A stretch of DNA of 64,000 bases from Tricharina praecox (lineage: Eukaryota). Positions 1 through 64,000 of the stretch are shown here, one piece after another. The stretch's first letter is position 1. The number at the start of each line of letters is the position of its first letter. The DNA lies in the NCBI RefSeq assembly GCF_024521635.1, contig NW_026250411.1, positions 744,001 to 808,000 of the forward strand, given 5' to 3'. The notes under the pieces were generated by a model, which searched no databases, had not been told where the DNA came from, and saw only the letters and a program-made list of their open reading frames with translations. A program made the position numbers and the translations under genes.

Positions 1-31
1 TTGAGATTGGGACTGAAACTGACATCCACAG

Positions 32-1369
32 AACGGCATCGCCCCGAGAACGGCGCTGAAGCCCGGCGCAACGCACCAGCGTGGCGCATACACTATCGAG
101 AACCGCGGCGGCAGGTATACATGCAGCTGCGCGGGCTTTGGATGGGGGCGCTTGGTGGCCGGCGCGAAGGCGACGACGTGTGCGCACCTGGTACTGCTGC
201 TGGGCGGGAAGTATGAAGAGGCGCGGGCGAGGGCGGGGCTGGGTGAGGGTGTGCATGAGGATGAGGATGAGGAGATGGAGGATGCGGATGCGGAGGAGGA
301 GGAGGAGGAGGAGGAGGAGGAGGAGGAGGAGGAGGAGGAGGAAGAGGTTGTTGCGCCGAAGAGGAAGGCGAAGGCCACGGCTGCGGCTGCGGCTACGCAA
401 AAGAAGCGGAAGGCCCCCCCGGTCGTGGACGACGACGAAGAGGACGACGAGGAAGATGCCGCCCCCGCCGCTGCAACTCCCGCCGCCGCCTCACCCTCAC
501 CCGCCAAACGAGCGCGAGTCGCCCGCGCCCCCGCCGCCAAGCCCGCCGCCAACGGCGTGTTCAAGCCGCTCCTGGCGCACAAGTGGGATCTCGACACGGG
601 GATCGATCCGGCGGGCTGGCTGATGTCGGAGAAGCTCGACGGGGTGCGAGCGATTTGGCACGGCGACAAGGGAGTGTTCCTCAGCCGCGAAGGCAACCCG
701 TTCTACGCGCCCCCGTGGTTCACGAAGCGGTTTCCGCGGGGGAACATCAAGCTCGACGGCGAGCTGTTCACGGTCCGCGGCGGGTTCCAGGACTGCGTCA
801 GTATTGTCCGCGCGCACAACCGTCCGGACCGCTGGAAGTTCTCCGTCAGCTACCAGGTCTTCGATGTCCCCACCATGGCGGACCAGCCGTTCGAGGAGCG
901 CCTGAAGTGGCTTAAGAGAAGGTTTGATGGCGGCAAGGATGCGATCCGCTGGGTCCATGTGCTGCAGCACGAGACGTGCAAGAGCAAGAAGCACCTAATC
1001 GACCGGCTCGACGAGGTGTGCGCGAACAAGGGCGAGGGCATGATGCTGCGGCAGGCCGGCAGTCTGTATATCCAGGGCCGCTCGCGGAGTCTGCTCAAAG
1101 TCAAGCGGTTCCTGGACGCCGATGCGATTGTGAGAGCGCATGAGGGCGGCTCGGGGAAGAATGTTGGCGTGTGTGGCGCCCTGAGGGTCGAGATGCTCGA
1201 TGACAAGGGGGATCCCACGGGAAAGCTGTTTAAGGTCGGCAGTGGATTCACCGATGCGCAGAGGAAGGTGCCGCCGAAGATCGGTGCCACTATCATCTAT
1301 CGCTACCAGGAGTTGAGCAACAGTGGCACGCCGAGGTTCCCGACGTTTGTGGGCGAGAGGGCGGATTAG
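32..1369 (+). CDS. ATP-dependent DNA ligase of the minimal viral/kDNA/bacterial-like type, with an N-terminal SWIM-type Zn finger and acidic linker; 5' part lies outside the window
   Basis: Motif I SEKLDGVR, LDGEL, YQVFD, EGMMLR, LLKVK and an OB-fold ending in PRFPTF. The frame stays open upstream of the called ORF to an intron acceptor (ctgac...cag at 31) and encodes YTCSC-x15-CAH. Confidence 0.9.
   Translation, partial: NGIAPRTALKPGATHQRGAYTIENRGGRYTCSCAGFGWGRLVAGAKATTCAHLVLLLGGKYEEARARAGLGEGVHEDEDEEMEDADAEEEEEEEEEEEEEEEEEEVVAPKRKAKATAAAAATQKKRKAPPVVDDDEEDDEEDAAPAAATPAAASPSPAKRARVARAPAAKPAANGVFKPLLAHKWDLDTGIDPAGWLMSEKLDGVRAIWHGDKGVFLSREGNPFYAPPWFTKRFPRGNIKLDGELFTVRGGFQDCVSIVRAHNRPDRWKFSVSYQVFDVPTMADQPFEERLKWLKRRFDGGKDAIRWVHVLQHETCKSKKHLIDRLDEVCANKGEGMMLRQAGSLYIQGRSRSLLKVKRFLDADAIVRAHEGGSGKNVGVCGALRVEMLDDKGDPTGKLFKVGSGFTDAQRKVPPKIGATIIYRYQELSNSGTPRFPTFVGERAD
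293..340 (+). repeat. (GAG)n coding microsatellite encoding poly-Glu in the ligase linker
   Basis: Uninterrupted gag run in frame with the ligase ORF. Confidence 0.95.
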
Positions 1370-1570
1370 GTTATTTTGTGCTTGCTTGCTTGATTATGAC
1401 TTTATATTCTGCTTCTGCTTCTTCTTCTCATTTTGGATGGAATAGGGTCTTCTGGATGTTGTATTAGTATTGCACCTGCTTGCTTGTCATGATGATTGAA
1501 CAAATGAAGAAAGATATCACACATCAAGTCATACATCAATTCCCACCATGATATGTACCGTTCGTTCGTT

Positions 1571-2132
1571 TTACTCAGCAATAGGCGTAGCCTCGACAAC
1601 CCTTCTAATCCCCTCCTTAAACGCCTTCAGCGCGGCCTCTTCCTGCACTTTGATCTCGCGCTCAAACGCCGCCATGCGTTCCTTGGACTTGCGCAAGATC
1701 TGTTCGCGCGGTGCCGCAGCTTGCTGTTCCACCCACCCAGTCATTATTTGTCTGTTGCGATTTTCCCAGGATGGGAGAGAGATATACGGTGTGCATTCTC
1801 GACCGCAGTCTCAACTTCCTCACTTCCGCCAGCGACGTGCGATCACCATCACCACCCTCTTCCCCTTGTGCAGTAGCCGCAACGGCTTCACGTCGGCGGA
1901 ACTCACGGATCGTGCCGTCGACGTCGACGCCGATCTCTCTCGAGCGCGTGGAATGAGTGAACAGGGAGTTCTCTTCCAGCAGTTCATCGTGCGCATCCAC
2001 GAATCCATCCAGCAGGGGCTGTGTGAACTCTGCCGGAGCTGGAAAGAACAGCGGACGGAAGACACCCGGGTACAGGTGTTGCATAGTCACGGAGGTAGCA
2101 GGTGGTTGAGAGGAATTTATTATAGACATCAT
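1571..2132 (-). CDS. Hypothetical protein, 2 exons, charged helical C-terminus
   Basis: ORF 1662-2132 joined through a GT-AG intron (1724-1787) to an exon encoding QAAAPREQILRKSKERMAAFEREIKVQEE...PIAE*. No recognisable domain. Confidence 0.5.
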
Positions 2133-3510
2133 GAAGATATACTGTGACTACAGCAACTAATTTTCCAAATCGTCAGCGGGTGTCCAAGCACAACCCAGTA
2201 AAAGCATCAATAGCGATTGCAAAATTGTTGCAGATCAGTACAGCCGGTGTTAATCCCCCTACACTCCGCATCCACGTTCACCTCCGAACCCTCAAAAACA
2301 GAGGATCCTTCGGATCCTGCATCAACGCAAGGCCGAACTCCAGACGTCCGACGATACCACGCCGCCCACGCTCATAAATCCAGCCCACCCACACGCCATG
2401 CAACCCCCGTTACTCGGCGGCAGGCAGACCAGCAGAGGGGCCGGACATGGTAAAGACCGAACAAGAGAAATGGCGAGCATGGGACTCATTGAATGGATTG
2501 ACTATTATCATCCTTGCAAGAGGATAGACGAGCAGAAAACGCTGGTGGGGTAAATACCGATTGATGTGAGGCTAGAAAGCGATTTTCTTCTTGAAGTCAG
2601 CGAATGTTCTTCTCAACAATCAACGGCAAATGTGGTAGATAGACGACAATTCAGAATAATGTACGTTTGGTATATGGGTATCTTCAGGAATACAGAAGCA
2701 GAACTGAAATTTTTGTTTCATCATTATGTCGGGGGGAGGGCAGAGTAATGGATAGAAAGCGGTGAGGAACATACCATCATTAGTCGTCAAAACAGCCGGC
2801 GCAAGAAGCAGCAGAATAGCCTTTAAGACGAGTCAGTCAGTAAGTGCGCGATGACATGTCGTGACGATCATTAAAGATGCGGTTTAGATGGTGGATCAGA
2901 TGGTAGTGCATGTGTTTTCGGTGGCTCATAGAAGTCGCCGGGAAAATCTGTGACAGATTTCTTCATCTCCGGATGGGGAGGAGGGGAAGATGATGGGATG
3001 CGGGATGCGATGTGACGCGATGTGAAGACATACCGGCTGTGTTTGATTGAAGGTTTGTTGGTGAAGAAGGCGGACAGAAGAGAAGTGGAGGTGAGGATAA
3101 AGAGGAGTGATGTTGGAGTGGTTGAGGTCGAAGTCGATGAAGAAATAAATAGTAGCACAGGCGAGGAAAAAGCGGCCAAATAAAAACGCTAGGGCACATG
3201 CGGAGCAGTCAACAGCACAACTGCTGTGGTCCAAATGCAAAGGAACTTCTCGCAGAAGATGCCGAAAGATCTGTCTATATATTGAACAATATCTCCGAGT
3301 TCTCTGAAAGAATTGGTGTATGATGCGATACATGACTCCTACGGTGGAGAGATGCGGCCAAGTGAGGGGTGATAAACATTGTGGCCGTAGTGGGTGCTGC
3401 CCCGCCAAACACTTGTGCTCACACACAAAGATAGCAGTTGGACCCTTACTCCACTTCCCTTGGTACTTCAGTGATCGCGAGAGGTACCCGGTCCTCGTAT
3501 ACCACTTTCA

Positions 3511-5408
3511 ATGGCCGAAGCAGTCAAGTCAGTCGCCTCTGCAGTGGCAGATATGGTTATCTCCAACGGTACGTTGCTTGACTCATGAGTCACTCACTCA
3601 CTCGAACTGACTTGTCAAAGTTGTCTACATCGATGAGGACACCGGTGTCGATGCGCCAGAAACCCTCGGCACCAAAGACCTCCCGTTCAAGTCGCTGCTC
3701 GGCGCTCTGATCCACTCCTCCGTGAAGGATGCGAGATACGAATCGCGGAAGTCCAAGACCGGCACACCGGAGGAGACCCGCGAAGAGTACAAGCCCGTCG
3801 CCAAAGCCGCGCTGAAAAAGGCTACCAACGCGCACTCTGCCCACATCAAGAAGGAAGCAAAGAAGGGCGAGCTTGCTGCGAAGGAAGCCGAGCAGAAGGC
3901 GGCGAGGGATGCACAGCTCGAGGCTGCCAAATCGGTCATTATCGTCGAGGATGCCAGCAAGCCTGCGGCCAAGAAGATCAAGATCAGGGACACTACCGCC
4001 CACCGCAACACGCGTGTGGCTATCTCTGGATGGGCTCACCGGGTGCGTCACCAGAAGAACATGATCTTCATCACTCTGCGCGATGGAACCGGGCTTCTGC
4101 AGTGTATCCTGGCGGATAAGCTCACCGAATCCTACGATGCTATGACTCTCACCAACGAGACCACCCTCACTCTGTACGGAGAGCTCAAGGAATTGCCTGC
4201 TGGTGCGCATGCCCCCGGCGGGCACGAGCTCATCGTGGACTACTACAAGATCATTGGGAAGGCGCCAGGAGGAGAAGAGGCGATCACCAACATCGTCGCC
4301 CCCGACGCCGACCCCCAGACGAAGTACAACTACAGGCATCTGACCCTCCGTGGTGACACTGCCAGTGCCACCCTCAAGGTTCGCGCTGCTGTCGTCAAGG
4401 CGTTCCGTCGAAGTTTCGATGATCTCGGTTTGCTCGAGGTCACTCCCCCGTGCATGGTTCAGACTCAATGCGAGGGAGGTGCCACTCTGTTCGAATTTGA
4501 CTACTACGGAGAGAAGGCATACCTCACTCAATCTTCGCAGCTTTACCTTGAGACATGTCTGCCCTCGCTCGGTGACGTTTTTTGTATCCAGGAGTCCTTC
4601 CGTGCCGAGAAGTCACTTACCAGACGCCACCTCAGTGAATACACTCACATCGAAGGTGAATTGGCTTTCGTCACATTCGACGACCTCCTGAACCACCTTG
4701 AAGATCTGGTCTGTCGAACGATCGACACCGTCTGGAACGACCCTCCGACCCGGGCCTTCATCCAGGAGCTCAACGACGACGCCAACAAGGACGAGAAGAA
4801 GCGCTTCGAGAAGGGCGAAGTCACTGAGCTCAAGCACTACGAGTTCAAGCCCCCCAGCCGTCCGTTCCGCCGCATGAGGTACTCGGAGGCCATCGAGTGG
4901 CTCAACGAGCACGGCATCCCGAACGAAGACGACGAGCCCCACAAGTTCGGCGACGACATTGCCGAGGCCGCTGAGCGCCGCATGACCGATATGCTCAACG
5001 AGCCGATCTTCCTCACCCACTTCCCGGTCGAGATCAAGGCCTTCTACATGAAGAAGGACCCGCAAGATCCCAGGGTCACCGAGAGTGTTGACTGCTTGAT
5101 GCCCGGTGTCGGCGAGATCGTTGGTGGTTCCATGAGGATGGAGGACCTTGAGGAGCTGTTGGATGCGTACAGACGTGTTGGCATTCCCGCGGATCCCTAC
5201 TACTGGTTCACCGACCAGAGGAAGTAAGTTTCTCGTATTGTCCTTCACATGATGTGTACAGATACTAATCCGCGCAAAAAGGTATGGAACCACGCCCCAC
5301 GGTGGATACGGTATAGGACTGGAGCGTTTCTTGGCATGGATGTGTGGTCGCTGGACTGTTAAGGAGTGCTCACTTTACCCCCGCTGGATGGGACGCTGCA
5401 CTCCTTAG
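3511..5408 (+). CDS. DED81: Cytosolic asparaginyl-tRNA synthetase
   Basis: OB-fold (GWAHRVR, LRDGTG), class II motifs YLTQSSQLYLE, FRAEKSLTRRHLSEY, GEIVGGS and PHGGYGIGLERFLAW. Introns at 3569-3620 and 5224-5281. Confidence 0.96.
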
Positions 5409-7047
5409 CTGGTCATTGGTCATCTAATGGTCATCTAATTGGGCCTGGAGACTCGTCTTCCAATGCTATCTCCGTTCCCGTTCCTTTTCTTGATCCTTTC
5501 TTCGTTTCTCATTTTTCCTTTTTCTTGTGTTTTTGTCGAATGGTTGTTTTTCTCTTGGGTGTAGCGGGTGATCGGATCGAAATAGACTTTTTTCTTCTAT
5601 GCAACAGGTGCCTTTCCATTGCCGGTGCCGTGTCCGGTCAGCTGGCCACTCATCTCATCTGGGTCGTTTCGTTTCCCCATCCCAGGCGGCCTTTACATAA
5701 AACCATCACTGTGTCGTGTGGGGTTTCGCTGGCCCCCACAATCACAACACAGCGACAAAGATGCTACCACGACGCCGCTGAGTGCATAACAGAACGAAGC
5801 TGCATATACCTTGGTAATTGCCGTGCAAATGGTAACATGTTTCCAAAGCTGGCAGTTCGTCTGATGGATTGAGGGCGACTGGCGGATGCGATACCGATCC
5901 TCGATTGATTGCTGCAGAAATGGGTATTTCCCTCATCCCATATCTCCATACTCTACTCTAGAGAATCTTCCCACCAGCCACAAAGCCAGCAGGCGGAAAG
6001 ATCGAAGCAGGGGATAGATTCCTCGAGGAAGGCAGAATGATCAATGATGTTGAACGTGCCACCTATCTGAGTGTACCCAGAGTACTCCGCATATGTACTC
6101 AAGTACCTATCTCCGTACATCGACGGACATGGGCGGGTGCATGCAACACAAGTCGAGTCAAGGCAGGTACGTAACCGCTGGCCCGGGGATCGCTATCGCA
6201 CCTACCTTTCTTTTTTGCTGTCGGAATACGGCATGATTGTCTACGCGGCATGCGTGCGAGTGATCGGACATGACTCCTCGACGACTTGCCATGGTACTGG
6301 CGGACTTCGAATCGTGATCGGCATGTTTGCGACGGTGGCGGTCCGCACGTATGATGATGTCCTGCCAGTCGCTACCCGTGCGAGTGCCTGGCATCCATTT
6401 ACTCTAGCGTATGGGGCTCCTAGGGAACGTCGGGACTCGGTTGGTTGCTGGGACGGGGACTCTCGAGCCTACAATCACGCGGTGTCCAATTGCACGGGCT
6501 CGAGTGGCCAGAGAGCAGTACCGCCGCCCCCTATGCTCACTCGGAGGGTACATTGAGATGACTGATTGTTTTGCGAGTGAGGGTGGTGAGGGTGGTGAGG
6601 GGAGGAGTGCTCCGGACGGTTCGTCGGTTTCGGCTTGGCGGCTGCTCAGGCTTCCACAGACCACACCAGAACTCAACGCTGCCGCGTCGTCGCCTCTCAC
6701 CCAAATTCGTTCGACGGACCGACGACCGACCCCGCGAAAAACACACACGCTCTCCTTCCAAGAGATATCCCGAGATACACATCGCATACCCACACCTACG
6801 CACACTCTCGCAACCCACCCTCGCTTTCGCTCTTCGCTCTCTCCTATGGCTTCATAATCCCACACACACTGACAGACATCCCCACGCACACCGTTTGTGT
6901 CCTTTCCGCACCACCACCACCACACCACACACCACACACCGCTTGCCAGCACAGACAGCATAGCATCACATCCTGCAAACACTCCCGAAATCCAATCAGA
7001 TACTTTCCTATCACCACACGCGGGCTCGTCTCCGCCGACTTTTCGCT

Positions 7048-9877
7048 ATGCCCGGAGAACTCCTGGTCCCCGCCGCACCCCCAGCACCAACAGCAACAGC
7101 GCCAATGGACGTCGATTCGGCTTCGAACTCCACCTCTACCGCTACCACCACGACCACAATCATGTCGAAATCGCTGCCGTCTAAATCCGGTGCTGACGCA
7201 ACTGCTGCTACCAAGACTTCGATTACTTCCATAGATCTTTATCTGATATCTGACGAAGACGCGCATTACGAACATGAGATATTGCGCGATCCCTATTCGA
7301 GCATCAAACCGTGGCTGCGGTATATCGAGCATAAGGTGCAGACCGGAACCATTCAGGAGCAAGTCTTTGTGTACGAGCGGGCGTGCAAGGCGTTACCGCG
7401 GTCTTACAAGATCTGGAAGAAGGTATAAACATCCCTCCCTCTTCCCCCTCCGCCTCGCGGGTGTTTCTTATTCCTGGTGGAGTTTTTTTTTACTTACCCA
7501 TTTCCATCATTAGTATCTCGACATGCGGGTGAAACATGTCTCCCCCCTCAATCCGGCCAAGTTCAACGAGGAGTACAACAAAGTCAATGACTGCTTCGAG
7601 CGCTCCCTGATCCTTCTCAACAAGATGCCACGCATCTGGCTCGACTATCTCACTTTCCTGCTCAAGCAATGCCTGATCTCCAAGACTCGGCGCGCATTCG
7701 ATCGCGCTCTCCGTGCCCTGCCGCTCTCGCAACACAGCCGGATATGGGAGCTGTACCTTCCGTTCGCCAACTCTGCGTCCGGTGAGACGGCGGTGCGCAT
7801 CTGGCGGAGATACATGCAGGTGCACCCCGAGGATGCCGAGGAGTTCATTGAGTTGTTGGTCTCGCAGGAGAAGTACGAGGAGGCGGCGGAGAAGTGGATT
7901 GAGATTCTGGACAATCCGAGGTTCAAGAGTAAGGAGGCGAAGAGTCACTTCCAGATGTGGAGTGAGCTGTGCGACCTGCTGGTCACCCATGCGCGAGAGA
8001 TCAAGAGCATCGACGTCGAGAAGATTGTTCGCAGCGGCATCAGCAAGTTCAGCGATCAGCGTGGCAAATTGTGGACCAGCTTGGGGACGTACTGGATCAC
8101 TAAGGGCGACTTCGAGAGGGTGAGAATCTATCCTCAGGCGTGGAGTGAGCCGTAGGAGTGCGTGCTGACGATCCGGAATAGGCACGCGATGCATTTGAGG
8201 AGGGCATCACTACAGTCATGACTGTCCGCGACTTCACGCAGATCTTTGATTCGTATACGGAGTTTGAGGAGTCGGTCATTTCGAGCCTGATGGAGGCTGC
8301 CGCAGCACGCCAAGAGAAAGGGAAGCTGGACGAGGATGCCGATTACGACCTGGATATCCGGATGATGCGATTCGAGCAGTTGATGGACCGCCGGCCTTTC
8401 CTAGTCAACGATGTCCTTCTGCGGCAAAACCCGAACAACGTCATCGAGTGGGAGAAGCGGGTCGGGCTATGGGGCGACAACAAGCAGGAGGTCGTACAGA
8501 CGTATACCGATGCCGTGGCTGCCGTCAACCCCAAGAAAGCGGTTGGGCAGTTCCATTCTCTCTGGGCTGGCTACGCCAAGTTCTACGAGAAGCATGGAGA
8601 TATCAGACAGGCACGGATCATCATGGAGAAGGCTGTTCGTGTGCCCTTCAAGTCCGTGCAGGAGTTGGCCGAGATGTGGATCGAATGGGCTGAGCTGGAG
8701 CTGAGGAACGACAACTTTGACGAAGCTGTCAAGATCATGGCCAAGGCCACTCAGGCTCCAAAGAGGAGCATTGTCGACTATTTCGATGAGACCTTGACGC
8801 CGCAGCAGCGGGTACACAAAAGTTGGAAGCTGTGGAGTTTCTATGTGGATCTCGTGGAGAGTGTCAGCACTCTCGATGAGACCCGGGCAGTGTACGAGAG
8901 GATCTTTGAGCTGCGGATCGCAACACCGCAGACAGTGGTCAACTATGCAAACCTTCTAGAGGAGAACAAATACTTCGAGGAGAGTTTCAAGGTATGTCTT
9001 CTACATTCTAGATAGGTAACTAGTGATAGCTAACATACGGTAGATCTACGAGCGGGGACTGGACTTATTCTCTTATCCGGTAGCTTTCGAGTTGTGGAAC
9101 CTGTATCTCACCAAGGCGGTCAACCGCCAGATCGACATAGAACGTCTACGAGATCTGTTCGAGCAATCCGTCGAGGGCTGTCCTCCAAAGTTCGCAAAGA
9201 CACTCTACCTCATGTACGGCAACCTCGAGGAGGAGCGCGGACTCGCGCGCCACGCCATGCGGATATACGAGCGCGCCACCCGTGCCGTCTCGGACGAGGA
9301 TCGCTTCGAGATGTTTGAATTCTACATCACCAAGTCGGCCTCCAACTTCGGGCTCACTTCGACGCGGCCAATTTATGAGCGCGCGATCGAAGCGCTGCCG
9401 GACAAGGAAGCCAAGGAGATGTGTCTCAAGTTCGCCGAGATGGAACGACGACTGGGCGAGATCGACCGCGCGCGGGCCATCTACGCGCACGCAAGCCAGT
9501 TCTCGGACCCCAGAATCTCCCCCACGTTCTGGGAGAAGTGGGAGAAGTTTGAGATCCAGCACGGAAACGAAGACACCTTCAAGGAGATGCTGCGCATCAA
9601 GCGCAGTGTCCAGGCGCAGTACAACACTGATGTCAACTTCATCGCGTCGCAGGCCCTGGCAAGAGGTCAGGCCAAGGGTGGTGAGCCCAGTGGCGACGAT
9701 CAGGAGAAGAATGATGCGATGGAGGCGTTGGATCGCGAGGCAAGGGCGCCGCAGGGATTCGTGGCCGCATCGACCGGTGCAATCCCCGGGAACATTGATG
9801 GTGCATCCGAGACGGCAGCACCCGTGGCAGCAGCACCCGTGAACCCAGATGCTATCGATCTGGAGATGGAGGATTGA
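7048..9877 (+). CDS. SYF1: Pre-mRNA splicing factor SYF1 (XAB2, HAT repeats), 4 exons
   Basis: YEHEILRDP...W.RYI, LMDRRPFLVNDVLLRQNPNNV.EW, HGNEDTFKEMLRIKRSVQAQYN. GT-AG introns at about 7423-7513, 8120-8181 and 8992-9043. Start codon uncertain. Confidence 0.95.
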
Positions 9878-10424
9878 ACAAATTGAGTCTCCCCTAAGTA
9901 TTTTGATAAATAGGGCTAGCTATTTTGTTCGGAACAATCTTTTTTTTGTCTGTTTTCATTTGTTTCAGTGGGTTGCTGGCTGTTTTGGAAAGTGGCTTCG
10001 TTCGTATCGTATCTTTTTGGGGATTAGGAGTTTTCTATTTTTTTCTCTTTTTTTTGTTTCCTCTCTTTTTTTTCTTTTCCTTATATCACCATCAGCAACC
10101 TCATCTGCATGCACCACCAACCTTTCATTTGTTACTGTGCTTTTGTTTTGCTTGTGTCGTTGTCGTGCGGGGTGTTGTACCCCGTCTGAAGTCTGTATTC
10201 CTAAGTACCTTACATAGCTCCTGCCGCATTTTTATCCATGGGGGTTATGATCACTCGGGAGAGGGGAGACTGTTGCTGTTGATGGTATCGATACTCGCTC
10301 GTTGTGAAGCCGTGATGTATGTAGTGGGTACGATGTCTACAGGTGGGCACTGTACTGGTTTATTCGCTCATTACCAACCTCCCAACGCCCGAGAAAGAAG
10401 CAAATTCCTACTGCGGCAAACCCA

Positions 10425-11417
10425 CTACCTCTTCCCCTTCTTCTTCTCCTTCTTCTCCCTCTTCTCTCCCTGCCCAGCTGGCTGCTGCGCCGCCCCAAGG
10501 GCGGCCATAGCCTGCGCCGCCTGAGCCGCCTGCGCCCCTCCTCCTCCCGCACCCCCAGCTCCACCCATCATCCCGCCCATCATATCCTCCATCATATCCT
10601 TGAACACGTCGTCGCTGACGCCGGGGCCTGGCAGCGCAGGACTGTGCAGCGGCAGGATGGCGCCCATCTTCCAGCCCCGCGGCACGATCGGCGCCGGGGG
10701 CGGCTTGCCGTCGTACGGAACATTCGGGATCCGGAGCTTTAGCGGCGTTGACGGCACCGTAGGGTGCGTGCGCAGGTACGCGGAGATGGCGTCGAGGAGC
10801 GAGAACTCTATTCTCCGGCACCGCTATTAGCCCAGTCCCCACACCCACCCCTCCCCCCCCCCTCCCCCCCGATAGAAAGGGAGCATACTATTCCTCCCCG
10901 CCCCCTCGAGCTGGACCCTAACGCGTCCCGGATTACACCAATCCTTCGGATGTGTCTTGCCGGGTTCAAACACCGTCTGCAGGCCGAGGGCACCACATGC
11001 GTCCGCAATCTCGCGTGCGAGCGGACTCGCCACCGCCTTGGACGCCGCAACCCGCCGCCCCTGCGCCCGTGTTCGTGTGCTGTCGAAGTAGACCGGGTAC
11101 ACGCAATGGAACGACTTGTAGTCTGCGGCCGCCGAGGCGGGGAGGTAGGGAGTTTGTCCTGGCGAGAGGAAAGCCGCGGGGTTGGAGAGGAGGTCTGGGC
11201 TGAGGAGGCTCGATGAGGATAGGGGGGCGGAGGAAGGGGCGGAAGGGGCGGAAGGGGCGCGTCGTGGAACGCTGCTGCTAGGTGTCGGCGGGACGATGTG
11301 GCGGCCGGGCTGGAAGGTGCTCCCTGCGATGGGAAGGTCGGGCGCGTCCAGGCTGGAAATGTCGACTTCTTCCGGGTCGGAGTCTTCGATCTCTTCGATG
11401 CGGGCGTGGCGGGACAT
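10425..11417 (-). CDS. SEC65: Signal recognition particle SRP19/Sec65 subunit
   Basis: CVYPVYFD..R...GRRV, EPGKTHPKDWCNPGRVRV, PRGWKMGAILPLHSPAL. Intron 10808-10888. Confidence 0.93.
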
Positions 11418-11992
11418 CGTGGGTGGCTGCTGCTGGTGATGGTGGGTGCGGGTGGTGATGGTCGTGTGTAGCTGACAGGTGGGTGAATGGGGGAGCTTAC
11501 ATAGAGGTGGTGTTTTGTGGGGTCGCTCGCTTGGGCTGTTACACGGCTTAGTGGCTTGGAGGATGGATTGGGTGCCGGGTAAAATACGCGAACCTTAAAC
11601 TCAGTTACTCGAGACGTCGAGTGATATCACGTACGAACACAAAACCTATCAATTATCTACTGTTCTATTGACCGGTATACGCAGAGTAATGTTTGTCATA
11701 GATATCATCGCCTCAGCAGAATTGATTAGCCTAACGATAGGTAAATCGCAGAGAAGTGGTAGAGTATCATGCTTGTACTAGGTAGGGGTATAAGATGCAA
11801 TAAAAACTAATAAAAAAGAAGCCGTAATAAGGACAAGAACACCGCAAACCCCCAGGTCATAAAAGCCATTAATACACTCCAACCCATCCCATCCATCCAT
11901 CCAACCAACCGTTTTGTGAGCGAACAAGAAAAAAGGTAAAAAAAGGAATCTCTAAAATATGCACAACTATCATCCCTCATCTGATATTACAA

Positions 11993-14900
11993 CTACCTGG
12001 CGATACCTCTTTGCTTCTCGAGCGACGCGGCAAGCGCCTTCGCGACGGGATTGCTCTCCGTCGGCGATCTGGGCGCCGCCTCGACTGCCGGGGGAGCAGG
12101 AGTGCTAGTCCGCGTAGCCGGTTGGCTGCGGTTGTGGGCCATGTGCGACTTCACCAGGTGGCCGGCGGCCAGGGCAGAGTTGAGAGAGAGCTCACCGGCC
12201 AGAACGGCGGCGGCAACGATTCGTGCTAGTCTTCGCGCGTTGTCACCGGGGTTGGTTTGGTGTGCGCCGCGGACGCCGAGCATGTCGAGCATTGCGCCTT
12301 GGGGCTCGAGAATGGTGCCACCACCGATGGTACCAACTTCGATCGAAGGCATAGAGACGGAGATGTTGAGATGGCCTTCGCGGGTCCTGGTGGGGGGTTA
12401 GTACGTTGGGATATCATGTGGAGAGGCGAGGAGGCTTACTTGTTCATGACGGTGATACAGTTGGAAGACTCTACGTTCTGAGCAGGATCCTGACCGGTAG
12501 CGAGGAAGATGGCGGTGACAATGTTCGCAGCGTGGGCATTGAACCCTCCCACACTTCCAGCCATGGCAGATCCAATGTAGTTCTTGGCGGTATTGAGGTG
12601 GATAAGATCGTCGACGCCGCACTTGAGAACACTTCTGCAGATATCGGCGGGAATGACAGCCTCGGCGACAACACTCTTTCCACGTCCATCGATCCAGTTG
12701 ATAGCGGCAGGCTTCTTGTCGGTACAGTAGTTTCCGGAGACCGAGATGATGTCCATGTCCTCGTATCCGCACTCGTTCTGCATGACCGATAGAGCGTGCT
12801 CGACTCCCTTCGAGATCATGTTCATGCCCATTGCATCACCGGTGACGGTCTTGAAGCGGATGTAGAGATAAGTACCAGCGATGGCGACCTTGATGGTCTG
12901 AAGTCTAGCGAAGCGCGAAGTAGAGTCAAAGGCCTTCTTGAGGATCTTCTGGCCCTCCTCGGAATCAATCCAGTTCTTGGCACCACCGGCCCTGCGAACG
13001 CTGGGGAACTGAACGACGGGTCCACGGGTCATACCGTCACCGGTAAGAATGGTGACGGCACCACCGCCAAGATTGATAGCCTTCGCACCACGAGAAGTAC
13101 TAGCGACGAGCACACCTTCAGTTGTAGCCATTGGGAGGTAGAAGTCTTCGCCATCGATGTTCATGGGACCAGCGAGACCGACGGGAAGAGGCATGAAACC
13201 GATAACATTCTCACAGCAAGCGCCAAGCACGCGGGCGTAGTCGTAGTCCTTGTAGGGGAGAAGCGAATGCTCCAGCAGTCCAGTCTTGTCCATGGTAATC
13301 TTGTTGCGCGAGACCATAGCCCGACGAATGGCAACAGCACGGGTGGGGTCGCCAAGAGTCTTCTCCAGGGCATATCCAGGGATCTTTCCACGAACAGCAA
13401 GCTCGACCAACTCGGCATTGTTGAGCTCCTTAGCGCGCTTCTCCTTGACCATTGCCTCGCACTCAGCAACAGTTCGGGATGACTGGGCATCATCATCGGT
13501 CTGATCATCGGCCGACTTCTGAGCCTTTCCACCACAGGTGCAGTTGACAGTGACGATGCGCTCGATAACCTGAGGCTTGGTGCTCTCCTTCGACTCGTCT
13601 TCCATCTCGGGCTCCTTAACGGTGTAGCGGGCAGCATTAAACAGGTATCCGTTGAACGCCAAACTGATGATCAGAGTGACGATGATCCATTTACCCAAAA
13701 CAGGGTCGTTGAGGCTTCTGAGGATACTTTCAATCATTTTGCTGCCAGGCCCTTCGCCGAAGAGATCCGAGGTGTCGTATGCGGACGGGCTTGGGTAGCC
13801 CTGGGTTGATCCGTAAACTTTCGGGATAGACGAGGGGTATGCGCTTGCATACTGGAGCTGGTACAGGATTGGCTGCAAGACGGTAACTACGAGGGCCTCG
13901 TGCGAGTTGGCCAGCAGCTGCTCAAGCGGCTTCCCGGCAACCTGCCACACGTTCATCTCGGGAACCATCGAGTCGCTGCCGGTGGTCAAGACGGTAGAGC
14001 TAGTGGTGTCTCTGTACGGGAGAGTAAACAAGTTAATGATGTTGACAGCGAAGAACCCAGCGACCATCCAGATCTTGAAGCTGCGGATGCTCGAGTCCTT
14101 GACCTTGGCGCCAAAAACGGATGTCGACTCTTCGGTAGCATCCCCGCCATCGGCGCGAGGCCACTCGTTGGACTTTGCAACGCTCTCAGCCACCCTATGG
14201 CTTACGCCATCCTCCTCCAATGCCTTACGGAGGGTGACGTGGCGCTTGATACGGTTGATCTCGAGCTTGACGCTGAGAATGGCAGTGTAGAAGGAGAACA
14301 GAAGGATGCAGTCGAATGCCAAGATCCAGCCTGCAAGGAAGCAGAATTGCCGCAGTCCACCCTGTACACCAGATGCCGCGCCGACAGCGAGGATCGCAAT
14401 TTCGATGACGTAATCCCTGACAATCAGGAACCCGGTCTCTTGGACTGCGGTCGCGACTGCGGTCTGGATTGTGCCGGCGGAGGATTTCTTGCGCTGGTCG
14501 ACATTCGCAGCGAGGACAGCACGGGTCAAGACGATTGGCTTCTCGAAGCCAATGATGACGACAAGGAAAGGCAGTCCCTCGGACAGAAGTACCATGTTGA
14601 TCGGAACACCCAGTTTGTGAGTGACAATGGAGGCGAACAAGAACGCGAAGGTCGAGGAGGTGAGCACAGTCGCGCCGAGCCAGAAGTTGGATCCGAGGCG
14701 ACGCATTTGCAGGAAAAGAGAGATGAACGAGAGGTGCATAGAGATGTACCCAAGGGCCATGATGGCAACATCGAGAGCATCGGCATTCTAGAATAGGAAT
14801 TAGAGGCCATCTTTTTTTTTAAAGACTTCGCGGGTTACGTACCTGAATCATATCCCAGACGTGCCTAACGGCTTCTTCCGCTCGTGCGATGATGCCGATG

Positions 14901-15466
14901 TTGCTTCCCTTGGAACGCCCAGTCTGCATGACCCACTCCTTCTGCTCGCCCTCGTCGGCCGAGCCCGAGTCAACCGTAGGGACAGTCTTAACCATGTTGA
15001 TGAAGCCATTCAATTCCTCGAACGGCACGGAGTAGATCTTGGTAGAGGCATCGGTCGACTGGAGTTCGGTGGCGGACGTAGTAGGAAGTACCGGGTAAGA
15101 AGTAGCCAAAGAATTCGGGAACGACAGTGACACGAGCGCAACATGTTTCGCGCCCGGCACCACTGCTGCCGCATTCTCCCTCCACTCCCACGCGGTCTGT
15201 TCCCCGGTGGCGACCTGAACACTTCCGTCAAGCAGGTCGGCCCTTTTCGAGCCACCGTGTCCCCACAGCGTCGAGCTGCGGTCAAACAAGCTGTGCTCAA
15301 GCATCTGGATGTAGGTTGTGGAGGCCAGTAGAGCGACAATTACTATCGTCTGCACCGGGTGGGTGGTGGCACTCCGCGATAGCCGTGAGAACGCCGGAGT
15401 GAACGGGTCCCATTTTGGCGGCGGTTTCTTCGTCGTGAAGGCCGGTGGTAAGAAAGGTAGATGCAT
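11993..15466 (-). CDS. HMG1: 3-hydroxy-3-methylglutaryl-CoA reductase (HPIH N-domain, sterol-sensing domain, catalytic domain)
   Basis: HPVQTIV N-terminus, [53 protein letters not shown]. Introns at about 14787-14842 and 12386-12439. Confidence 0.97.
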
Positions 15467-17909
15467 TGTGTCGACTGTGTCGTCTCTGAGACCCCGAGGT
15501 CGTCAGGGGGCTGGACTGCGCGTAGTTCTTGTTGCCTCCGGAATGGATGGTGCAAAAGAGTTTCGCAACTGAATGAGGGCAGGAGTGCGAGGAAGCTTTT
15601 TTTTCTGTTTCAGAAAGACACAGAGAAGCTCAGCGGGTCAAATCAACAACTCTGCCATGAGCCGTTATATTAGCAGGGACATCCAAGCGCGTACTGTGTA
15701 CGGGAACTCGTCGGAGCCGAGGATCAGGCACACGACAACAACAACGACAACAACAACAACAACAATAACGAGAATCGTACTCACAGATATGTTTCTTGAC
15801 CGAGCTTGCCCGGATGCAAATTGCTAGATGATATGGAGAGGCGTAGGCGGAGGAGGAGAAGGAGGAGGAGGAGGAGGGGAGGAGAGCAAGGGGCACACAG
15901 AGATTGGGTAGCAACGGACGGAATTCTGAGGGAAAGGAGATAGCGAGTCCTTTAACCTTTTCGGCGAATGGCCGACTTTTTTCGTCGTCTCCTTTTGGAA
16001 AGGTGATCCGCTGCCTTATTCGCTGTCTCCAGGGACCAAGAGTTGGTTCAGTGAACCCTACCGAAGCACCTAGCAAGTGGCTCACAGAGGCGCTAGAGAG
16101 CAAATATGTGAGTTGGGAAGCTCAACAACCGCAGAAAAGGTGAGGAGAGGTATCGTAGGTAGACAGAGAGAAGAGGAGAAGAGCCCCGTACACTCTATGG
16201 AGGGCGGGCAACACCAAAGGCATAACTACATTGCGAATAGATAGATGTGAGGGACGCGGGGCAACGTTCCTCCCAATTACGCGGCACATGTGTACTCTAA
16301 CCATGACAATACGATAATACCCATTCCACCCACCAAAAGTTGACGGTTACAGCTCCGACTTGGCAACACAGATGCACATCGTCAAACCATTGTTCTACAG
16401 ATGTAAGGAGGTTAGCGACGAAAGGGGCAGCGGGTGCGGCGGGGTCGTGGGAAGGAGGGGAACTACCAAACCGTGAATGAATGGAGGGGAGATGGTGGTG
16501 GTGGTGGTGGTGGTGAAGGAGGTGGTGGCAATGGTGGATGCGGAGATGCGGAGGTCTCGGCAGTTGTGGGCGTACAGATACCACGAGCCCACGGACGTGG
16601 AGACATCCCCCGATTCGCAGTTCAAATTCCGCAGGATATGTAGGGTATGATATGTACATCCACAATCGCTCCTATGATGTTCATCGCGGCAGCCAACGCA
16701 GTGCATAGACATAAAACTTGGGCCTCTTTAACCGCCGGCGGGAGATAGATAACTGGACGGCCATCCGGCGACGCACTCAGTCCGCTGGTGGGGTTTGACC
16801 ACGGCGCTGCTGCATCCAGAGTACATACCACATATGCTCCTCTGGGTAGTGGTAGTAGACGAGTGATTGCCCTTGATGGTCGTATCTACATCCACATGGC
16901 GAGCATAAACTGTGTAAACACCGACAACCACGCCCTGCGCCGCACCGGGGCATATAGAGCATATATCGTAGTTAAAGCAAAGTATGAAGTTGCCGAACAG
17001 CCGGAAAACACCATGAATAAGGGAATAAGGACGGTCACAAAATGATGAGCCGAGAAGCATGCAGGAGTGAGGAGTGAGGAGTGCACGGGCCTTCCACAAA
17101 CAAAAAGTGGCCGGAAGAAAAGAGCTTGTTGGTCGAGCTAAATTACGTTAGAGGAACGGTAACGGCTACATATCCGATGATCTGATTTCTCTCCGCGTGC
17201 CGATTCGATCGTCGTCACCAAACACACAGCGTGGCCATCTTCTCGCAGGTGGAGTAAACGTGGGTTCTCTACTCTAGAGAAGGGTATGTAACTGTATCAC
17301 CGCCAGCCATCTCTCTTCAACTGAGATGAGCATCTATATCGCAAAGCCCGAGGGGAATAAAACTGTATCTAGATACATACTGTGTCATCTCACCGCTATT
17401 GATGGAAATCTATCGCCGCCGTCCGTGCCCGCCCCCGCCCCGCGCCGCAGATCAGTTCCACCGTGGCCAGCAGCAAAAAGGACGCGTAGGGAAAGTTTGG
17501 ACGACAACGTCTGTGCCGTGCAATTGCAAAGATTCCTACACACGCTCACCAGTCCTTTACCGAATCTATCATATGAGCACCTACCAGGTAGGTACTCTAC
17601 CTACCTAAGCGCTAGCAGCAGTTCCCTTTCATCGTGATCGGAACATCGTCGTAGTTATACCCTGCCGCGGATTTGGATTTCCGAGCATGAGTATATATCC
17701 AATTCCCGGTACGACTTCACCGGCAAGAAACCGGGCAAACCCGCCGGTATGTACGTCAAGCACTTCATATCCGGTCCGCAAGCTCTCTTTCAGACGTTTC
17801 GGCACACATTCCCCCCTCCCCCGCCATGGGCAAGTTATCCGGCAGCACACAACCCCGCCATCCAGAGCTCCCATTACCTCCACCTCCACCTTCACCTCCC
17901 TCCACCCCT

Positions 17910-18307
17910 CTAAACAACCCCCACATCCTCCGCCGCCCCCTCCCCCGTCCCCTCGTTCTCCGCCGTATTCGCAGCCACCAGCTCCATCCTCACAGCCTCG
18001 CGCTCCTCCCTCTCGCGCTCGATCCTGATGCCGTCCTCGACGGGCCTCAGTGTGTCCTCCATGCGCAGGCCGGTCTGCGCCGCTGCATCGTTCTGTTTGC
18101 GCAGTGTGTCGTGGTGCGCGCGTAGTGAGTCTGTGGCTGTTAGGAGTCGGGAGAGTAGGTTTCGTTAGCGGAGAACGAGGGGAGAACGGAGGGAGAACGG
18201 AGGGAAGAGAGAGAGGGAGAGAGGGAGATGGGGGGAGAGGTATCTTGGCTGTTGAGGGTTTTGTAGAAGAATTCCGTGGGGGTGGTGGTGGGGGTTGACG
18301 TTGACAT
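17910..18307 (-). CDS. Possible small orphan protein with an E/R-rich coiled-coil exon
   Basis: Branch/acceptor ctaac...cag at about 18131 precedes an open exon (SLRAHHDTLRKQNDAAAQTGLRMEDTLRPVEDGIRIEREREERE...VGVV*). Donor and first exon are not clear. Confidence 0.35.
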
Positions 18308-18777
18308 TGCTGTGGCCGTTGTGGGAGCTCGAGAAGGTTGCGGCGCGCGCGCACGTGGTGGTGATCGGGATGGTGCGAGATGGTGTAGGTTTACGCGCCC
18401 ATGGTCATGGCGTTGCTGCTGGCTGCAGGTGACAGTTGTCGAAACGGCCACACCACACCCGTTTTACCGGGTCGATTGCACTTTACCTAGGTATCCGCCG
18501 TCATGAACCACCGGGACTCAGAACAGTATGGGAAAACATGCAATGATACTGACCGATGAACGAAAACCCCCCAACGATTATAATTGAAACTATTGTAGCC
18601 GTATTTAAGGAGAAGGGCAGACCGCATTTACTCAAGAAGAAGAAAGACAGGCCGTATAAAGTAAGCAAAGCAGACATTTGACACCGTGCTCCAAGACAAC
18701 CAAAAACCGCAACAAATACCAGCGCCGATACAATGATTTCCTGGTAGATGAAAGTAAAAAGGCCCATCCATCCACCA

Positions 18778-20198
18778 TCACCGCTTGTCACCGACGTCCA
18801 GCACAAGCCGTCGCTCCACCTCTGTTTCCTTTCCCTCCTCCTCCTCTCCGTCAAACTTGAGGCGGCAAGTTCCATCTCGCTATTCGTGGGTAGACCAGTT
18901 AGACATATGCCAGAGAAACACCACCATGCTGGGTTCGACATACCTTGGTGCCCATCACTTCGGCCCGGTAGAAGGTGGTCGTTTCCGGGTATCGAGCCAG
19001 CACTTGCTTTCCAGGAGGATATGGTGGGAGGTTTGCCGAGTCCCTGGGTATCGGAATCAAGGCGCTAGCGAGAGCCCTGTATTTGGTGCCGTGGCCTCCG
19101 GCCTCATCCGGTTCCGGGTCTTGGACCTCATACCTAGAATGTGGTCAGGCATTGGGAGGCACAGCAGGGCAGCAACCAGGAAGACTTACTTGCGTTTTAT
19201 TCCGTCACCACCCAGAATACCAGTAATTGTACATTGTATCCATTCGTACTCCGCACCCTTTTGTTTTGGTAACCGATACGCAACCTCCGCATGCATCTGA
19301 AATCCATCCATCGGCGCAGCCGAATTGCTCCTCTGGATTTTAGGATTCCGGCTCGAGGGACTATCTGCCGACATTGACTCGTCGTGTTTTCGCTTGATTC
19401 TCTTCTGCTGCGAGACTGTAGCGTCGTAAGCATTGCGTCGGTGTTCCAGAACGACAATACAAACACGGGATTTTCGACGACGGACGAACGACGACGACCA
19501 CGGCAAACAACACAAACTGTTTTTCTTTCGCTGCAGGAAATACGGCAAAACAGGGGCTCTGGGTAGGAGAAAAACGGACCCAGTTGTATGCAGATAGAAA
19601 GGAAAAAGCAGTTAACGCGCGCGGAGATGGCGGGATGTACCTCCTCCTCTGTCACCGCTTTCGGTAGCGGTTCGTAGAGCAATCAGAAGATCATTGATTT
19701 CAATGACATTGCGTAGTGAACTATGGTGGAGGATGGTTAGTCACCGATGGCCCTTGATCAATGGGCTACGCAGATGGTGACGGGGGAGGGGGAGGAGGGA
19801 GGAGGAGGATATCCGTATTAAGGATAGGAAAGATGAACGTACTCGCTTTCGTCGTTCGATAGCTGCATCTGCTCTTCGTACAGCTGCTCCAAGGCGAGCA
19901 TGTCTTTGAGCGTCATCTCTGCGGGTTGCGTCGCATTTAGCACATGCACAACAGCGAAACTGCAAAGCTGAGGGCGCATGCTCAAGCTAGTGCTGAGAAG
20001 AACGGAGTCCTGCTCACCACTCTCGTTGCCCTCGTATTTAGCCTCCAGGGCTACTATCTCGTCGGCAACCTCGTTGATGCGTTTCGACTGACGCGTCCGA
20101 TCTTTCAGATCATTCACGATTTTCGACCACATTTCTCGCTCCTCGTGCGCATCTGCTTCATGGCTCTGCAGAGCTCGAGGTCTATTTCTAGCGGCCAT
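18778..20198 (-). CDS. SGF29: SAGA-associated factor 29 (tandem tudor), multi-exon
   Basis: MAARNRPR N-terminus. Exons encode EVAYRLPKQK...WIQC, YEVQDPEPDE, VLARYPETTTFYRAEV and CRLKFDGEEE.GKETEVERRLVLD. Confidence 0.9.
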
Positions 20199-21388
20199 GT
20201 GATGTGTGGTATTGAAGTGCGTACGGCGCGTGGTCGATGGTTTGCGGCTCTATGCTGGTGCCAGGTGCGGGGCGGGAGGGGGAATGTGACGGAGGAGGAG
20301 GCGAACAAGCAAGCTGCCCGGTAATGGAAGAAACGACGTGCTCGATGTGGTGTTGTAGTCAGTCGGCCGATAACGATTGGAGGGGGTTTTGTGCTGGTGG
20401 TAGTAATATTGAAGGAGTGGTTTGAGCTACCGGTATGTTGTTGGCTGTATTCAAGCGTCTATTCATCTCACGTTCGCGACATGCCAAGCCCGCTAGTTCT
20501 GTAAACTAGATCACTCGAGTATTGCATGAGTCAGCAGATCTCATCTGTGGTCTACTAGCGTGGAATTCGGGGACCAGACCCGATGCGGTGGCCTCAACGT
20601 TGAGATGTTCTCTGTTGCTATGTTCGTCTGGTCGGTCGGTGTCGTTCAACACATCAGACACGAGGCTGCTTTCGTTTCTTGCTTCCTTCCAGTCAATTCA
20701 ATCAGTCTCACCAGTTGCCCGTACCCGTCGGAGGTCTCTCACTAGTAGGTAATGAGTACTCTTCATACATCTCACGGAACTGGATATCCCACCTCACTTC
20801 CCCTCATCGTGAAGAATTATGGATGGCCCCCACATTCGCTCAACTCGGGCTGCTGTCATGCGACGTTATATGCGCACGACTAGCGGAGCTTCTCGCGTGG
20901 GAGAGAATCTCCAACTCCCACCGTCACTCGCCTGAGCTGTCTCCCATGTTACGATCTCGGATCTCATCCGTGTATGCAACCGAAACTCAACTATAAATAC
21001 GCTGGTTTCTCCATCGTGGCATGCCATTGGACAGGCGGTCTTCTTCCCACCGAAGCGAGCCACCGTGCTCTTTGTGGTTCTTCTTCTAAAACCGGGTTGT
21101 TTGCCTACTGCATGCAAGCCGAGCTGAGGCACAATCGTAATAAAAGTCTTGCTATTGTTCTCATCGACCCGCATGTCCAGAAACGGCCCAAGACAACAAC
21201 CCTTCCCGCCCCCCACCCCGGTCCCCCCGCACAGGCGCTCCCAACCATGAGGAAAATTGTCAAACTTCCTATCATAAGCCCTGCTTTCGTATCGCAGGTT
21301 ATCCTGCGTTAGCCGTGATTGATCGCGATTGAATCTGCATAGGCAGCTGCGTGGGCTGAGTGGGAAACGCCGTGGCCATGGTCGCCGA

Positions 21389-21876
21389 ATATGGTTGGGG
21401 ACTCCTAGAGCCGATGGGGTGGGACATTCGTGGAAAAATCGAATTTAATTACAAAACGGGTAATAAATAGCCATTTTTGAGTTTTTTTTAGCAAAAAATG
21501 GCATTTTTACTTCCATTTTTGGCCTATTTAGTCCATATTTTAGCCTAAAAAGGTCCTCAGCTGACCTGACCGGGCTGTCGATGGCCCAGATATACTCACC
21601 GAGGCTTATGTAATACAGAAGATAGCTAGCGGCTACCTGATCCGGAAGTTTCAGGGGTTCTAGCGGGGGAGCGTCCCACCAAAAATGCCTCTTTTCTAAA
21701 TGCTAAGGAAAATCAGCCACGCTTTTTAAAATTAAAAGCTCGTTATTTCATGCTTCTACACACCTCTATCTATCGATTAATAACGAGTTTTTGTTCAAAA
21801 GAAACTTTTTGGTGGAGGAGATTGGTGTCAAAGTTGGGGGTGTTTTTCCATCAGTTATGGGCGTCCCCAACCATAT
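21389..21876. mobile_element. MITE-like non-autonomous DNA transposon with terminal inverted repeats
   Basis: ATATGGTTGGGGAC (21389-21402) and its exact reverse complement (21863-21876). The match extends to about 24 of 29 nt. TA at both ends, AT-rich non-coding interior. Confidence 0.65.
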
Positions 21877-22089
21877 ATCGAACCGCAGGCCCAATCGTCC
21901 TCTGTTCAGGACCGTACATATTGAAGCTCAACTTCCCGAATTATTCACTTCCTTCATCAGAGTTTTTGCCCTTCACTCATCCCGTCTTCCTTCAACATAT
22001 TCGCACCGCTCCCTCGCATACGACTATATCCTTCCTGCATTTTCGGACGTTACCACACCGTACATCTCAAGACAGACCCAGATATCGGT

Positions 22090-23260
22090 ATGTCTACTGA
22101 AGGAGGACCTTTCGTCGATCCGGCGAGTTCAGCTTTCGACCCCCATTCACAGCCCATCACGCTGTTTTACCCCGGTGGCACGAACATCACGATCCCTCTT
22201 ACGGTGTACAACTTCCACAAGATGAAATCCCTGGAATGGAGCATCATGTTCGCGGTTCAGATCGGGGCCTGTGGGATCCTCCTCGTTCTTTTGACCGTTC
22301 TCACCAACGCAAAGAAGAGACGGACTTTCCTTCATGTCTGCAACTTGTTCGCTCTGGTTGCGACGATCGTTCGGGCCTCGCTCTCGCTATGCTATTATCT
22401 CGGTCCCTTCTTCGACACATACACCTTCTTCTCCGGCGATTTTACGAACTTTCCGTACACGCCGCGATATGTCTCCGTGGCATCAACAGTCACCGGATTG
22501 CTGCTGCAGATCGTCATTCACATCTCGCTGATCATCCAAGTGAGAGTGGTTTATACATCCCCCAAGGCGAACCTAATGATCACTCTCTTGGCGACCGCAA
22601 TTGCACTGGTTTCGGTGTCCTTCTTCGCTGTGGTTACGGTTCAAAGCGGGATGGCGACGATATCGTTGACGGCCTACCCTGGAGGATGGACATATACCGC
22701 CGCTAAAGCGATGTTTGCGGCTTCAATCTGCTTCTACTGCCTGATATTCGTCCTGAAGTTGGGTTACGCCATCTACCAACGACGTGTTCTCAAACTTCCG
22801 AGGTTCGGACCTATCCAGATCATCTTCACCATTGGATGCCAGACTATGGTCCTTCCCGGTATGTACTCGATTATTTCTCACCACGAAACAATGAAACAGA
22901 AAGCGGTAGCTGACCTCCCCTCGAACAGCCATCTTCTCGCTCATGGACGCCGTCCTCCCGAATATCGATGGGCTCTCGCAGCTCACACCAGCTCTGGTCG
23001 CCATTCTGCTCCCGCTATCGGGCATGTGGGCCGCAGCACGGGTCGATACTCCGCAATCAAGTCTCGCAACTGGGTGCGGTCCTTACAACGGCATCTTCAG
23101 CGACAACAAGACGGACTACTACGACCATCAAGCTCCCGGCACGAACCTCAGCAATCTCACATATAAAGAAGGTCACGAATCATTCATCAAGGCCGACGAC
23201 AGTACCGATATCGAGAGCTCTCCTAACTCCCGGTGCGAAGGCACCAGCTATCCTCACTAG
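22090..23260 (+). CDS. STE2: Alpha-factor pheromone receptor (fungal class D GPCR)
   Basis: FDPHSQ.ITL, IMFAVQIGAC, KLGYAIYQRRVL...FGPIQI...GCQTMVLP, LVAILLPLSGMWA, seven hydrophobic segments. Intron 22859-22928. Confidence 0.95.
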
Positions 23261-24647
23261 TAGTATCGATTATCCTGGGTGTTCTGCTGTCTCCTGTGCA
23301 TCTATGAGTGTATGATCGCTTGGTGTTTATCTTGTATTGATGGGACTCGGGAGTATTTTTGGGGAGCTGCGGGACGGTTATATCCACGTCTCATTTCTTC
23401 AACAGCATAATGGGGGTTAATTTGTTTGCACATGTTGTTTTTTGGCCTTTTTTCTTTCGTGTTATGTGAGGGGGTGTGTCTGCTCTTTGTACGTGTCCTC
23501 GGGGTTTCATGTGGGCGTTGCTATGTCTATGATACTTTTGGTGGGTCCTCTGGTCGGGTTTTTTTGTGCTGTATTCCATACTCGCCATAGCATCGACACC
23601 ACACTTCTATGTTACTCTCGCGTTTTTTTGTTCACTGTTCCGCGTTTGGAAGGGAGGGAACACCAATTTACCATCGCATACGGCTTGTCTATTTTCACGT
23701 TTGGGATTGGATGAAAGAACGCATGATATTTTATGTTCGAGTGAGCTCTTATGCCTCTTATTCGTCTCTATTATTGATGTCATGAGTGTTCCGAGTACTT
23801 GGGAGTTACCTGCTTCACGCCGAGCGCTCAACGTCTCAAGACTACATAGATGCATTGCGCGAGGCGTTAAGGAGGCTTGCATCCTGCGTGGGGGTCAGAC
23901 AAGCTGCACTTCTGAGATGCTCGCGGCGAGCCACAGAGTCTTCCGAGGCGAATTTCAAAGCTCGACGATATCTTGAGGGCTAGATGTGTTCGAAGCCACG
24001 TTTGAACGGTAGAGATATGTAACGGCGTCTGTAGATCCGTCTGGATTCCGGGCGAGTAGATCACGTTCCGGACTCGAGACCGAGGGTGCTTCCGCCACTG
24101 GAATGTGAGTTTCATCAGTAGACGAGGTGTAGTAGGGTACGAGGTATGTGCCCGGAGTACATGTATCAACCGGTTCGATCCGGTAGTTTTAGAATACCCG
24201 TGATGCGTATGTAACCGCAACTTCGAGACGAGCTTGAAGAATTGAACTTACCGGATTCGACCACAACCGAGGAAATAGACAGACAGACAAATGAAACGCT
24301 CGGAGGAATTCTGCACATGCACAAAGTCCTGGAGTCGGAGAGATTTAGCCGAGTGACTCATAGTGACCAGCCAGTTCTGGATGTACGCCTCTGCAGTGCA
24401 CACTCCATCCGTGGCTTCGTTCCCCACACCACAAACTTTCAAGAAGCCTGTCGCGCACAGTCGGACTAGCGTTCTGGGCACATGACTTTTGAGCCTCTTG
24501 ATTCAAAATTCCCTTCGCACTTTAGGGCTTGGGTCTGTCCTAGAACCATCAATCGCTTGCAGGCAAAGATCACGAACCCCACACCTTATCGCCCCACCAA
24601 AGAATCCACGAATCCACCCTTTTCCACGAACCCTCAAATCAGCAAAC

Positions 24648-26051
24648 ATGCGCCCGATATTATTGCAAGGACATGTACGCCGAAATGCTGCTGCTCAGTT
24701 TTCCGTTGTCTGAGGGAAGAATCAGGACGCTAACTCGAGAGGTGGTGGGATCTATAGGAGCGTAGTTTGACGCAGATCAAGTACGAGCGAAAACCTACCC
24801 CCCGTGTCCACCATGGCAAGTTCTGACAGAAAGCTGTTTTCTTTGCGAGCAGATACAACAAAGATGGTATATAAACGTCCCTCATCGCGATGCACGCTAC
24901 GGATTGGAAGCTGACGATCTACCCCGCCATGTAGGTGACCTTCTGTTCTCTACTGCGAAGGACCACATAGTGTGCGCTTGGTACTCTGGTATGTCGCACT
25001 TACCCACCGATGCTTGGGCTCCCGAGCTTACCGATGTGTCTGTTGCCAGCAAACGGCGAGCGTCTCGGAACATACAAGGGCCACCAGGGAGCGCTGTGGA
25101 CCGTTGATGTCGATGCCACGACCACCCTCCTCGCCACCGGAGCGGCCGACAACACAATTAAGCTGTGGGAGGTACGGACCGGACAGTGCTTGAAGACGTG
25201 GGACTTTCCGACGGCCGTCAAGCGTGTTGAGTTTTCGGATGACGGCACACTGCTGCTGGCTGTAACGGAGATGCGCATGGGACATCTGGGCACCGTTGTT
25301 GTGTTCCCGATCACGGTGGATGTCGAGGCTGAGCAGGCGGACGAGCCCCTCTTCACCATTACATTCCATGACAGCAAGGCTACTGTTGCCGCCTGGAGTT
25401 ATCTCAACAAATTCATCATCACCGGCCACGAGGACGGAACCGTGAGCCAGTACGATGGAAAGACGGGAGAGCTCATCCAGGACACACAGGCCCATGAGCC
25501 CGGCATGCAGATCACCGATATCCAGATGGCTCCCGACAGGACATACTTCCTTACTGCTTCCAAGGACAAGTCGGCCAAGGTACGCCGTGCGGATATGCAA
25601 GTATAGTTGGGGAACGAGGTATGCTGACTCGAATAGCTGATCGAAACCAACACCCTCCGAACCCTCAAGACCTACCAGACCGACACCCCCCTCAACTCGG
25701 CTGCCCTTACCGCGAGAAAGGACTTTGTCATCCTCGGAGGAGGACAGGAGGCCCGTGATGTCACCACCACATCCACCCGACAAGGAAAGTTCGAGGCACG
25801 GTTCTTCCACAAGATCTTTGAAGACGAGGTCGGACGTGTCCGCGGTCACTTCGGACCGTTGAACACTGTGAGTACCGCCGCCGTGGCTGCTGCCGCACGA
25901 ATCGTAGCTGACGGAGAGAATACAGGTTGCCTGCCACCCCATGGGTACCGGATACGCTTCCGGCGGAGAAGACGGTTACGTCCGCGTGCACCACTTCGAC
26001 AAGGCCTACTTTGATTTCAAGTACGAGGTGGAGAAGATGGCGAAGGTGTAA
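24648..26051 (+). CDS. TIF34: Translation initiation factor eIF3 subunit I (WD40)
   Basis: Spliced N-terminus [31 protein letters not shown]. Also [48 protein letters not shown]. Confidence 0.95.
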
Positions 26052-28412
26052 TCGACTTTGACTTTGTTGCGTCAATAAATCAATGTGTTTTTTTTCGTCC
26101 ATTTTTTTGTTTCTCTTCTTGCCAGATCTTCCTTCTCGTTGCAAACTAGTATTATGCTTTGGGCGTTTCGTTTCGTTCTTTGTTCACGGGATGGGATGGG
26201 ATGGGATGGGATGGGGGGATGGGTGCGGCTCGGCAGATTTCCACTGGATCTACGGTGTAGAGGATTTCGAGACATCAAAAGTTGCGCGGTTTCCGTTTCT
26301 GGTGGGGATTCATAGTGAGTCATCGTGTACCGCGGGTGCGTTCATAGTGAGTCAACATGTATGCACTGCAGGAGCGATTCCAACTGCATGTCTTCAGCCT
26401 TATCGTAGACCACCGTCCCCTTCCTTCCCAGAATGTCTCTCTGCCAGTCAGCCTGCCTTCACCTATGTAGGTCGATCATCACCAACAGCCTAGAACCAAG
26501 AACCAAGAACCACCCTGCCGCACGTTGTCTCACTCTACTACGCTGCTTGCGCTTCCCCGCCGCGAGTGCGAGCTGGTGATGACACACCTACTAACTGGCA
26601 CCGTAGTGTTTCCGCTGCGTCATGGTGTAGGTACTAGGCAGTGGATGCAGCAACAGTTACGGTAGATCCTACGTGTAGGCGATCCTGAAACTTCATAGAT
26701 GTTTCTTTTCTGTTTGATGCCGAGGGGTGGCGAGGGGTGGTACAGCGAGAGCCGTTGGGTGGCGGAGCGTGGTGTGACGGGGATGTAGCGGGGCATGGAG
26801 TGGCGTGGCGGAGAGTGGCGGGTTTCAAGTGGCGGCAGCAGTGCTGTGGTGGAGTGGCGGATTAGGTATCTGTACCCGTGAAGAATCTGTTTGGATATGC
26901 TGGATGGTATCCCCGGCAGACCGAATGGCCGAATGATTGACCGAGGAGCGTTAATGGCAATGTCAATGTCAATGTCCGCCCCCTGGTAAACAGTAAAGCT
27001 ATTGGTCTCCGCCAGGCGGCCCCCCAGTTCCCCGAAATTCTCCCAGATTCCACTCCTGATAGGTGGGTAGGAGGTAGGTAATTACCAATAGTTACCTGTA
27101 TTATAGAGTGCAGTACCCAGCTGAACTGAGCTGTGCTGAACTGAACACTGAGCTGAGCTGTGCTGGACTGGGCTGGACTGGGCTGAGCTGGGCCATCCAG
27201 CTACCAGGTTTACACCAGCGTATCCATCTCCGCTCCTACAGTCCCACAGTCCTACTCAGAAATCTCCGCTCCTACAATCTTATAATCTTACAATCCTACT
27301 CTGCCTACTCTACTCTACCGATTGGCTGGCCGGGGGATCCAGCTGAGATCACCACTGACCAGATGATGGGTACCTAGTATCTCCTCCCCCTCCCCCACCA
27401 CACCGATTTGCTGGCTGACTGGCGAGGTAGCACCAGCAGAGATCACCAGTAGAGACCACAGATTCACCACCGACCAGATGATGGGTACAAGGTATGTAGT
27501 AATCCCATCTCATCCACCACTCACCACTCACCACTCAACCACTCAACCACTCAACCCCTCCCCTTCACCCCTCCCCACCTCACCCCAGCACTCATCGGAA
27601 TGAAACAAACCAAAACTCCAAAGAAAAAAAACCGTTTGGTTGCCGCTGCACCGGGTTGACGGATGAGCACCGGGGGACGGTTTGATTAACCGCCTGACCT
27701 GATGATTCTTGATTTACGCGGCGGCGGCGGATAGTAGTTCCGAGATTTGATCGTTGTACGCACCTACCACCTGGCTACGATACGATATGATAGGTACGAT
27801 GGAACATTAGATACCTAGTCTGTGCCCGTAGACATGGCCATTTACCAATGGCGAAGGGACCGGCATCATCACCTCCATGATCCATCATGATCATCGACCA
27901 AGAAATAACCTCCACATCGGCATCATGGACTCAGAAGTGTCCAGTCGGTATCAACTGTATTATCGGAAGCACCTACTTCTTAAGCAGGTGGTAAAATGAA
28001 AGAAAGAAGAAAAAAAAAGTATGATACAAGGAAAGATTCAAGAAACAGCCAGAAACAGCCAGAAACAGCAAGAGAGAATGCGCCGTGGTCCTTCATCCCA
28101 TCCCGATCCCAAATTCCAATCCCAAATTCCGATCCATCCCAATATCCCATCCCAATATCCCCATTCCATCCATCCCAATATCCCATCCCAATATCCCCAT
28201 TCCATCCATCCCATTCATCCATCCCATTCATTATCCGTCGTACACATCAAGGGTGCGCAGATTTCCCAACCCAACAAAAACCAACCAAACAACCCAACAA
28301 ATCATACCAAAATAAAGCTCATAAGGGTGAAATAATATTGACAAGAAAGTAACCAACAAAACCTTGCCAGCACGGCGGAAACCCCAGAAAACCTCCCATA
28401 AAACAGAAATCA

Positions 28413-30964
28413 TTAAAACCGATTACTCATAACATCCACTACCTCCACTTCCCCCCGCACCTGCACCTGCCCCTTCGCCGGCCCCTGCGCCGGCACCTGC
28501 CTCGGCGCCTCGCCTTCGCCACCCATAAACATCAGCCTGGTCCTTCTGCGCTCGACCTTAACATTTAGCGGTGCCAGCTCAGCGCCGTGTTGTGGTTGGT
28601 GTTGGTGTTGGTGTTGGTGTTGGTGTTGGTGTGGGTGTGGGTGTGGGTGTTGTGAGTGTGGAGGTCTCGCCCCACTGCCGGGCGGCGGGTGCGGCCGTGG
28701 TGGTCGCTGCAGGTACCGCCGCGCGTGGTGCTCGCAGAACGCCTTCCCGTTGATCTCGTAGTAGTCATCGCCGAGGGGGCAGCGGCATTGCTATTCATTC
28801 TCGTCAGCACCTACTTGTGGGATCAAGATTGGGGGAAAACGTACGACGCAAGTAAAGCACCCCGGATGAAACCTTTCCCTCTGCACGGTCTCGAGGCAGG
28901 GCCCCTCGATGCCACGATTACACACGCCGCAGAGCGAGCGGTTGAGCTCGTGGTAGTGGTGGTGGCAGAACGGGAGGTTGTCGAGGACGTAGAACTCCGC
29001 GGACTGGAACGGCAGGTGACACGTTTGGCACACGAAACATGCCTTGTGGTAGCGCCCCGTGAGGCGCCCGTCGGCTGAGGAGACAGATTTCCCTACGATC
29101 TGCTCGCCGCAGCCCCGGCACGGACCTTTGCTCGTGGGATTGCGCTTGTGCCCGACGGGCGTGCCGTGCCGGCTGGGGGCGTGGCTGACGGGCGTGCCAT
29201 GCCGGCTCGGCGGTGCGGGCGGGGAGGGGGACTTGGATAGTGGCGGGGGAACGCGGGAATAAGAGTTGCTGGGACGGCGGCGGACCTCGTCGCGGTCGTT
29301 CTTGAGGGGGACGGGGGGCGAGGTCTCGCTGGGCCGGCGGGCGTCGCGGTCGTTCTTGGGCGGGACGAATGGCGGTGTCCGTTCCCGCCGCAACGGCTGG
29401 GGAAAGTTTAGGTCGTGTATCAGGTTGTCGATTTCCTCGCCGGTGCTGGTAGGAACTACGGGACGCTTGTGCTGGTCGTGGTTGAAAGTCCGCGGGTCCA
29501 CGAATTGCGGACCCTTCGTTCGAGATGTCTCGGATATGTCCGAGGCCGGCGGGCTCGACATGGAGCTCTTGGACAGATGCGAGAGCGCAGAAGACGAGCT
29601 GCTCGATACCGACAGCGTGGCGGCGTGTGCCTGTGATCGCTCATATCCGCCAGCTGAGGTTGGTGAGAGTTGTCGTGAAGCCGGCGATCTTTCCCTCGCT
29701 GGCGGTTCTGGCAGTGCGGAGGGAGGAGGAGGAGGAGGAGGAGGAGGAGGAAGAGGGAGTTCCTTCGCCTGCATCTCCTTATTGCGTCGAAACTGCGAGG
29801 GAGTGCGAGGGAGTCCCACTCCGGGATGCGGCGGTGCCCTCGGAGTCCTGGACGATCTCGCAGAGGCGGTAAATGTGTTTGCCCTACTCGGCGACTCTGG
29901 CACCAAATTTTCTCCCTGAAATTGTGGATTCGGCATTGTCTCCGCGCGGGTCAGGCGGTGGCCGTGAGGTGTGTTCAGCGAGGGATCGGTGATGCTCTCG
30001 GTTCTCCCCAGCATTCGTGGGACAGCGGCAGCAGCCGCCGAATCCCCTCGATGATCTCCCCGCGCCGATTCCTTCCAGCGGTATTTCCCCGCCTCCTCAT
30101 GCGCATGCTCCCTCGATTCGAACGTTTCCCGCCCGAGGGTGTGGTCGACGCTGTACTTCCTCGACGAGCTCCTATCGGGAAAGCGAGCGGCGGGCGGCGG
30201 CGCACGCTCGGTTCCTCTATCATTGCTCCCCCTCCTTGGCTCAAACGGCCCCGGGGCGATAGTGTTCATCTTTGCCATCAACGACAAGGCATTGATGGGA
30301 TTCGGCGCGGGCGACGGCGGCAAGCCTGGCGAGTACTGCGGACGAGATGCATACGTGCCGTTGGCATGCGATTGCAGCGGCGGCGGCACCGTCTGCGAGC
30401 CCTCGCGCATGTGGCTCTTCCGCGCGGGCTCGAACAGCGGGAACGCGCAGTCGATGTTGTACGCGGACGCGGGAGTCTCCAGTGGCTGCCCATCCTGCGG
30501 CGTCGTCGGCGAATGTGCCCGTGAGCCTGAGGCACTGCTCGATGGCGTCAGGGAGTCGACTCCCAGGAAGGACTTGTCTACTGTAACCGTCAGAGTCCGA
30601 AGAGAGCATAAAACAACAGCACGGATGGATGGTTTGACGGGTGTCAAAACGAGGCATGTAGGCATGTACGTACTCGCAATGTAAGGATCTATCTGTGGAA
30701 GTCTGAACTGCTTCTTCTGCGAAGATGATGGGGCAGAAGGCCGTCTCATCGATTGAGGACCTATTACCATGCATTAGTTCCATGACCACATGTAGACACA
30801 CTCGTTGGGGTTGTGCGTATGTGTATATCGTGGAACACACCTGCCTGCGCTACTTCCCCACAGCTGTGGTCTCCCATCAAGTGTATCTCTACGTCGCGGC
30901 CGCAAACCGAGCATTTGATGCAAGGCAGCTGGGCGTTCTCCCTCATGGTTGTAGCGGTAGCCAT
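28413..30964 (-). CDS. LIM-domain protein (N-terminal CxxC..H..C finger, Pro/Ser-rich linker, C-terminal LIM domains)
   Basis: CRGCGEQIVGKSVSSADGRLTGRYHKACFVC..C, second LIM C..C...H..CF.C|..C..C..H, ERRRTRLMFM tail and an HP/HQ dipeptide repeat. The N-terminal exon 30842-30964 is less certain. Confidence 0.85.
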
Positions 30965-31171
30965 GAATTGCGGCGTGGGTGTGGATATGGTATGTGCGGT
31001 AGGTATATAGGTTGGTTGCTGATGGGGGAGGTTTCCAGATGTTCCGAAGCTCGTTCCACCGAGTGATAGTTAACCGGTCAACTTGCGGGTCGATAGAGAC
31101 ATCCAATGCTTGCGGAGATTCTTTGGTCGATTTTCTGGAGTCCGGGGAGGGATGAGTGAGGTGTTTTTTCT

Positions 31172-31202
<31 letters not shown>

Positions 31203-34200
31203 TTGTTTCTTCTTGATTGTATGGCAACTTGAGTATATATCTGTATCGAGGCAGCTGGTTACTTGAGGTCGCGGGTTCTCATGAATGAATGAATGGATAG
31301 TATCCTCCGGGCGCGGCGCGGACTGGGCACTGGTATCTATGTAAGTTGAAGTGTGGGGTGGGTATTGTATCGTATTGTATTGTCTGCGGTATGTATTCCA
31401 GATCCAGCGGGAAATATTCCAGGACAAAAAAGGCGTCGGTGACTCGTGAATTGGGTTGGGTTGGATGTGATGGAGTTCGAAGCAGCAGCGCAGCAGCAAA
31501 GCAAGCAACCAAAGCAAGTAAGAAACCAAGTAAGCAGACAGACAGGCGAGTGAAACCACGCAGACCAGACCAGATCCCAGAGGCGGTTATAAGAGAACCG
31601 AGGAGCAGAATCGGCGGTAATAGCATCGCGTTTTGTACGGGGTTACTGGGGGGGGGGGGGTGTGGAGGGGGGGGAGGGATAGGATGGCCCAGTCCATAAG
31701 GACGGAGGGGGAGGGGGGGGAGTGATTGGGCGTTTCTACTCTACTGTACTTTACTTTACTCTATTGATCCTATCCTCCCCAGTTCAGGTCAATTCGAGCT
31801 TCCACATCCATATCGAGTTCCACATCCAGTTCCACATCCAGTTCCACATCCAGTTCCAGCTTCCCGGCCAACTACCTTCCTTCCTCCTTCACTTCTTCAC
31901 TTCATCACTTTCTGCCCCTTCCCCTTCCACTTCCACATCCTCCACATCACATCCACGTTTCTGTCTCGCTCGCACGCCGCCGCGAACAGCGGCGAACAGC
32001 GCCAGTCGGATACCTAACCACTATACATATCACAAGCTTTGCTGCACTACCGTACTTTCTCGGGGGCGTTCCCCGTTTGAGGCGATTCGTTCGTCGCTCC
32101 TCGTTCGTCGCTCCCCGTTCGTCGCTCGTCGTCCACTTGCTCTTGCTATATAGAGGAGTTAACCTCCTACCTATTGCAAAGGGCTCAGGGTCCGCAACGT
32201 CCGCAACGGCGGTGGACATATAAATTGGCGAGCACCCCCCCGTCCCCCTCCCTGAAACTAAAGGAAGGAAGGGGGGGATGGTGAGGATGAAGGTGTCGGG
32301 GATGTGAGAGAAAGCAACCGCCGTACATAGGACTGGGGTGACTGGGGACTGGGGGGGAAGCGGTTTAGCCACTCCGCGCATCCGAGAAATGAGGAAAGAG
32401 GGAGGAGCACCAATCACGAGCGGTCGCAGGCGCGTCTTGGGTGAGAAGGTAGAGTACAGGAGAGTAGCTGTGAAGGAAGGAAGGAAGGAATAGGACGAGT
32501 ACTATGGCAGAGTAGAGTAGAGGAGAGTATAGTGATTTCGGATGAGATGAGATGAGATATCTCGTCTCGTCTACTCTGCTCTCCGTGTCTGGTGGTGTGA
32601 TGAGGTGGTGTGGTCGTGTGGTCGTGGTCACTGGTCGTGTGTCGCTGCTCAACCTCGCAACCGTGGTCCTGGCTCACTACATAAAAGCGAAAGTGCAATA
32701 CTACCTACACGGCGGGGCTGGCACTGGCAGCCTGGAAGCCTAAAACAGTGCAGAATCCAGAAGTGCAGATGTGTGGATGCGCAGGTGTGCACATCTGGGG
32801 GGCGGGGGGAGACCAGCCACCAGAATGTATTGTGTATGCCCGTTTCGAGGCTCAATATAGGCAGATTTGAAGGTCATCTTCTTCATCAACATTTTCATCA
32901 ACACCACCACTATCATCGTCACCGGGCCCCCAATGGGCCCCCAACGAGAAGCAAACGAAGCCATATTGCCCAAAATATAACTATGGGTAGAGTAACCTAC
33001 CTATGTGAGAGTGAGAGCTGGATTGACTTTCCGCGCACGCCGGCGGGTGGCACGGGTAGAAAGTTTGTACATACCCAAGTACCCAAGTGCCTATTCTACC
33101 TATACTCTACCTATACTCTACCTATACTCAACGGTGCTATACACTGACCGGTGCCCTCCGTGTCCTCCGTGCTTTCGAGCTTTTCGAGCCTTTCGCGTTT
33201 CGCGCCTTCCGTGCCTTTCTTGCCGGACGGATGGGCGGATGGATAGCTGGACGACGATCTCGGGCATTGTTGTTCTGCAGCTGCCCGTAGCAGAGCAATC
33301 GCCGAGGTGTGGCCCGTGGGATGTCGAGTCCGATAAAGACTACCTATAACCACACGCGGGCAGTATTTGGCGAACCTGGGGAGGGAGATGATGATGAGGA
33401 GGAGGACGAGGATGAGGAAGATGAGGAAAAGAAAGCATGTATCTATCGTAGACGCGAAACAAGCGAAAGCGAAAGAAGCAAAGCGGTCGGTGACGGGGTC
33501 GGGGGGGGGGGGGGGGGTTCGAGATATCTATGCATACCAGGACTCTGGGAAATGGGAAACAGATCGAGATCCCGTCACTAGGTAGATACCTGATAGATAG
33601 ATAGATAAGTCCAACTTCCAACGCCCTGTCGTGAGGCGCACGGCGTTATCGTGATGTGTGGGGGGATACGCCAGGTATGTACTCAGCTATGTTCCACCAT
33701 GGTTACGCCTGTCTCCCTCGTTCGTGTGCATAAACATGTATTTCATCACACGACGGTGCATTATATTTCTTGTTGTTTTTGTTGTTGTTGGGGTATGTAC
33801 CTGTCTATCTATCGACATATCATATCTCAGATGTCATGCATGCCAGCTGCCACTCTCTCCAAGTCTCCAAGGGCTGACCTGAGACCCTGCGTCGTTGGAA
33901 GATGGCGCGTCGGCCAGGGCCCATTGCCCAAGTACTGCCCACTGCCCAGGGCCCAGGAGGGAAGAGCGAAGAGCGACGTCGAAGGAGTTCCACGCCTACC
34001 GTATACGGTACCGTATACTAGTAGAGCACGTAGTACCGGTACGTAGAGAATCCGAAGTTCGAACGGCATGTCCGCCTTCTCCGCTGTCTTGTCTGCGAGG
34101 AATTGGAGCCGGTGTATAGATACATACATACGGTACTCAATCGTGTGGCTGCCGCTGCCGCTGCCCTATGTAGAGTACCTGTGTGCGGATTCTTCACGAA

Positions 34201-37149
34201 GCACGCACGCACGAGTTCTGACACTCTGCGCCCGGTGTAGTTATCATCACACATATCGTGTATGCAACCACCAGGCCACGGTGTCTGTAAGCTGCACATA
34301 AGCTGTACACAGCTGCCATCTCCAACTAATTCACACGCACACACGCACGCATACACGTACGCAGGCACGCACGACATGTCTCCCTCTCCATCTCCCTCTC
34401 CCTCTCCCTCCCTCACACTCTCCCTCTCGCTCACCAGGCTGCTGCTGTCGTCGAAGCCTCGGCCTTCCAGCCGCCAGCCGCGAAAATCGGTCCTTCCAAT
34501 CCATCCAAGCCCTCCAAGCTTCCAAGTCGCGACCAATCAGAACTTGGGACGGGGCACAATCGGTTGAGGCCGGAGATCGGCCGGTTGGCGTGATGTGATG
34601 TGATGTGATGGAGCTTGGCAGGGGGAGGAAGCTGGGATGGCGACGCTACGAGATGCTAGTACTGGAAAATGGGTTAGAATGGTTAGAATGGTTACATAGG
34701 CATGCGAGATGCATACATACCGTATGCAGCTGTGGTTGGGCAGTGGTTGGGCAGCTATGGTTGGGCATAACTGCGGAGAGTCTTCGGCACCGTGTCCGCT
34801 TCGCAGGCTGCAGTGGTGGTGGTGGTGGTGGTGGTGGTGGTGGATGTAGTTTTAGAGTGACAGTGAATGTACTCTACCACACTCTATGTCTTGTACTTGT
34901 TGGGTGCATACGGTTGGAGTGGAGTGGAGCGGAGAGTAATATGGATCAGTGTGTGGAGTATGTAACTAGAGTAGAGTAACCGCATCTCCAGATCCGCTCG
35001 GGTGCAACCAATACCGGAATCGATAATCGCTCAATATCAGCCATGTCAATCAGACATCCAGTCAATCGATACTGGTAGAGTAACTACCGAGAATTAATCG
35101 AACAATCAATCTACCATTCAGTCTTCCTGACCCGCCAATTAACCATTCAGTCATCACGATCCCTCAATCACCCATTCGGTCTCAGCACCCGAATCAATCC
35201 ATCAATCAATCCATCAATCGGCTATTGGGTTATCCGATCCATCAATTAACGAGCATCCAATCGACCCGATCCATCAATTAACCATCCAGTCAATCGATCC
35301 GTCAATTAACCATCCAGTCAATCAATCCTCGGAACCAGGCCTAATATCATCCGCCATCCGAATTCGAGTCAGTTGATCCTCATAAACGAGCTCAATCCCA
35401 TCACGCCCATTCACGATGTCGGCACCGTTGAAACGTGTGTTCCTACCGCACCCACGCCAACCAGCCACCCAAACCGAAACCCAAACCCAAACCTAAACGC
35501 CAATCGCAAGTGCCCAGCGGCCAGCCATTTCCGCCAGCCATTTCCGCCCCCCAATTTCTGCCCACCCATTCATTTCTGCCCGCCCATTTCTGCCCATCAT
35601 TGAAACGGGCCCGGTTCCCAACTCCCCACACACCGCAATGTCGCAATATGCTAGATACCTATGCTAGATGATACAATCCAATCCGCACTCGTTACGCACG
35701 CACGTTTTGCCCTGCGCTGTTCTGCTTCTGCCGTTCGAACCGTTACGCTCTGAGGCTCAGAAGGAGGAGGAAAGAAAACCGAAAACTGAAACCCCCCCTC
35801 CATATCTGGCCGTTATGTGTACGGTGTGCATTCCTCTACTCGCCAAGGTGCCGAGCTCAGATCAATGCACTCACCAGAGCACTCACCGTTCTGCAAAAAC
35901 AAAAAGAACAACATTCGTTAACAACAACAGCATCCAACACCATGGCAGCATACATACTTCATATATACATACATGCACCGCACATAGCACTGTGCAGTAA
36001 CGTAACCAAGTATCCAGGTAAGTACACAGGTACTTACCCGGTACTTACTTCACACTCGCATACGGTATGTAGCCATCACCGCCCGCCCCCTCCCCATCGT
36101 GATCTCTCGCTCTGTGTTGTGCTGTTGCCTCCCACAGGGCCACAGGCTACATATCCACCCAACCACCACCGGCATCACTACGACCACACATGCCACATGG
36201 CCTCTTCTGCTGTACATGCCTCTTTCTCTTCCTCTTCCTCTTCCTGCAGCGGAGCGCGGAACGGATGCTGCTTTACCGGAGGATTTCGAAGACGTATGTA
36301 TGGATTCATGTACCTACATGATAATTGACAGCGCACCAGCGGAAACTGCTGAGTCGGTCGGTTGGTCGGTCGATGGCGTTCTGCGCCCCTTCTTGGGACT
36401 GGCTTGCAGCGTTTTTTCCCGGCTGTGGTAGTCTCCTCGCGTGCATCGTTCGTTCTCCGGCATTGCCGTGTTGGGGGGCGGGGAGGCTCTGGAAGGGAGG
36501 GTAGCAGCAGCAGCAAAGAAAAAAAAAGAAGAACAGAGATGCCGTTGGGATGGCGCCGGCATGTCCAGGGTCTTGGTCAGGCACAGGCACAGGCAGTCAG
36601 GCACACGGAATGCTCGGTTGAGGACAGAGTGACAGTTCCTCCCCCCCAACACCCAAGTGCCGCGGAAAAAAGGACACTCTCACTCTTCGGAACCCGCTTT
36701 ACCCCGCTCTATCCAATCCGCGAGATGGGGACGGGGACGGGTGGGTGGGTTTGGTTTGGTCTGGAGCCTACATACGCATGGAGGGGGACGGGGGGACGGT
36801 GGTCCGTGGGCGGTCGGGAAAACGGGCGAGCGTGACGGTGTTGGTCGTACGTACCATGTATCTACCATGTCCTGGTTGTACGTACCTATTACTCGTACCT
36901 GGCTAGCTCTCCAGCCAAATCTATAAAGTTCTTCGCACCCCGCCGCGTCTTCCTCAATCCTCATCATCATCATCATCGCATCCATTGATCTATCGTATTG
37001 TATCGTACCGTCTCGTCTCGTCAACTCGCACAGCTTCAACTACTCCAACCCTTTTCGAACATCCCCTTTTCTCCATCGTTTCACCGGCACTCACACTTCG
37101 AGTCCGGTACCTCAAAAGTCGCAAACACGTTCTCCACTCTCCTCAACTC

Positions 37150-37219
37150 GTATGTTATCCAATTACTTCAGTCGTGCTTGTTTGCTGGCTCGTACACGAT
37201 GCTAACATGAATTCCGCAG
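37150..37219 (+). other. 5'-UTR intron of INO1
   Basis: gtatgt donor, gctaac branch site and ccgcag acceptor, upstream of the INO1 ATG. Confidence 0.75.
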
Positions 37220-37236
37220 CGTTCACCACCCCCATA

Positions 37237-37281
37237 ACGGTAGCAACCGCTCAGCTCCTTCCGGCGGGTGTTCCGATTTAA
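37237..37281 (+). promoter_or_regulatory. Candidate near-cognate (ACG)-initiated regulatory uORF, peptide MVATAQLLPAGVPI
   Basis: ata-ACG-g has A at -3 and G at +4. Fourteen codons then TAA, ending 45 nt before the INO1 ATG. Confidence 0.55.
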
Positions 37282-37326
37282 TATTCTCCATCTAAAATCT
37301 CTCCTACCACCTCCAAAATCATCATC

Positions 37327-38940
37327 ATGGCCCCTCACGCAAACGGCGATGGCAGCAACGGCTCTGTTGCTGCCCCCGCTCATACCGGTCGTGATCTCTT
37401 CGTGGTCCAATCTCCCAATGTCCAGTACACGGAGGACACCATCAAGTCCACATACACGTACCTGACCACCAAGGTCGCCAAGGCGGCCGACACCGGCAAG
37501 TACATCGCTCAGCCCGTTGAGACCAAGTACGACTTCAAGGTGGACCGCAAGGTCGGCAAGGTCGGATTGATGCTTGTCGGTTGGGGTGGAAACAATGGTT
37601 CCACCGTCACCGCTGGTATCATCGCCAACCGCAACGGCCTCACCTGGGAGTCACGTGAGGGCCAGAAGAAGTCCAACTACTACGGTTCCGTCATCATGGC
37701 TTCGACTCTGAAGCTCGGAAATGATGCCGAGACCGGAGAGGAGGTCTACATTCCCTTCCACGACGTCCTGCCCATGGCCCACCCCAACGACCTCGTTCTC
37801 GGTGGTTGGGACATCAACGGCATGAACCTTGGCGATGCCATGGACCGTGCCGCCGTCCTCGAGCCCGACCTCAAGAGGCAGGTTCGCGCCGAGATGGAGA
37901 AGATGGTGCCACTTCCCAGCATCTACTACCCCGACTTCATCGCCGCCAACCAGGAGGACCGTGCCAACAACCTCCTCACCGGCACCAAGGCCGAGCACCT
38001 CGAGAAGATCCGCGGTGACATCCGCAACTTCAAGGAGTCCAACAGCCTCGACAAGGTCATCGTCCTCTGGACCGCCAACACCGAGCGTTACGCCGAGATC
38101 ATCCCCGGCGTCAACGACACCGCCGAGAACCTCCTCAGCGCCATTGAGTCGTCCCACGACGAGGTCTCCCCCTCCACCGTCTTCGCCGTCGCCTCGATCC
38201 TCGAGGGCGTCCCCTTCATCAACGGTTCCCCGCAGAACACCCTCGTTCCGGGCTGCATCGAGCTCGCCGAGCAGAAGGGTGCATTCGTTGGAGGTGACGA
38301 CTTCAAGTCGGGCCAGACCAAAATGAAGTCGGCCCTCGTCGACTTCCTGATCAACGCCGGTATCAAGCTGACCTCGATCGCTTCCTTCAACTTCCTCGGC
38401 AACAACGACGGTCTCAACCTCAACGCGCCGCAGCAGTTCCGCTCCAAGGAGATCTCCAAGTCCAACGTTGTTGACGACATGGTCGCCGCCAACTCGATCC
38501 TCTACGCCAAGGACGAGCACCCCGACCACACCGTCGTGATCAAGTACATGCCGGCGGTCGGCGACCACAAGCGCGCTATGGATGAGTACTACGCCGAGAT
38601 CTTCATGGGCGGCCACCAGTCGATCTCGATGACCAATATCTGCGAGGACTCTCTGCTCGCGTCCCCGCTCATCATCGACCTCTGCGTCCTTGCCGAGCTG
38701 ATGACGCGTATCTCGTGGAAGTCGAGCTCCACCTCTGGAGCTGCTACTAAGGAGTACAAGGGCTTCCACTCCGTCCTGAGCATCCTCTCGTACATGCTCA
38801 AGGCTCCCTGCACCCCCGCTGGTACCCCCGTCATCAACTCGCTCGCTAAGCAGCGCGCTGCCATGTCCAACATCTTCAGGGCTTGCGTCGGGCTCGCTCC
38901 CGAATCGGATATGACTCTCGAGCACAAGCTCTTCGCTTAG
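37327..38940 (+). CDS. INO1: Myo-inositol-1-phosphate synthase
   Basis: [23 protein letters not shown] and [10 protein letters not shown] motifs. Strong codon bias, single exon. Confidence 0.98.
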
Positions 38941-39432
38941 ACGAAGTCGGATGTCCTATGGGACCGCGATTGATGTGAAGGAAGGGATTGGGATCGGGTG
39001 GTGGATTTGAGTTGTATTTCTTTGCAGTAGCTAGCTAGTTGAAGGGGGTGGTAAATGGAAATCTACATACGAGTCGGCATTGCGCTTCGGCGCGGTATCG
39101 GCTCCTATTACTCCGCAATCTTTGGTCCATGTGATGCTGTGATGGGATGTGACCGTGATTGTGAAAAAGCGAGGCGATGTCCTCCGACCCGTGAAGAAAT
39201 TTCACCAGTAAATTGCCAAACCCCATTCAAAACCTAGGTACAAGCACAAAACAGTATCTACATAGCAAAGCACCGCACCCTCCATTCTACTCACCATCCA
39301 GTCTCGAGTCCCTATTCCACCCACCACCCAGTCTCCAGTCCCCAGTCTCGAGTCTCCAGCCCATCTACCCGCCCACTCCCAGCCTCAGCCCCCCATTCAG
39401 AGCGAGCGAGACCTATTGAACCTCGCAGCGCA

Positions 39433-39500
39433 TCCATCACCATCACCATCACCATCACCATCACCATCACCATCACCATCACCATCACCATCACCATCAC
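39433..39500. repeat. (CCATCA)n hexanucleotide microsatellite
   Basis: About 11 perfect tandem copies. Confidence 0.9.
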
Positions 39501-40750
39501 CTCACCATCACCCGCCCCCGATCCCCACGTGTTCGTCCGTCCATCCATCCGTGGAGTGACGACTGCTGTTGAGGTTGAGGAAGGAGGTGAAGGACGCATG
39601 TCATAATTTCCGACCGCCACCGATACTGGGCACGTGTACAGTAGAGTAGAAGTGAATATCAATTCTCCCCCCGCCCACCCCTCCTCCATCTCTCCTTCCC
39701 ATCCCGCATCTCCTCTCCTCCATCCTTCCTTCCCCTCCATCCATCCCCATTGAGCACCACCGCAGCCGCAGCCACCACCACCACAATCTATCCCCATGGA
39801 CGACATCTTCGCCTTCACCTTCGCCTTCACCGCACACAATGCCCCACAATGCCACGCAAATCAACGCATAAAGCAACAGCAACAACAAAAACCAAAAACA
39901 CAAAAGCGGCAAAACCAAAAGCAACAAAGCAACAAACAACAACAAATACAAAAAACCAAAGACAACGACTACACTACAGCTTACAAGTTCAAGTTCAAGT
40001 TCAAGGAAAAGAGAAAGAAAACAACAGTTGAATTCCAGCGGCTAGTGCTAGATAGTAAAAGCAATGTGATAATAAAACAGCGACAACGATAGTGGTGGTG
40101 GTAATACAATACAACTTCAGATGACGAAGGGAATAAGATGAGTAAGTGAGGTAAAAGTATGTAGGATAAGGTACAAAACGTAACGGGTCATAAATTAAAA
40201 ACCATTATGGAGTAACCGCAGCAGTGGCAGCCGCAGTAGTAGTAGTAAAAAAACAGTGAAAAAGGGGGGGTATTTAGAAAGGTTTGCAAACACAAAAACA
40301 GACACAGATGGACACAGACGGACACAGACACGGATACAGACACAGATACGGACAAGCAAGACACAACAAAAAAGGGAAAATAGGAAGGATAAGCTGAAGC
40401 TGAGCTGAGCTTGTGGATCCGATTGCGATCGCGATCGGCGAGGAGACAGACAGGAGGTGTAGGAAAAGATTCAGACTGAGACTGAGAGTGAGAGTTGTGA
40501 GTGACGCGGAAAAACTTCCCTCTAACAACGAACGGCAAAAATGAGAAACAGAAACAAAAAAAGGAAAAGAGAAAAGAAAAAAAAAGAGGCCTGGCAGGCC
40601 CACCTTGCTTGCTGGAAAAAGCTCAGGTCTATAAGAAGACTCTCAGAAGAAGAAAACGTATATTTTCCCTCCTTCCTTCCGTTCCTCCTACGCACCATTC
40701 GAATTCATGTCCTCGTATTGCTTTTTGGTGGTGGATGCTCCGATCAGATA

Positions 40751-41790
<1,040 letters not shown>

Positions 41791-44700
41791 AGTGAATGTT
41801 CTAGCGTCCCGCCTCGTGAACCAGTTGAAAGATTAAGTGGGGGGAGGGGGGGTGAGGGGGGAGTCGAGAACGGCGGCGGCGGCGATGAGCGGGGGAGATG
41901 CGTTCGGCGTGCGATCGAGGAGACGAAGCCGAAGGGAGGGCGATTTACAACGCGGTCGTATGGTGCAGTTGAAGGGATGTGGCCGCGGTGGTGGAGGTTA
42001 GTGGTGGATAGTAGTGGTGGTTGTGGTGCAGGGACGTGTTGCAGGAGGACAAGGCGGCGGCGCGGGTTCGTTGCTGTAGGGCGTGTGCGTGTTGCGTGCG
42101 GTTGCTTTGGTTGCTCTGCTCTGGTTGCTCTGGTTGCTTTGTGCTGCAGCGTCGGTCCAGGCTAATATATTGAACAAGCGAAGCCGAAGAATTAACGACC
42201 GGGGAGAGCTGAAAGCGAATGAAGCAGACGGACTTCTTGTATGTGGATGTAGACGCGTGGTGTTTAGTTGTAGGAGCAGCAGGGGAGTGGTGGTGGAGGT
42301 GGTGGTGGCGGTGGAGGATGCGGTGTTTCGGCTGTGGGGAGCAGATTCGATTGATGGATGGATGGACGGCCGGAAAAAGGAACGAAATGATGCCTCACTT
42401 TGGGGCTCGTCACGATTCGATGCGGGAAAGGGGGGTGGTTTGGAGACTGACAGAGGGAGGAGAGTCGAAGTGGGAGTAGCCCGCAAACAGTAAATTAATT
42501 TGCGGCAACCTAAACTACAGCGACATATAACGTAGCATGATATAGGCATCTCCTACGTGATTTGGGGCCCTAAAGAAAGAAAGCACATGGAGACGATCTC
42601 CTGCTGCGCCGGGAAAGCGTCCGGCGCGAGATGTACATAGATGCAGGTACATGTACTCTAACTCTAGCCGTGTTATACGGAACGACCTCGTGCATAAACT
42701 CGGATTGTTTTTTTTCTCTTCCCAAGCATCCACAACACGGATGAAACCGCCACATCTCTGGAACCATACCGATGGCCCTAATCGTCGGGGTTGGCCTGAA
42801 CGGTGGGTGGACCGGGTCAGTGTGAGGAAATGGCCGGTACACGCCCCTTGTCGGATCACGTGATGTGACGAGTGAGTGTGCGTGCTCCGGTCTTCAGAGG
42901 GCCTGCATGTTGGTCAGTGAAGAGAAACAACTAGAGTCAGGTGCTCAGGGTTTGTGTGAAGTCACCGGAGGAGCGACAGCTCTCAAAACGACTGAAGACA
43001 GAGAAATCCCGAATTCAAAAACCGAGGACTAACATTGCGCGGTCTGGACGATGCGAATATGTATCGTGAATCGTTTTGTGCGTACTGCACTCCCACTGAC
43101 AGTGATACACGCTACTGCAGGAGCCAACAGTGGTGTAACAAGACGGGAGGTCACGTGGAAGAGGCTCTTCAACAGTTCAACTGGTGTCGTCACCTCTCGC
43201 GACGCACTTCTCTGCCCCCTGGAGAACGTTATGTACGGTCCTTAACCCCCATCACCAGCTCCGCGGGAGGCATGACGGCTTCATTCATCACCCCCACCAC
43301 CCCAGCTACTGGCTCTCCGCCCCCAGATGACCTCCCGCTCCCAGGAAGTTAGTTACTCCTGGGCACGGTAAACATCAATAGCCGATTCAATATCCCACTC
43401 GGCTCCGCGTCTACTATATCCAGTTACTGTGAATCGGCATCCTATATATACATTCCGCATTGTCCAGAAGGTTAGACAACCATCCGATACTCGCTCGAAT
43501 GCTGTTACCTGTAGGTGGAGTATGCAACCTTGATGCACACAAATACCGATCAAGAACGTACGTCGAGCCCAGACTAAGCAAAATCGACGCGGACGGGCTG
43601 AAATCCTGAAATCCTGAAACATTGGAACTCAGCGCCGGGATCGCAAGGTCTCTGGAAGATGGAGTCCCGGTTGAGCAATTGACGATCCCGTACCGCTGTC
43701 AGTTCACCTGCGGCGTCTTTATGTTCGACCATGAGTTTGCGGAGTTATGATACTTGTTGGTCCGCAGCGCAATATCAGAACACGACGCAGTGTCGGGGGC
43801 CATCGGAGTCAGTGCAAATAGGTAACTAACGCGAGAGTCCGGGGGCGGGCGGGCTGCGGAGAGGAAGTGGGCAGTATGTAATATGTATTGTACTGTTACT
43901 ATCATAGTGAGAGGCGACAATGCCCGCCGCCGGTCACGGTAAATCAACCTTCTTCCTCTTCCTTTTTCCTTCCTCCTCTCGCCAACCCACCACTGCCGGC
44001 GCCGGTGTTCAATGTTCATCTCATGATTCCGAAATTCTTGCAAGCTACTTTAGCCCCTTCCGAGTCCCCACGCATCGTCTCGTACTCTGTGTACACATGT
44101 GAGTCTGTACCTTGAAAGGAGGGCTGAAGCCAAGAAAAGGGGGTCATTCATTCATTCATCCATCCAGCTCCCTCGTTAAATTATTATCAACCACCCCGGG
44201 AAGCTCTGGCCGCCGACCTGGCATGGGGGAAAAAGGAAAAAGGAAAGAGCGCCACTGTCTGCTGTCGTCAAGACTCAAGACCCACATGGCTCGCCAGTTA
44301 ATTATATGTATAGACTACGGTACAGAGAAAATGTGGGAGCGAGCGAGTGCGAGACGGGAATTTGGCGAGCGAGCGAGGTCTAGTTACCCAGAGTGCATGC
44401 CGTATATTTGACAGGTACATACCCGACGACGGGACGAGGCGCTGCTGCTGCTGTCTCTTCCTCGGAACTACATATGCTAGGATACATATCATAGCTGCTT
44501 TATGTATGCACTCTATGCAGAGTACTCTGCACCGCACTGGCATTCTCGCGGCATTCCCACGGAATTCTCGCGGCCGCGGAAAGGAGGCGGAGGCCGAATG
44601 AAGCGTGAGCGTTCTCGAGCGAACCGGTTCGGAGCGGTTAGTTAATGTCATGAGGTTACCGTACTCTAGTTAGGAGAGCTTGAAAGAGAGCTTGGAGGGG

Positions 44701-45596
44701 GCTCCGGCCGGCCGGCCGCGATCGACGACGACTCAAATATTGCTGGGCCAATGCGGCCGACCGACTGGCTGGCTGGCCGCTGGCCTGTGCGCGTCTGCCA
44801 GTGCCATCTACGGAGAGATATGAACTTCTTCAAGCCACCATCGGAAAGGTCCCACGTTTCGGAGTGACAGCGGGCTTGGAGAATTGTATGCTCTCCTCCA
44901 TCTACCGTAACCCAACGCATTCATCGTCTACCTATGATGGTATTGGTGACCTGCTGAGACACTGCATCCTCCCGCAGGTATGTACTCTACTCTACCTACC
45001 TACATCATAACCGTAATCTGGCGACGTGCAAAAAATCTGCAAGCAACCGCGAAAATCACTGGGTAGAGTGCTCTACATAGGTCAGATGAGATGGGCACAC
45101 TGCCAGATTCAATAGATTCAATATCTTTGGAATGATCGCTCCAAAATCTTCTCCGGCAAACAAGCAGACATACATATCATACAGAGACAAAATATAGCAT
45201 AACGAAACGAGGATCATGAGTAGCATACGAATCGCGGCAGAAAGAGAGAAGTAATCCGCGCTGCACTCCATGAAGCCAACCAAACTACATATGGTCATGT
45301 AGATATGCATGTAGAGTACCTGTAAAGATCCCCATCCCTCAACTCGCCAGAACCTGGAGCCGCATTGGACCCCCTGACACGACGTTGCTTTTTCTGCGCA
45401 ATTCCGTCATACATAGAGTAACTAAGCACTTGCATGCACTCTTGGATCACAGCGGTCCGATTTGTTGCGAGTATGCATTTATTTCCTCCATCCACACTCA
45501 TGATTGTATTTGGAATTAAACCTAGAATCAAACCAAGGACTTTTGAAAGTTATGTAAAGAAATTTCCGCGCCGAGGTTCCTCCCATCTCAAGATAT

Positions 45597-47446
45597 CTAG
45601 ATCTTCTGGGCCAGCTCAACGACAAGGGCAAGCTTCTTCTTCATATCGTCGTGGCCGAGGAGGTTGCCCTCTTCATGCGATGCGAACCTAGATTCCGGCG
45701 CGTCAGTCAGCTATTCCCGGTGACAATGGCATCGGAGATTCGGAGCAGATTTACCCGCACTGAGGAGAAACACAGATTCTCTTCATGGCCTCCTCTTCGG
45801 TCTCTTCACTTCCAGAAGCGATGATCTTGGCCGCCTCCTGGACACGCTTCTGCAGGTCGTCGATGTTCTCCAACTCCGGGAATTTGGAGGTGATGAGACC
45901 GAGGACGATGGACTTGTTTTTGGGGAGGTGCTTGAGCGCCTCGAAGGATCCGGCTCTCTCCGTGTCGTACTCCAGGTAATAGGTGTCAACGTTGATCTCG
46001 TTGAAGAGCTTCACGGCGATGTGCTCGTAGCCACCCTCCGAGAAATGGATCGAGTGCCGGAAATTTCCTATTATCCGAAAGCCGTCAACCAAGGGTTCGG
46101 CAAAGCAGATGTAGAGATTTTCTGCACACACCTCTGCACAAGTGAAGGCCAACAACCAGATCTGGGCAGTTGGTGGCGCGGTCACGCAGGCAGTTGTTGT
46201 AGAGGCGGATGTAGGCCTGATAGTAACTGCGTCAGATGATGATCCTATGGGCAGAAACCGTCTGAGCTGGGGGCTTCCTACATCAAGTCTCTCCGCTGGG
46301 TCTTCGCCATCCGCCTTCATTCCCTTCAACATGTTCTCGTCGCAGAAGTCTAAGAAAGCTGTTAGCCACTCCGTCTCATACATCCTGTAGTCCTCTGGAA
46401 AACCTACAAGCCAACAGAGGATCGTCAATCTGGACATTGCGAACGCCAGCCTTGTACAGAATGTCAAGCTCGGTACGGTATGCAGCGGCAATGTCGTTGA
46501 AATGTTCTTCATCGTTGCTGTACACATCTTTGCTGTAGGCATGTTGACCTGGAAAAATTCCCAGTTAGCCATGTATAACACTCGATACCACAGTCTCCGT
46601 CTCGAGCATACCGTGACGCAAATGGAACCTGCGAGGATGTCAGCAAGGCTGGAAGCCAATTCATCCACTGAAGGGGGTACCGTACCATTCAGGAGCAGCC
46701 AAAGTCATTTTGATGTTTGGGATATCCTCAGGATCAACGAACTTCTTGAGCTCCTCGAACTGGGGAAGGTATCCGCTCTTGACGTGCCTGTCTGGATTAG
46801 CGAAAGCGGACATAGCGGACCAGGAACGTGTATGCACATACTTGATCTTGCCAGTGCAGAGTGTGGTTGCGGCCGGCTTGGTGTTCTCGGCGAGGAAAGC
46901 TGCAATATCGGGTACGTACAACTGGTGGGTGGGGATTAGACACAGAAGGACCGATACTCAACACTCGATGGAGTTTACCTTGAAGATTTCCCGAGGAGGA
47001 GCATCGACCTCTGGGGATACAATTAGCTTTTGCTATTGATGCAACCGCGGGGTGCTCACCAGTGAAGCCTTCGAGGTGCTCGAAGAAGCCATCGTAGAAC
47101 CTTAGCTATATCAGCATTTCATTCGCATTGCCGGTGCTCTGATTCAATGGGGCCCAATACATGTGACGTCTACGGATGTCCCACAGTTAGCATCAGACTC
47201 CATGCCCCACGGACAATGCCCTCAGGTACTCAAGTACCTGTACTCTCCGTCGGTCAGACCCTTCAGCCCAACCTCCTTCTGCATCTTAACAGCCTCTGAA
47301 ATGGCCCTGTCCTCATGATCCTTCAGTTCTGCAGCGCTCAATTCCTTCTTGTCAAACTGCTTGCGAGCAGCAAGAAGGTAGTCGGGACGCAACAGCGAGC
47401 CCAAGTGCTCGGCCTTGAATGGAGGGTTCAATTTCGGGGTAGACAT
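45597..47446 (-). CDS. Cobalamin-independent methionine synthase-like protein (catalytic-domain-only, YxjH type), many short exons
   Basis: PPFKAEHLGSLLRP, TDGEYR|RHM|FYDGFF, Zn ligands in GLHLCRG|NF, YLEYD and SPQCG|FASHEEGN. Confidence 0.88.
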
Positions 47447-48066
47447 CGTGATCGTGGGGCGCTGGATTGGTAGGGGCGAGACAGGAAAGGACGAGAGGAA
47501 AGGACGAAGGGAAAGGGTGGGACTGCAAGGCGGCGGGGGGACAGCGGAGGCTTTAAGGGCTTCCTCTGAGAGCCAGAACAACTGCAGGCAGGAACAGACA
47601 CAGATGCCCCGCACATCGTGGCACTAAGTCCATTGTCCCCATGTCCCCCCTCCTTCCTTCCCGAATAAGTCGCCTTCGGTATCTCATGCATCTGAGCTGC
47701 CGGCGCGGGGGTGGCTACTGCTACCGTTGTGCTATGGTCGCAAACCGGATGGGCACAGCGGGGTATATATCAGATTTAATTGCATTTGACTGGATGGGAT
47801 GGGATGGGATGGGATGGGGATCGCGGCGGTGAAGACTGACTAACGGTTGACCTCGGCCATCAGTGGAGACATCGTGCCCGCTGCAGTGTGTTTATATGTA
47901 CGCCATCACGAATCAAGCCCTTGATTGGCTGCAAAGCCGGATGCACGCCAAGGTCCCCACATTCTTGCCTTGATATGTATCCGCGCGGGTTGCCGCTACA
48001 TACTACCGCTTGATCATGGCTTCCCCGCACTAGGCACTCGACAAAGTCACCCCGCGCATCGATAAT

Positions 48067-49056
48067 ATGAATAGACTCTCAAACGATCTCCTGCTCGACA
48101 TCATGGATTTACTTGACCCGCCTCGTCGATTCGCCTCCATCAAGGACGTCGCACACGGCCCGCCAGCACTCAAGAGTTTCTCCCTCTGTTCTCGACGCCT
48201 CCATGCCCTCTGTCGTCGTAAACTCTACAGCTCTATCCGCCTCTTCCTCCGCCAGGGCGCCGCCTCGCGCTTGATTGATCATGTTGTCAATGCTCTCTCA
48301 TCGCAGGGCATCATTCCCGACCGAATGGCGATCTGTTTCGGCAGAGACTGGAACGAAGGCGGAGTGGCAATGGAGCTCAGGAAGCTACTCTGCGAGCTCC
48401 AGGTGAAGTCACTCTCGCTGCACCAGTCGTGCTGTAATGAGAGCATAGCGGAGGAGCACGATGATTGGCCTTACGCGCTCGAGCATATCTCGTCTCTGCG
48501 AATCGAGATGCAGAATGGAAGCGGGAATATTGAGATGCTACTGCGCCCAAAATGTTCGGCTCGGTACCTCGAAATCGACGACCTTTCCGGGAACCCCGAA
48601 ACCGACGACTTTTCAAGGTACGCCCGACCGGTTGCGCCCAAATTGCTGGGAGCCGCTGTGCTGAATCCGGCCATGTTTCCACACCTCGAGCGGATGAGCT
48701 ACATCGTTTCGCCGCGGCCCAATTGTCACCTGCATCCAATGCACTTCGTGGACCGCTTACCGCTACTACATAGGTTAGTATTGGAAATCGAGCTGACCAG
48801 GCATAAGCGTGAGTGCGTCTCTGGGAGGGAATGGACCTACATGGGGATTCGGAAGGCGTATGATGGGTTTGCACGAGAGGCGGACTTCATGGAAGGGCCA
48901 GCGATGTTGGTGATTAGGGACGTCGGAGGATGGTGGGATGATGACTGGTCCTGGCCGTCGACGTCTATGGTGGAGACAGACACTCGGGTGTATAGGAAGA
49001 TTAACCCGGCATGTGATGGGAAGCAACCGTATCTGCCAATTGGGGATGAGAAGTAG
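48067..49056 (+). CDS. Hypothetical protein with an F-box-like N-terminus
   Basis: 329-aa ORF beginning L.NDLLLDIMDLL followed by LKSFSLCSRRLHALCRRKLY. Confidence 0.65.
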   Translation: MNRLSNDLLLDIMDLLDPPRRFASIKDVAHGPPALKSFSLCSRRLHALCRRKLYSSIRLFLRQGAASRLIDHVVNALSSQGIIPDRMAICFGRDWNEGGVAMELRKLLCELQVKSLSLHQSCCNESIAEEHDDWPYALEHISSLRIEMQNGSGNIEMLLRPKCSARYLEIDDLSGNPETDDFSRYARPVAPKLLGAAVLNPAMFPHLERMSYIVSPRPNCHLHPMHFVDRLPLLHRLVLEIELTRHKRECVSGREWTYMGIRKAYDGFAREADFMEGPAMLVIRDVGGWWDDDWSWPSTSMVETDTRVYRKINPACDGKQPYLPIGDEK

Positions 49057-49133
49057 ATTCGCAAACAGAGCCTTTGTAGTATGGAGGGTATCAATAATAT
49101 AATATTGATATATAAAGATTTCTTTTATATCAA

Positions 49134-49206
49134 GCCTCGCTAGCTCAATCGGTAGAGCGTAAGACTCTTAATCTTAAGGCTGCGGGTTCGACCCCCGCGT
49201 GGGGCT
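49134..49206 (+). tRNA. tRNA-Lys (CTT), intronless
   Basis: GCCTCGC/GTGGGGC acceptor stem, TAGCTCAATCGGTAGAGC D arm, TAAGA-CTCTTAA-TCTTA anticodon arm, GGTTCGACCC T loop. Confidence 0.97.
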
Positions 49207-49334
49207 TATGTCTTTTTGTTGCAATCCAAATTCGGCCGGGTAACCAAATGCTCCTGGGAACCCGGAGTTTTTCATTGCCCCACTCTCGACATCCCAAACT
49301 TCTTCTACTTCTGACCTGCCGACCACCACCCACC

Positions 49335-50215
49335 GAACACCTCCACGCCGCAAACAAACCTCCCCACATCATCAATCTCGATCCAGCAGTCAAGAATATT
49401 TCCTTCGGCCGCAACATTGACATCCGCGATTCCGTCAATTACCGTGAAGTAATGATCCAGTACTACACGAGCTGTCCCAACAGCGGTATCATGACATCAC
49501 TCAACCTTTTCGTAACCAAGATTGACCAAGTCCTCGGGGTTCTTGAGAAGCATGCCCTGATGCTCCAACGGGTGTGAGTCGACACTCCAGGGCAGACTGA
49601 GGCTCGCATCTGGCAATCATCACCGACGCGCTGGCGTCGACGTTTCCCACGGCCAATTGCATACATCGTCGATACGCCGCGCTCAGTCTAACTAGCAACT
49701 TTATGGCGAATATGCCCTGCGCCCGCTCAGTCCTGTATACAATGAAGCTTTCAATGGTATCGGTCTTTAATAGGACGGATACGCACGATTCTGTGGGCGC
49801 GAAGGAGTGGATGCTGGATTTCGGGGCGTTGAATGCGGTGCTGATGGCTGGTGAGGAGCGGGCGGTGGATATATGCGATCATTGCTCAACTCTATGCCGG
49901 TCATGCTCGATGAGTTTTACTACGGTTGCCTTGAGCTTGTTAGTGTCAGTGCCCTGACTGGTGCTGGTATCGATGGCTTCTTGAAGACGGTAGAAGAGTA
50001 TGCGAAGGAGTATAAGGCGGAAATGGGGAATTCGAGGGCGAAGGGGCGAGAATAAGTGGAAGGGGCGAGAATAAGTTGAAGGGCAGCAGAAGAAACTGGA
50101 CAGACTCACGAAGGACCTCGTGGTTGGAAAGGAGAAGGAGGAGCCCGACGTCATGAGCGATATCGAAAGTAGCGACGAGGAAGAGGGCCCGGTGAAGAGG
50201 AGGGACTGGATGTAA
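49335..50215 (+). pseudogene. NPA3: Decayed GPN-loop GTPase 1 (GPN1/NPA3) copy
   Basis: [48 protein letters not shown] and LLNSM..MLDEFY lie in different frames. No P-loop, GPN changed to CPN, and a 19-nt tandem duplication at about 50040-50077. Confidence 0.8.
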
Positions 50216-50510
50216 ATCTATTTCCGAGGTAAAAAGCGTTTAGGAGTACTTAGAATTTTACCCAACTGTTTCACGAGATGATGATACCAATCAGGCGAAC
50301 AGCTCTGTAAGAATGAGCCGAGTACAATGAGTCCGACCTGGGTAGATGATTGTGATACCTGAGTGATACCTCGTGAATGGCGGTAAGCTCCGTTGTTGGC
50401 TGCATCGTCGCCAAGAGACCTCAGGAGCTCCACACATTCGACGTTCCTCGACGATCAACGCCCGAGAGTTGGATGCCCAAGCTGAAGCAATAACGCGTCA
50501 AGCCATAGCA

Positions 50511-53001
50511 ATGAAAGACAACTTCTCCCACAGCATCCAACAGGTCTGTTCCCCTCGAATGCCTCTTCTTCCTAGCTAAACCCCTCCCCCGCAGTTCCTC
50601 CACGCGCCCTCCGACTCGGACTACCTCGACCAGCTCGTCACCGTCATCCACGAAGCATGCTCCATCGGACGGGAACATGCGCTCGCCGAGCAGCTCCAGC
50701 ACTTCTCCGAGAGCCGCGAACACGATATTGAACGCCTCTGCAATACCAACCACCAAGAATTCGTGTCATCGGTTAACCAGCTACTCAACGTACGCAAGGG
50801 CACTGTCGACCTCACCGACGAAATTCTCAAGCTCAACGAGTCCATCCAGACCAGCACGCAGAAAGTTGTCGAGCACAAGAAGGCATTGGTGGATTCACGG
50901 GACGTTCGGCAGAACATCGACGAGGCCACGCAGGCGTTGCGATTGTGTCTCGAGGTGCTGGGTCTTGCCAACCGCGTCGAGGAACTGCTGAAGAACAAGA
51001 AGCATTATGCTGCGCTGAGGACGCTCGACGAACTACAGAATGTGCACCTTAAGGAGGTCGTGCAGTTTGATGTGGCGGAGATGATTCAGAATTCCGTGCC
51101 GGCGATGCAGGGCATGGTCAAAGAGGCCGTGATGACGGATCTCAATAGCTGGCTCTACCGTATTCGTGAGAGCTCGCAGCTACTCGGCCAGGTCGCGTTC
51201 GATCAGACGGAACTACGGCGCCAGAGGCAGAAGGAGCGCGTCAACAAGAATCCGTATCTGAGGCTGTTCAAGCTCAACTCGGCAATCGAGCTGGTGCTAG
51301 ATGAGCGTGAAGAGTTCGATGTGCTGGACAACGAGGATGTCAGGATTGATTTCGACCCGCTCTTTGAGTGTTTGCATATTCATGAGGCGCTCGGTGAACG
51401 CGATGAATTCCGATTGACCTACACCAATACCAGACGCCAACAGAAGGAGCTATTGATGGCCGTGAGCCTAACGCTTTCGGATGCGGATATTACGGGACTC
51501 AATCATTTGTTGGAGAGCATAGCCGGATTTGCGATTCTGGAGAAGGCGACGATGAAGAAGACGACGAATTTCAGGGGGAGTCAGGATGTGGATGAGCTCT
51601 GGGATAGTATGTGTAAGAAGGCAATTAGCATCATCAGTCCTGCGCTGAACGGTATCACGGCTGCGGGTGCATTGTTGAGGGTGAAGAATGTGTTGGCTCT
51701 TTTCATACAAACTATGGATGTTGGTTTATTCTTTCCGATCTGCTGTCTGCTGTGGACTGAACTGACTGCGACAGAGCTGGGGTTATGCGGTTGATAATTT
51801 TGATAACTTCCTACTGATCCTCTTCAACGGGTACTCCAAGCTACTCAAGAAGGAGTTCTATCAGAATTTCAAGGATATCATGGCGAATGAGGATTTCGGG
51901 CCGATGCAGATTCAAACACCAGAGGAGTACGAAAACGTGCTCAAAGCTAGTTGGTTCAAGGACCCTATCCCGAACCGAGAGTGAGTATATCTGAGGGTGT
52001 TATTGGCATCTTCTGCTAACCATTACCCTAGATATCCTACTGTTCTACCATTCTCGCAGATGTACCCGTTGTGCTGCATGGACATCCGGGACTTCTTGAA
52101 TCGGTACTACTTCTTTTCGGACGAGTATTTCCAGCATCAGAATGCCATCGATGAGGAACTCAAAGCCTCACTCGACGACATTCTCTGCAACCATGTCTGT
52201 GCAGCACTTGTGGAGCGTCTGAATTCTAACAATCTCGGTCAGCTTGTCCAGATCCTGATCAACCTGGAACAATTCGAATACGCCAGTCGGGAGCTCGAAG
52301 GGCTCCTCGTCGAAGTACGACAGTCAGACCAGGGCGGCTCAGTCTCTATCAAAGCCACAGAACGTTTTCGAAGCGAGAAGAAAACCGCCGAGAAACGGAT
52401 TTTCGAGCTCGTCAATAGCAAGATCGACGATTTGGTAGAAACGGCAGATTACAATTGGATGGGCGCGAAGCCGAGAACTCGGCCCAGCGAGTATCTGCAG
52501 CAGATGACCCTGTTTTTGAATAATATCATGGGTTCGGCACTCCTTGCCCTGCCGGAGGATATCAAGGGTCTCATATACTTCGATGCTTTAAGTCACATCG
52601 CGACTTCTATCCTCGTCCGTTCCTCCCTTCCATCCGCTCTTCTCGGAAACCCTCCTAACCTACGTACACAGGCTCTCCCTATGTCGGAATCCGTCAAAAC
52701 AATCAACAAAGTCGCCGTACAAGATCTCGACACGGACGTAACCTTCCTGCAAAGGTTCGTCGAAGGCCTTGGGGACCCCACGCTTCCCCAAATCTTCGAG
52801 GAGCTCGGACAAACAGTTGACCTCCTACAAAACGACAACCCGGACGAGTTCTACGACATCGGCATGCGCATGCGGCGTTACGCCAATGTCGATCCACTCA
52901 CTGGGCCGGTGTTACTGGAGAAATTGATGGCTGGCGAGGCTGAGAGGGAGAGGGCTGCTGCTACACCGGTGAGGACTGGGTTGGCGGCGAGGTTTCGGTA
53001 A
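50511..53001 (+). CDS. SEC15: Exocyst subunit Sec15
   Basis: DYLDQL, IERLCNTNHQEFVSSVNQLL, LPFSQMYPLCCMDIR, QLVQILINLE.FE, IFELVNSKIDDLVETADY.W. About 4 introns. Confidence 0.93.
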
Positions 53002-53764
53002 TGGCATGGGGAAATAATGTGAGACGTGGGGAGTTCTGGAGTCTGTTTGGGGCACTTGCTTACCTTTACCTACTATTATACATACTTGTGTCTCGTCGTT
53101 TGGCGAGTGAGCTCGATATATGGGTGGTGTAATGCAGTATAAATACTATGGCTCGGTTGGTCGCCCCCCGATTATTTGGGGTATTGAGATGGTCCGTCTA
53201 GCTGCGGGATTGTCGGAAGCCCGTTCGTATGTACTGCACAACCCAACGGGACCTGGGATGAGTATACCTAGGGGTGCGGGAGCTGGAAACTTATGTGACG
53301 ACTTGGTTTGGCTACACATGTGAAAGTTACTCGAGTGAGACTATATGTATGAATACTATGATCGACAATATCCGGAAGGCTTGATATCATGACCAGTGTG
53401 GAGCGGACGGGGGGTATTGAGACCGAACGTGTGTATACAGGTCACCCAGTGTTCGCCTCAATCTTATGTATTTCGACGGAAAACAACGCACCACGAATGT
53501 GCCAATCATCGTCCGACCCGTGGCAGGTGGTAGTACGCATGCAACATCTGGTGAAACCTCATACCCCTCACGGCAGCGAAAACAAGTGTATGTACGGAAC
53601 TGTCGCCTGTGATTTTCGCTCCCGCGCCCTCACAACAGCAACACAGATACGCACTATCCTACAGTCAATCACCTTCCTATAGCTCATCATCATCCTACGG
53701 TCCACCGCCACCATCTCCCCCGCCTTTCGGTCGATCACGCCGTCGGTGAACCTTGCCACCACCA

Positions 53765-56700
53765 ATGTCTTTCGGCATCAGCATCGGCGACTTCATTGCT
53801 TTCGGCAATCTTGCGATGGGGGCATATGCTCGCCTCCAGGAGACCGGAGGGTCTGCGGCCGATTACCAGAGCCTGAAGCTCATGCGGCGGTCCTTCGGGG
53901 AGACCCTTGTCAGCGTGGAAACCGATTTGCAGAGCACGAACTCCTGCTCCCTACCGAAACCGCTCGTCAATGCAGCCAGGAAACATCTCAGCGAGTGCTC
54001 TCAACTTCTACGGAATTTTGACGAAATAACCAAAAAGTACGATGCTAGTCTTTCACAAGGAGGATCCGGGAAGAAGGTGAAAGACTACATTCGAAAGCTG
54101 GGTTGGGGCGGTATGAAAGACGCCACAAGGGAGCCATTTCGCCGCCTCCAAGAGCACATCACGGCGATAGATATGCTGTTGACCGTCAACAATGCGTGAG
54201 TTATGACTATCCACTAACAATGCATGAATTGATTGGTTTCCTCTACGCTTACAGGCACCGGATTGAGGAACTTTACGTCATCTCGCGAAGGAAGCAACTG
54301 GCAGAAGTTCCGCGAAGCCTTGATTGGAGCGACAACAAACCCATCAAGCTTATAGATGCGTTCGATAGACAGATTACAGTGCCGTATGAGTGGTGCGAAA
54401 CATGGGAGGTACAAGCCGATTCGAGCAGACGCAGTCAGGCATGAACCTTACAGTACACAAGGCCTTTCACGACGTACTACAGAGTAGCTTTCATGGCCGG
54501 CGAGAGAGGAAGTGGGTCGAAAGCATGGCATTTGAAATCTTCGACGAAGACAATAAAGCCGCAATGATTGCCCCAAAAAGCTGGGAAGACGTTATATCAC
54601 CAGGCAAGACCCTTTCCATGTCCATGCGACTGAAAAGGCAGGAAGAGCCGTCGCGAGGAACAGAGCAGGAATGTCCTAGTTGTCGAACTCTGTACAAAGG
54701 CTATGAAAACAGCAAGGCCCTTGAACGGGTTCGATGGTAACTTCACCTCAAATGATCCTGAGATTCTATCAGACTTAACGATCGCGTGTATCACGAAAGC
54801 CTCAAATGCAAGACGTGGTTTCAAGTGTCTTCGGCACCTCGAATCATGGAACTTTCAGACGATGACAGCGTTCAAGCTTTAGTTGACACTGCTATTGACG
54901 AGGCAAACGCGATGCGGATCTGCCGTTGGCACATTGTGGTCGAGCAGACTGAGCAGTGAGTTCTCTAAGAGTGTGGTTGGTGATGATGGCGGCTAAGTGA
55001 TGCCCGCCTGGCTTGATTCGATAGGCTGTGAGTCCTTCCTATCCGGAGAAGGTGATGATGATGGTGGCTGATGCCTGCCTGGCGTAATTCGATAGCCTGT
55101 GAGTCCTTCCTATCCGGAGAAGGTGATGATGATGGTGGCTGATGCCTGCCTGGCGTAATTCGATAGGGAGTGAGTCCTTCCTATCCGGAGAAGGTGATGA
55201 TGATGGTGGCTGATGCCTGCCTGGCGTAATTCGATAGCCTGTGAGTCCTTCCTATCCGGAGAAGGTGATGATGATGGTGGCTGATGCCTGCCTGGCGTAA
55301 TTCGATAGGCAGTGAGTCCTTCCTATCCGGAGATGGTGATGATGATGGTGGCTGATGACTGCCTGGCGTGATTCGTTAGATGGTAAGTCTTTCTTACCCG
55401 GAGATGGTGATGATGATGGTGGCTGATGCCTGCCTGGCGTAATTCGATAGGGAGTGAGTCCTTCCTATCCGGAGATGGTGATGATGATGGTGGCTGATGC
55501 CTGCCTGGCGTAATTCGATAGGAAGTGAGTCCTTCCTATCCGGAGAAGGTGATGATGATGGTGGCTGATGCCTGCCTGGCGTAATTCGATAGGGAGTGAG
55601 TCCTTCCTATCCGGAGAAGGTGATGATGATGGTGGCTGATGCCTGCCTGGCGTAATTCGATAGCCTGTGAGTCCTTCCTATCCGGAGATGGTGATGATGA
55701 TGGTGGCTGATGCCTGCCTGGCGTAATTCGGTAGCCTGTGAGTCCTTCCTATCCGGAGAAGGTGATGATGATGGTGGCTGATGCCTGCCTGGCGTAATTC
55801 GATAGCCTGTGAGTCCTTCCTATCCGGAGAAGGTGATGATGATGGTGGCTGATGCCTGCCTGGCGTAATTCGATAGGGAGTGAGTCCTTCCTATCCGGAG
55901 ATGGTGATGATGATGGTGGCTGATGCCTGCCTGGCGTAATTCGATAGGCTGTGAGTCCTTCCTATCCGGAGATGGTGATGATGATGGTGGCTGATGCCTG
56001 CCTGGCGTGATTCGTTAGACGGTAAGTCTTTCTTACCCGGAGATGGTGATGATGATGGTGGCTGATGACTGCCTGGCGTGATTCGTTAGATGGTAAGTCT
56101 TTCTTACCCGGAGATGGTGATGATGATGGTGGCTGATGCCTGCCTGGCGTAATTCGATAGGGAGTGAGTCCTTCCTATCCGGAGAAGGTGATGATGATGG
56201 TGGCTGATGCCTGCCTGGCGTAATTCGATAGGGAGTGAGTCCTTCCTATCCGGAGAAGGTGATGATGATGGTGGCTGATGCCTGCCTGGCGTAATTCGAT
56301 AGCCTGTGAGTCCTTCCTATCCGGAGAAGGTGATGATGATGGTGGCTGATGCCTGCCTGGCGTAATTCGATAGGGAGTGAGTCCTTCCTATCCGGAGATG
56401 GTGATGATGATGGTGGCTGATGCCTGCCTGGCGTAATTCGATAGGCTGTGAGTCCTTCCTATCCGGAGATGGTGATGATGATGGTGGCTGATGCCTGCCT
56501 GGCGTAATTCGATAGGAAGTGAGTCCTTCCTATCCGGAGAAGGTGATGATGATGGTGGCTGATGCCTGCCTGGCGTAATTCGATAGGGAGTGAGTCCTTC
56601 CTATCCGGAGATGGTGATGATGATGGTGGCTGATGCCTGCCTGGCGTAATTCGATAGGCTGTGAGTCCTTCCTATCCGGAGAAGGTGATGATGATGGTGG

Positions 56701-58263
56701 CTGATGCCTGCCTGGCGTAATTCGATAGGGAGTGAGTCCTTCCTATCCGGAGAAGGTGATGATGATGGTGGCTGATGCCTGCCTGGCGTAATTCGATAGG
56801 CAGTGAGTCCTTCCTATCCGGAGATGGTGATGATGATGGTGGCTGATGCCTGCCTGGCGTAATTCGATAGGGAGTGAGTCCTTCCTATCCGGAGATGGTG
56901 ATGATGATGGTGGCTGATGCCTGCCTGGCGTAATTCGATAGGCTGTGAGTCCTTCCTATCCGGAGAAGGTGATGATGATGGTGGCTGATGCCTGCCTGGC
57001 GTAATTCGATAGGGAGTGAGTCCTTCCTATCCGGAGATGGTGATGATGATGGTGGCTGATGCCTGCCTGGCGTAATTCGATAGGCAGTGAGTCCTTCCTA
57101 TCCGGAGATGGTGATGATGATGGTGGCTGATGCCTGCCTGGCGTGATTCGTTAGACGGTAAGTCTTTCTTACCCGGAGAAGGTGATGGTGATGGTGGCTG
57201 ATGCCTGCCTGGCGTAATTCGATAGGGAGTGAGTCCTTCCTATCCGGAGATGGTGATGATGATGGTGGCTGATGCCTGCCTGGCGTAATTCGATAGGCAG
57301 TGAGTCCTTCCTATCCGGAGATGGTGATGATGATGGTGGCTGATGCCTGCCTGGCGTGATTCGTTAGACGGTAAGTCTTTCTTACCCGGAGATGGTGATG
57401 ATGATGGTGGCTGATGACTGCCTGGCGTGATTCGTTAGATGGTAAGTCTTTCTTACCCGGAGATGGTGATGATGATGGTGGCTGATGCCTGCCTGGCGTA
57501 ATTCGATAGGCAGTGAGTCCTTCCTATCCGGAGATGGTGATGATGATGGTGGCTGATGCCTGCCTGGCGTAATTCGATAGGCAGTGAGTCCTTCCTATCC
57601 GGAGATGGTGATGATGATGGTGGCTGATGCCTGCCTGGCGTAATTCGATAGGGAGTGAGTCCTTCCTATCCGGAGATGGTGATGATGATGGTGGCTGATG
57701 CCTGCCTGGCGTGATTCGTTAGACGGTAAGTCCTTCCTATCCGGAGATGGTGATGATGATGGTGGCTGATGCCTGCCTGGCGTGATTCGTTAGACGGTAA
57801 GTCTTTCTTACCCGGAGAAGGTGATGGTGATGGTGGCTGATGCCTGCCTGGCGTGATTCGTTAGACGGTAAGTCTTTCTTACCCGGACATGGTGATGGTG
57901 ATGGTGGCTGATGCCTGCCTGGCGTAATTCGATAGGCAGTGAGTCCTTCCTATCCGGAGATGGTGATGATGATGGTGGCTGATGCCTGCCTGGCGTGATT
58001 CGTTAGACGGTAAGTCTTTCTTACCCGGAGAAGGTGATGGTGATGGTGGCTGATGCCTGCCTGGCGTGATTCGTTAGACGGTAAGTCTTTCTTACCCGGA
58101 CATGGTGATGGTGATGGTGGCTGATGCCTGCCTGGCGTGATTCGTTAGATGGTAAGTCTTTCCTATCCGGAGAAGGTGATGATGATGCTAGCTATGCCGA
58201 CTAAGTGACATTAGCCTGGCTCCAGACGACATGGAACGAGCCGCCTCGAGTGGTGGCGACTAA
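53765..58263 (+). CDS. Putative 50-exon gene: Helo-like/SesA-type N-terminal domain, fungal ubiquitin-like domain, Zn ribbon, and a micro-exon-encoded charged helical tail
   Basis: Normal exons 53765-54195, 54255-54408, 54462-54736 and 54800-54955 encode MSFGISIGDFIA, PIKLIDAFDR...P.EWC.TWE, W...I.PG..LSMSM and CPSC...C|LKCKTWF. These are followed by 45 3-nt micro-exons and a terminal exon 58215-58263. The first four exons are more secure than the tail. Confidence 0.7.
54956..58214 (+). repeat. 71-bp tandem array: a 68-nt intron-like unit plus a variable 3-nt micro-exon, 44 full units with degenerate first and last introns
   Basis: Consensus GTGAGTCCTTCCTATCCGGAGAWGGTGATGATGATGGTGGCTGATGCCTGCCTGGCGTAATTCGATAG+NNN. 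Triplets fall at 55025+71n for n=0 to 44, with no indels. The ORF track has no ORF across the array. Confidence 0.97.
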
Positions 58264-59244
58264 GCAAGTACCTAGGGCTGGAATTGATTGCACGTAAGTG
58301 CTACCCCCCGAACGGCCTTCACATATGGTGCTTGTGGTTCAAAAGGTCTTATTTTTCATGCTGGTCTAATTATAGGCCAGGTATCAGCCGGCAGGAGAGA
58401 AGAGAACAGAGGAAGGGGGGGTGTGGAATGTGTTCGTGGCTCCGGTCTTGGATATGTGTTCCGGTGTTGGCGTAAAAGTTTGTAATGAAACCAAATTGTG
58501 GATTGTGTATGGGAATCGACTGGAGATTGTGTTCGAGCGCATGGAATGCAAATGGAGTGGGCGTTAATCCGCTCCACTCACATCGAGTTCAACTCGAAAA
58601 GTCCGAACTCAAAGTGAATCGTTGCGACGTCGTCCGTGTCCGAACCTACTGCTCGTCTGCCGACAACCTTCGTCGTCCGAATCCATGGGACGCTGATGCA
58701 GACTTCAGAGCTCAACGGTAGATATGTAGGTAGGGTTTGACTCTTGCTCGCATCAGAATCCGGTACATACAGAAGAAAGAAAGGATGGTCAAATTCCACC
58801 CGAGAACTCGACAAGGCAGCCACGGCCGACGGCGCACTAGTTCATCAACCCTCGATCACCGTGAGACGAGCCTGGCGCGCGCAGCGAGAGTAGCGTGCGA
58901 ATTGGCCGCAGACACCCTAGGATACCTATTGGTTAGGCAAGCGGCCCCGACGTTAGTCACTCGTACATTCCTGTATGGGCGGGAGTAGGTTTAAACGCAT
59001 GTACACTCACTCGGAAAGTGATGTCCATTGTTTCCGAGTCCTTTCCGAGTCCTTTTCCTTTTCCTACTTTTTGTTTTTGTCTTTTGGGGTGTTCTCAACT
59101 TCTGATGTGTAGGCAGCCTCTTTCGCCATGGTCCATGGAGGACTCCTTTCCCTTCACGCCCTATATATGGCTCTGGCTCTGCGAGATACTACCTACCTAT
59201 TATATACCTGACGTGGCTGAGCCATGGTTTTAAAGATGCAGAGG

Positions 59245-59304
59245 TACTGTATAGTGAAGGGGGGGTAGAAAAGCGTATTTTTATCCCCCTTTCACTATAC
59301 AGTA
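59245..59304. repeat. 60-bp near-perfect inverted repeat (hairpin)
   Basis: TACTGTATAGTGAAGGGGG...CCCCCTTTCACTATACAGTA. Confidence 0.8.
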
Positions 59305-62300
59305 GGTAGGTAGTCGACCCACAATACCGGTACTAATTATACCCTTAGTTGTGTAGCACTTAGAAGTTGGAAAGCTGTAGGAATTGCAAAATGCGAGTGA
59401 GCACTCATGGATAATGATTCGTCCATCTCATGATTCTCCTCCGGAAGTTGGAAACCCTCATACACAGCAATACTACCTACTCCCTCATGGATTAGTCCAT
59501 CTCATCGGAAACTAGGTGGTACAATTCTCCTCCCTCTCCCTCTTCCCCATCGCTCGAGGGACTCATGCGTGCTCGGAAGTTAGAAACCGGTAAAGAACCA
59601 AAGGACGAAAGACGAACCGCCAACTCCTAATGCCGAGAAGCAGCATGCGAGTAATACATAACGAAGTCGAGAGAGCTTTAGACGATTTCAAATCCGGTTT
59701 GGCAAAACTCCAAACAATTACCCGTGAACGGAAGCCCGAACGGAAGTCTGGCTTCAATAATTCAAGATAGCGGCCGGGCAGCGGGTCGGTACTCTATACA
59801 AGCCGCACGCGCAGTGCAATCCGCGTAGATAATACATATTGCCTCCAGAATAATTATACCAGGACGGTGATAAATCATGAGAAAGTCTGGGCCCTGAGAA
59901 CTGGCTTGTCCGAGAGGTATGTAAATTGATGTAAATAGTTATCGACTGGGCTGAGAGCGGGCTGTGGGCTGCGGATCCCAGTGTAAGACCTAGGTACTGT
60001 CTAGACGGGGTGAATAGGGAAGATATGCACTGAGGGTCTGCTTGAAGATTGACCGTGCTGCCAGTGAGGCATACATAGGTGAGGGAGACCTCGAACGGGG
60101 TTGAACTTTGATTTCGCCCAGCTATGTAACTAGCAGCAGCAGACGTACCTACCTAATGTATAAAGCCACCTCCCAATACCTATTACCTAGTGGTAGATAA
60201 GCAATGTTTTCGGCGCACAGACTCTGATAGACTGATATGTGCTGGAGACGACATTTACGGGCCGAGCCTACTATCGATTGTCCAAAGGAGACGGACCACG
60301 ATAACCTCATCGAGATTCGGAGCCCGGGGACGGTCACCTTTGACCGAGTGTGCAGCGGAGCAGCGGAGCACCGGAGGGTGGTAGCTCAGATGGGTAGATG
60401 CCGATAATGCAGAACTGACTACTGAGGGCTCGTAAATGCGCTGTAACTAACTACTGTTGTGGTGGTAGTGAAGTGAAGACGTGAAGTATATAGCAATCGA
60501 TTAGGTATGCGACCGAGGGCGGTTTACTATATTGGCTGGCTTCCTTATCCTGCGGGTTCTTACTCTAGCTCGACTCTCGAGTAAATCATCTGTATGTACT
60601 CCACAGACGCGACTCCACAGACTCCACAGTAGTTACATACTCCACAGTACTGCACAGTACTCCACATAGTAGACTAGACTAGGTAGAGTAAGTACCGGGT
60701 TACCTCACGAACACGTTGTAAGACAAAACAGCCCCCCCAGGCCCCCCAGGCCCCCGGACAACAACCTTCCTACTTACCGACGCCGTTGTATCATGTACAT
60801 AATGTATGTACATATCTAGATCTTCTTCGGCTGGATCGATATATGTATCTACTTACACTAGATCTATAGGTATCGCATTAATAGTTGTCGGCGATCGATA
60901 TGTACGACAAGACGATACCTACATCCCTGGCCACCAGTAGATTTCTTTGGTTCATCAGATCGCATTCGTGTTCTCTCAAGGCTCAGTGCGGATGCAGGAA
61001 CCATATGGCTGTTTGTGATAGCTCGTGACTACCTACCCAATGTATTCTCATCACCCCGTAGCACGGGGTACATACTTCCTACCTACATACCAAAAAGAAC
61101 AGGATATAATATCATACATGTACCTATGTACTTATGTAGGGCGGGTTATGTACGGGTAAGGCTTTGCAAATCTCGGGAGCTTGCTTACTTTGTACTTACA
61201 TAAGGATGAAAGGTCAGCCGCGGGCCTTTATCCTTACCAAGCCAAGCACGAGGGGCACTGGGGCAGTTGCCTTCCCGATCCCTGACGTAACTATGTAACT
61301 GGACTCTGAGGAGTCTTTGGATACCGTAGGTACTGCACTTCAAAGTTCACGTGATCGTCTCGAGGTGGGTATGTACATACAGCGGGTAGTTATGCCTCGG
61401 TATGTCCTTACACTACATACGGGTATGAAATGATCGGGCCCCTTGCTGGGCCAAGCAAATGCACCGTGATGTATATACAAACATAGAAGATATCATATGT
61501 ACAATACAATACAATACATGCAACTGATCAAGTGGGAGCTGAAAATCCTCGCCCGCCCTATATATACGGCTACATGCAGTGGATAGTTAGATCATAAGCC
61601 CAGGATCAGCGGCGCGGCACGGGTACTCCCCCGCTGAGTCGCCGAGTCGCTGACCGCCTACAGCATAACATCAGCAAAACATCCTTCCGGTCGATCGATT
61701 GAAACTTATTCGTATGTAGAGTATTGTAGTATTGTACATAGCCAGGGCGAGCAGTGGAGTCACGAGTGAGGCATGTACATGCGGAGCAGTGGAGGGTCGT
61801 CTAGACTCCAGACTCTAGACTCCAGATTCCAGAGTCTAGACAAGACAAGGAAGGAAAGAAAGCCCCCCCCTCCCCCGCGCGCTCCACACACGCACATACT
61901 TAGGATAGGCCCTTATCATGTGGTATATAGAAACCTAGTAGGTACGCGTAAGTCCTGCAGCTTCCCTTCCGTGAGGCTGGGCCGCTGGGGGAGTGGATTG
62001 GCATTGCCATTGGCATTGCCATTCATTGCTCTGCCTTATCGACTGCACCGACTTCCAACCTAGCGCGGAGATCGGGTCTGGTCGGTTATATAGGCTGCAG
62101 ATGCCCAGCCGTGCCCAGAGATATTCAGCGGGGTTTTCCCGGGTTGGAGCGGTGTTTTGTGCGAGGAGCTGGCTTGGACGGTACTTGTACATAGATACGC
62201 GGGCGATTGTTTTGTTGCGAGTGACGACGACGACGACGATGACGGTGGTGGGGGCTGGCTCGTCCGCCGGCTACGGCTCCGGCTTGTCCAGCAGAGTTGT

Positions 62301-64000
62301 AACTATCCTGGTCCTGGAGGGTTGCTGCCAGAGCAATATCTAGATAAACGAAGGCATGCTTTTCGCCGTTTCCGCGCAAGCAGCAAGCGACGAGTGCGTA
62401 AGTGCATTGTCGCTATATATCGCTTGTCTTTTTTTAGCGGGGAGATCCCTCCGATAATCGATGTGCATGGCGAATGCTGGCTGGCCAGTGGCCACAGTTA
62501 ACCGCCAGCCACAGGGGGGAAACATTCATACCATAAATGGAAACTAACATAGTTACCGATACTTGTGCACGCAGAACGGCAGTCGGCTGTTGTGGGGCCT
62601 CATAGCTTCTTTAGTTCTGGCTTGAGCGTTTCAGGACGATTGAGGCATTGTGTTCACGCGTCGTTTCTCTCGGCGTCCGCCTAAGCTCCCAGTGGAGAAA
62701 TATGTATTGCCGCTGGTGAACGCAATCGGTCTCCAGGGTTTCCCGGCAGGCGGGTGGATTGTGCATGTAGAGTCCTGACCCACTCGAGGCTCGGCGCTCG
62801 ACGCTCCACAGCAGAGTAGATACCAGTAGTACCGGCAGCGGTGATCGCGGTCTCGCTCCGAAGCTATGTATGCATCGGACCGTGTCCTTGGCGGGCGCCG
62901 GGGGTGACAGAGGTGGCGAAGAACGAGAACGAGGTAAGATACGGTAGGTACGGTAGGTATGTCTTGTAGGCACGAGGTTGTACTCGAGGGCAGGAGCATT
63001 CATCGCGACGCATCAATCCACCGCTCCGTTCGACCGAGCATCCATTGCACTGCTCTGCATCCATCCATCGATCGTTGCGTTTATTCGAGCATCCAGCCGT
63101 GCTGGCGATAATGTAGAGTCGGAACGGAGGATCGTGGAGGATCGAAGGAGGTTGGTTTAACGTTGAGCACATCGGCTTGGCGGCAAAGCACTCGTCGTCA
63201 CAGGATGCGTTGACCGCGTTGAGTTTCACGGGAACGGCCGAGCTAGCGACAGAACAGACAACCCTTTCCGGCGAAGTCCGGCGAAGCGATGCAGGTCGCT
63301 GCATAGATACCGCGACTAGTACTGGAAGCTCTAACGGAAGCAAGCACGCACATAAGCCCTGGAAGCTGTGGAGCTTGGAGGAGGGGCGGGCGACCGTGCG
63401 GAGTGAGTGAGTGAGGGAGTGCAGCGTGATGGTGAGTAAACTCAGTAGAGTCCTCCACCGGTAGATGGCGGACATTCTGTACCCTTTGCTCGAATAAGTT
63501 CTCGACTGACCATGAAAGGGGGCGGTCGGCTGCGGTGGCCCAGTCAACGATGGAGACCCGCACATGTTCGTTAGGAGTCAGAGAATGATACCGTACCGGT
63601 AGTTCCCGGTAGGGAGTTTTCCCGTCCTCGCTTCACGAATCACAACCGACGGGTCTATGCACGGATGGAACCAGTGAATCAGCTTCCCTTCCGTGGCGGC
63701 CGCAACGTGCGACCTTGGTTATGGACGGTACAATACCTATGCACAAGCCAAACTTTCGTCCACTGGGTATACACAGATCTCAACGAAAAGCAATGATTGG
63801 CCTCCCGGTTGGGGGAAAAGGAGGGCGTAGGGGGTGGGGGGTCACCATGAAACAGTAGCGGCTGACCGCTGAAGGCAAAGGTCGTGGATCTTGGAGTTCG
63901 CTCGCTGGAACTCGCAGGCAGTTGGTTGCCATAGGCAGGCAAGGGATGCGCTGCCAGGTATGGTAGTTGATCCAGTGCTGCGCCGCTGCCGATGTCTCTC

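Follow-up and report, generated by a model that had tools for sequence, protein, structure and literature searches.

Exon skipping was reportedly found by DeMarco et al. in 2010 in the micro-exon genes (MEGs) of Schistosoma, one of several systems that resemble parts of the locus described here. Recursive (ratchet-point) splicing in Drosophila and vertebrates removes one very long intron, leaving 0 nt. Introns from tandem duplication were reportedly described by Zhuo et al. in PNAS in 2007.

According to one account of the MEGs (PMC10526429), their exons are 3–81 bp and their introns up to 5 kb, and a coding segment lies in many consecutive tiny exons with lengths that are multiples of three. 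Where introns are born from tandem duplication (PMC4974935, PMC2812944), a duplicated segment with splice signals gives introns with similar ends; the cases known are one or few, mostly alternative, and lie in otherwise exonic repeats. The SNORD115/SNORD116 introns of SNHG14 are dozens of near-identical tandem introns in one transcript (PMC11608373, PMC3413130). These introns are a source of snoRNAs and lie between non-coding exons that are far longer than 3 nt. Fungal introner-like elements (PMC3609843, PMC4457414) are many near-identical spliceosomal introns per genome; they are scattered across numerous genes, exceed regular introns in length and are predicted to fold stably. Single 3-nt microexons are recognised and kept in animals (Drosophila, cytohesin-1, RPS24; PMC8042270, PMC6314551, PMC12686416); these are isolated, regulated and placed between long introns, and none is known to form a 45-exon run.

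In the window (the whole 64,000-nt stretch of DNA analysed), Tandem Repeats Finder reported a single array, at 54998-58198 (period 71, 45.1 copies, 94% matches, 0 indels). Parsing of 54956-58214 gave 46 head-to-tail units over 3.2 kb, with 45 variable 3-nt spacers between them. The earlier note, made from the sequence alone, had described these as 46 near-identical introns and 45 micro-exons, and the repeat finder and the parse both agreed with it. We interpreted this '71-bp satellite' to be, very probably, the 3' coding part of a SesA-like/ULD_2/zinc-ribbon-like gene, which is spliced unit by unit into a tail. The features of the gene and the array are given below; X1 and X2 are two coded runs, whose contigs were compared with the gene.

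53765..54195, + strand: exon 1, with ATG at 53765 and a SesA-like helical N-terminus; an ORF; X1 and X2 contigs reach 54195.
54196..54254, + strand: ordinary intron 1, 59 nt, GTGAGT..CAG; skipped in X1 and X2 contigs.
54255..54408, + strand: exon 2, start of ULD_2 (Pfam PF22893, E 1.1e-06, above the cut-off); matched by contig pieces.
54409..54461, + strand: ordinary intron 2, 53 nt, GTACAA..AAG; contig joint 54406>54460 ('cut +2').
54462..54736, + strand: exon 3, remainder of ULD_2 (PF22893, E 2.4e-11), together with one half (CxxC) of a zinc-ribbon-like motif.
54737..54799, + strand: ordinary intron 3, 63 nt, GTAACT..AAG; contig joint 54735>54799 ('cut +1') in X1 and X2.
54800..54955, + strand: exon 4, the final ordinary exon, which ends in phase 2 (..CA/G).
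54956..55024, + strand: first array intron, 69 nt, 5' third diverged from the core; CTAAG; absent from the X1 contig.
55025..58151, + strand: array core, with 45 micro-exons at 55025+71k..55027+71k (k=0..44) and 44 introns at 55028+71k..55095+71k (k=0..43).
58152..58214, + strand: last array intron, 63 nt, 3' third diverged, ACTAAG 9 nt before the final TAG; predicted to be removed.
58215..58263, + strand: putative terminal coding segment from the model translation, with the last codon letter, 15 codons and TAA at 58261-58263.

The donors of the array were at 54956, then at 55028+71i, and finally at 58152, and the 44 introns between the first (69 nt) and the last (63 nt) were each 68 nt long. 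All 46 units had GT..AG ends with a GTRAGT donor (GTGAGT in 34, GTAAGT in 12) and a terminal TAG. GCTGAT was found in 44 of the 46, with the A of CTGAT 24 nt upstream of the last G and no AG between. The first and last units have CTAAG in place of CTGAT. The branch-site consensus of short fungal introns is CTRAY, about 10–40 nt from the 3' end. Judged by their letters, the array units have the donor, acceptor and putative branch site of short fungal U2-type (GT-AG) introns. The pattern YAGNNNGTRAGT was matched 47 times in the window versus 1.44 expected, 45 of the matches being in the array, and none of 100 shuffles reached a count of 47.

The micro-exon triplets were GGA (13), ACG (8), GCA (7), CCT (6), GCT (5), ATG (4) and GAA (2), exactly the counts given before (n=45). 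The earlier note had limited donor variation to one position. Among the donors this was so (only GTGAGT or GTAAGT), but variation also lay elsewhere outside the triplets: 10 of the 68 intron columns varied across the core units. The triplets were linked to both of their flanks. Those of ACG and ATG were preceded by a TTAG acceptor and followed by a GTAAGT donor (12/12), and the other five triplets by ATAG or GTAG before and GTGAGT after (33/33). Exact blocks of up to 271 nt were shared within the array. The edge units had diverged on their outer sides only, the first in its 5' third and the last in its 3' third. The array thus showed the head-to-tail units of 10–100 bp, homogenised core and diverged edges of a minisatellite. 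At the DNA level, its modules would be centred on the exon (acceptor half, triplet, donor half), and the outward divergence of the edge units and the linkage of triplets to both flanks point to an origin by tandem duplication. On the minus strand there were only frames of 56–71 aa that restarted in each unit, and no long frame.

Comparison with the systems above showed a partial likeness to each. As in the MEGs, the array has a run of symmetric coding micro-exons (45 x 3 nt, open in the phase of the gene), so that a dropped exon would leave the frame intact, which in the MEGs can lead to protein variants. For the array, the only signs of such variants were the end of the X1 contig within micro-exon 25 and the tail-only differences among the homologs P0002, P0003 and P0004; no isoform was observed. 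MEGs have long unrelated introns, variable exon lengths and secreted worm proteins, whereas the array has 3 nt in all 45 exons, near-identical 68-nt introns, a 71-bp minisatellite, and a fungal intracellular-type protein. The relation to the MEGs is one of analogy in architecture, not of membership. Like the known introns from tandem duplication, the array may have gained its splice signals with the duplicated segment; it differs from them in having 46 units, in which 96% of the unit is intron and a fixed 3 nt remain. As at ratchet points, the 3' splice site directly adjoins a GTRAGT donor and stepwise 5'-to-3' removal is likely, but 3 nt are retained per step, which would build coding sequence. 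Unlike the introner-like elements, the array is tandem, and a stable fold together with above-regular length was not found: the folds of four single units were no better than those of shuffles (z -0.28 to +1.42), and the array introns were 68 nt versus 53–63 nt for the ordinary introns of the host gene. No tandem array of 3-nt exons was found in the main texts of the open-access literature searched.

Two exon translations of the host gene matched ULD_2 (PF22893) at 44.1 and 29.2 bits (cut-off 24.5), and the homologs at 70–83 bits. A SesA match was found in homolog P0005 only, at residues 15–127 and below the threshold. The exon 3 translation was 68% identical to P0001 of Tricharina praecox, and the N-terminus of the gene model aligned from residue 1 with P0001, P0002 and P0005. 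Protein searches with the exon translations returned only the Tricharina protein P0001 and the Logan protein P0002; the third search was empty. A tail-bearing protein of the window's own organism was absent from these collections.

The contigs of four coded runs (X1–X4) were aligned to 53700-55027 only, a span that ends with the first micro-exon. The label of X1 and X2 as RNA was a guess, and that they are RNA is judged from the three GT..AG joints. Record 5 of X1, 397 nt long, matched exons 3 and 4 with 0 mismatches over 325 aligned nt, was without the intron 54737-54799, and aligned up to 54956. Its word depth, 1923, was similar to the 2103 of the other exons. It extended 72 letters beyond this point, which is the length of 24 micro-exons. 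The first 30 of these letters, the ones compared, were the predicted join of micro-exons 1–10 (the script comparison with the window returned True), and correspond to letters 7–36 of the spliced string that the earlier note had proposed to seek in RNA. The micro-exons were therefore retained and joined in genomic order in X1, where the contig covers 24 of the 45 joins and the letters were compared for 10. This also confirmed that the array begins exactly where exon 4 ends, at the phase-2 donor 54955/54956.

In X1, introns 1–24 were removed, and the near relative X2 had a different joined string. X2 represents a second organism: its record 6 had 9 differing letters in 1082 aligned exon letters, lacked the same three ordinary introns, and continued for 126 letters after 54956, with another triplet string, divergent from the third letter on. 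In the soil metatranscriptomes X3 and X4, one low-depth contig each was found on exons 1–2 and nothing near the array, which speaks neither for nor against the reading.

These contigs bear on the default annotation, in which TGA 54957-54959 closes the gene, or the whole array forms a single 3.26-kb intron or a 3' UTR satellite, with no micro-exon in the mRNA. The unspliced frame does run into a stop immediately: if the donor at 54956 is unused, the ORF 54762..54959 ends at that TGA. Exons of 3 nt are also beyond what gene finders and splice aligners can place. Against this, the X1 and X2 contigs pass 54956 into joined triplets, and not into intron sequence or 58215, and no loose end of a contig in the runs on 53700-55027 began with the letters of 58215. 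In the X1 form, the array was neither removed as one intron, nor left unspliced, nor placed behind a used TGA stop, which largely supports the reading of the earlier note. We regard the default annotation as extremely improbable.

An artefact was given equally little credence. The genomic array could have been collapsed or expanded, or the cDNA or its assembly could be chimeric, since a 3-kb tandem array is difficult to assemble and the X1 and X2 data are contigs rather than reads. On the other hand, a separately assembled RNA data set showed the first ten triplets in genomic order, and the genomic array had an exact period, 0 indels over 44 units and an ordered variant structure. Template switching by reverse transcriptase would be expected to delete multiples of 71 nt, and not to make serial 68-nt GT..AG deletions at least 10 times.

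The unit-by-unit reading was favoured by these results, and two further observations in X1 were counted against it. No 31-mer is repeated in the canonical product, yet the contig broke off within micro-exon 25. The array-type intron sequence had a summed contig depth of 3699–8830, above the exons, with almost none for the ordinary introns. This suggested that splicing of the array may be slow or incomplete, or that other loci contribute. Both X1 and X2 contained a unit variant that the window lacks, and related unit variants, including one beside a 6-nt spacer. Further copies therefore exist somewhere, and the related variants hint that such arrays form a family in Pyronemataceae. A metagenome scan with the unit junction pattern gave 0 matches. 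An 18-letter word from the exon end hit 120 metagenome loci, all by chance; in blastn each had at most 30 nt in common with the gene.

Under the unit-by-unit reading, each repeat would be a complete short U2-type intron (GTRAGT, CTGAT 24 nt from the end, TAG) plus three exonic letters. The spliceosome would excise the 46 introns singly, including introns 25–46, in keeping with the intron definition that is usual for short fungal introns. Removal would probably be sequential, because two spliceosomes are not expected to occupy sites 3 nt apart. The 45 triplets would be joined to exon 4 in phase 2. The earlier note had called this one codon-equivalent per repeat, which stands for the length of 3 nt but not for the register: with the donor 54955/54956 in phase 2, the triplets are not codons, and each micro-exon completes one codon with its first letter and opens the next with its other two. 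These two closing letters of the triplet would set the residue (GA=E/D, CT=L, CA=Q, CG=R, TG=W/C, AA=K). The gene model joined in this way stayed in phase 2 throughout the triplets and was open to TAA 58261-58263, giving 399 aa on translation of the predicted join. Its predicted product would carry an L/E/Q/R-rich tail, some 60 residues long, up to the stop at TAA 58261.

Is the tail of use to the protein? If splicing is real and the tail functionless, the intron plus 3-nt module may have spread as a selfish or neutral minisatellite at the coding 3' end, tolerated because the units are spliced out and each adds one in-frame residue of low complexity. The open frame spoke for coding, in that an in-frame TGA appeared in 69% of cases when these triplets were put in random order 20000 times, but it was weak evidence by itself, since the other 31% were open too. 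The order of the tail residues was no more amphipathic than random (62–65% of shuffles scored equal or higher), and the tail was of low complexity, its 46 positions being filled by eight residue types. In the Tricharina ortholog as annotated, just six residues follow the shared EQTEQ, which also counted against the main reading.

The distribution of the variation spoke against the functionless tail. Diversity was 0.60 in the three exon columns versus 0.047 in the 68 intron columns, a nearby neutral yardstick that was exceeded about 13-fold, and at least 7 of 18 minimal mutational steps fell in 3 of 71 columns (binomial p 5e-06). The triplet after ATG never began with A (0/4), as would create TGA, versus 6/8 after ACG (one-sided Fisher p 0.03). 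Related proteins also retained long tails of like composition at the same place. P0002, P0003 and P0004 have an E/L/R-rich tail of about 85 aa after a shared RWHVV motif, their mutual differences are confined to it, and the local alignment of our model with P0002 extended about 45 residues into it. The AlphaFold model of P0002 (4 sequences) had a mean pLDDT of 52.3, with most of the tail below 50 except a helix at 388–423, and was too weak for use. We infer that selection acts on the tail, and consider the functionless tail unlikely.

The concentration of diversity in the three exonic letters also bears on whether the introns themselves are the product, that is, 46 copies of a small or protein-binding RNA in the manner of SNORD115/116, with the micro-exons as mere spacers. 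The units each contain box C/D-like motifs, namely a UGAUGA run and a CUGA; Rfam gave weak C/D snoRNA matches, and the depth of the array-type introns in X1, above that of ordinary introns, would suit such an RNA. The Rfam scores, however, were 20.8–22.7 bits versus a gathering score of 45 (E 0.14–0.55), the nine matches being copies of one sequence; no RNA family was found at threshold, and the exons, unlike those of the SNORD hosts, are coding triplets. The CUGA is the putative branch site and stands no more than about 10 nt away from the UGAUGA run, the array units folded no better than shuffles, and the diversity of the exonic letters would be left unaccounted for. An RNA product is thus very unlikely.

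Taken as a spliced coding array, the locus means that an ordinary spliceosome correctly splices a run of consecutive 3-nt exons, 24 of them at least and probably all 45. This bears on ideas of minimal exon size and of steric exclusion between adjacent splice sites, and offers a natural substrate for study of the order of intron removal. It extends known micro-exon and tandem-repeat-intron architectures, and would show the birth of introns by tandem duplication in progress. It would also be a way of writing protein in which 96% of the repeat is discarded and slippage, by a unit whose length is not divisible by three, always leaves the frame intact. It exposes a blind spot of annotation, too: gene finders halt at the TGA within the first donor, repeat maskers conceal the array, and 3-nt exons escape splice aligners, so that similar genes may be widely missed. 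The orthologs as annotated break off abruptly or carry a partial flag.

Each 71-bp unit gained or lost would make a difference of exactly 3 nt to the mRNA, which would let the tail change fast in length and sequence without frameshifts. Since the introns are interchangeable and all the micro-exons are 3 nt long, any pairing of a donor with a later acceptor would stay in frame. We tentatively suggest, as a possibility that we hold with considerable doubt, that the array is a built-in diversity generator, which gives many tail variants per cell and is rewritten between strains in one-residue steps by minisatellite recombination. Elsewhere, the SesA domain occurs in fungal NLR-type proteins of immunity and incompatibility. 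Given the SesA-like N-terminus, the tail could be a fast-evolving recognition or oligomerisation module.

The array (window 54956-58214, + strand) was a perfect-period tandem repeat in Tandem Repeats Finder, with a period of 71, 45.1 copies, 94% matches and 0 indels. The earlier note, made from the sequence alone, had described it as 46 introns separated by 3-nt micro-exons. Parsing from the donors bore this out: it yielded 46 units with exactly 3 nt between neighbouring introns, of which the first was 69 nt long, the next 44 were 68 nt and the last was 63 nt. The terminal TAG was invariant (46/46), the donors were limited to GTRAGT (GTGAGT in 34 units, GTAAGT in 12), and the triplet census was reproduced. 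GCTGAT, previously assigned to every unit, was present in 44 of the 46, its A lying 24 nt upstream of the 3' end with no intervening AG; both edge units carried CTAAG instead. Matches to YAGNNNGTRAGT numbered 47 in the window, compared with 1.44 expected, and 45 of them lay inside the array. The minus strand of the array contained only ORFs of 56-71 aa, restarting in each unit.

Every unit also contained the run GUGAUGAUGAUGG (positions 26-45; window 55028-58151), with a CUGA about 10 nt further on, which is presumed to serve also as the branch site. These motifs produced weak matches to box C/D snoRNAs in Rfam, scoring 22.7 bits or less where the gathering score is 45.

Directly upstream of the array lies a four-exon gene, the exon translations of which matched Pfam ULD_2 (a ubiquitin-like domain) above the cut-off. 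Homologs of this host gene gave additional, sub-threshold matches to SesA and a zinc ribbon.

Ordinary introns of the host gene, based on transcript contigs of two coded runs
54196-54254, + strand, ordinary intron 1
54409-54461, + strand, ordinary intron 2
54737-54799, + strand, ordinary intron 3

Exons 1-4 total 1016 nt, and the donor at 54955|54956 is therefore in phase 2. The unspliced frame runs at once into TGA (54957-54959), where an annotation pipeline would be expected to call the stop.

Among the RNA-type runs that contained the host gene, the contigs of four were placed on 53700-55027. In run X1, a contig of 397 nt (record 5; word depth 1923) covered 54569-54735 and 54799-54956 with 0 other letters, and extended 72 letters past 54956 that matched nothing in 53700-55027. 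The first 30 of these were letters 7-36 of the spliced string that the earlier note had predicted. A scripted comparison with the join of the window triplets likewise found identity, so the micro-exons had been joined in genomic order. This holds for at least micro-exons 1-10, of which the letters were read, and 1-24, as judged from length. The X1 RNA data also confirmed how the assembly orders its first units. The contig broke off one letter into micro-exon 25, although the canonical product is without any repeated 31-mer.

Template switching by reverse transcriptase would not account for the X1 join, as it would be expected to remove whole periods, not 68 of every 71 nt, serially, at GT..AG ends. 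A caveat on such artefacts is raised in PMC2812944.

Summed contig depth in X1 was 3699-8830 over array-type intron sequence (54960-55027), compared with 1923-2103 over the exons; the three ordinary introns had almost none. Possible sources of this depth are introns that are spliced slowly or persist after excision, or expression from other loci.

Run X2 came from a second organism. Its record 6 (1296 nt) differed at 9 of its 1082 aligned letters, had the same three ordinary joints and continued 126 letters beyond 54956. The triplet string in this extension was unlike that of the window, departing from it at the third letter and including triplets that the window array does not have. Since the exons were near-identical and the triplet strings different, the tail has diverged far more than the other parts of the gene.

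X1 and X2 both carried a repeat-unit variant not found in the window (match at 54982-55024), with a 3' half resembling the first unit of the window and a different 5' half. In X2 its spacer before the next donor was 6 nt rather than 3 nt. This variant suggests that there are related arrays elsewhere, in which the micro-exons may be 6 nt long.

Read in phase 2, the 45 triplets gave 46 residues (L 11, E 10, Q 8, R 8, D 3, W 3, K 2, C 1). A further 15 residues led to an inferred TAA at 58261-58263, for a model total of 399 aa. A GTAAGT at 58294, 31 nt past this stop, could be the donor of a 3' UTR intron or a chance match.

One of the other two frames of the joined triplets contained a stop. The evidence for a role of the tail's reading frame is moderate. 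When the same triplets were ordered at random, an in-frame TGA arose in 69% of cases. The next triplet began with A in 0 of 4 cases after ATG, compared with 6 of 8 after ACG (p = 0.03). Nucleotide diversity was 0.60 in the three exonic columns and 0.047 in the 68 intronic ones, and at least 7 of 18 minimal mutational steps fell in the 3 exonic columns of the 71 (p = 5e-06). On the other hand, the residue order of the tail was no more amphipathic than random orders, which counts against a role of the frame.

Five homologous proteins were compared. P0001 (Tricharina praecox, 350 aa) shared the exon 4 end, EQTEQ, and ended 6 residues later; P0005 (Wilcoxina mikolae) was annotated as partial at the exon 4 end. 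The Logan proteins P0002-P0004 (433, 430 and 437 aa, on contigs of 1.5-1.65 kb), which derive from transcripts, were mutually identical over about 355 residues and differed only in a C-terminal tail of about 85 aa, rich in E, L, R and P, after the same RWHVV motif. The differences were indels of 4, 1 and 2 residues with some local recoding, a pattern that would be expected if these tails were repeat-encoded or written in small splice-joined pieces. The tail of the host-gene model aligned weakly with them. Having a long, variable, helix-prone tail at this point of the protein is therefore characteristic of the family.

Divergence of the edge units affected the 5' third of the first and the 3' third of the last. 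Triplets were linked to variants on both flanks (ACG and ATG, 12/12; other triplets, 33/33), and blocks as long as 271 nt recurred without change within the array. The duplicating module is therefore exon-centred, consisting of acceptor half, triplet and donor half. We infer that it sits within one or two former ordinary introns and was homogenised as minisatellites are.

Because the units carry the signals of ordinary short fungal introns, splicing by intron definition suffices. Splice sites of neighbouring introns lie 3 nt apart, so removal would be sequential rather than simultaneous. Most simply, it would proceed 5' to 3' along with transcription, like the stepwise removal in recursive splicing. 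Any donor could putatively pair with any later acceptor, with the frame preserved.

The array itself and, for the micro-exons read or counted in RNA, its interpretation by splicing thus stood up; some doubt is left as to how complete the joining is (joins 25-45 and the terminal exon) and as to what the tail does. In the full-text literature outside subscription journals and supplements, no description of a tandem array of 3-nt exons was found. What this literature did describe were single 3-nt microexons, schistosome micro-exon genes, tandem snoRNA-host introns, introner-like elements and intron gain by tandem duplication. The array is an extreme form of known architectures.

Follow-up and report, generated by a model that had tools for sequence, protein, structure and literature searches.

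A tandem array of near-identical introns and three-base exons at the 3′ end of a ULD_2 gene in a Pezizomycete

The host gene and the array at its 3′ end

The window, that is, the whole 64-kb stretch of DNA analysed, contains a gene with a ULD_2 domain whose fourth exon runs directly into a tandem array of intron-like units. The features of the locus are as follows.

53765..54195, + strand: host-gene exon 1, opening with ATG at 53765 (open reading frame, RNA contig joint 54195/54255, alignment with the N-terminus of the orthologue P0001)
54255..54408, + strand: exon 2, start of ULD_2 (Pfam PF22893, E 1.2e-6); RNA joints at both ends
54462..54736, + strand: exon 3, rest of ULD_2 (PF22893, E 4.6e-11) and first half of a CPSC...CLKC zinc-ribbon-like motif; RNA joints
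54800..54955, + strand: exon 4, closing in phase 2 with ...VVEQTE and the two bases CA; RNA joint 54736/54800
54956..55024, + strand: first intron of the array, of 69 nt and diverged from the unit; spliced out in X3 and X4 contigs
55025..58151, + strand: core array, in which 44 introns of 68 nt alternate with 45 three-base micro-exons (period, parsing)
55025-55027, then every 71 nt, last 58149-58151, + strand: positions of the micro-exons (parsing)
58152..58214, + strand: last array intron, 63 nt, CTAAG 10 nt ahead of TAG (from sequence only)
58215..58263, + strand: predicted last coding segment, C-LAPDDMERAASSGGD, TAA at 58261-58263 (translation by coordinates)
58294..58375, + strand: putative 3′ UTR intron, GTAAGT...TAG, about 30 nt past the stop (read from its sequence)

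Exons 2 and 3 score 29.1 and 43.2 bits against ULD_2 (PF22893; cut-off 24.5), and P0001 scores 79.2 bits. Exon 3 is 69% identical to P0001, which has ...VVEQTEQ at the position matching the end of exon 4. The original prediction had set the phase of the array from the upstream gene, and that choice is supported by ULD_2 over exons 2-3, by the RNA exon joints and by P0001, whose frame agrees. The putative UTR intron has a counterpart in the related locus L001, where an intron-like stretch occupies the matching relative place past the gene end in all three copies.

Tandem Repeats Finder returns a single tandem array at 54998-58198, with a period of 71, 45.1 copies, 94% matches and zero indels. 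Specifically, 54956-58214 parses into 46 intron-like units with 45 three-base exons in between, each 71-base copy comprising a complete intron and one such exon, over ~3.2 kb. The 5′ splice site is GTRAGT in 46/46 units (34 GTGAGT, 12 GTAAGT) and TAG closes every one; 44 introns measure 68 nt, the first 69 and the last 63. A branch-like CTRA motif is present in 46/46 units, as CTGAT 24 nt before the intron 3′ end in 44 and as CTAAG in the first and last, which are diverged copies of the unit. With a GTRAGT donor, a branch-like CTRAY and a YAG acceptor, the units have the make-up expected of spliceosomal GT-AG introns. The head-to-tail arrangement at constant length, the diverged edge copies and a copy number that varies among relatives are those of a minisatellite. 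The 34-base unit core has 44 matches in the window, all 44 within the array, versus 0 expected from shuffles, and the unit was not found elsewhere in the 64 kb; in L001, copies occur only at the end of the same gene.

The predicted micro-exon array is thus real, given its 46 units, their splice motifs, the 71-base period and the joined triplets in RNA contigs described below, and the predicted triplet order is exact, the parsed spacers giving an identical series (45/45: GGA 13, ACG 8, GCA 7, CCT 6, GCT 5, ATG 4, GAA 2). Variants on the two sides of a micro-exon occur in linked combinations, producing two junction types. One identical 68-nt intron is common to four different triplets (15 units), and a second identical intron to three (11 units). 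Exon 4 itself closes with GCA, one of the array triplets. The last intron has two candidate acceptors, TAG and CAG, whose last bases are 58214 and 58225. An exon from 58215 would read C-LAPDDMERAASSGGD-stop and give a protein of 399 aa, and one from 58226 would form the stop as TG|A and give 383 aa; the two-way reading of this acceptor in the original prediction stands, with 58214 as the putative choice. In the resulting spliced prediction the micro-exons encode the C-terminal 45 of 399 residues.

An in-frame stop follows immediately after the donor (G|TGA or G|TAA) in all 46 array introns; retention of the first closes the protein at ...EQTEQ with the TGA at 54957-54959. This tail is invisible to gene finders, and annotation would end the protein at that TGA inside the first donor. 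In a rival reading the gene does end at 54957-54959, and the array forms an unspliced 3′ UTR or intergenic minisatellite, or one large intron, whose units resemble splice sites by coincidence. The unspliced frame does stop there, and the annotated orthologue P0001 ends just six residues later, but joined triplets directly follow exon 4 in RNA contigs from two studies, leaving this reading with next to no likelihood.

Two sets of minus-strand open reading frames were rejected as coding. His-rich frames of 64-70 aa in the window shift with every unit, since the 71-base period is not divisible by 3, and a 640-aa frame through the 72-bp array of L001 matches no Pfam family.

Splicing of the array in RNA-derived contigs

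The RNA data comprise assembled Logan contigs, with no individual reads, from which amounts and rare forms cannot be judged. Contigs were aligned to 53700-55100; the far end of the array lies outside that span. The two informative sets were X3 (study P2, organism A; 0 mismatches in the pieces shown) and X4 (study P3, organism B). Their RNA label is a guess, and we treated both as cDNA because their contigs join across the three ordinary GT..AG introns. Ordinary introns 1-3 are spliced in the RNA-derived contigs of the two studies, and the exon 1-2 joint, 54195 to 54255 over a GT..AG intron, is present in both X3 and X4.

Beyond exon 4, a 397-nt X3 contig in which exon 3 is joined to exon 4 continues at 54956 with 72 letters that match nothing in the stretch, and over its initial 30 letters this run corresponds to micro-exons 1-10 in the order of the genome. 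Other X3 contigs contain an intron end, micro-exons 10-18 and an intron start, and a further one joins micro-exons 19-26. In X4, a 1296-nt contig lacks introns 1-3 and then carries 126 letters of a different triplet series. The splicing that had been claimed from the genomic letters is therefore borne out for micro-exons 1-26, which are joined in their genomic order; micro-exons 27-45 are probably spliced in the same manner, and the tail may be translated. The spliceosome can process dozens of adjacent introns set three bases apart, with exons far under the sizes usually considered workable, and the array is a natural substrate for the study of intron definition, splicing order and steric limits.

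Two artefacts were considered and rejected. Reverse-transcriptase template switching, reportedly a known artefact (the account attributed to Roy and Irimia in 2008), removes whole 71-nt units, whereas the joins remove 68-nt GT..AG units and leave 3 nt. Assembly error is equally unsuited, as a 31-mer graph cannot invent 72 triplet letters in genomic order. No contig is listed over 54957-54968, which by itself proves nothing. Summed contig depth on the repeat unit is ~111,000-153,000 in X3 and 22,000-30,000 in X4, and exon contig depth is ~2,000 and 890, respectively. Such values give array introns an air of abundance, but contig depth cannot rank gene parts and no conclusion is drawn from them. 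Protein searches returned no RNA-derived copy of this species' own protein that includes the tail. Among the remaining runs, X6 yielded one contig covering exon 1 only and X10 three short contigs; soil and air runs share few words with the stretch, which is no evidence of habitat.

Partly spliced forms, in which 2-9 joined triplets are flanked by unspliced introns, are many among the contigs, so the fully spliced message may be just one among several products. Such forms would be expected if the array served as a regulatory delay or gate, with splicing capacity setting output or tail length and the peptide sequence being unimportant; 46 introns placed 3 nt apart could not all be recognised at once, and maturation would be slow. 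The immediate stop at every donor is consistent with this proposal, as is the retention of the array in two lineages though the peptide changes. However, the contigs cannot show amounts, and copy numbers of 45, at least 42 and 23 would be odd for a tuned timer, and we consider a delay or gate very unlikely.

Turnover of the triplets and conservation of the array intron

The array is present in two further lineages. The exons of organism B differ from the window at 9/1082 bases (99% identical), and its series comprises at least 42 triplets, with 8 of the first 10 positions different from the window. In exon 3, the protein encoded by L001, like that of L002 (a second sample), is 57% identical to the protein of the window. 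In L001, exon 4 likewise ends ...GCA in phase 2 and the array begins at the same codon, with 23 micro-exons, introns mostly of 69 nt (17/23), a homologous intron and a different peptide. The 3′ end of this gene occurs there in three copies, whose arrays hold 23, 5 and 3 triplets. The tails of the window, organism B and L001 cannot be aligned. The triplets are hypervariable, with a diversity ~11 times that of the intron in the window and 4 times in L001. An exact 25-mer of the array unit had 0 matches in metagenome contigs, and a literature search found no such array in print.

The intron shows the opposite behaviour. Between the window and L001 the array intron consensus is identical at 54/69 positions (78%), and a pair of array units reaches 81% (z 3.8 against shuffled interiors), compared to 64-72% for the coding exons and 57-63% for the ordinary introns (z 1.7-2.1). 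Across species, the array intron thus retains higher identity than the coding exons of its own gene. This suggests conservation beyond plain splicing needs, for which a spliced minisatellite provides no explanation. A conserved intron around a hypervariable exon is the reverse of the usual pattern, and raises the question of what is selected.

One possible answer is a product made from the introns: splicing would release a small RNA in ~46 copies, with the micro-exons as mere spacers that allow the excision of each copy, as in snoRNA hosts. The identity of the array intron, above that of exons and ordinary introns, and a peptide that is not conserved would both fit, and the unit carries UGAUGA and CUGA motifs with weak matches to box C/D families. 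Nevertheless, the best Rfam match reaches 22.7 bits versus a gathering score of 45 (E 0.13) and the second 21.4 versus 80, and we judged that both arise by chance from the motifs (GAT)n and CTGA. The two boxes resembling C and D lie just ~9 nt apart, and CUGA doubles as the branch-like site. Single units fold no better than shuffles (z -0.28 to +1.42, five units), and RNAalifold found no consensus structure across 44 distinct units; by Rfam score, folding and RNAalifold, the array introns do not qualify as box C/D snoRNA hosts. Contig depths, moreover, cannot show intron accumulation. Overall, an intron-derived product appears quite unlikely.

A close parallel for such a product is SNHG14, which, in the parts of the source that describe it, has tandem introns each releasing SNORD115 or SNORD116 (PMC11608373). 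As described there, the two share dozens of tandem introns per transcript and an intron better conserved than the intervening exons. The SNHG14 introns of that account are long, each with a bona fide box C/D snoRNA, and its exons are non-coding, whereas in the array these searches found no RNA family or structure, and its triplets extend an open reading frame.

The tail peptide and a model for the array

The translation through the array given in the original prediction is correct: the phase-2 reading of the 45 codons yields only L, E, Q, R, D, K and W. The tail, which sits past RRWHVV, the last conserved motif of the protein, contains 11 L, 10 E, 8 Q, 8 R, 3 D, 3 W and 2 K. This helix-friendly make-up underlies the earlier claim that the triplet alphabet and order are selected to encode a helix, amphipathic and coiled-coil-like, that has its own function. 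Further support may be seen in the independently arranged array of L001, which writes a similar ...EDLELLESLLEE Leu/Glu stretch. The limited residue set, however, follows mechanically from seven triplets in phase 2. The open frame is no better a sign of selection and was rejected as such, since 31% of 20,000 shuffled triplet orders are likewise stop-free (82% for L001), within the reach of chance; it is the anatomy of the array that lies far outside that reach.

The effect of order was evaluated with 5,000 shuffled orders, of which 1,564 were stop-free, using simple scores of our own rather than a dedicated coiled-coil program. The observed hydrophobic moments were matched by 42%, 61% and 37% of the stop-free shuffles, and the observed heptad contrast of 0.55 by 11%. 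The comparison of real with shuffled orders that the prediction had proposed thus goes against a selected order: the real order is not better, and these scores detect no heptad periodicity beyond composition. What survives of the coiled-coil-like peptide is its Leu/Glu/Gln/Arg composition; selection on its order or alphabet is not supported.

Among relatives, the tail begins QLPEQRPWDPW in organism B and HRITDPFPDFGEY in L001; both starts are proline-rich, so no helix-forming sequence is conserved. C-termini of wider relatives are unrelated to the array tail and differ freely beyond the RRxH motif, and among the best 150 of 741 relatives of the RNA-derived homologue P0002 the best-scoring stretch never extends past query residue 371 of 433, which places the tail in a variable part of the protein. 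P0002 itself has a predicted helix at 388-423, a weak point in favour, as the model is of low confidence (mean pLDDT 58.8; residues 306-394 below 50). Taken with the shuffles, we find it unlikely that a helix was selected.

We favour, as the probable account, a model in which the last coding intron of a ULD_2 gene of a Pezizomycete, together with the three preceding exon bases (GCA), was amplified into a 71-bp minisatellite, each intron of which is spliced to leave a tail built codon by codon. In each repeat, a 3-nt exon would accompany an intron that suffices by itself for spliceosomal removal (GTRAGT, branch-like CTGAT, TAG); the 46 introns would be taken out singly, each recognised by the spliceosome as a unit, and the mRNA would keep a run of 45 triplets. 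Because the ancestral intron lay in phase 2, each codon spans two neighbouring micro-exons. The protein would gain 45 residues, in large part Leu, Glu, Gln and Arg, followed by a short terminal exon, and would be lengthened or changed by one codon per repeat. Any retained intron brings an immediate in-frame stop, and incomplete splicing therefore yields a shortened tail and no frameshifted peptide. An origin by duplication is suggested by the array triplet GCA at the end of exon 4 and by the diverged edge units. Copy number and triplet order would turn over fast, most likely via unequal exchange between near-identical introns, to which the linked flanking variants and the identical introns beside different triplets point.

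Beyond this model, the array may be a generator of codon cassettes, in which the near-identical introns persist as the scaffold on which splicing and recombination act while single codons are reshuffled, added and dropped. Unequal exchange, and perhaps splicing from a donor to any acceptor (always in frame), would change single codons, and the C-terminal tail would diversify under selection far faster than by point mutation. The idea derives from triplets 11 and 4 times more diverse than the intron, from identical introns beside different triplets, and from a series that changed at 99% exon identity within an arrangement kept at 57% protein identity; we regard it as a tentative possibility of low probability. 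If correct, it would be a one-codon analogue of the hypervariable repeats in fungal recognition genes. Fungal NLR-type genes carry near-identical WD40, ANK and TPR repeats with few hypervariable positions, subject to unequal exchange. The array resembles them in its near-identical scaffold, few hypervariable positions and rapid change, but its conserved scaffold is an intron and never enters the protein.

With respect to intron gain, Zhuo, Madden, Elela and Chabot reportedly described in 2007 how tandem arrays gave rise to introns in human genes. The likeness is clear insofar as a repeat unit carries splice signals used by the spliceosome and a minisatellite creates introns; the human arrays are said to be alternatively spliced stretches of longer exonic repeats, whereas here there are dozens of complete introns and 3-nt exons of one codon each. 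Under the favoured model, the locus would be a direct and still active case of intron gain via tandem duplication, its 3.2 kb holding 46 introns. Near-identical, multiplying spliceosomal introns are also known from fungi, as introner-like elements, and from algae, as introners, where they are dispersed in unrelated genes; within the window and L001, in contrast, the array unit occurs only in tandem and at a single place in a single gene family.

With respect to exon size, the micro-exon genes (MEGs) of Schistosoma mansoni use very short symmetrical exons (3-81 bp), several in succession, to encode a variable protein segment, and the relevant parts of the source describe long, non-tandem introns of up to 5 kb, exons mostly above 3 nt, and secreted parasite proteins (PMC10526429). 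The array micro-exons are likewise symmetrical (3 nt) and encode a variable segment, but the introns are of 68 nt and near-identical, and the whole structure is a minisatellite. Measured against that description, the gene is not of the schistosome type, given its 68-nt tandem introns and micro-exons that encode 45 of 399 residues rather than the greater part of a secreted protein. Recognition and splicing of a 3-nt exon have precedents in the single micro-exons described for RPS24 (PMC12207440) and MAP4K5 (PMC8632122). As presented there, the two stand alone between long introns of animal genes, whereas here 45 follow in a row, 68 nt apart.

Anatomy of the array and its host gene

The host gene lies directly upstream of a tandem array (54998-58198; period 71, 45.1 copies, 94% matches, 0 indels) that parsing by splice signals divides into 46 intron-like units.

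Features of the window
50580-53001, + strand: exocyst Sec15 homologue of at least two exons, the gene just upstream (EXOC6_Sec15_N, E 2e-62; Sec15_C, E 1.4e-97)
53765-54195, 54255-54408, 54462-54736 and 54800-54955, + strand: the four exons of the host gene
54956-55024, + strand: first array unit, 69 nt, parsed by splice signals
55025-55027 to 58149-58151, + strand: 45 spacers (micro-exons) of exactly 3 bases each, from parsing between units
58152-58214, + strand: last array unit, 63 nt, parsed by splice signals
58294-58375, + strand: putative 3'-UTR intron (GTRAGT...YAG) called from sequence, ~30-40 nt past the predicted stop

Donors read GTGAGT in 34/46 units and GTAAGT in 12/46, whereas TAG forms the 3' end of all 46. 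Exactly 68 nt is the length of 44/46 units, and 44/46 carry CTGAT 24 nt before their end, with CTAAG instead in the first and last. The order of micro-exon triplets given in the original prediction is the one recovered by parsing the 45 spacers; the copy number of 45 comes from the assembly, and the triplet order is RNA-confirmed for the first 26. The unit's 34-base core has 44 matches in the window, every one inside the array, and shuffles give none. The array units are polymorphic at position +25 past the micro-exon (55053, then at 71-nt intervals), with A in 19 and T in 26, in a 5' part of the intron that is constant elsewhere; the base present changes the pairing register of a small possible hairpin (CCTTC...GAAGG vs ATC CGGA GAT).

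The Pfam ubiquitin-like domain ULD_2 falls on host-gene exons 2 and 3. The last codon of exon 4 is left incomplete at CA, and unspliced reading beyond it meets an immediate stop (TGA, 54957-54959). The closest named relative is P0001, an annotated hypothetical protein of 350 aa from Tricharina praecox (Pyronemataceae, Pezizomycetes), with 69% identity over exon 3; other named relatives come from Wilcoxina mikolae and Geopyxis carbonaria. The annotated C-terminus of P0001, ...VVEQTEQRYDLNL, ends six residues past the point at which the arrays of the window and of L001, a metagenome locus carrying a relative of the host gene, begin. Judged from sequence, the P0001 gene may conceal a similar array overlooked by annotation.

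RNA evidence for splicing

Contigs (not reads) from four public sequencing runs were placed on 53700-55100, a stretch that reaches 145 bases into the array. Contigs of X3 (organism A, study P2) and X4 (organism B, study P3) skip each of the three ordinary introns, with joints at GT..AG borders, and both runs were therefore taken as cDNA, the run label being only a guess. One X3 contig of 397 nt comprises exons 3 and 4 followed, from 54956, by 72 letters unmatched in the stretch; the 30 printed letters of this tail follow the genomic order of micro-exons 1-10 and include the opening base of number 11. A second X3 contig contains an intron end, joined micro-exons 10-18 and an intron start, and a further one contains joined micro-exons 19-26. 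Template switching between repeats, of the kind that occurs in reverse transcription, was rejected as the source of these joins: it would remove multiples of 71 nt, not 68-nt GT..AG units that spare three bases.

Several contigs show two joined triplets with an unspliced intron on each side, so molecules with only some introns removed do occur, and the introns are not excised in strict 5'-to-3' order. Each unit holds all the signals for recognition as an intron; because adjacent introns lie 3 nt apart, they can hardly be bound simultaneously, which agrees with the partly spliced forms seen. Summed contig depth on the repeat unit (55016-55100) relative to exons is 50-75x in X3 and 25-33x in X4, although contig depth cannot rank gene parts, and no contig is listed on ordinary introns 1-3 in either run. 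With that limit on contig depth, the high values on the repeat unit may reflect slow splicing, stable excised introns or additional transcribed copies.

The micro-exon series also varies between sources. A 1296-nt X4 contig differs from the window at 9/1082 exon bases, yet the 126 letters that follow exon 4 hold a different triplet series (GCT ACC GGA GCA ACG ACC ATG GGA CCC ATG), with 8 of the first 10 triplets differing from the window. In addition, a contig from the soil metatranscriptome X10, placed at 55028-55080, contains an intron end, four joined triplets starting with AGG, and an intron start. The AGG triplet is missing from the window's array, which suggests another array variant in nature.

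Composition of the decoded tail

With RNA-supported exon borders, a last exon starting at 58215 would give a spliced protein of 399 residues, and one starting at 58226 a protein of 383 (TG|A stop). The translation of the 45 array codons put forward in the original prediction is borne out: QLLDLQWEKDLLLELRWEDLELKELEQELEQREQRWQQERRRQRR. The predicted array peptide has a net charge of -8 over its first 31 residues and +5 over its last 14. In phase 2, CT+N gives Leu, GA+R Glu, GA+Y Asp, CA+R Gln, AA+R Lys, CG+N Arg and TG+G Trp; thus, the residue set of the peptide arises because seven triplets are read in this phase. Retention of any array intron would bring an immediate stop at the donor (G|TGA in 34/46, G|TAA in 12/46).

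Of 20,000 shuffled triplet orders, 31% are stop-free, and a second set yielded 1,564 stop-free orders among 5,000. Among these 1,564, the observed hydrophobic moments were matched by 42%, 61% and 37%, and the observed heptad contrast by 11%. These shuffles, a test of the original prediction of a selected amphipathic helix, therefore give no indication that the triplet order was selected for an amphipathic or heptad pattern. The make-up of the array peptide does favour a helix, but as a consequence of the triplet alphabet.

Related loci, conservation and origin

A protein-guided scan of metagenome contigs for relatives returned two loci in two samples, L001 and L002, which represent one species with 57% identity to exon 3 of the window; the L002 contig stops inside its array. 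The L001 orthologue has the same four-exon layout, its exon 4 closing with ...MEQAK + CA, followed by an array of 72-bp period with 23 micro-exons and introns of mostly 69 nt. Its predicted tail, HRITDPFPDFGEYEDLELLESLLEE then SLGNSQG, is not alignable with that of the window except for a similar Leu/Glu stretch.

Pairwise diversity within arrays, and identity between the window and L001
Diversity, window array: micro-exon sites 0.56, 0.59, 0.64; intron mean 0.052 over 68 positions
Diversity, L001 array: micro-exon sites 0.37, 0.72, 0.72; intron mean 0.15
Identity, array intron consensus: 78% (54/69)
Identity, array intron unit pair: 81% (z 3.8 vs shuffled interiors)
Identity, four coding exons: 64-72%
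Identity, ordinary introns: 57-63% (z 1.7-2.1)
Identity, flanks: 47-55%

Four sites of the window array have at least three alleles, and three of these are the micro-exon sites. One identical 68-nt intron stands behind four different triplets (15 units) and another behind three (11 units). The best-kept blocks of the array intron are its first ~23 nt and last ~24 nt, the stretches touching each micro-exon, and this conservation may reflect the demands of splicing 46 introns without help from exon sequence. Alternatively, the array intron RNA may have a role of its own; an RNA family search, folding and a consensus-structure search of the array units gave no family, stable fold or consensus structure. 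The array is a combination of ordinary parts, namely spliceosomal introns, micro-exons and a minisatellite, extreme in degree and with an unusual selection pattern.

Human introns have reportedly arisen from tandem arrays. Isolated 3-nt exons are already known (PMC12207440, PMC8632122). Schistosome micro-exon genes also contain runs of short symmetrical exons but differ in that their introns are long and unrelated (PMC10526429), and SNHG14 has dozens of tandem introns, which release snoRNAs (PMC11608373). Searches of open full-text literature turned up no account of 3-nt exons arranged in tandem and none of this fungal gene.

Exon 4 ends in GCA, one of the array's triplets, and the units at either end of the array are diverged copies of the common unit. 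Tandem duplication is therefore the simplest origin. Such an event would have copied three exon bases with the entire phase-2 intron, followed by expansion. Intron variants flanking a micro-exon are linked across it, forming two junction types, which places the exchange points inside introns, plausibly within the (GAT)n run.

C-termini of the wider family vary freely beyond the RRxH motif. P0002, an RNA-derived homologue of 433 aa taken from a Logan contig of 1491 nt, continues past RRWHVVQE with a tail of 85 residues rich in Leu, Glu, Pro and Arg. In its low-confidence model, a helix at 388-423 comes after a disordered stretch. For none of the best 150 among 741 relatives (E up to 0.001) does the best-scoring stretch enter the P0002 tail.

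Two further copies of the 3' end of the gene, both truncated, lie on the L001 contig (5213-5816 and 16985-17265; 5 and 3 micro-exons) and include either exon 4 or just a portion of the array. Beside them are retroelement-like ORFs, with an RNase H match scoring 24.8 bits (cut-off 25.8), and a poly(A) run that interrupts one array. A putative 3'-UTR intron lies ~30-40 nt past the predicted stop in all three L001 copies (about 12253-12330, 5884-5960 and 17330-17410). The 72-bp repeat length is divisible by three, so an ORF of 640 aa runs through the L001 array on the opposite strand (10326-12248, - strand); it matches no Pfam family and was rejected as a gene, although simple ORF callers would mis-call it.
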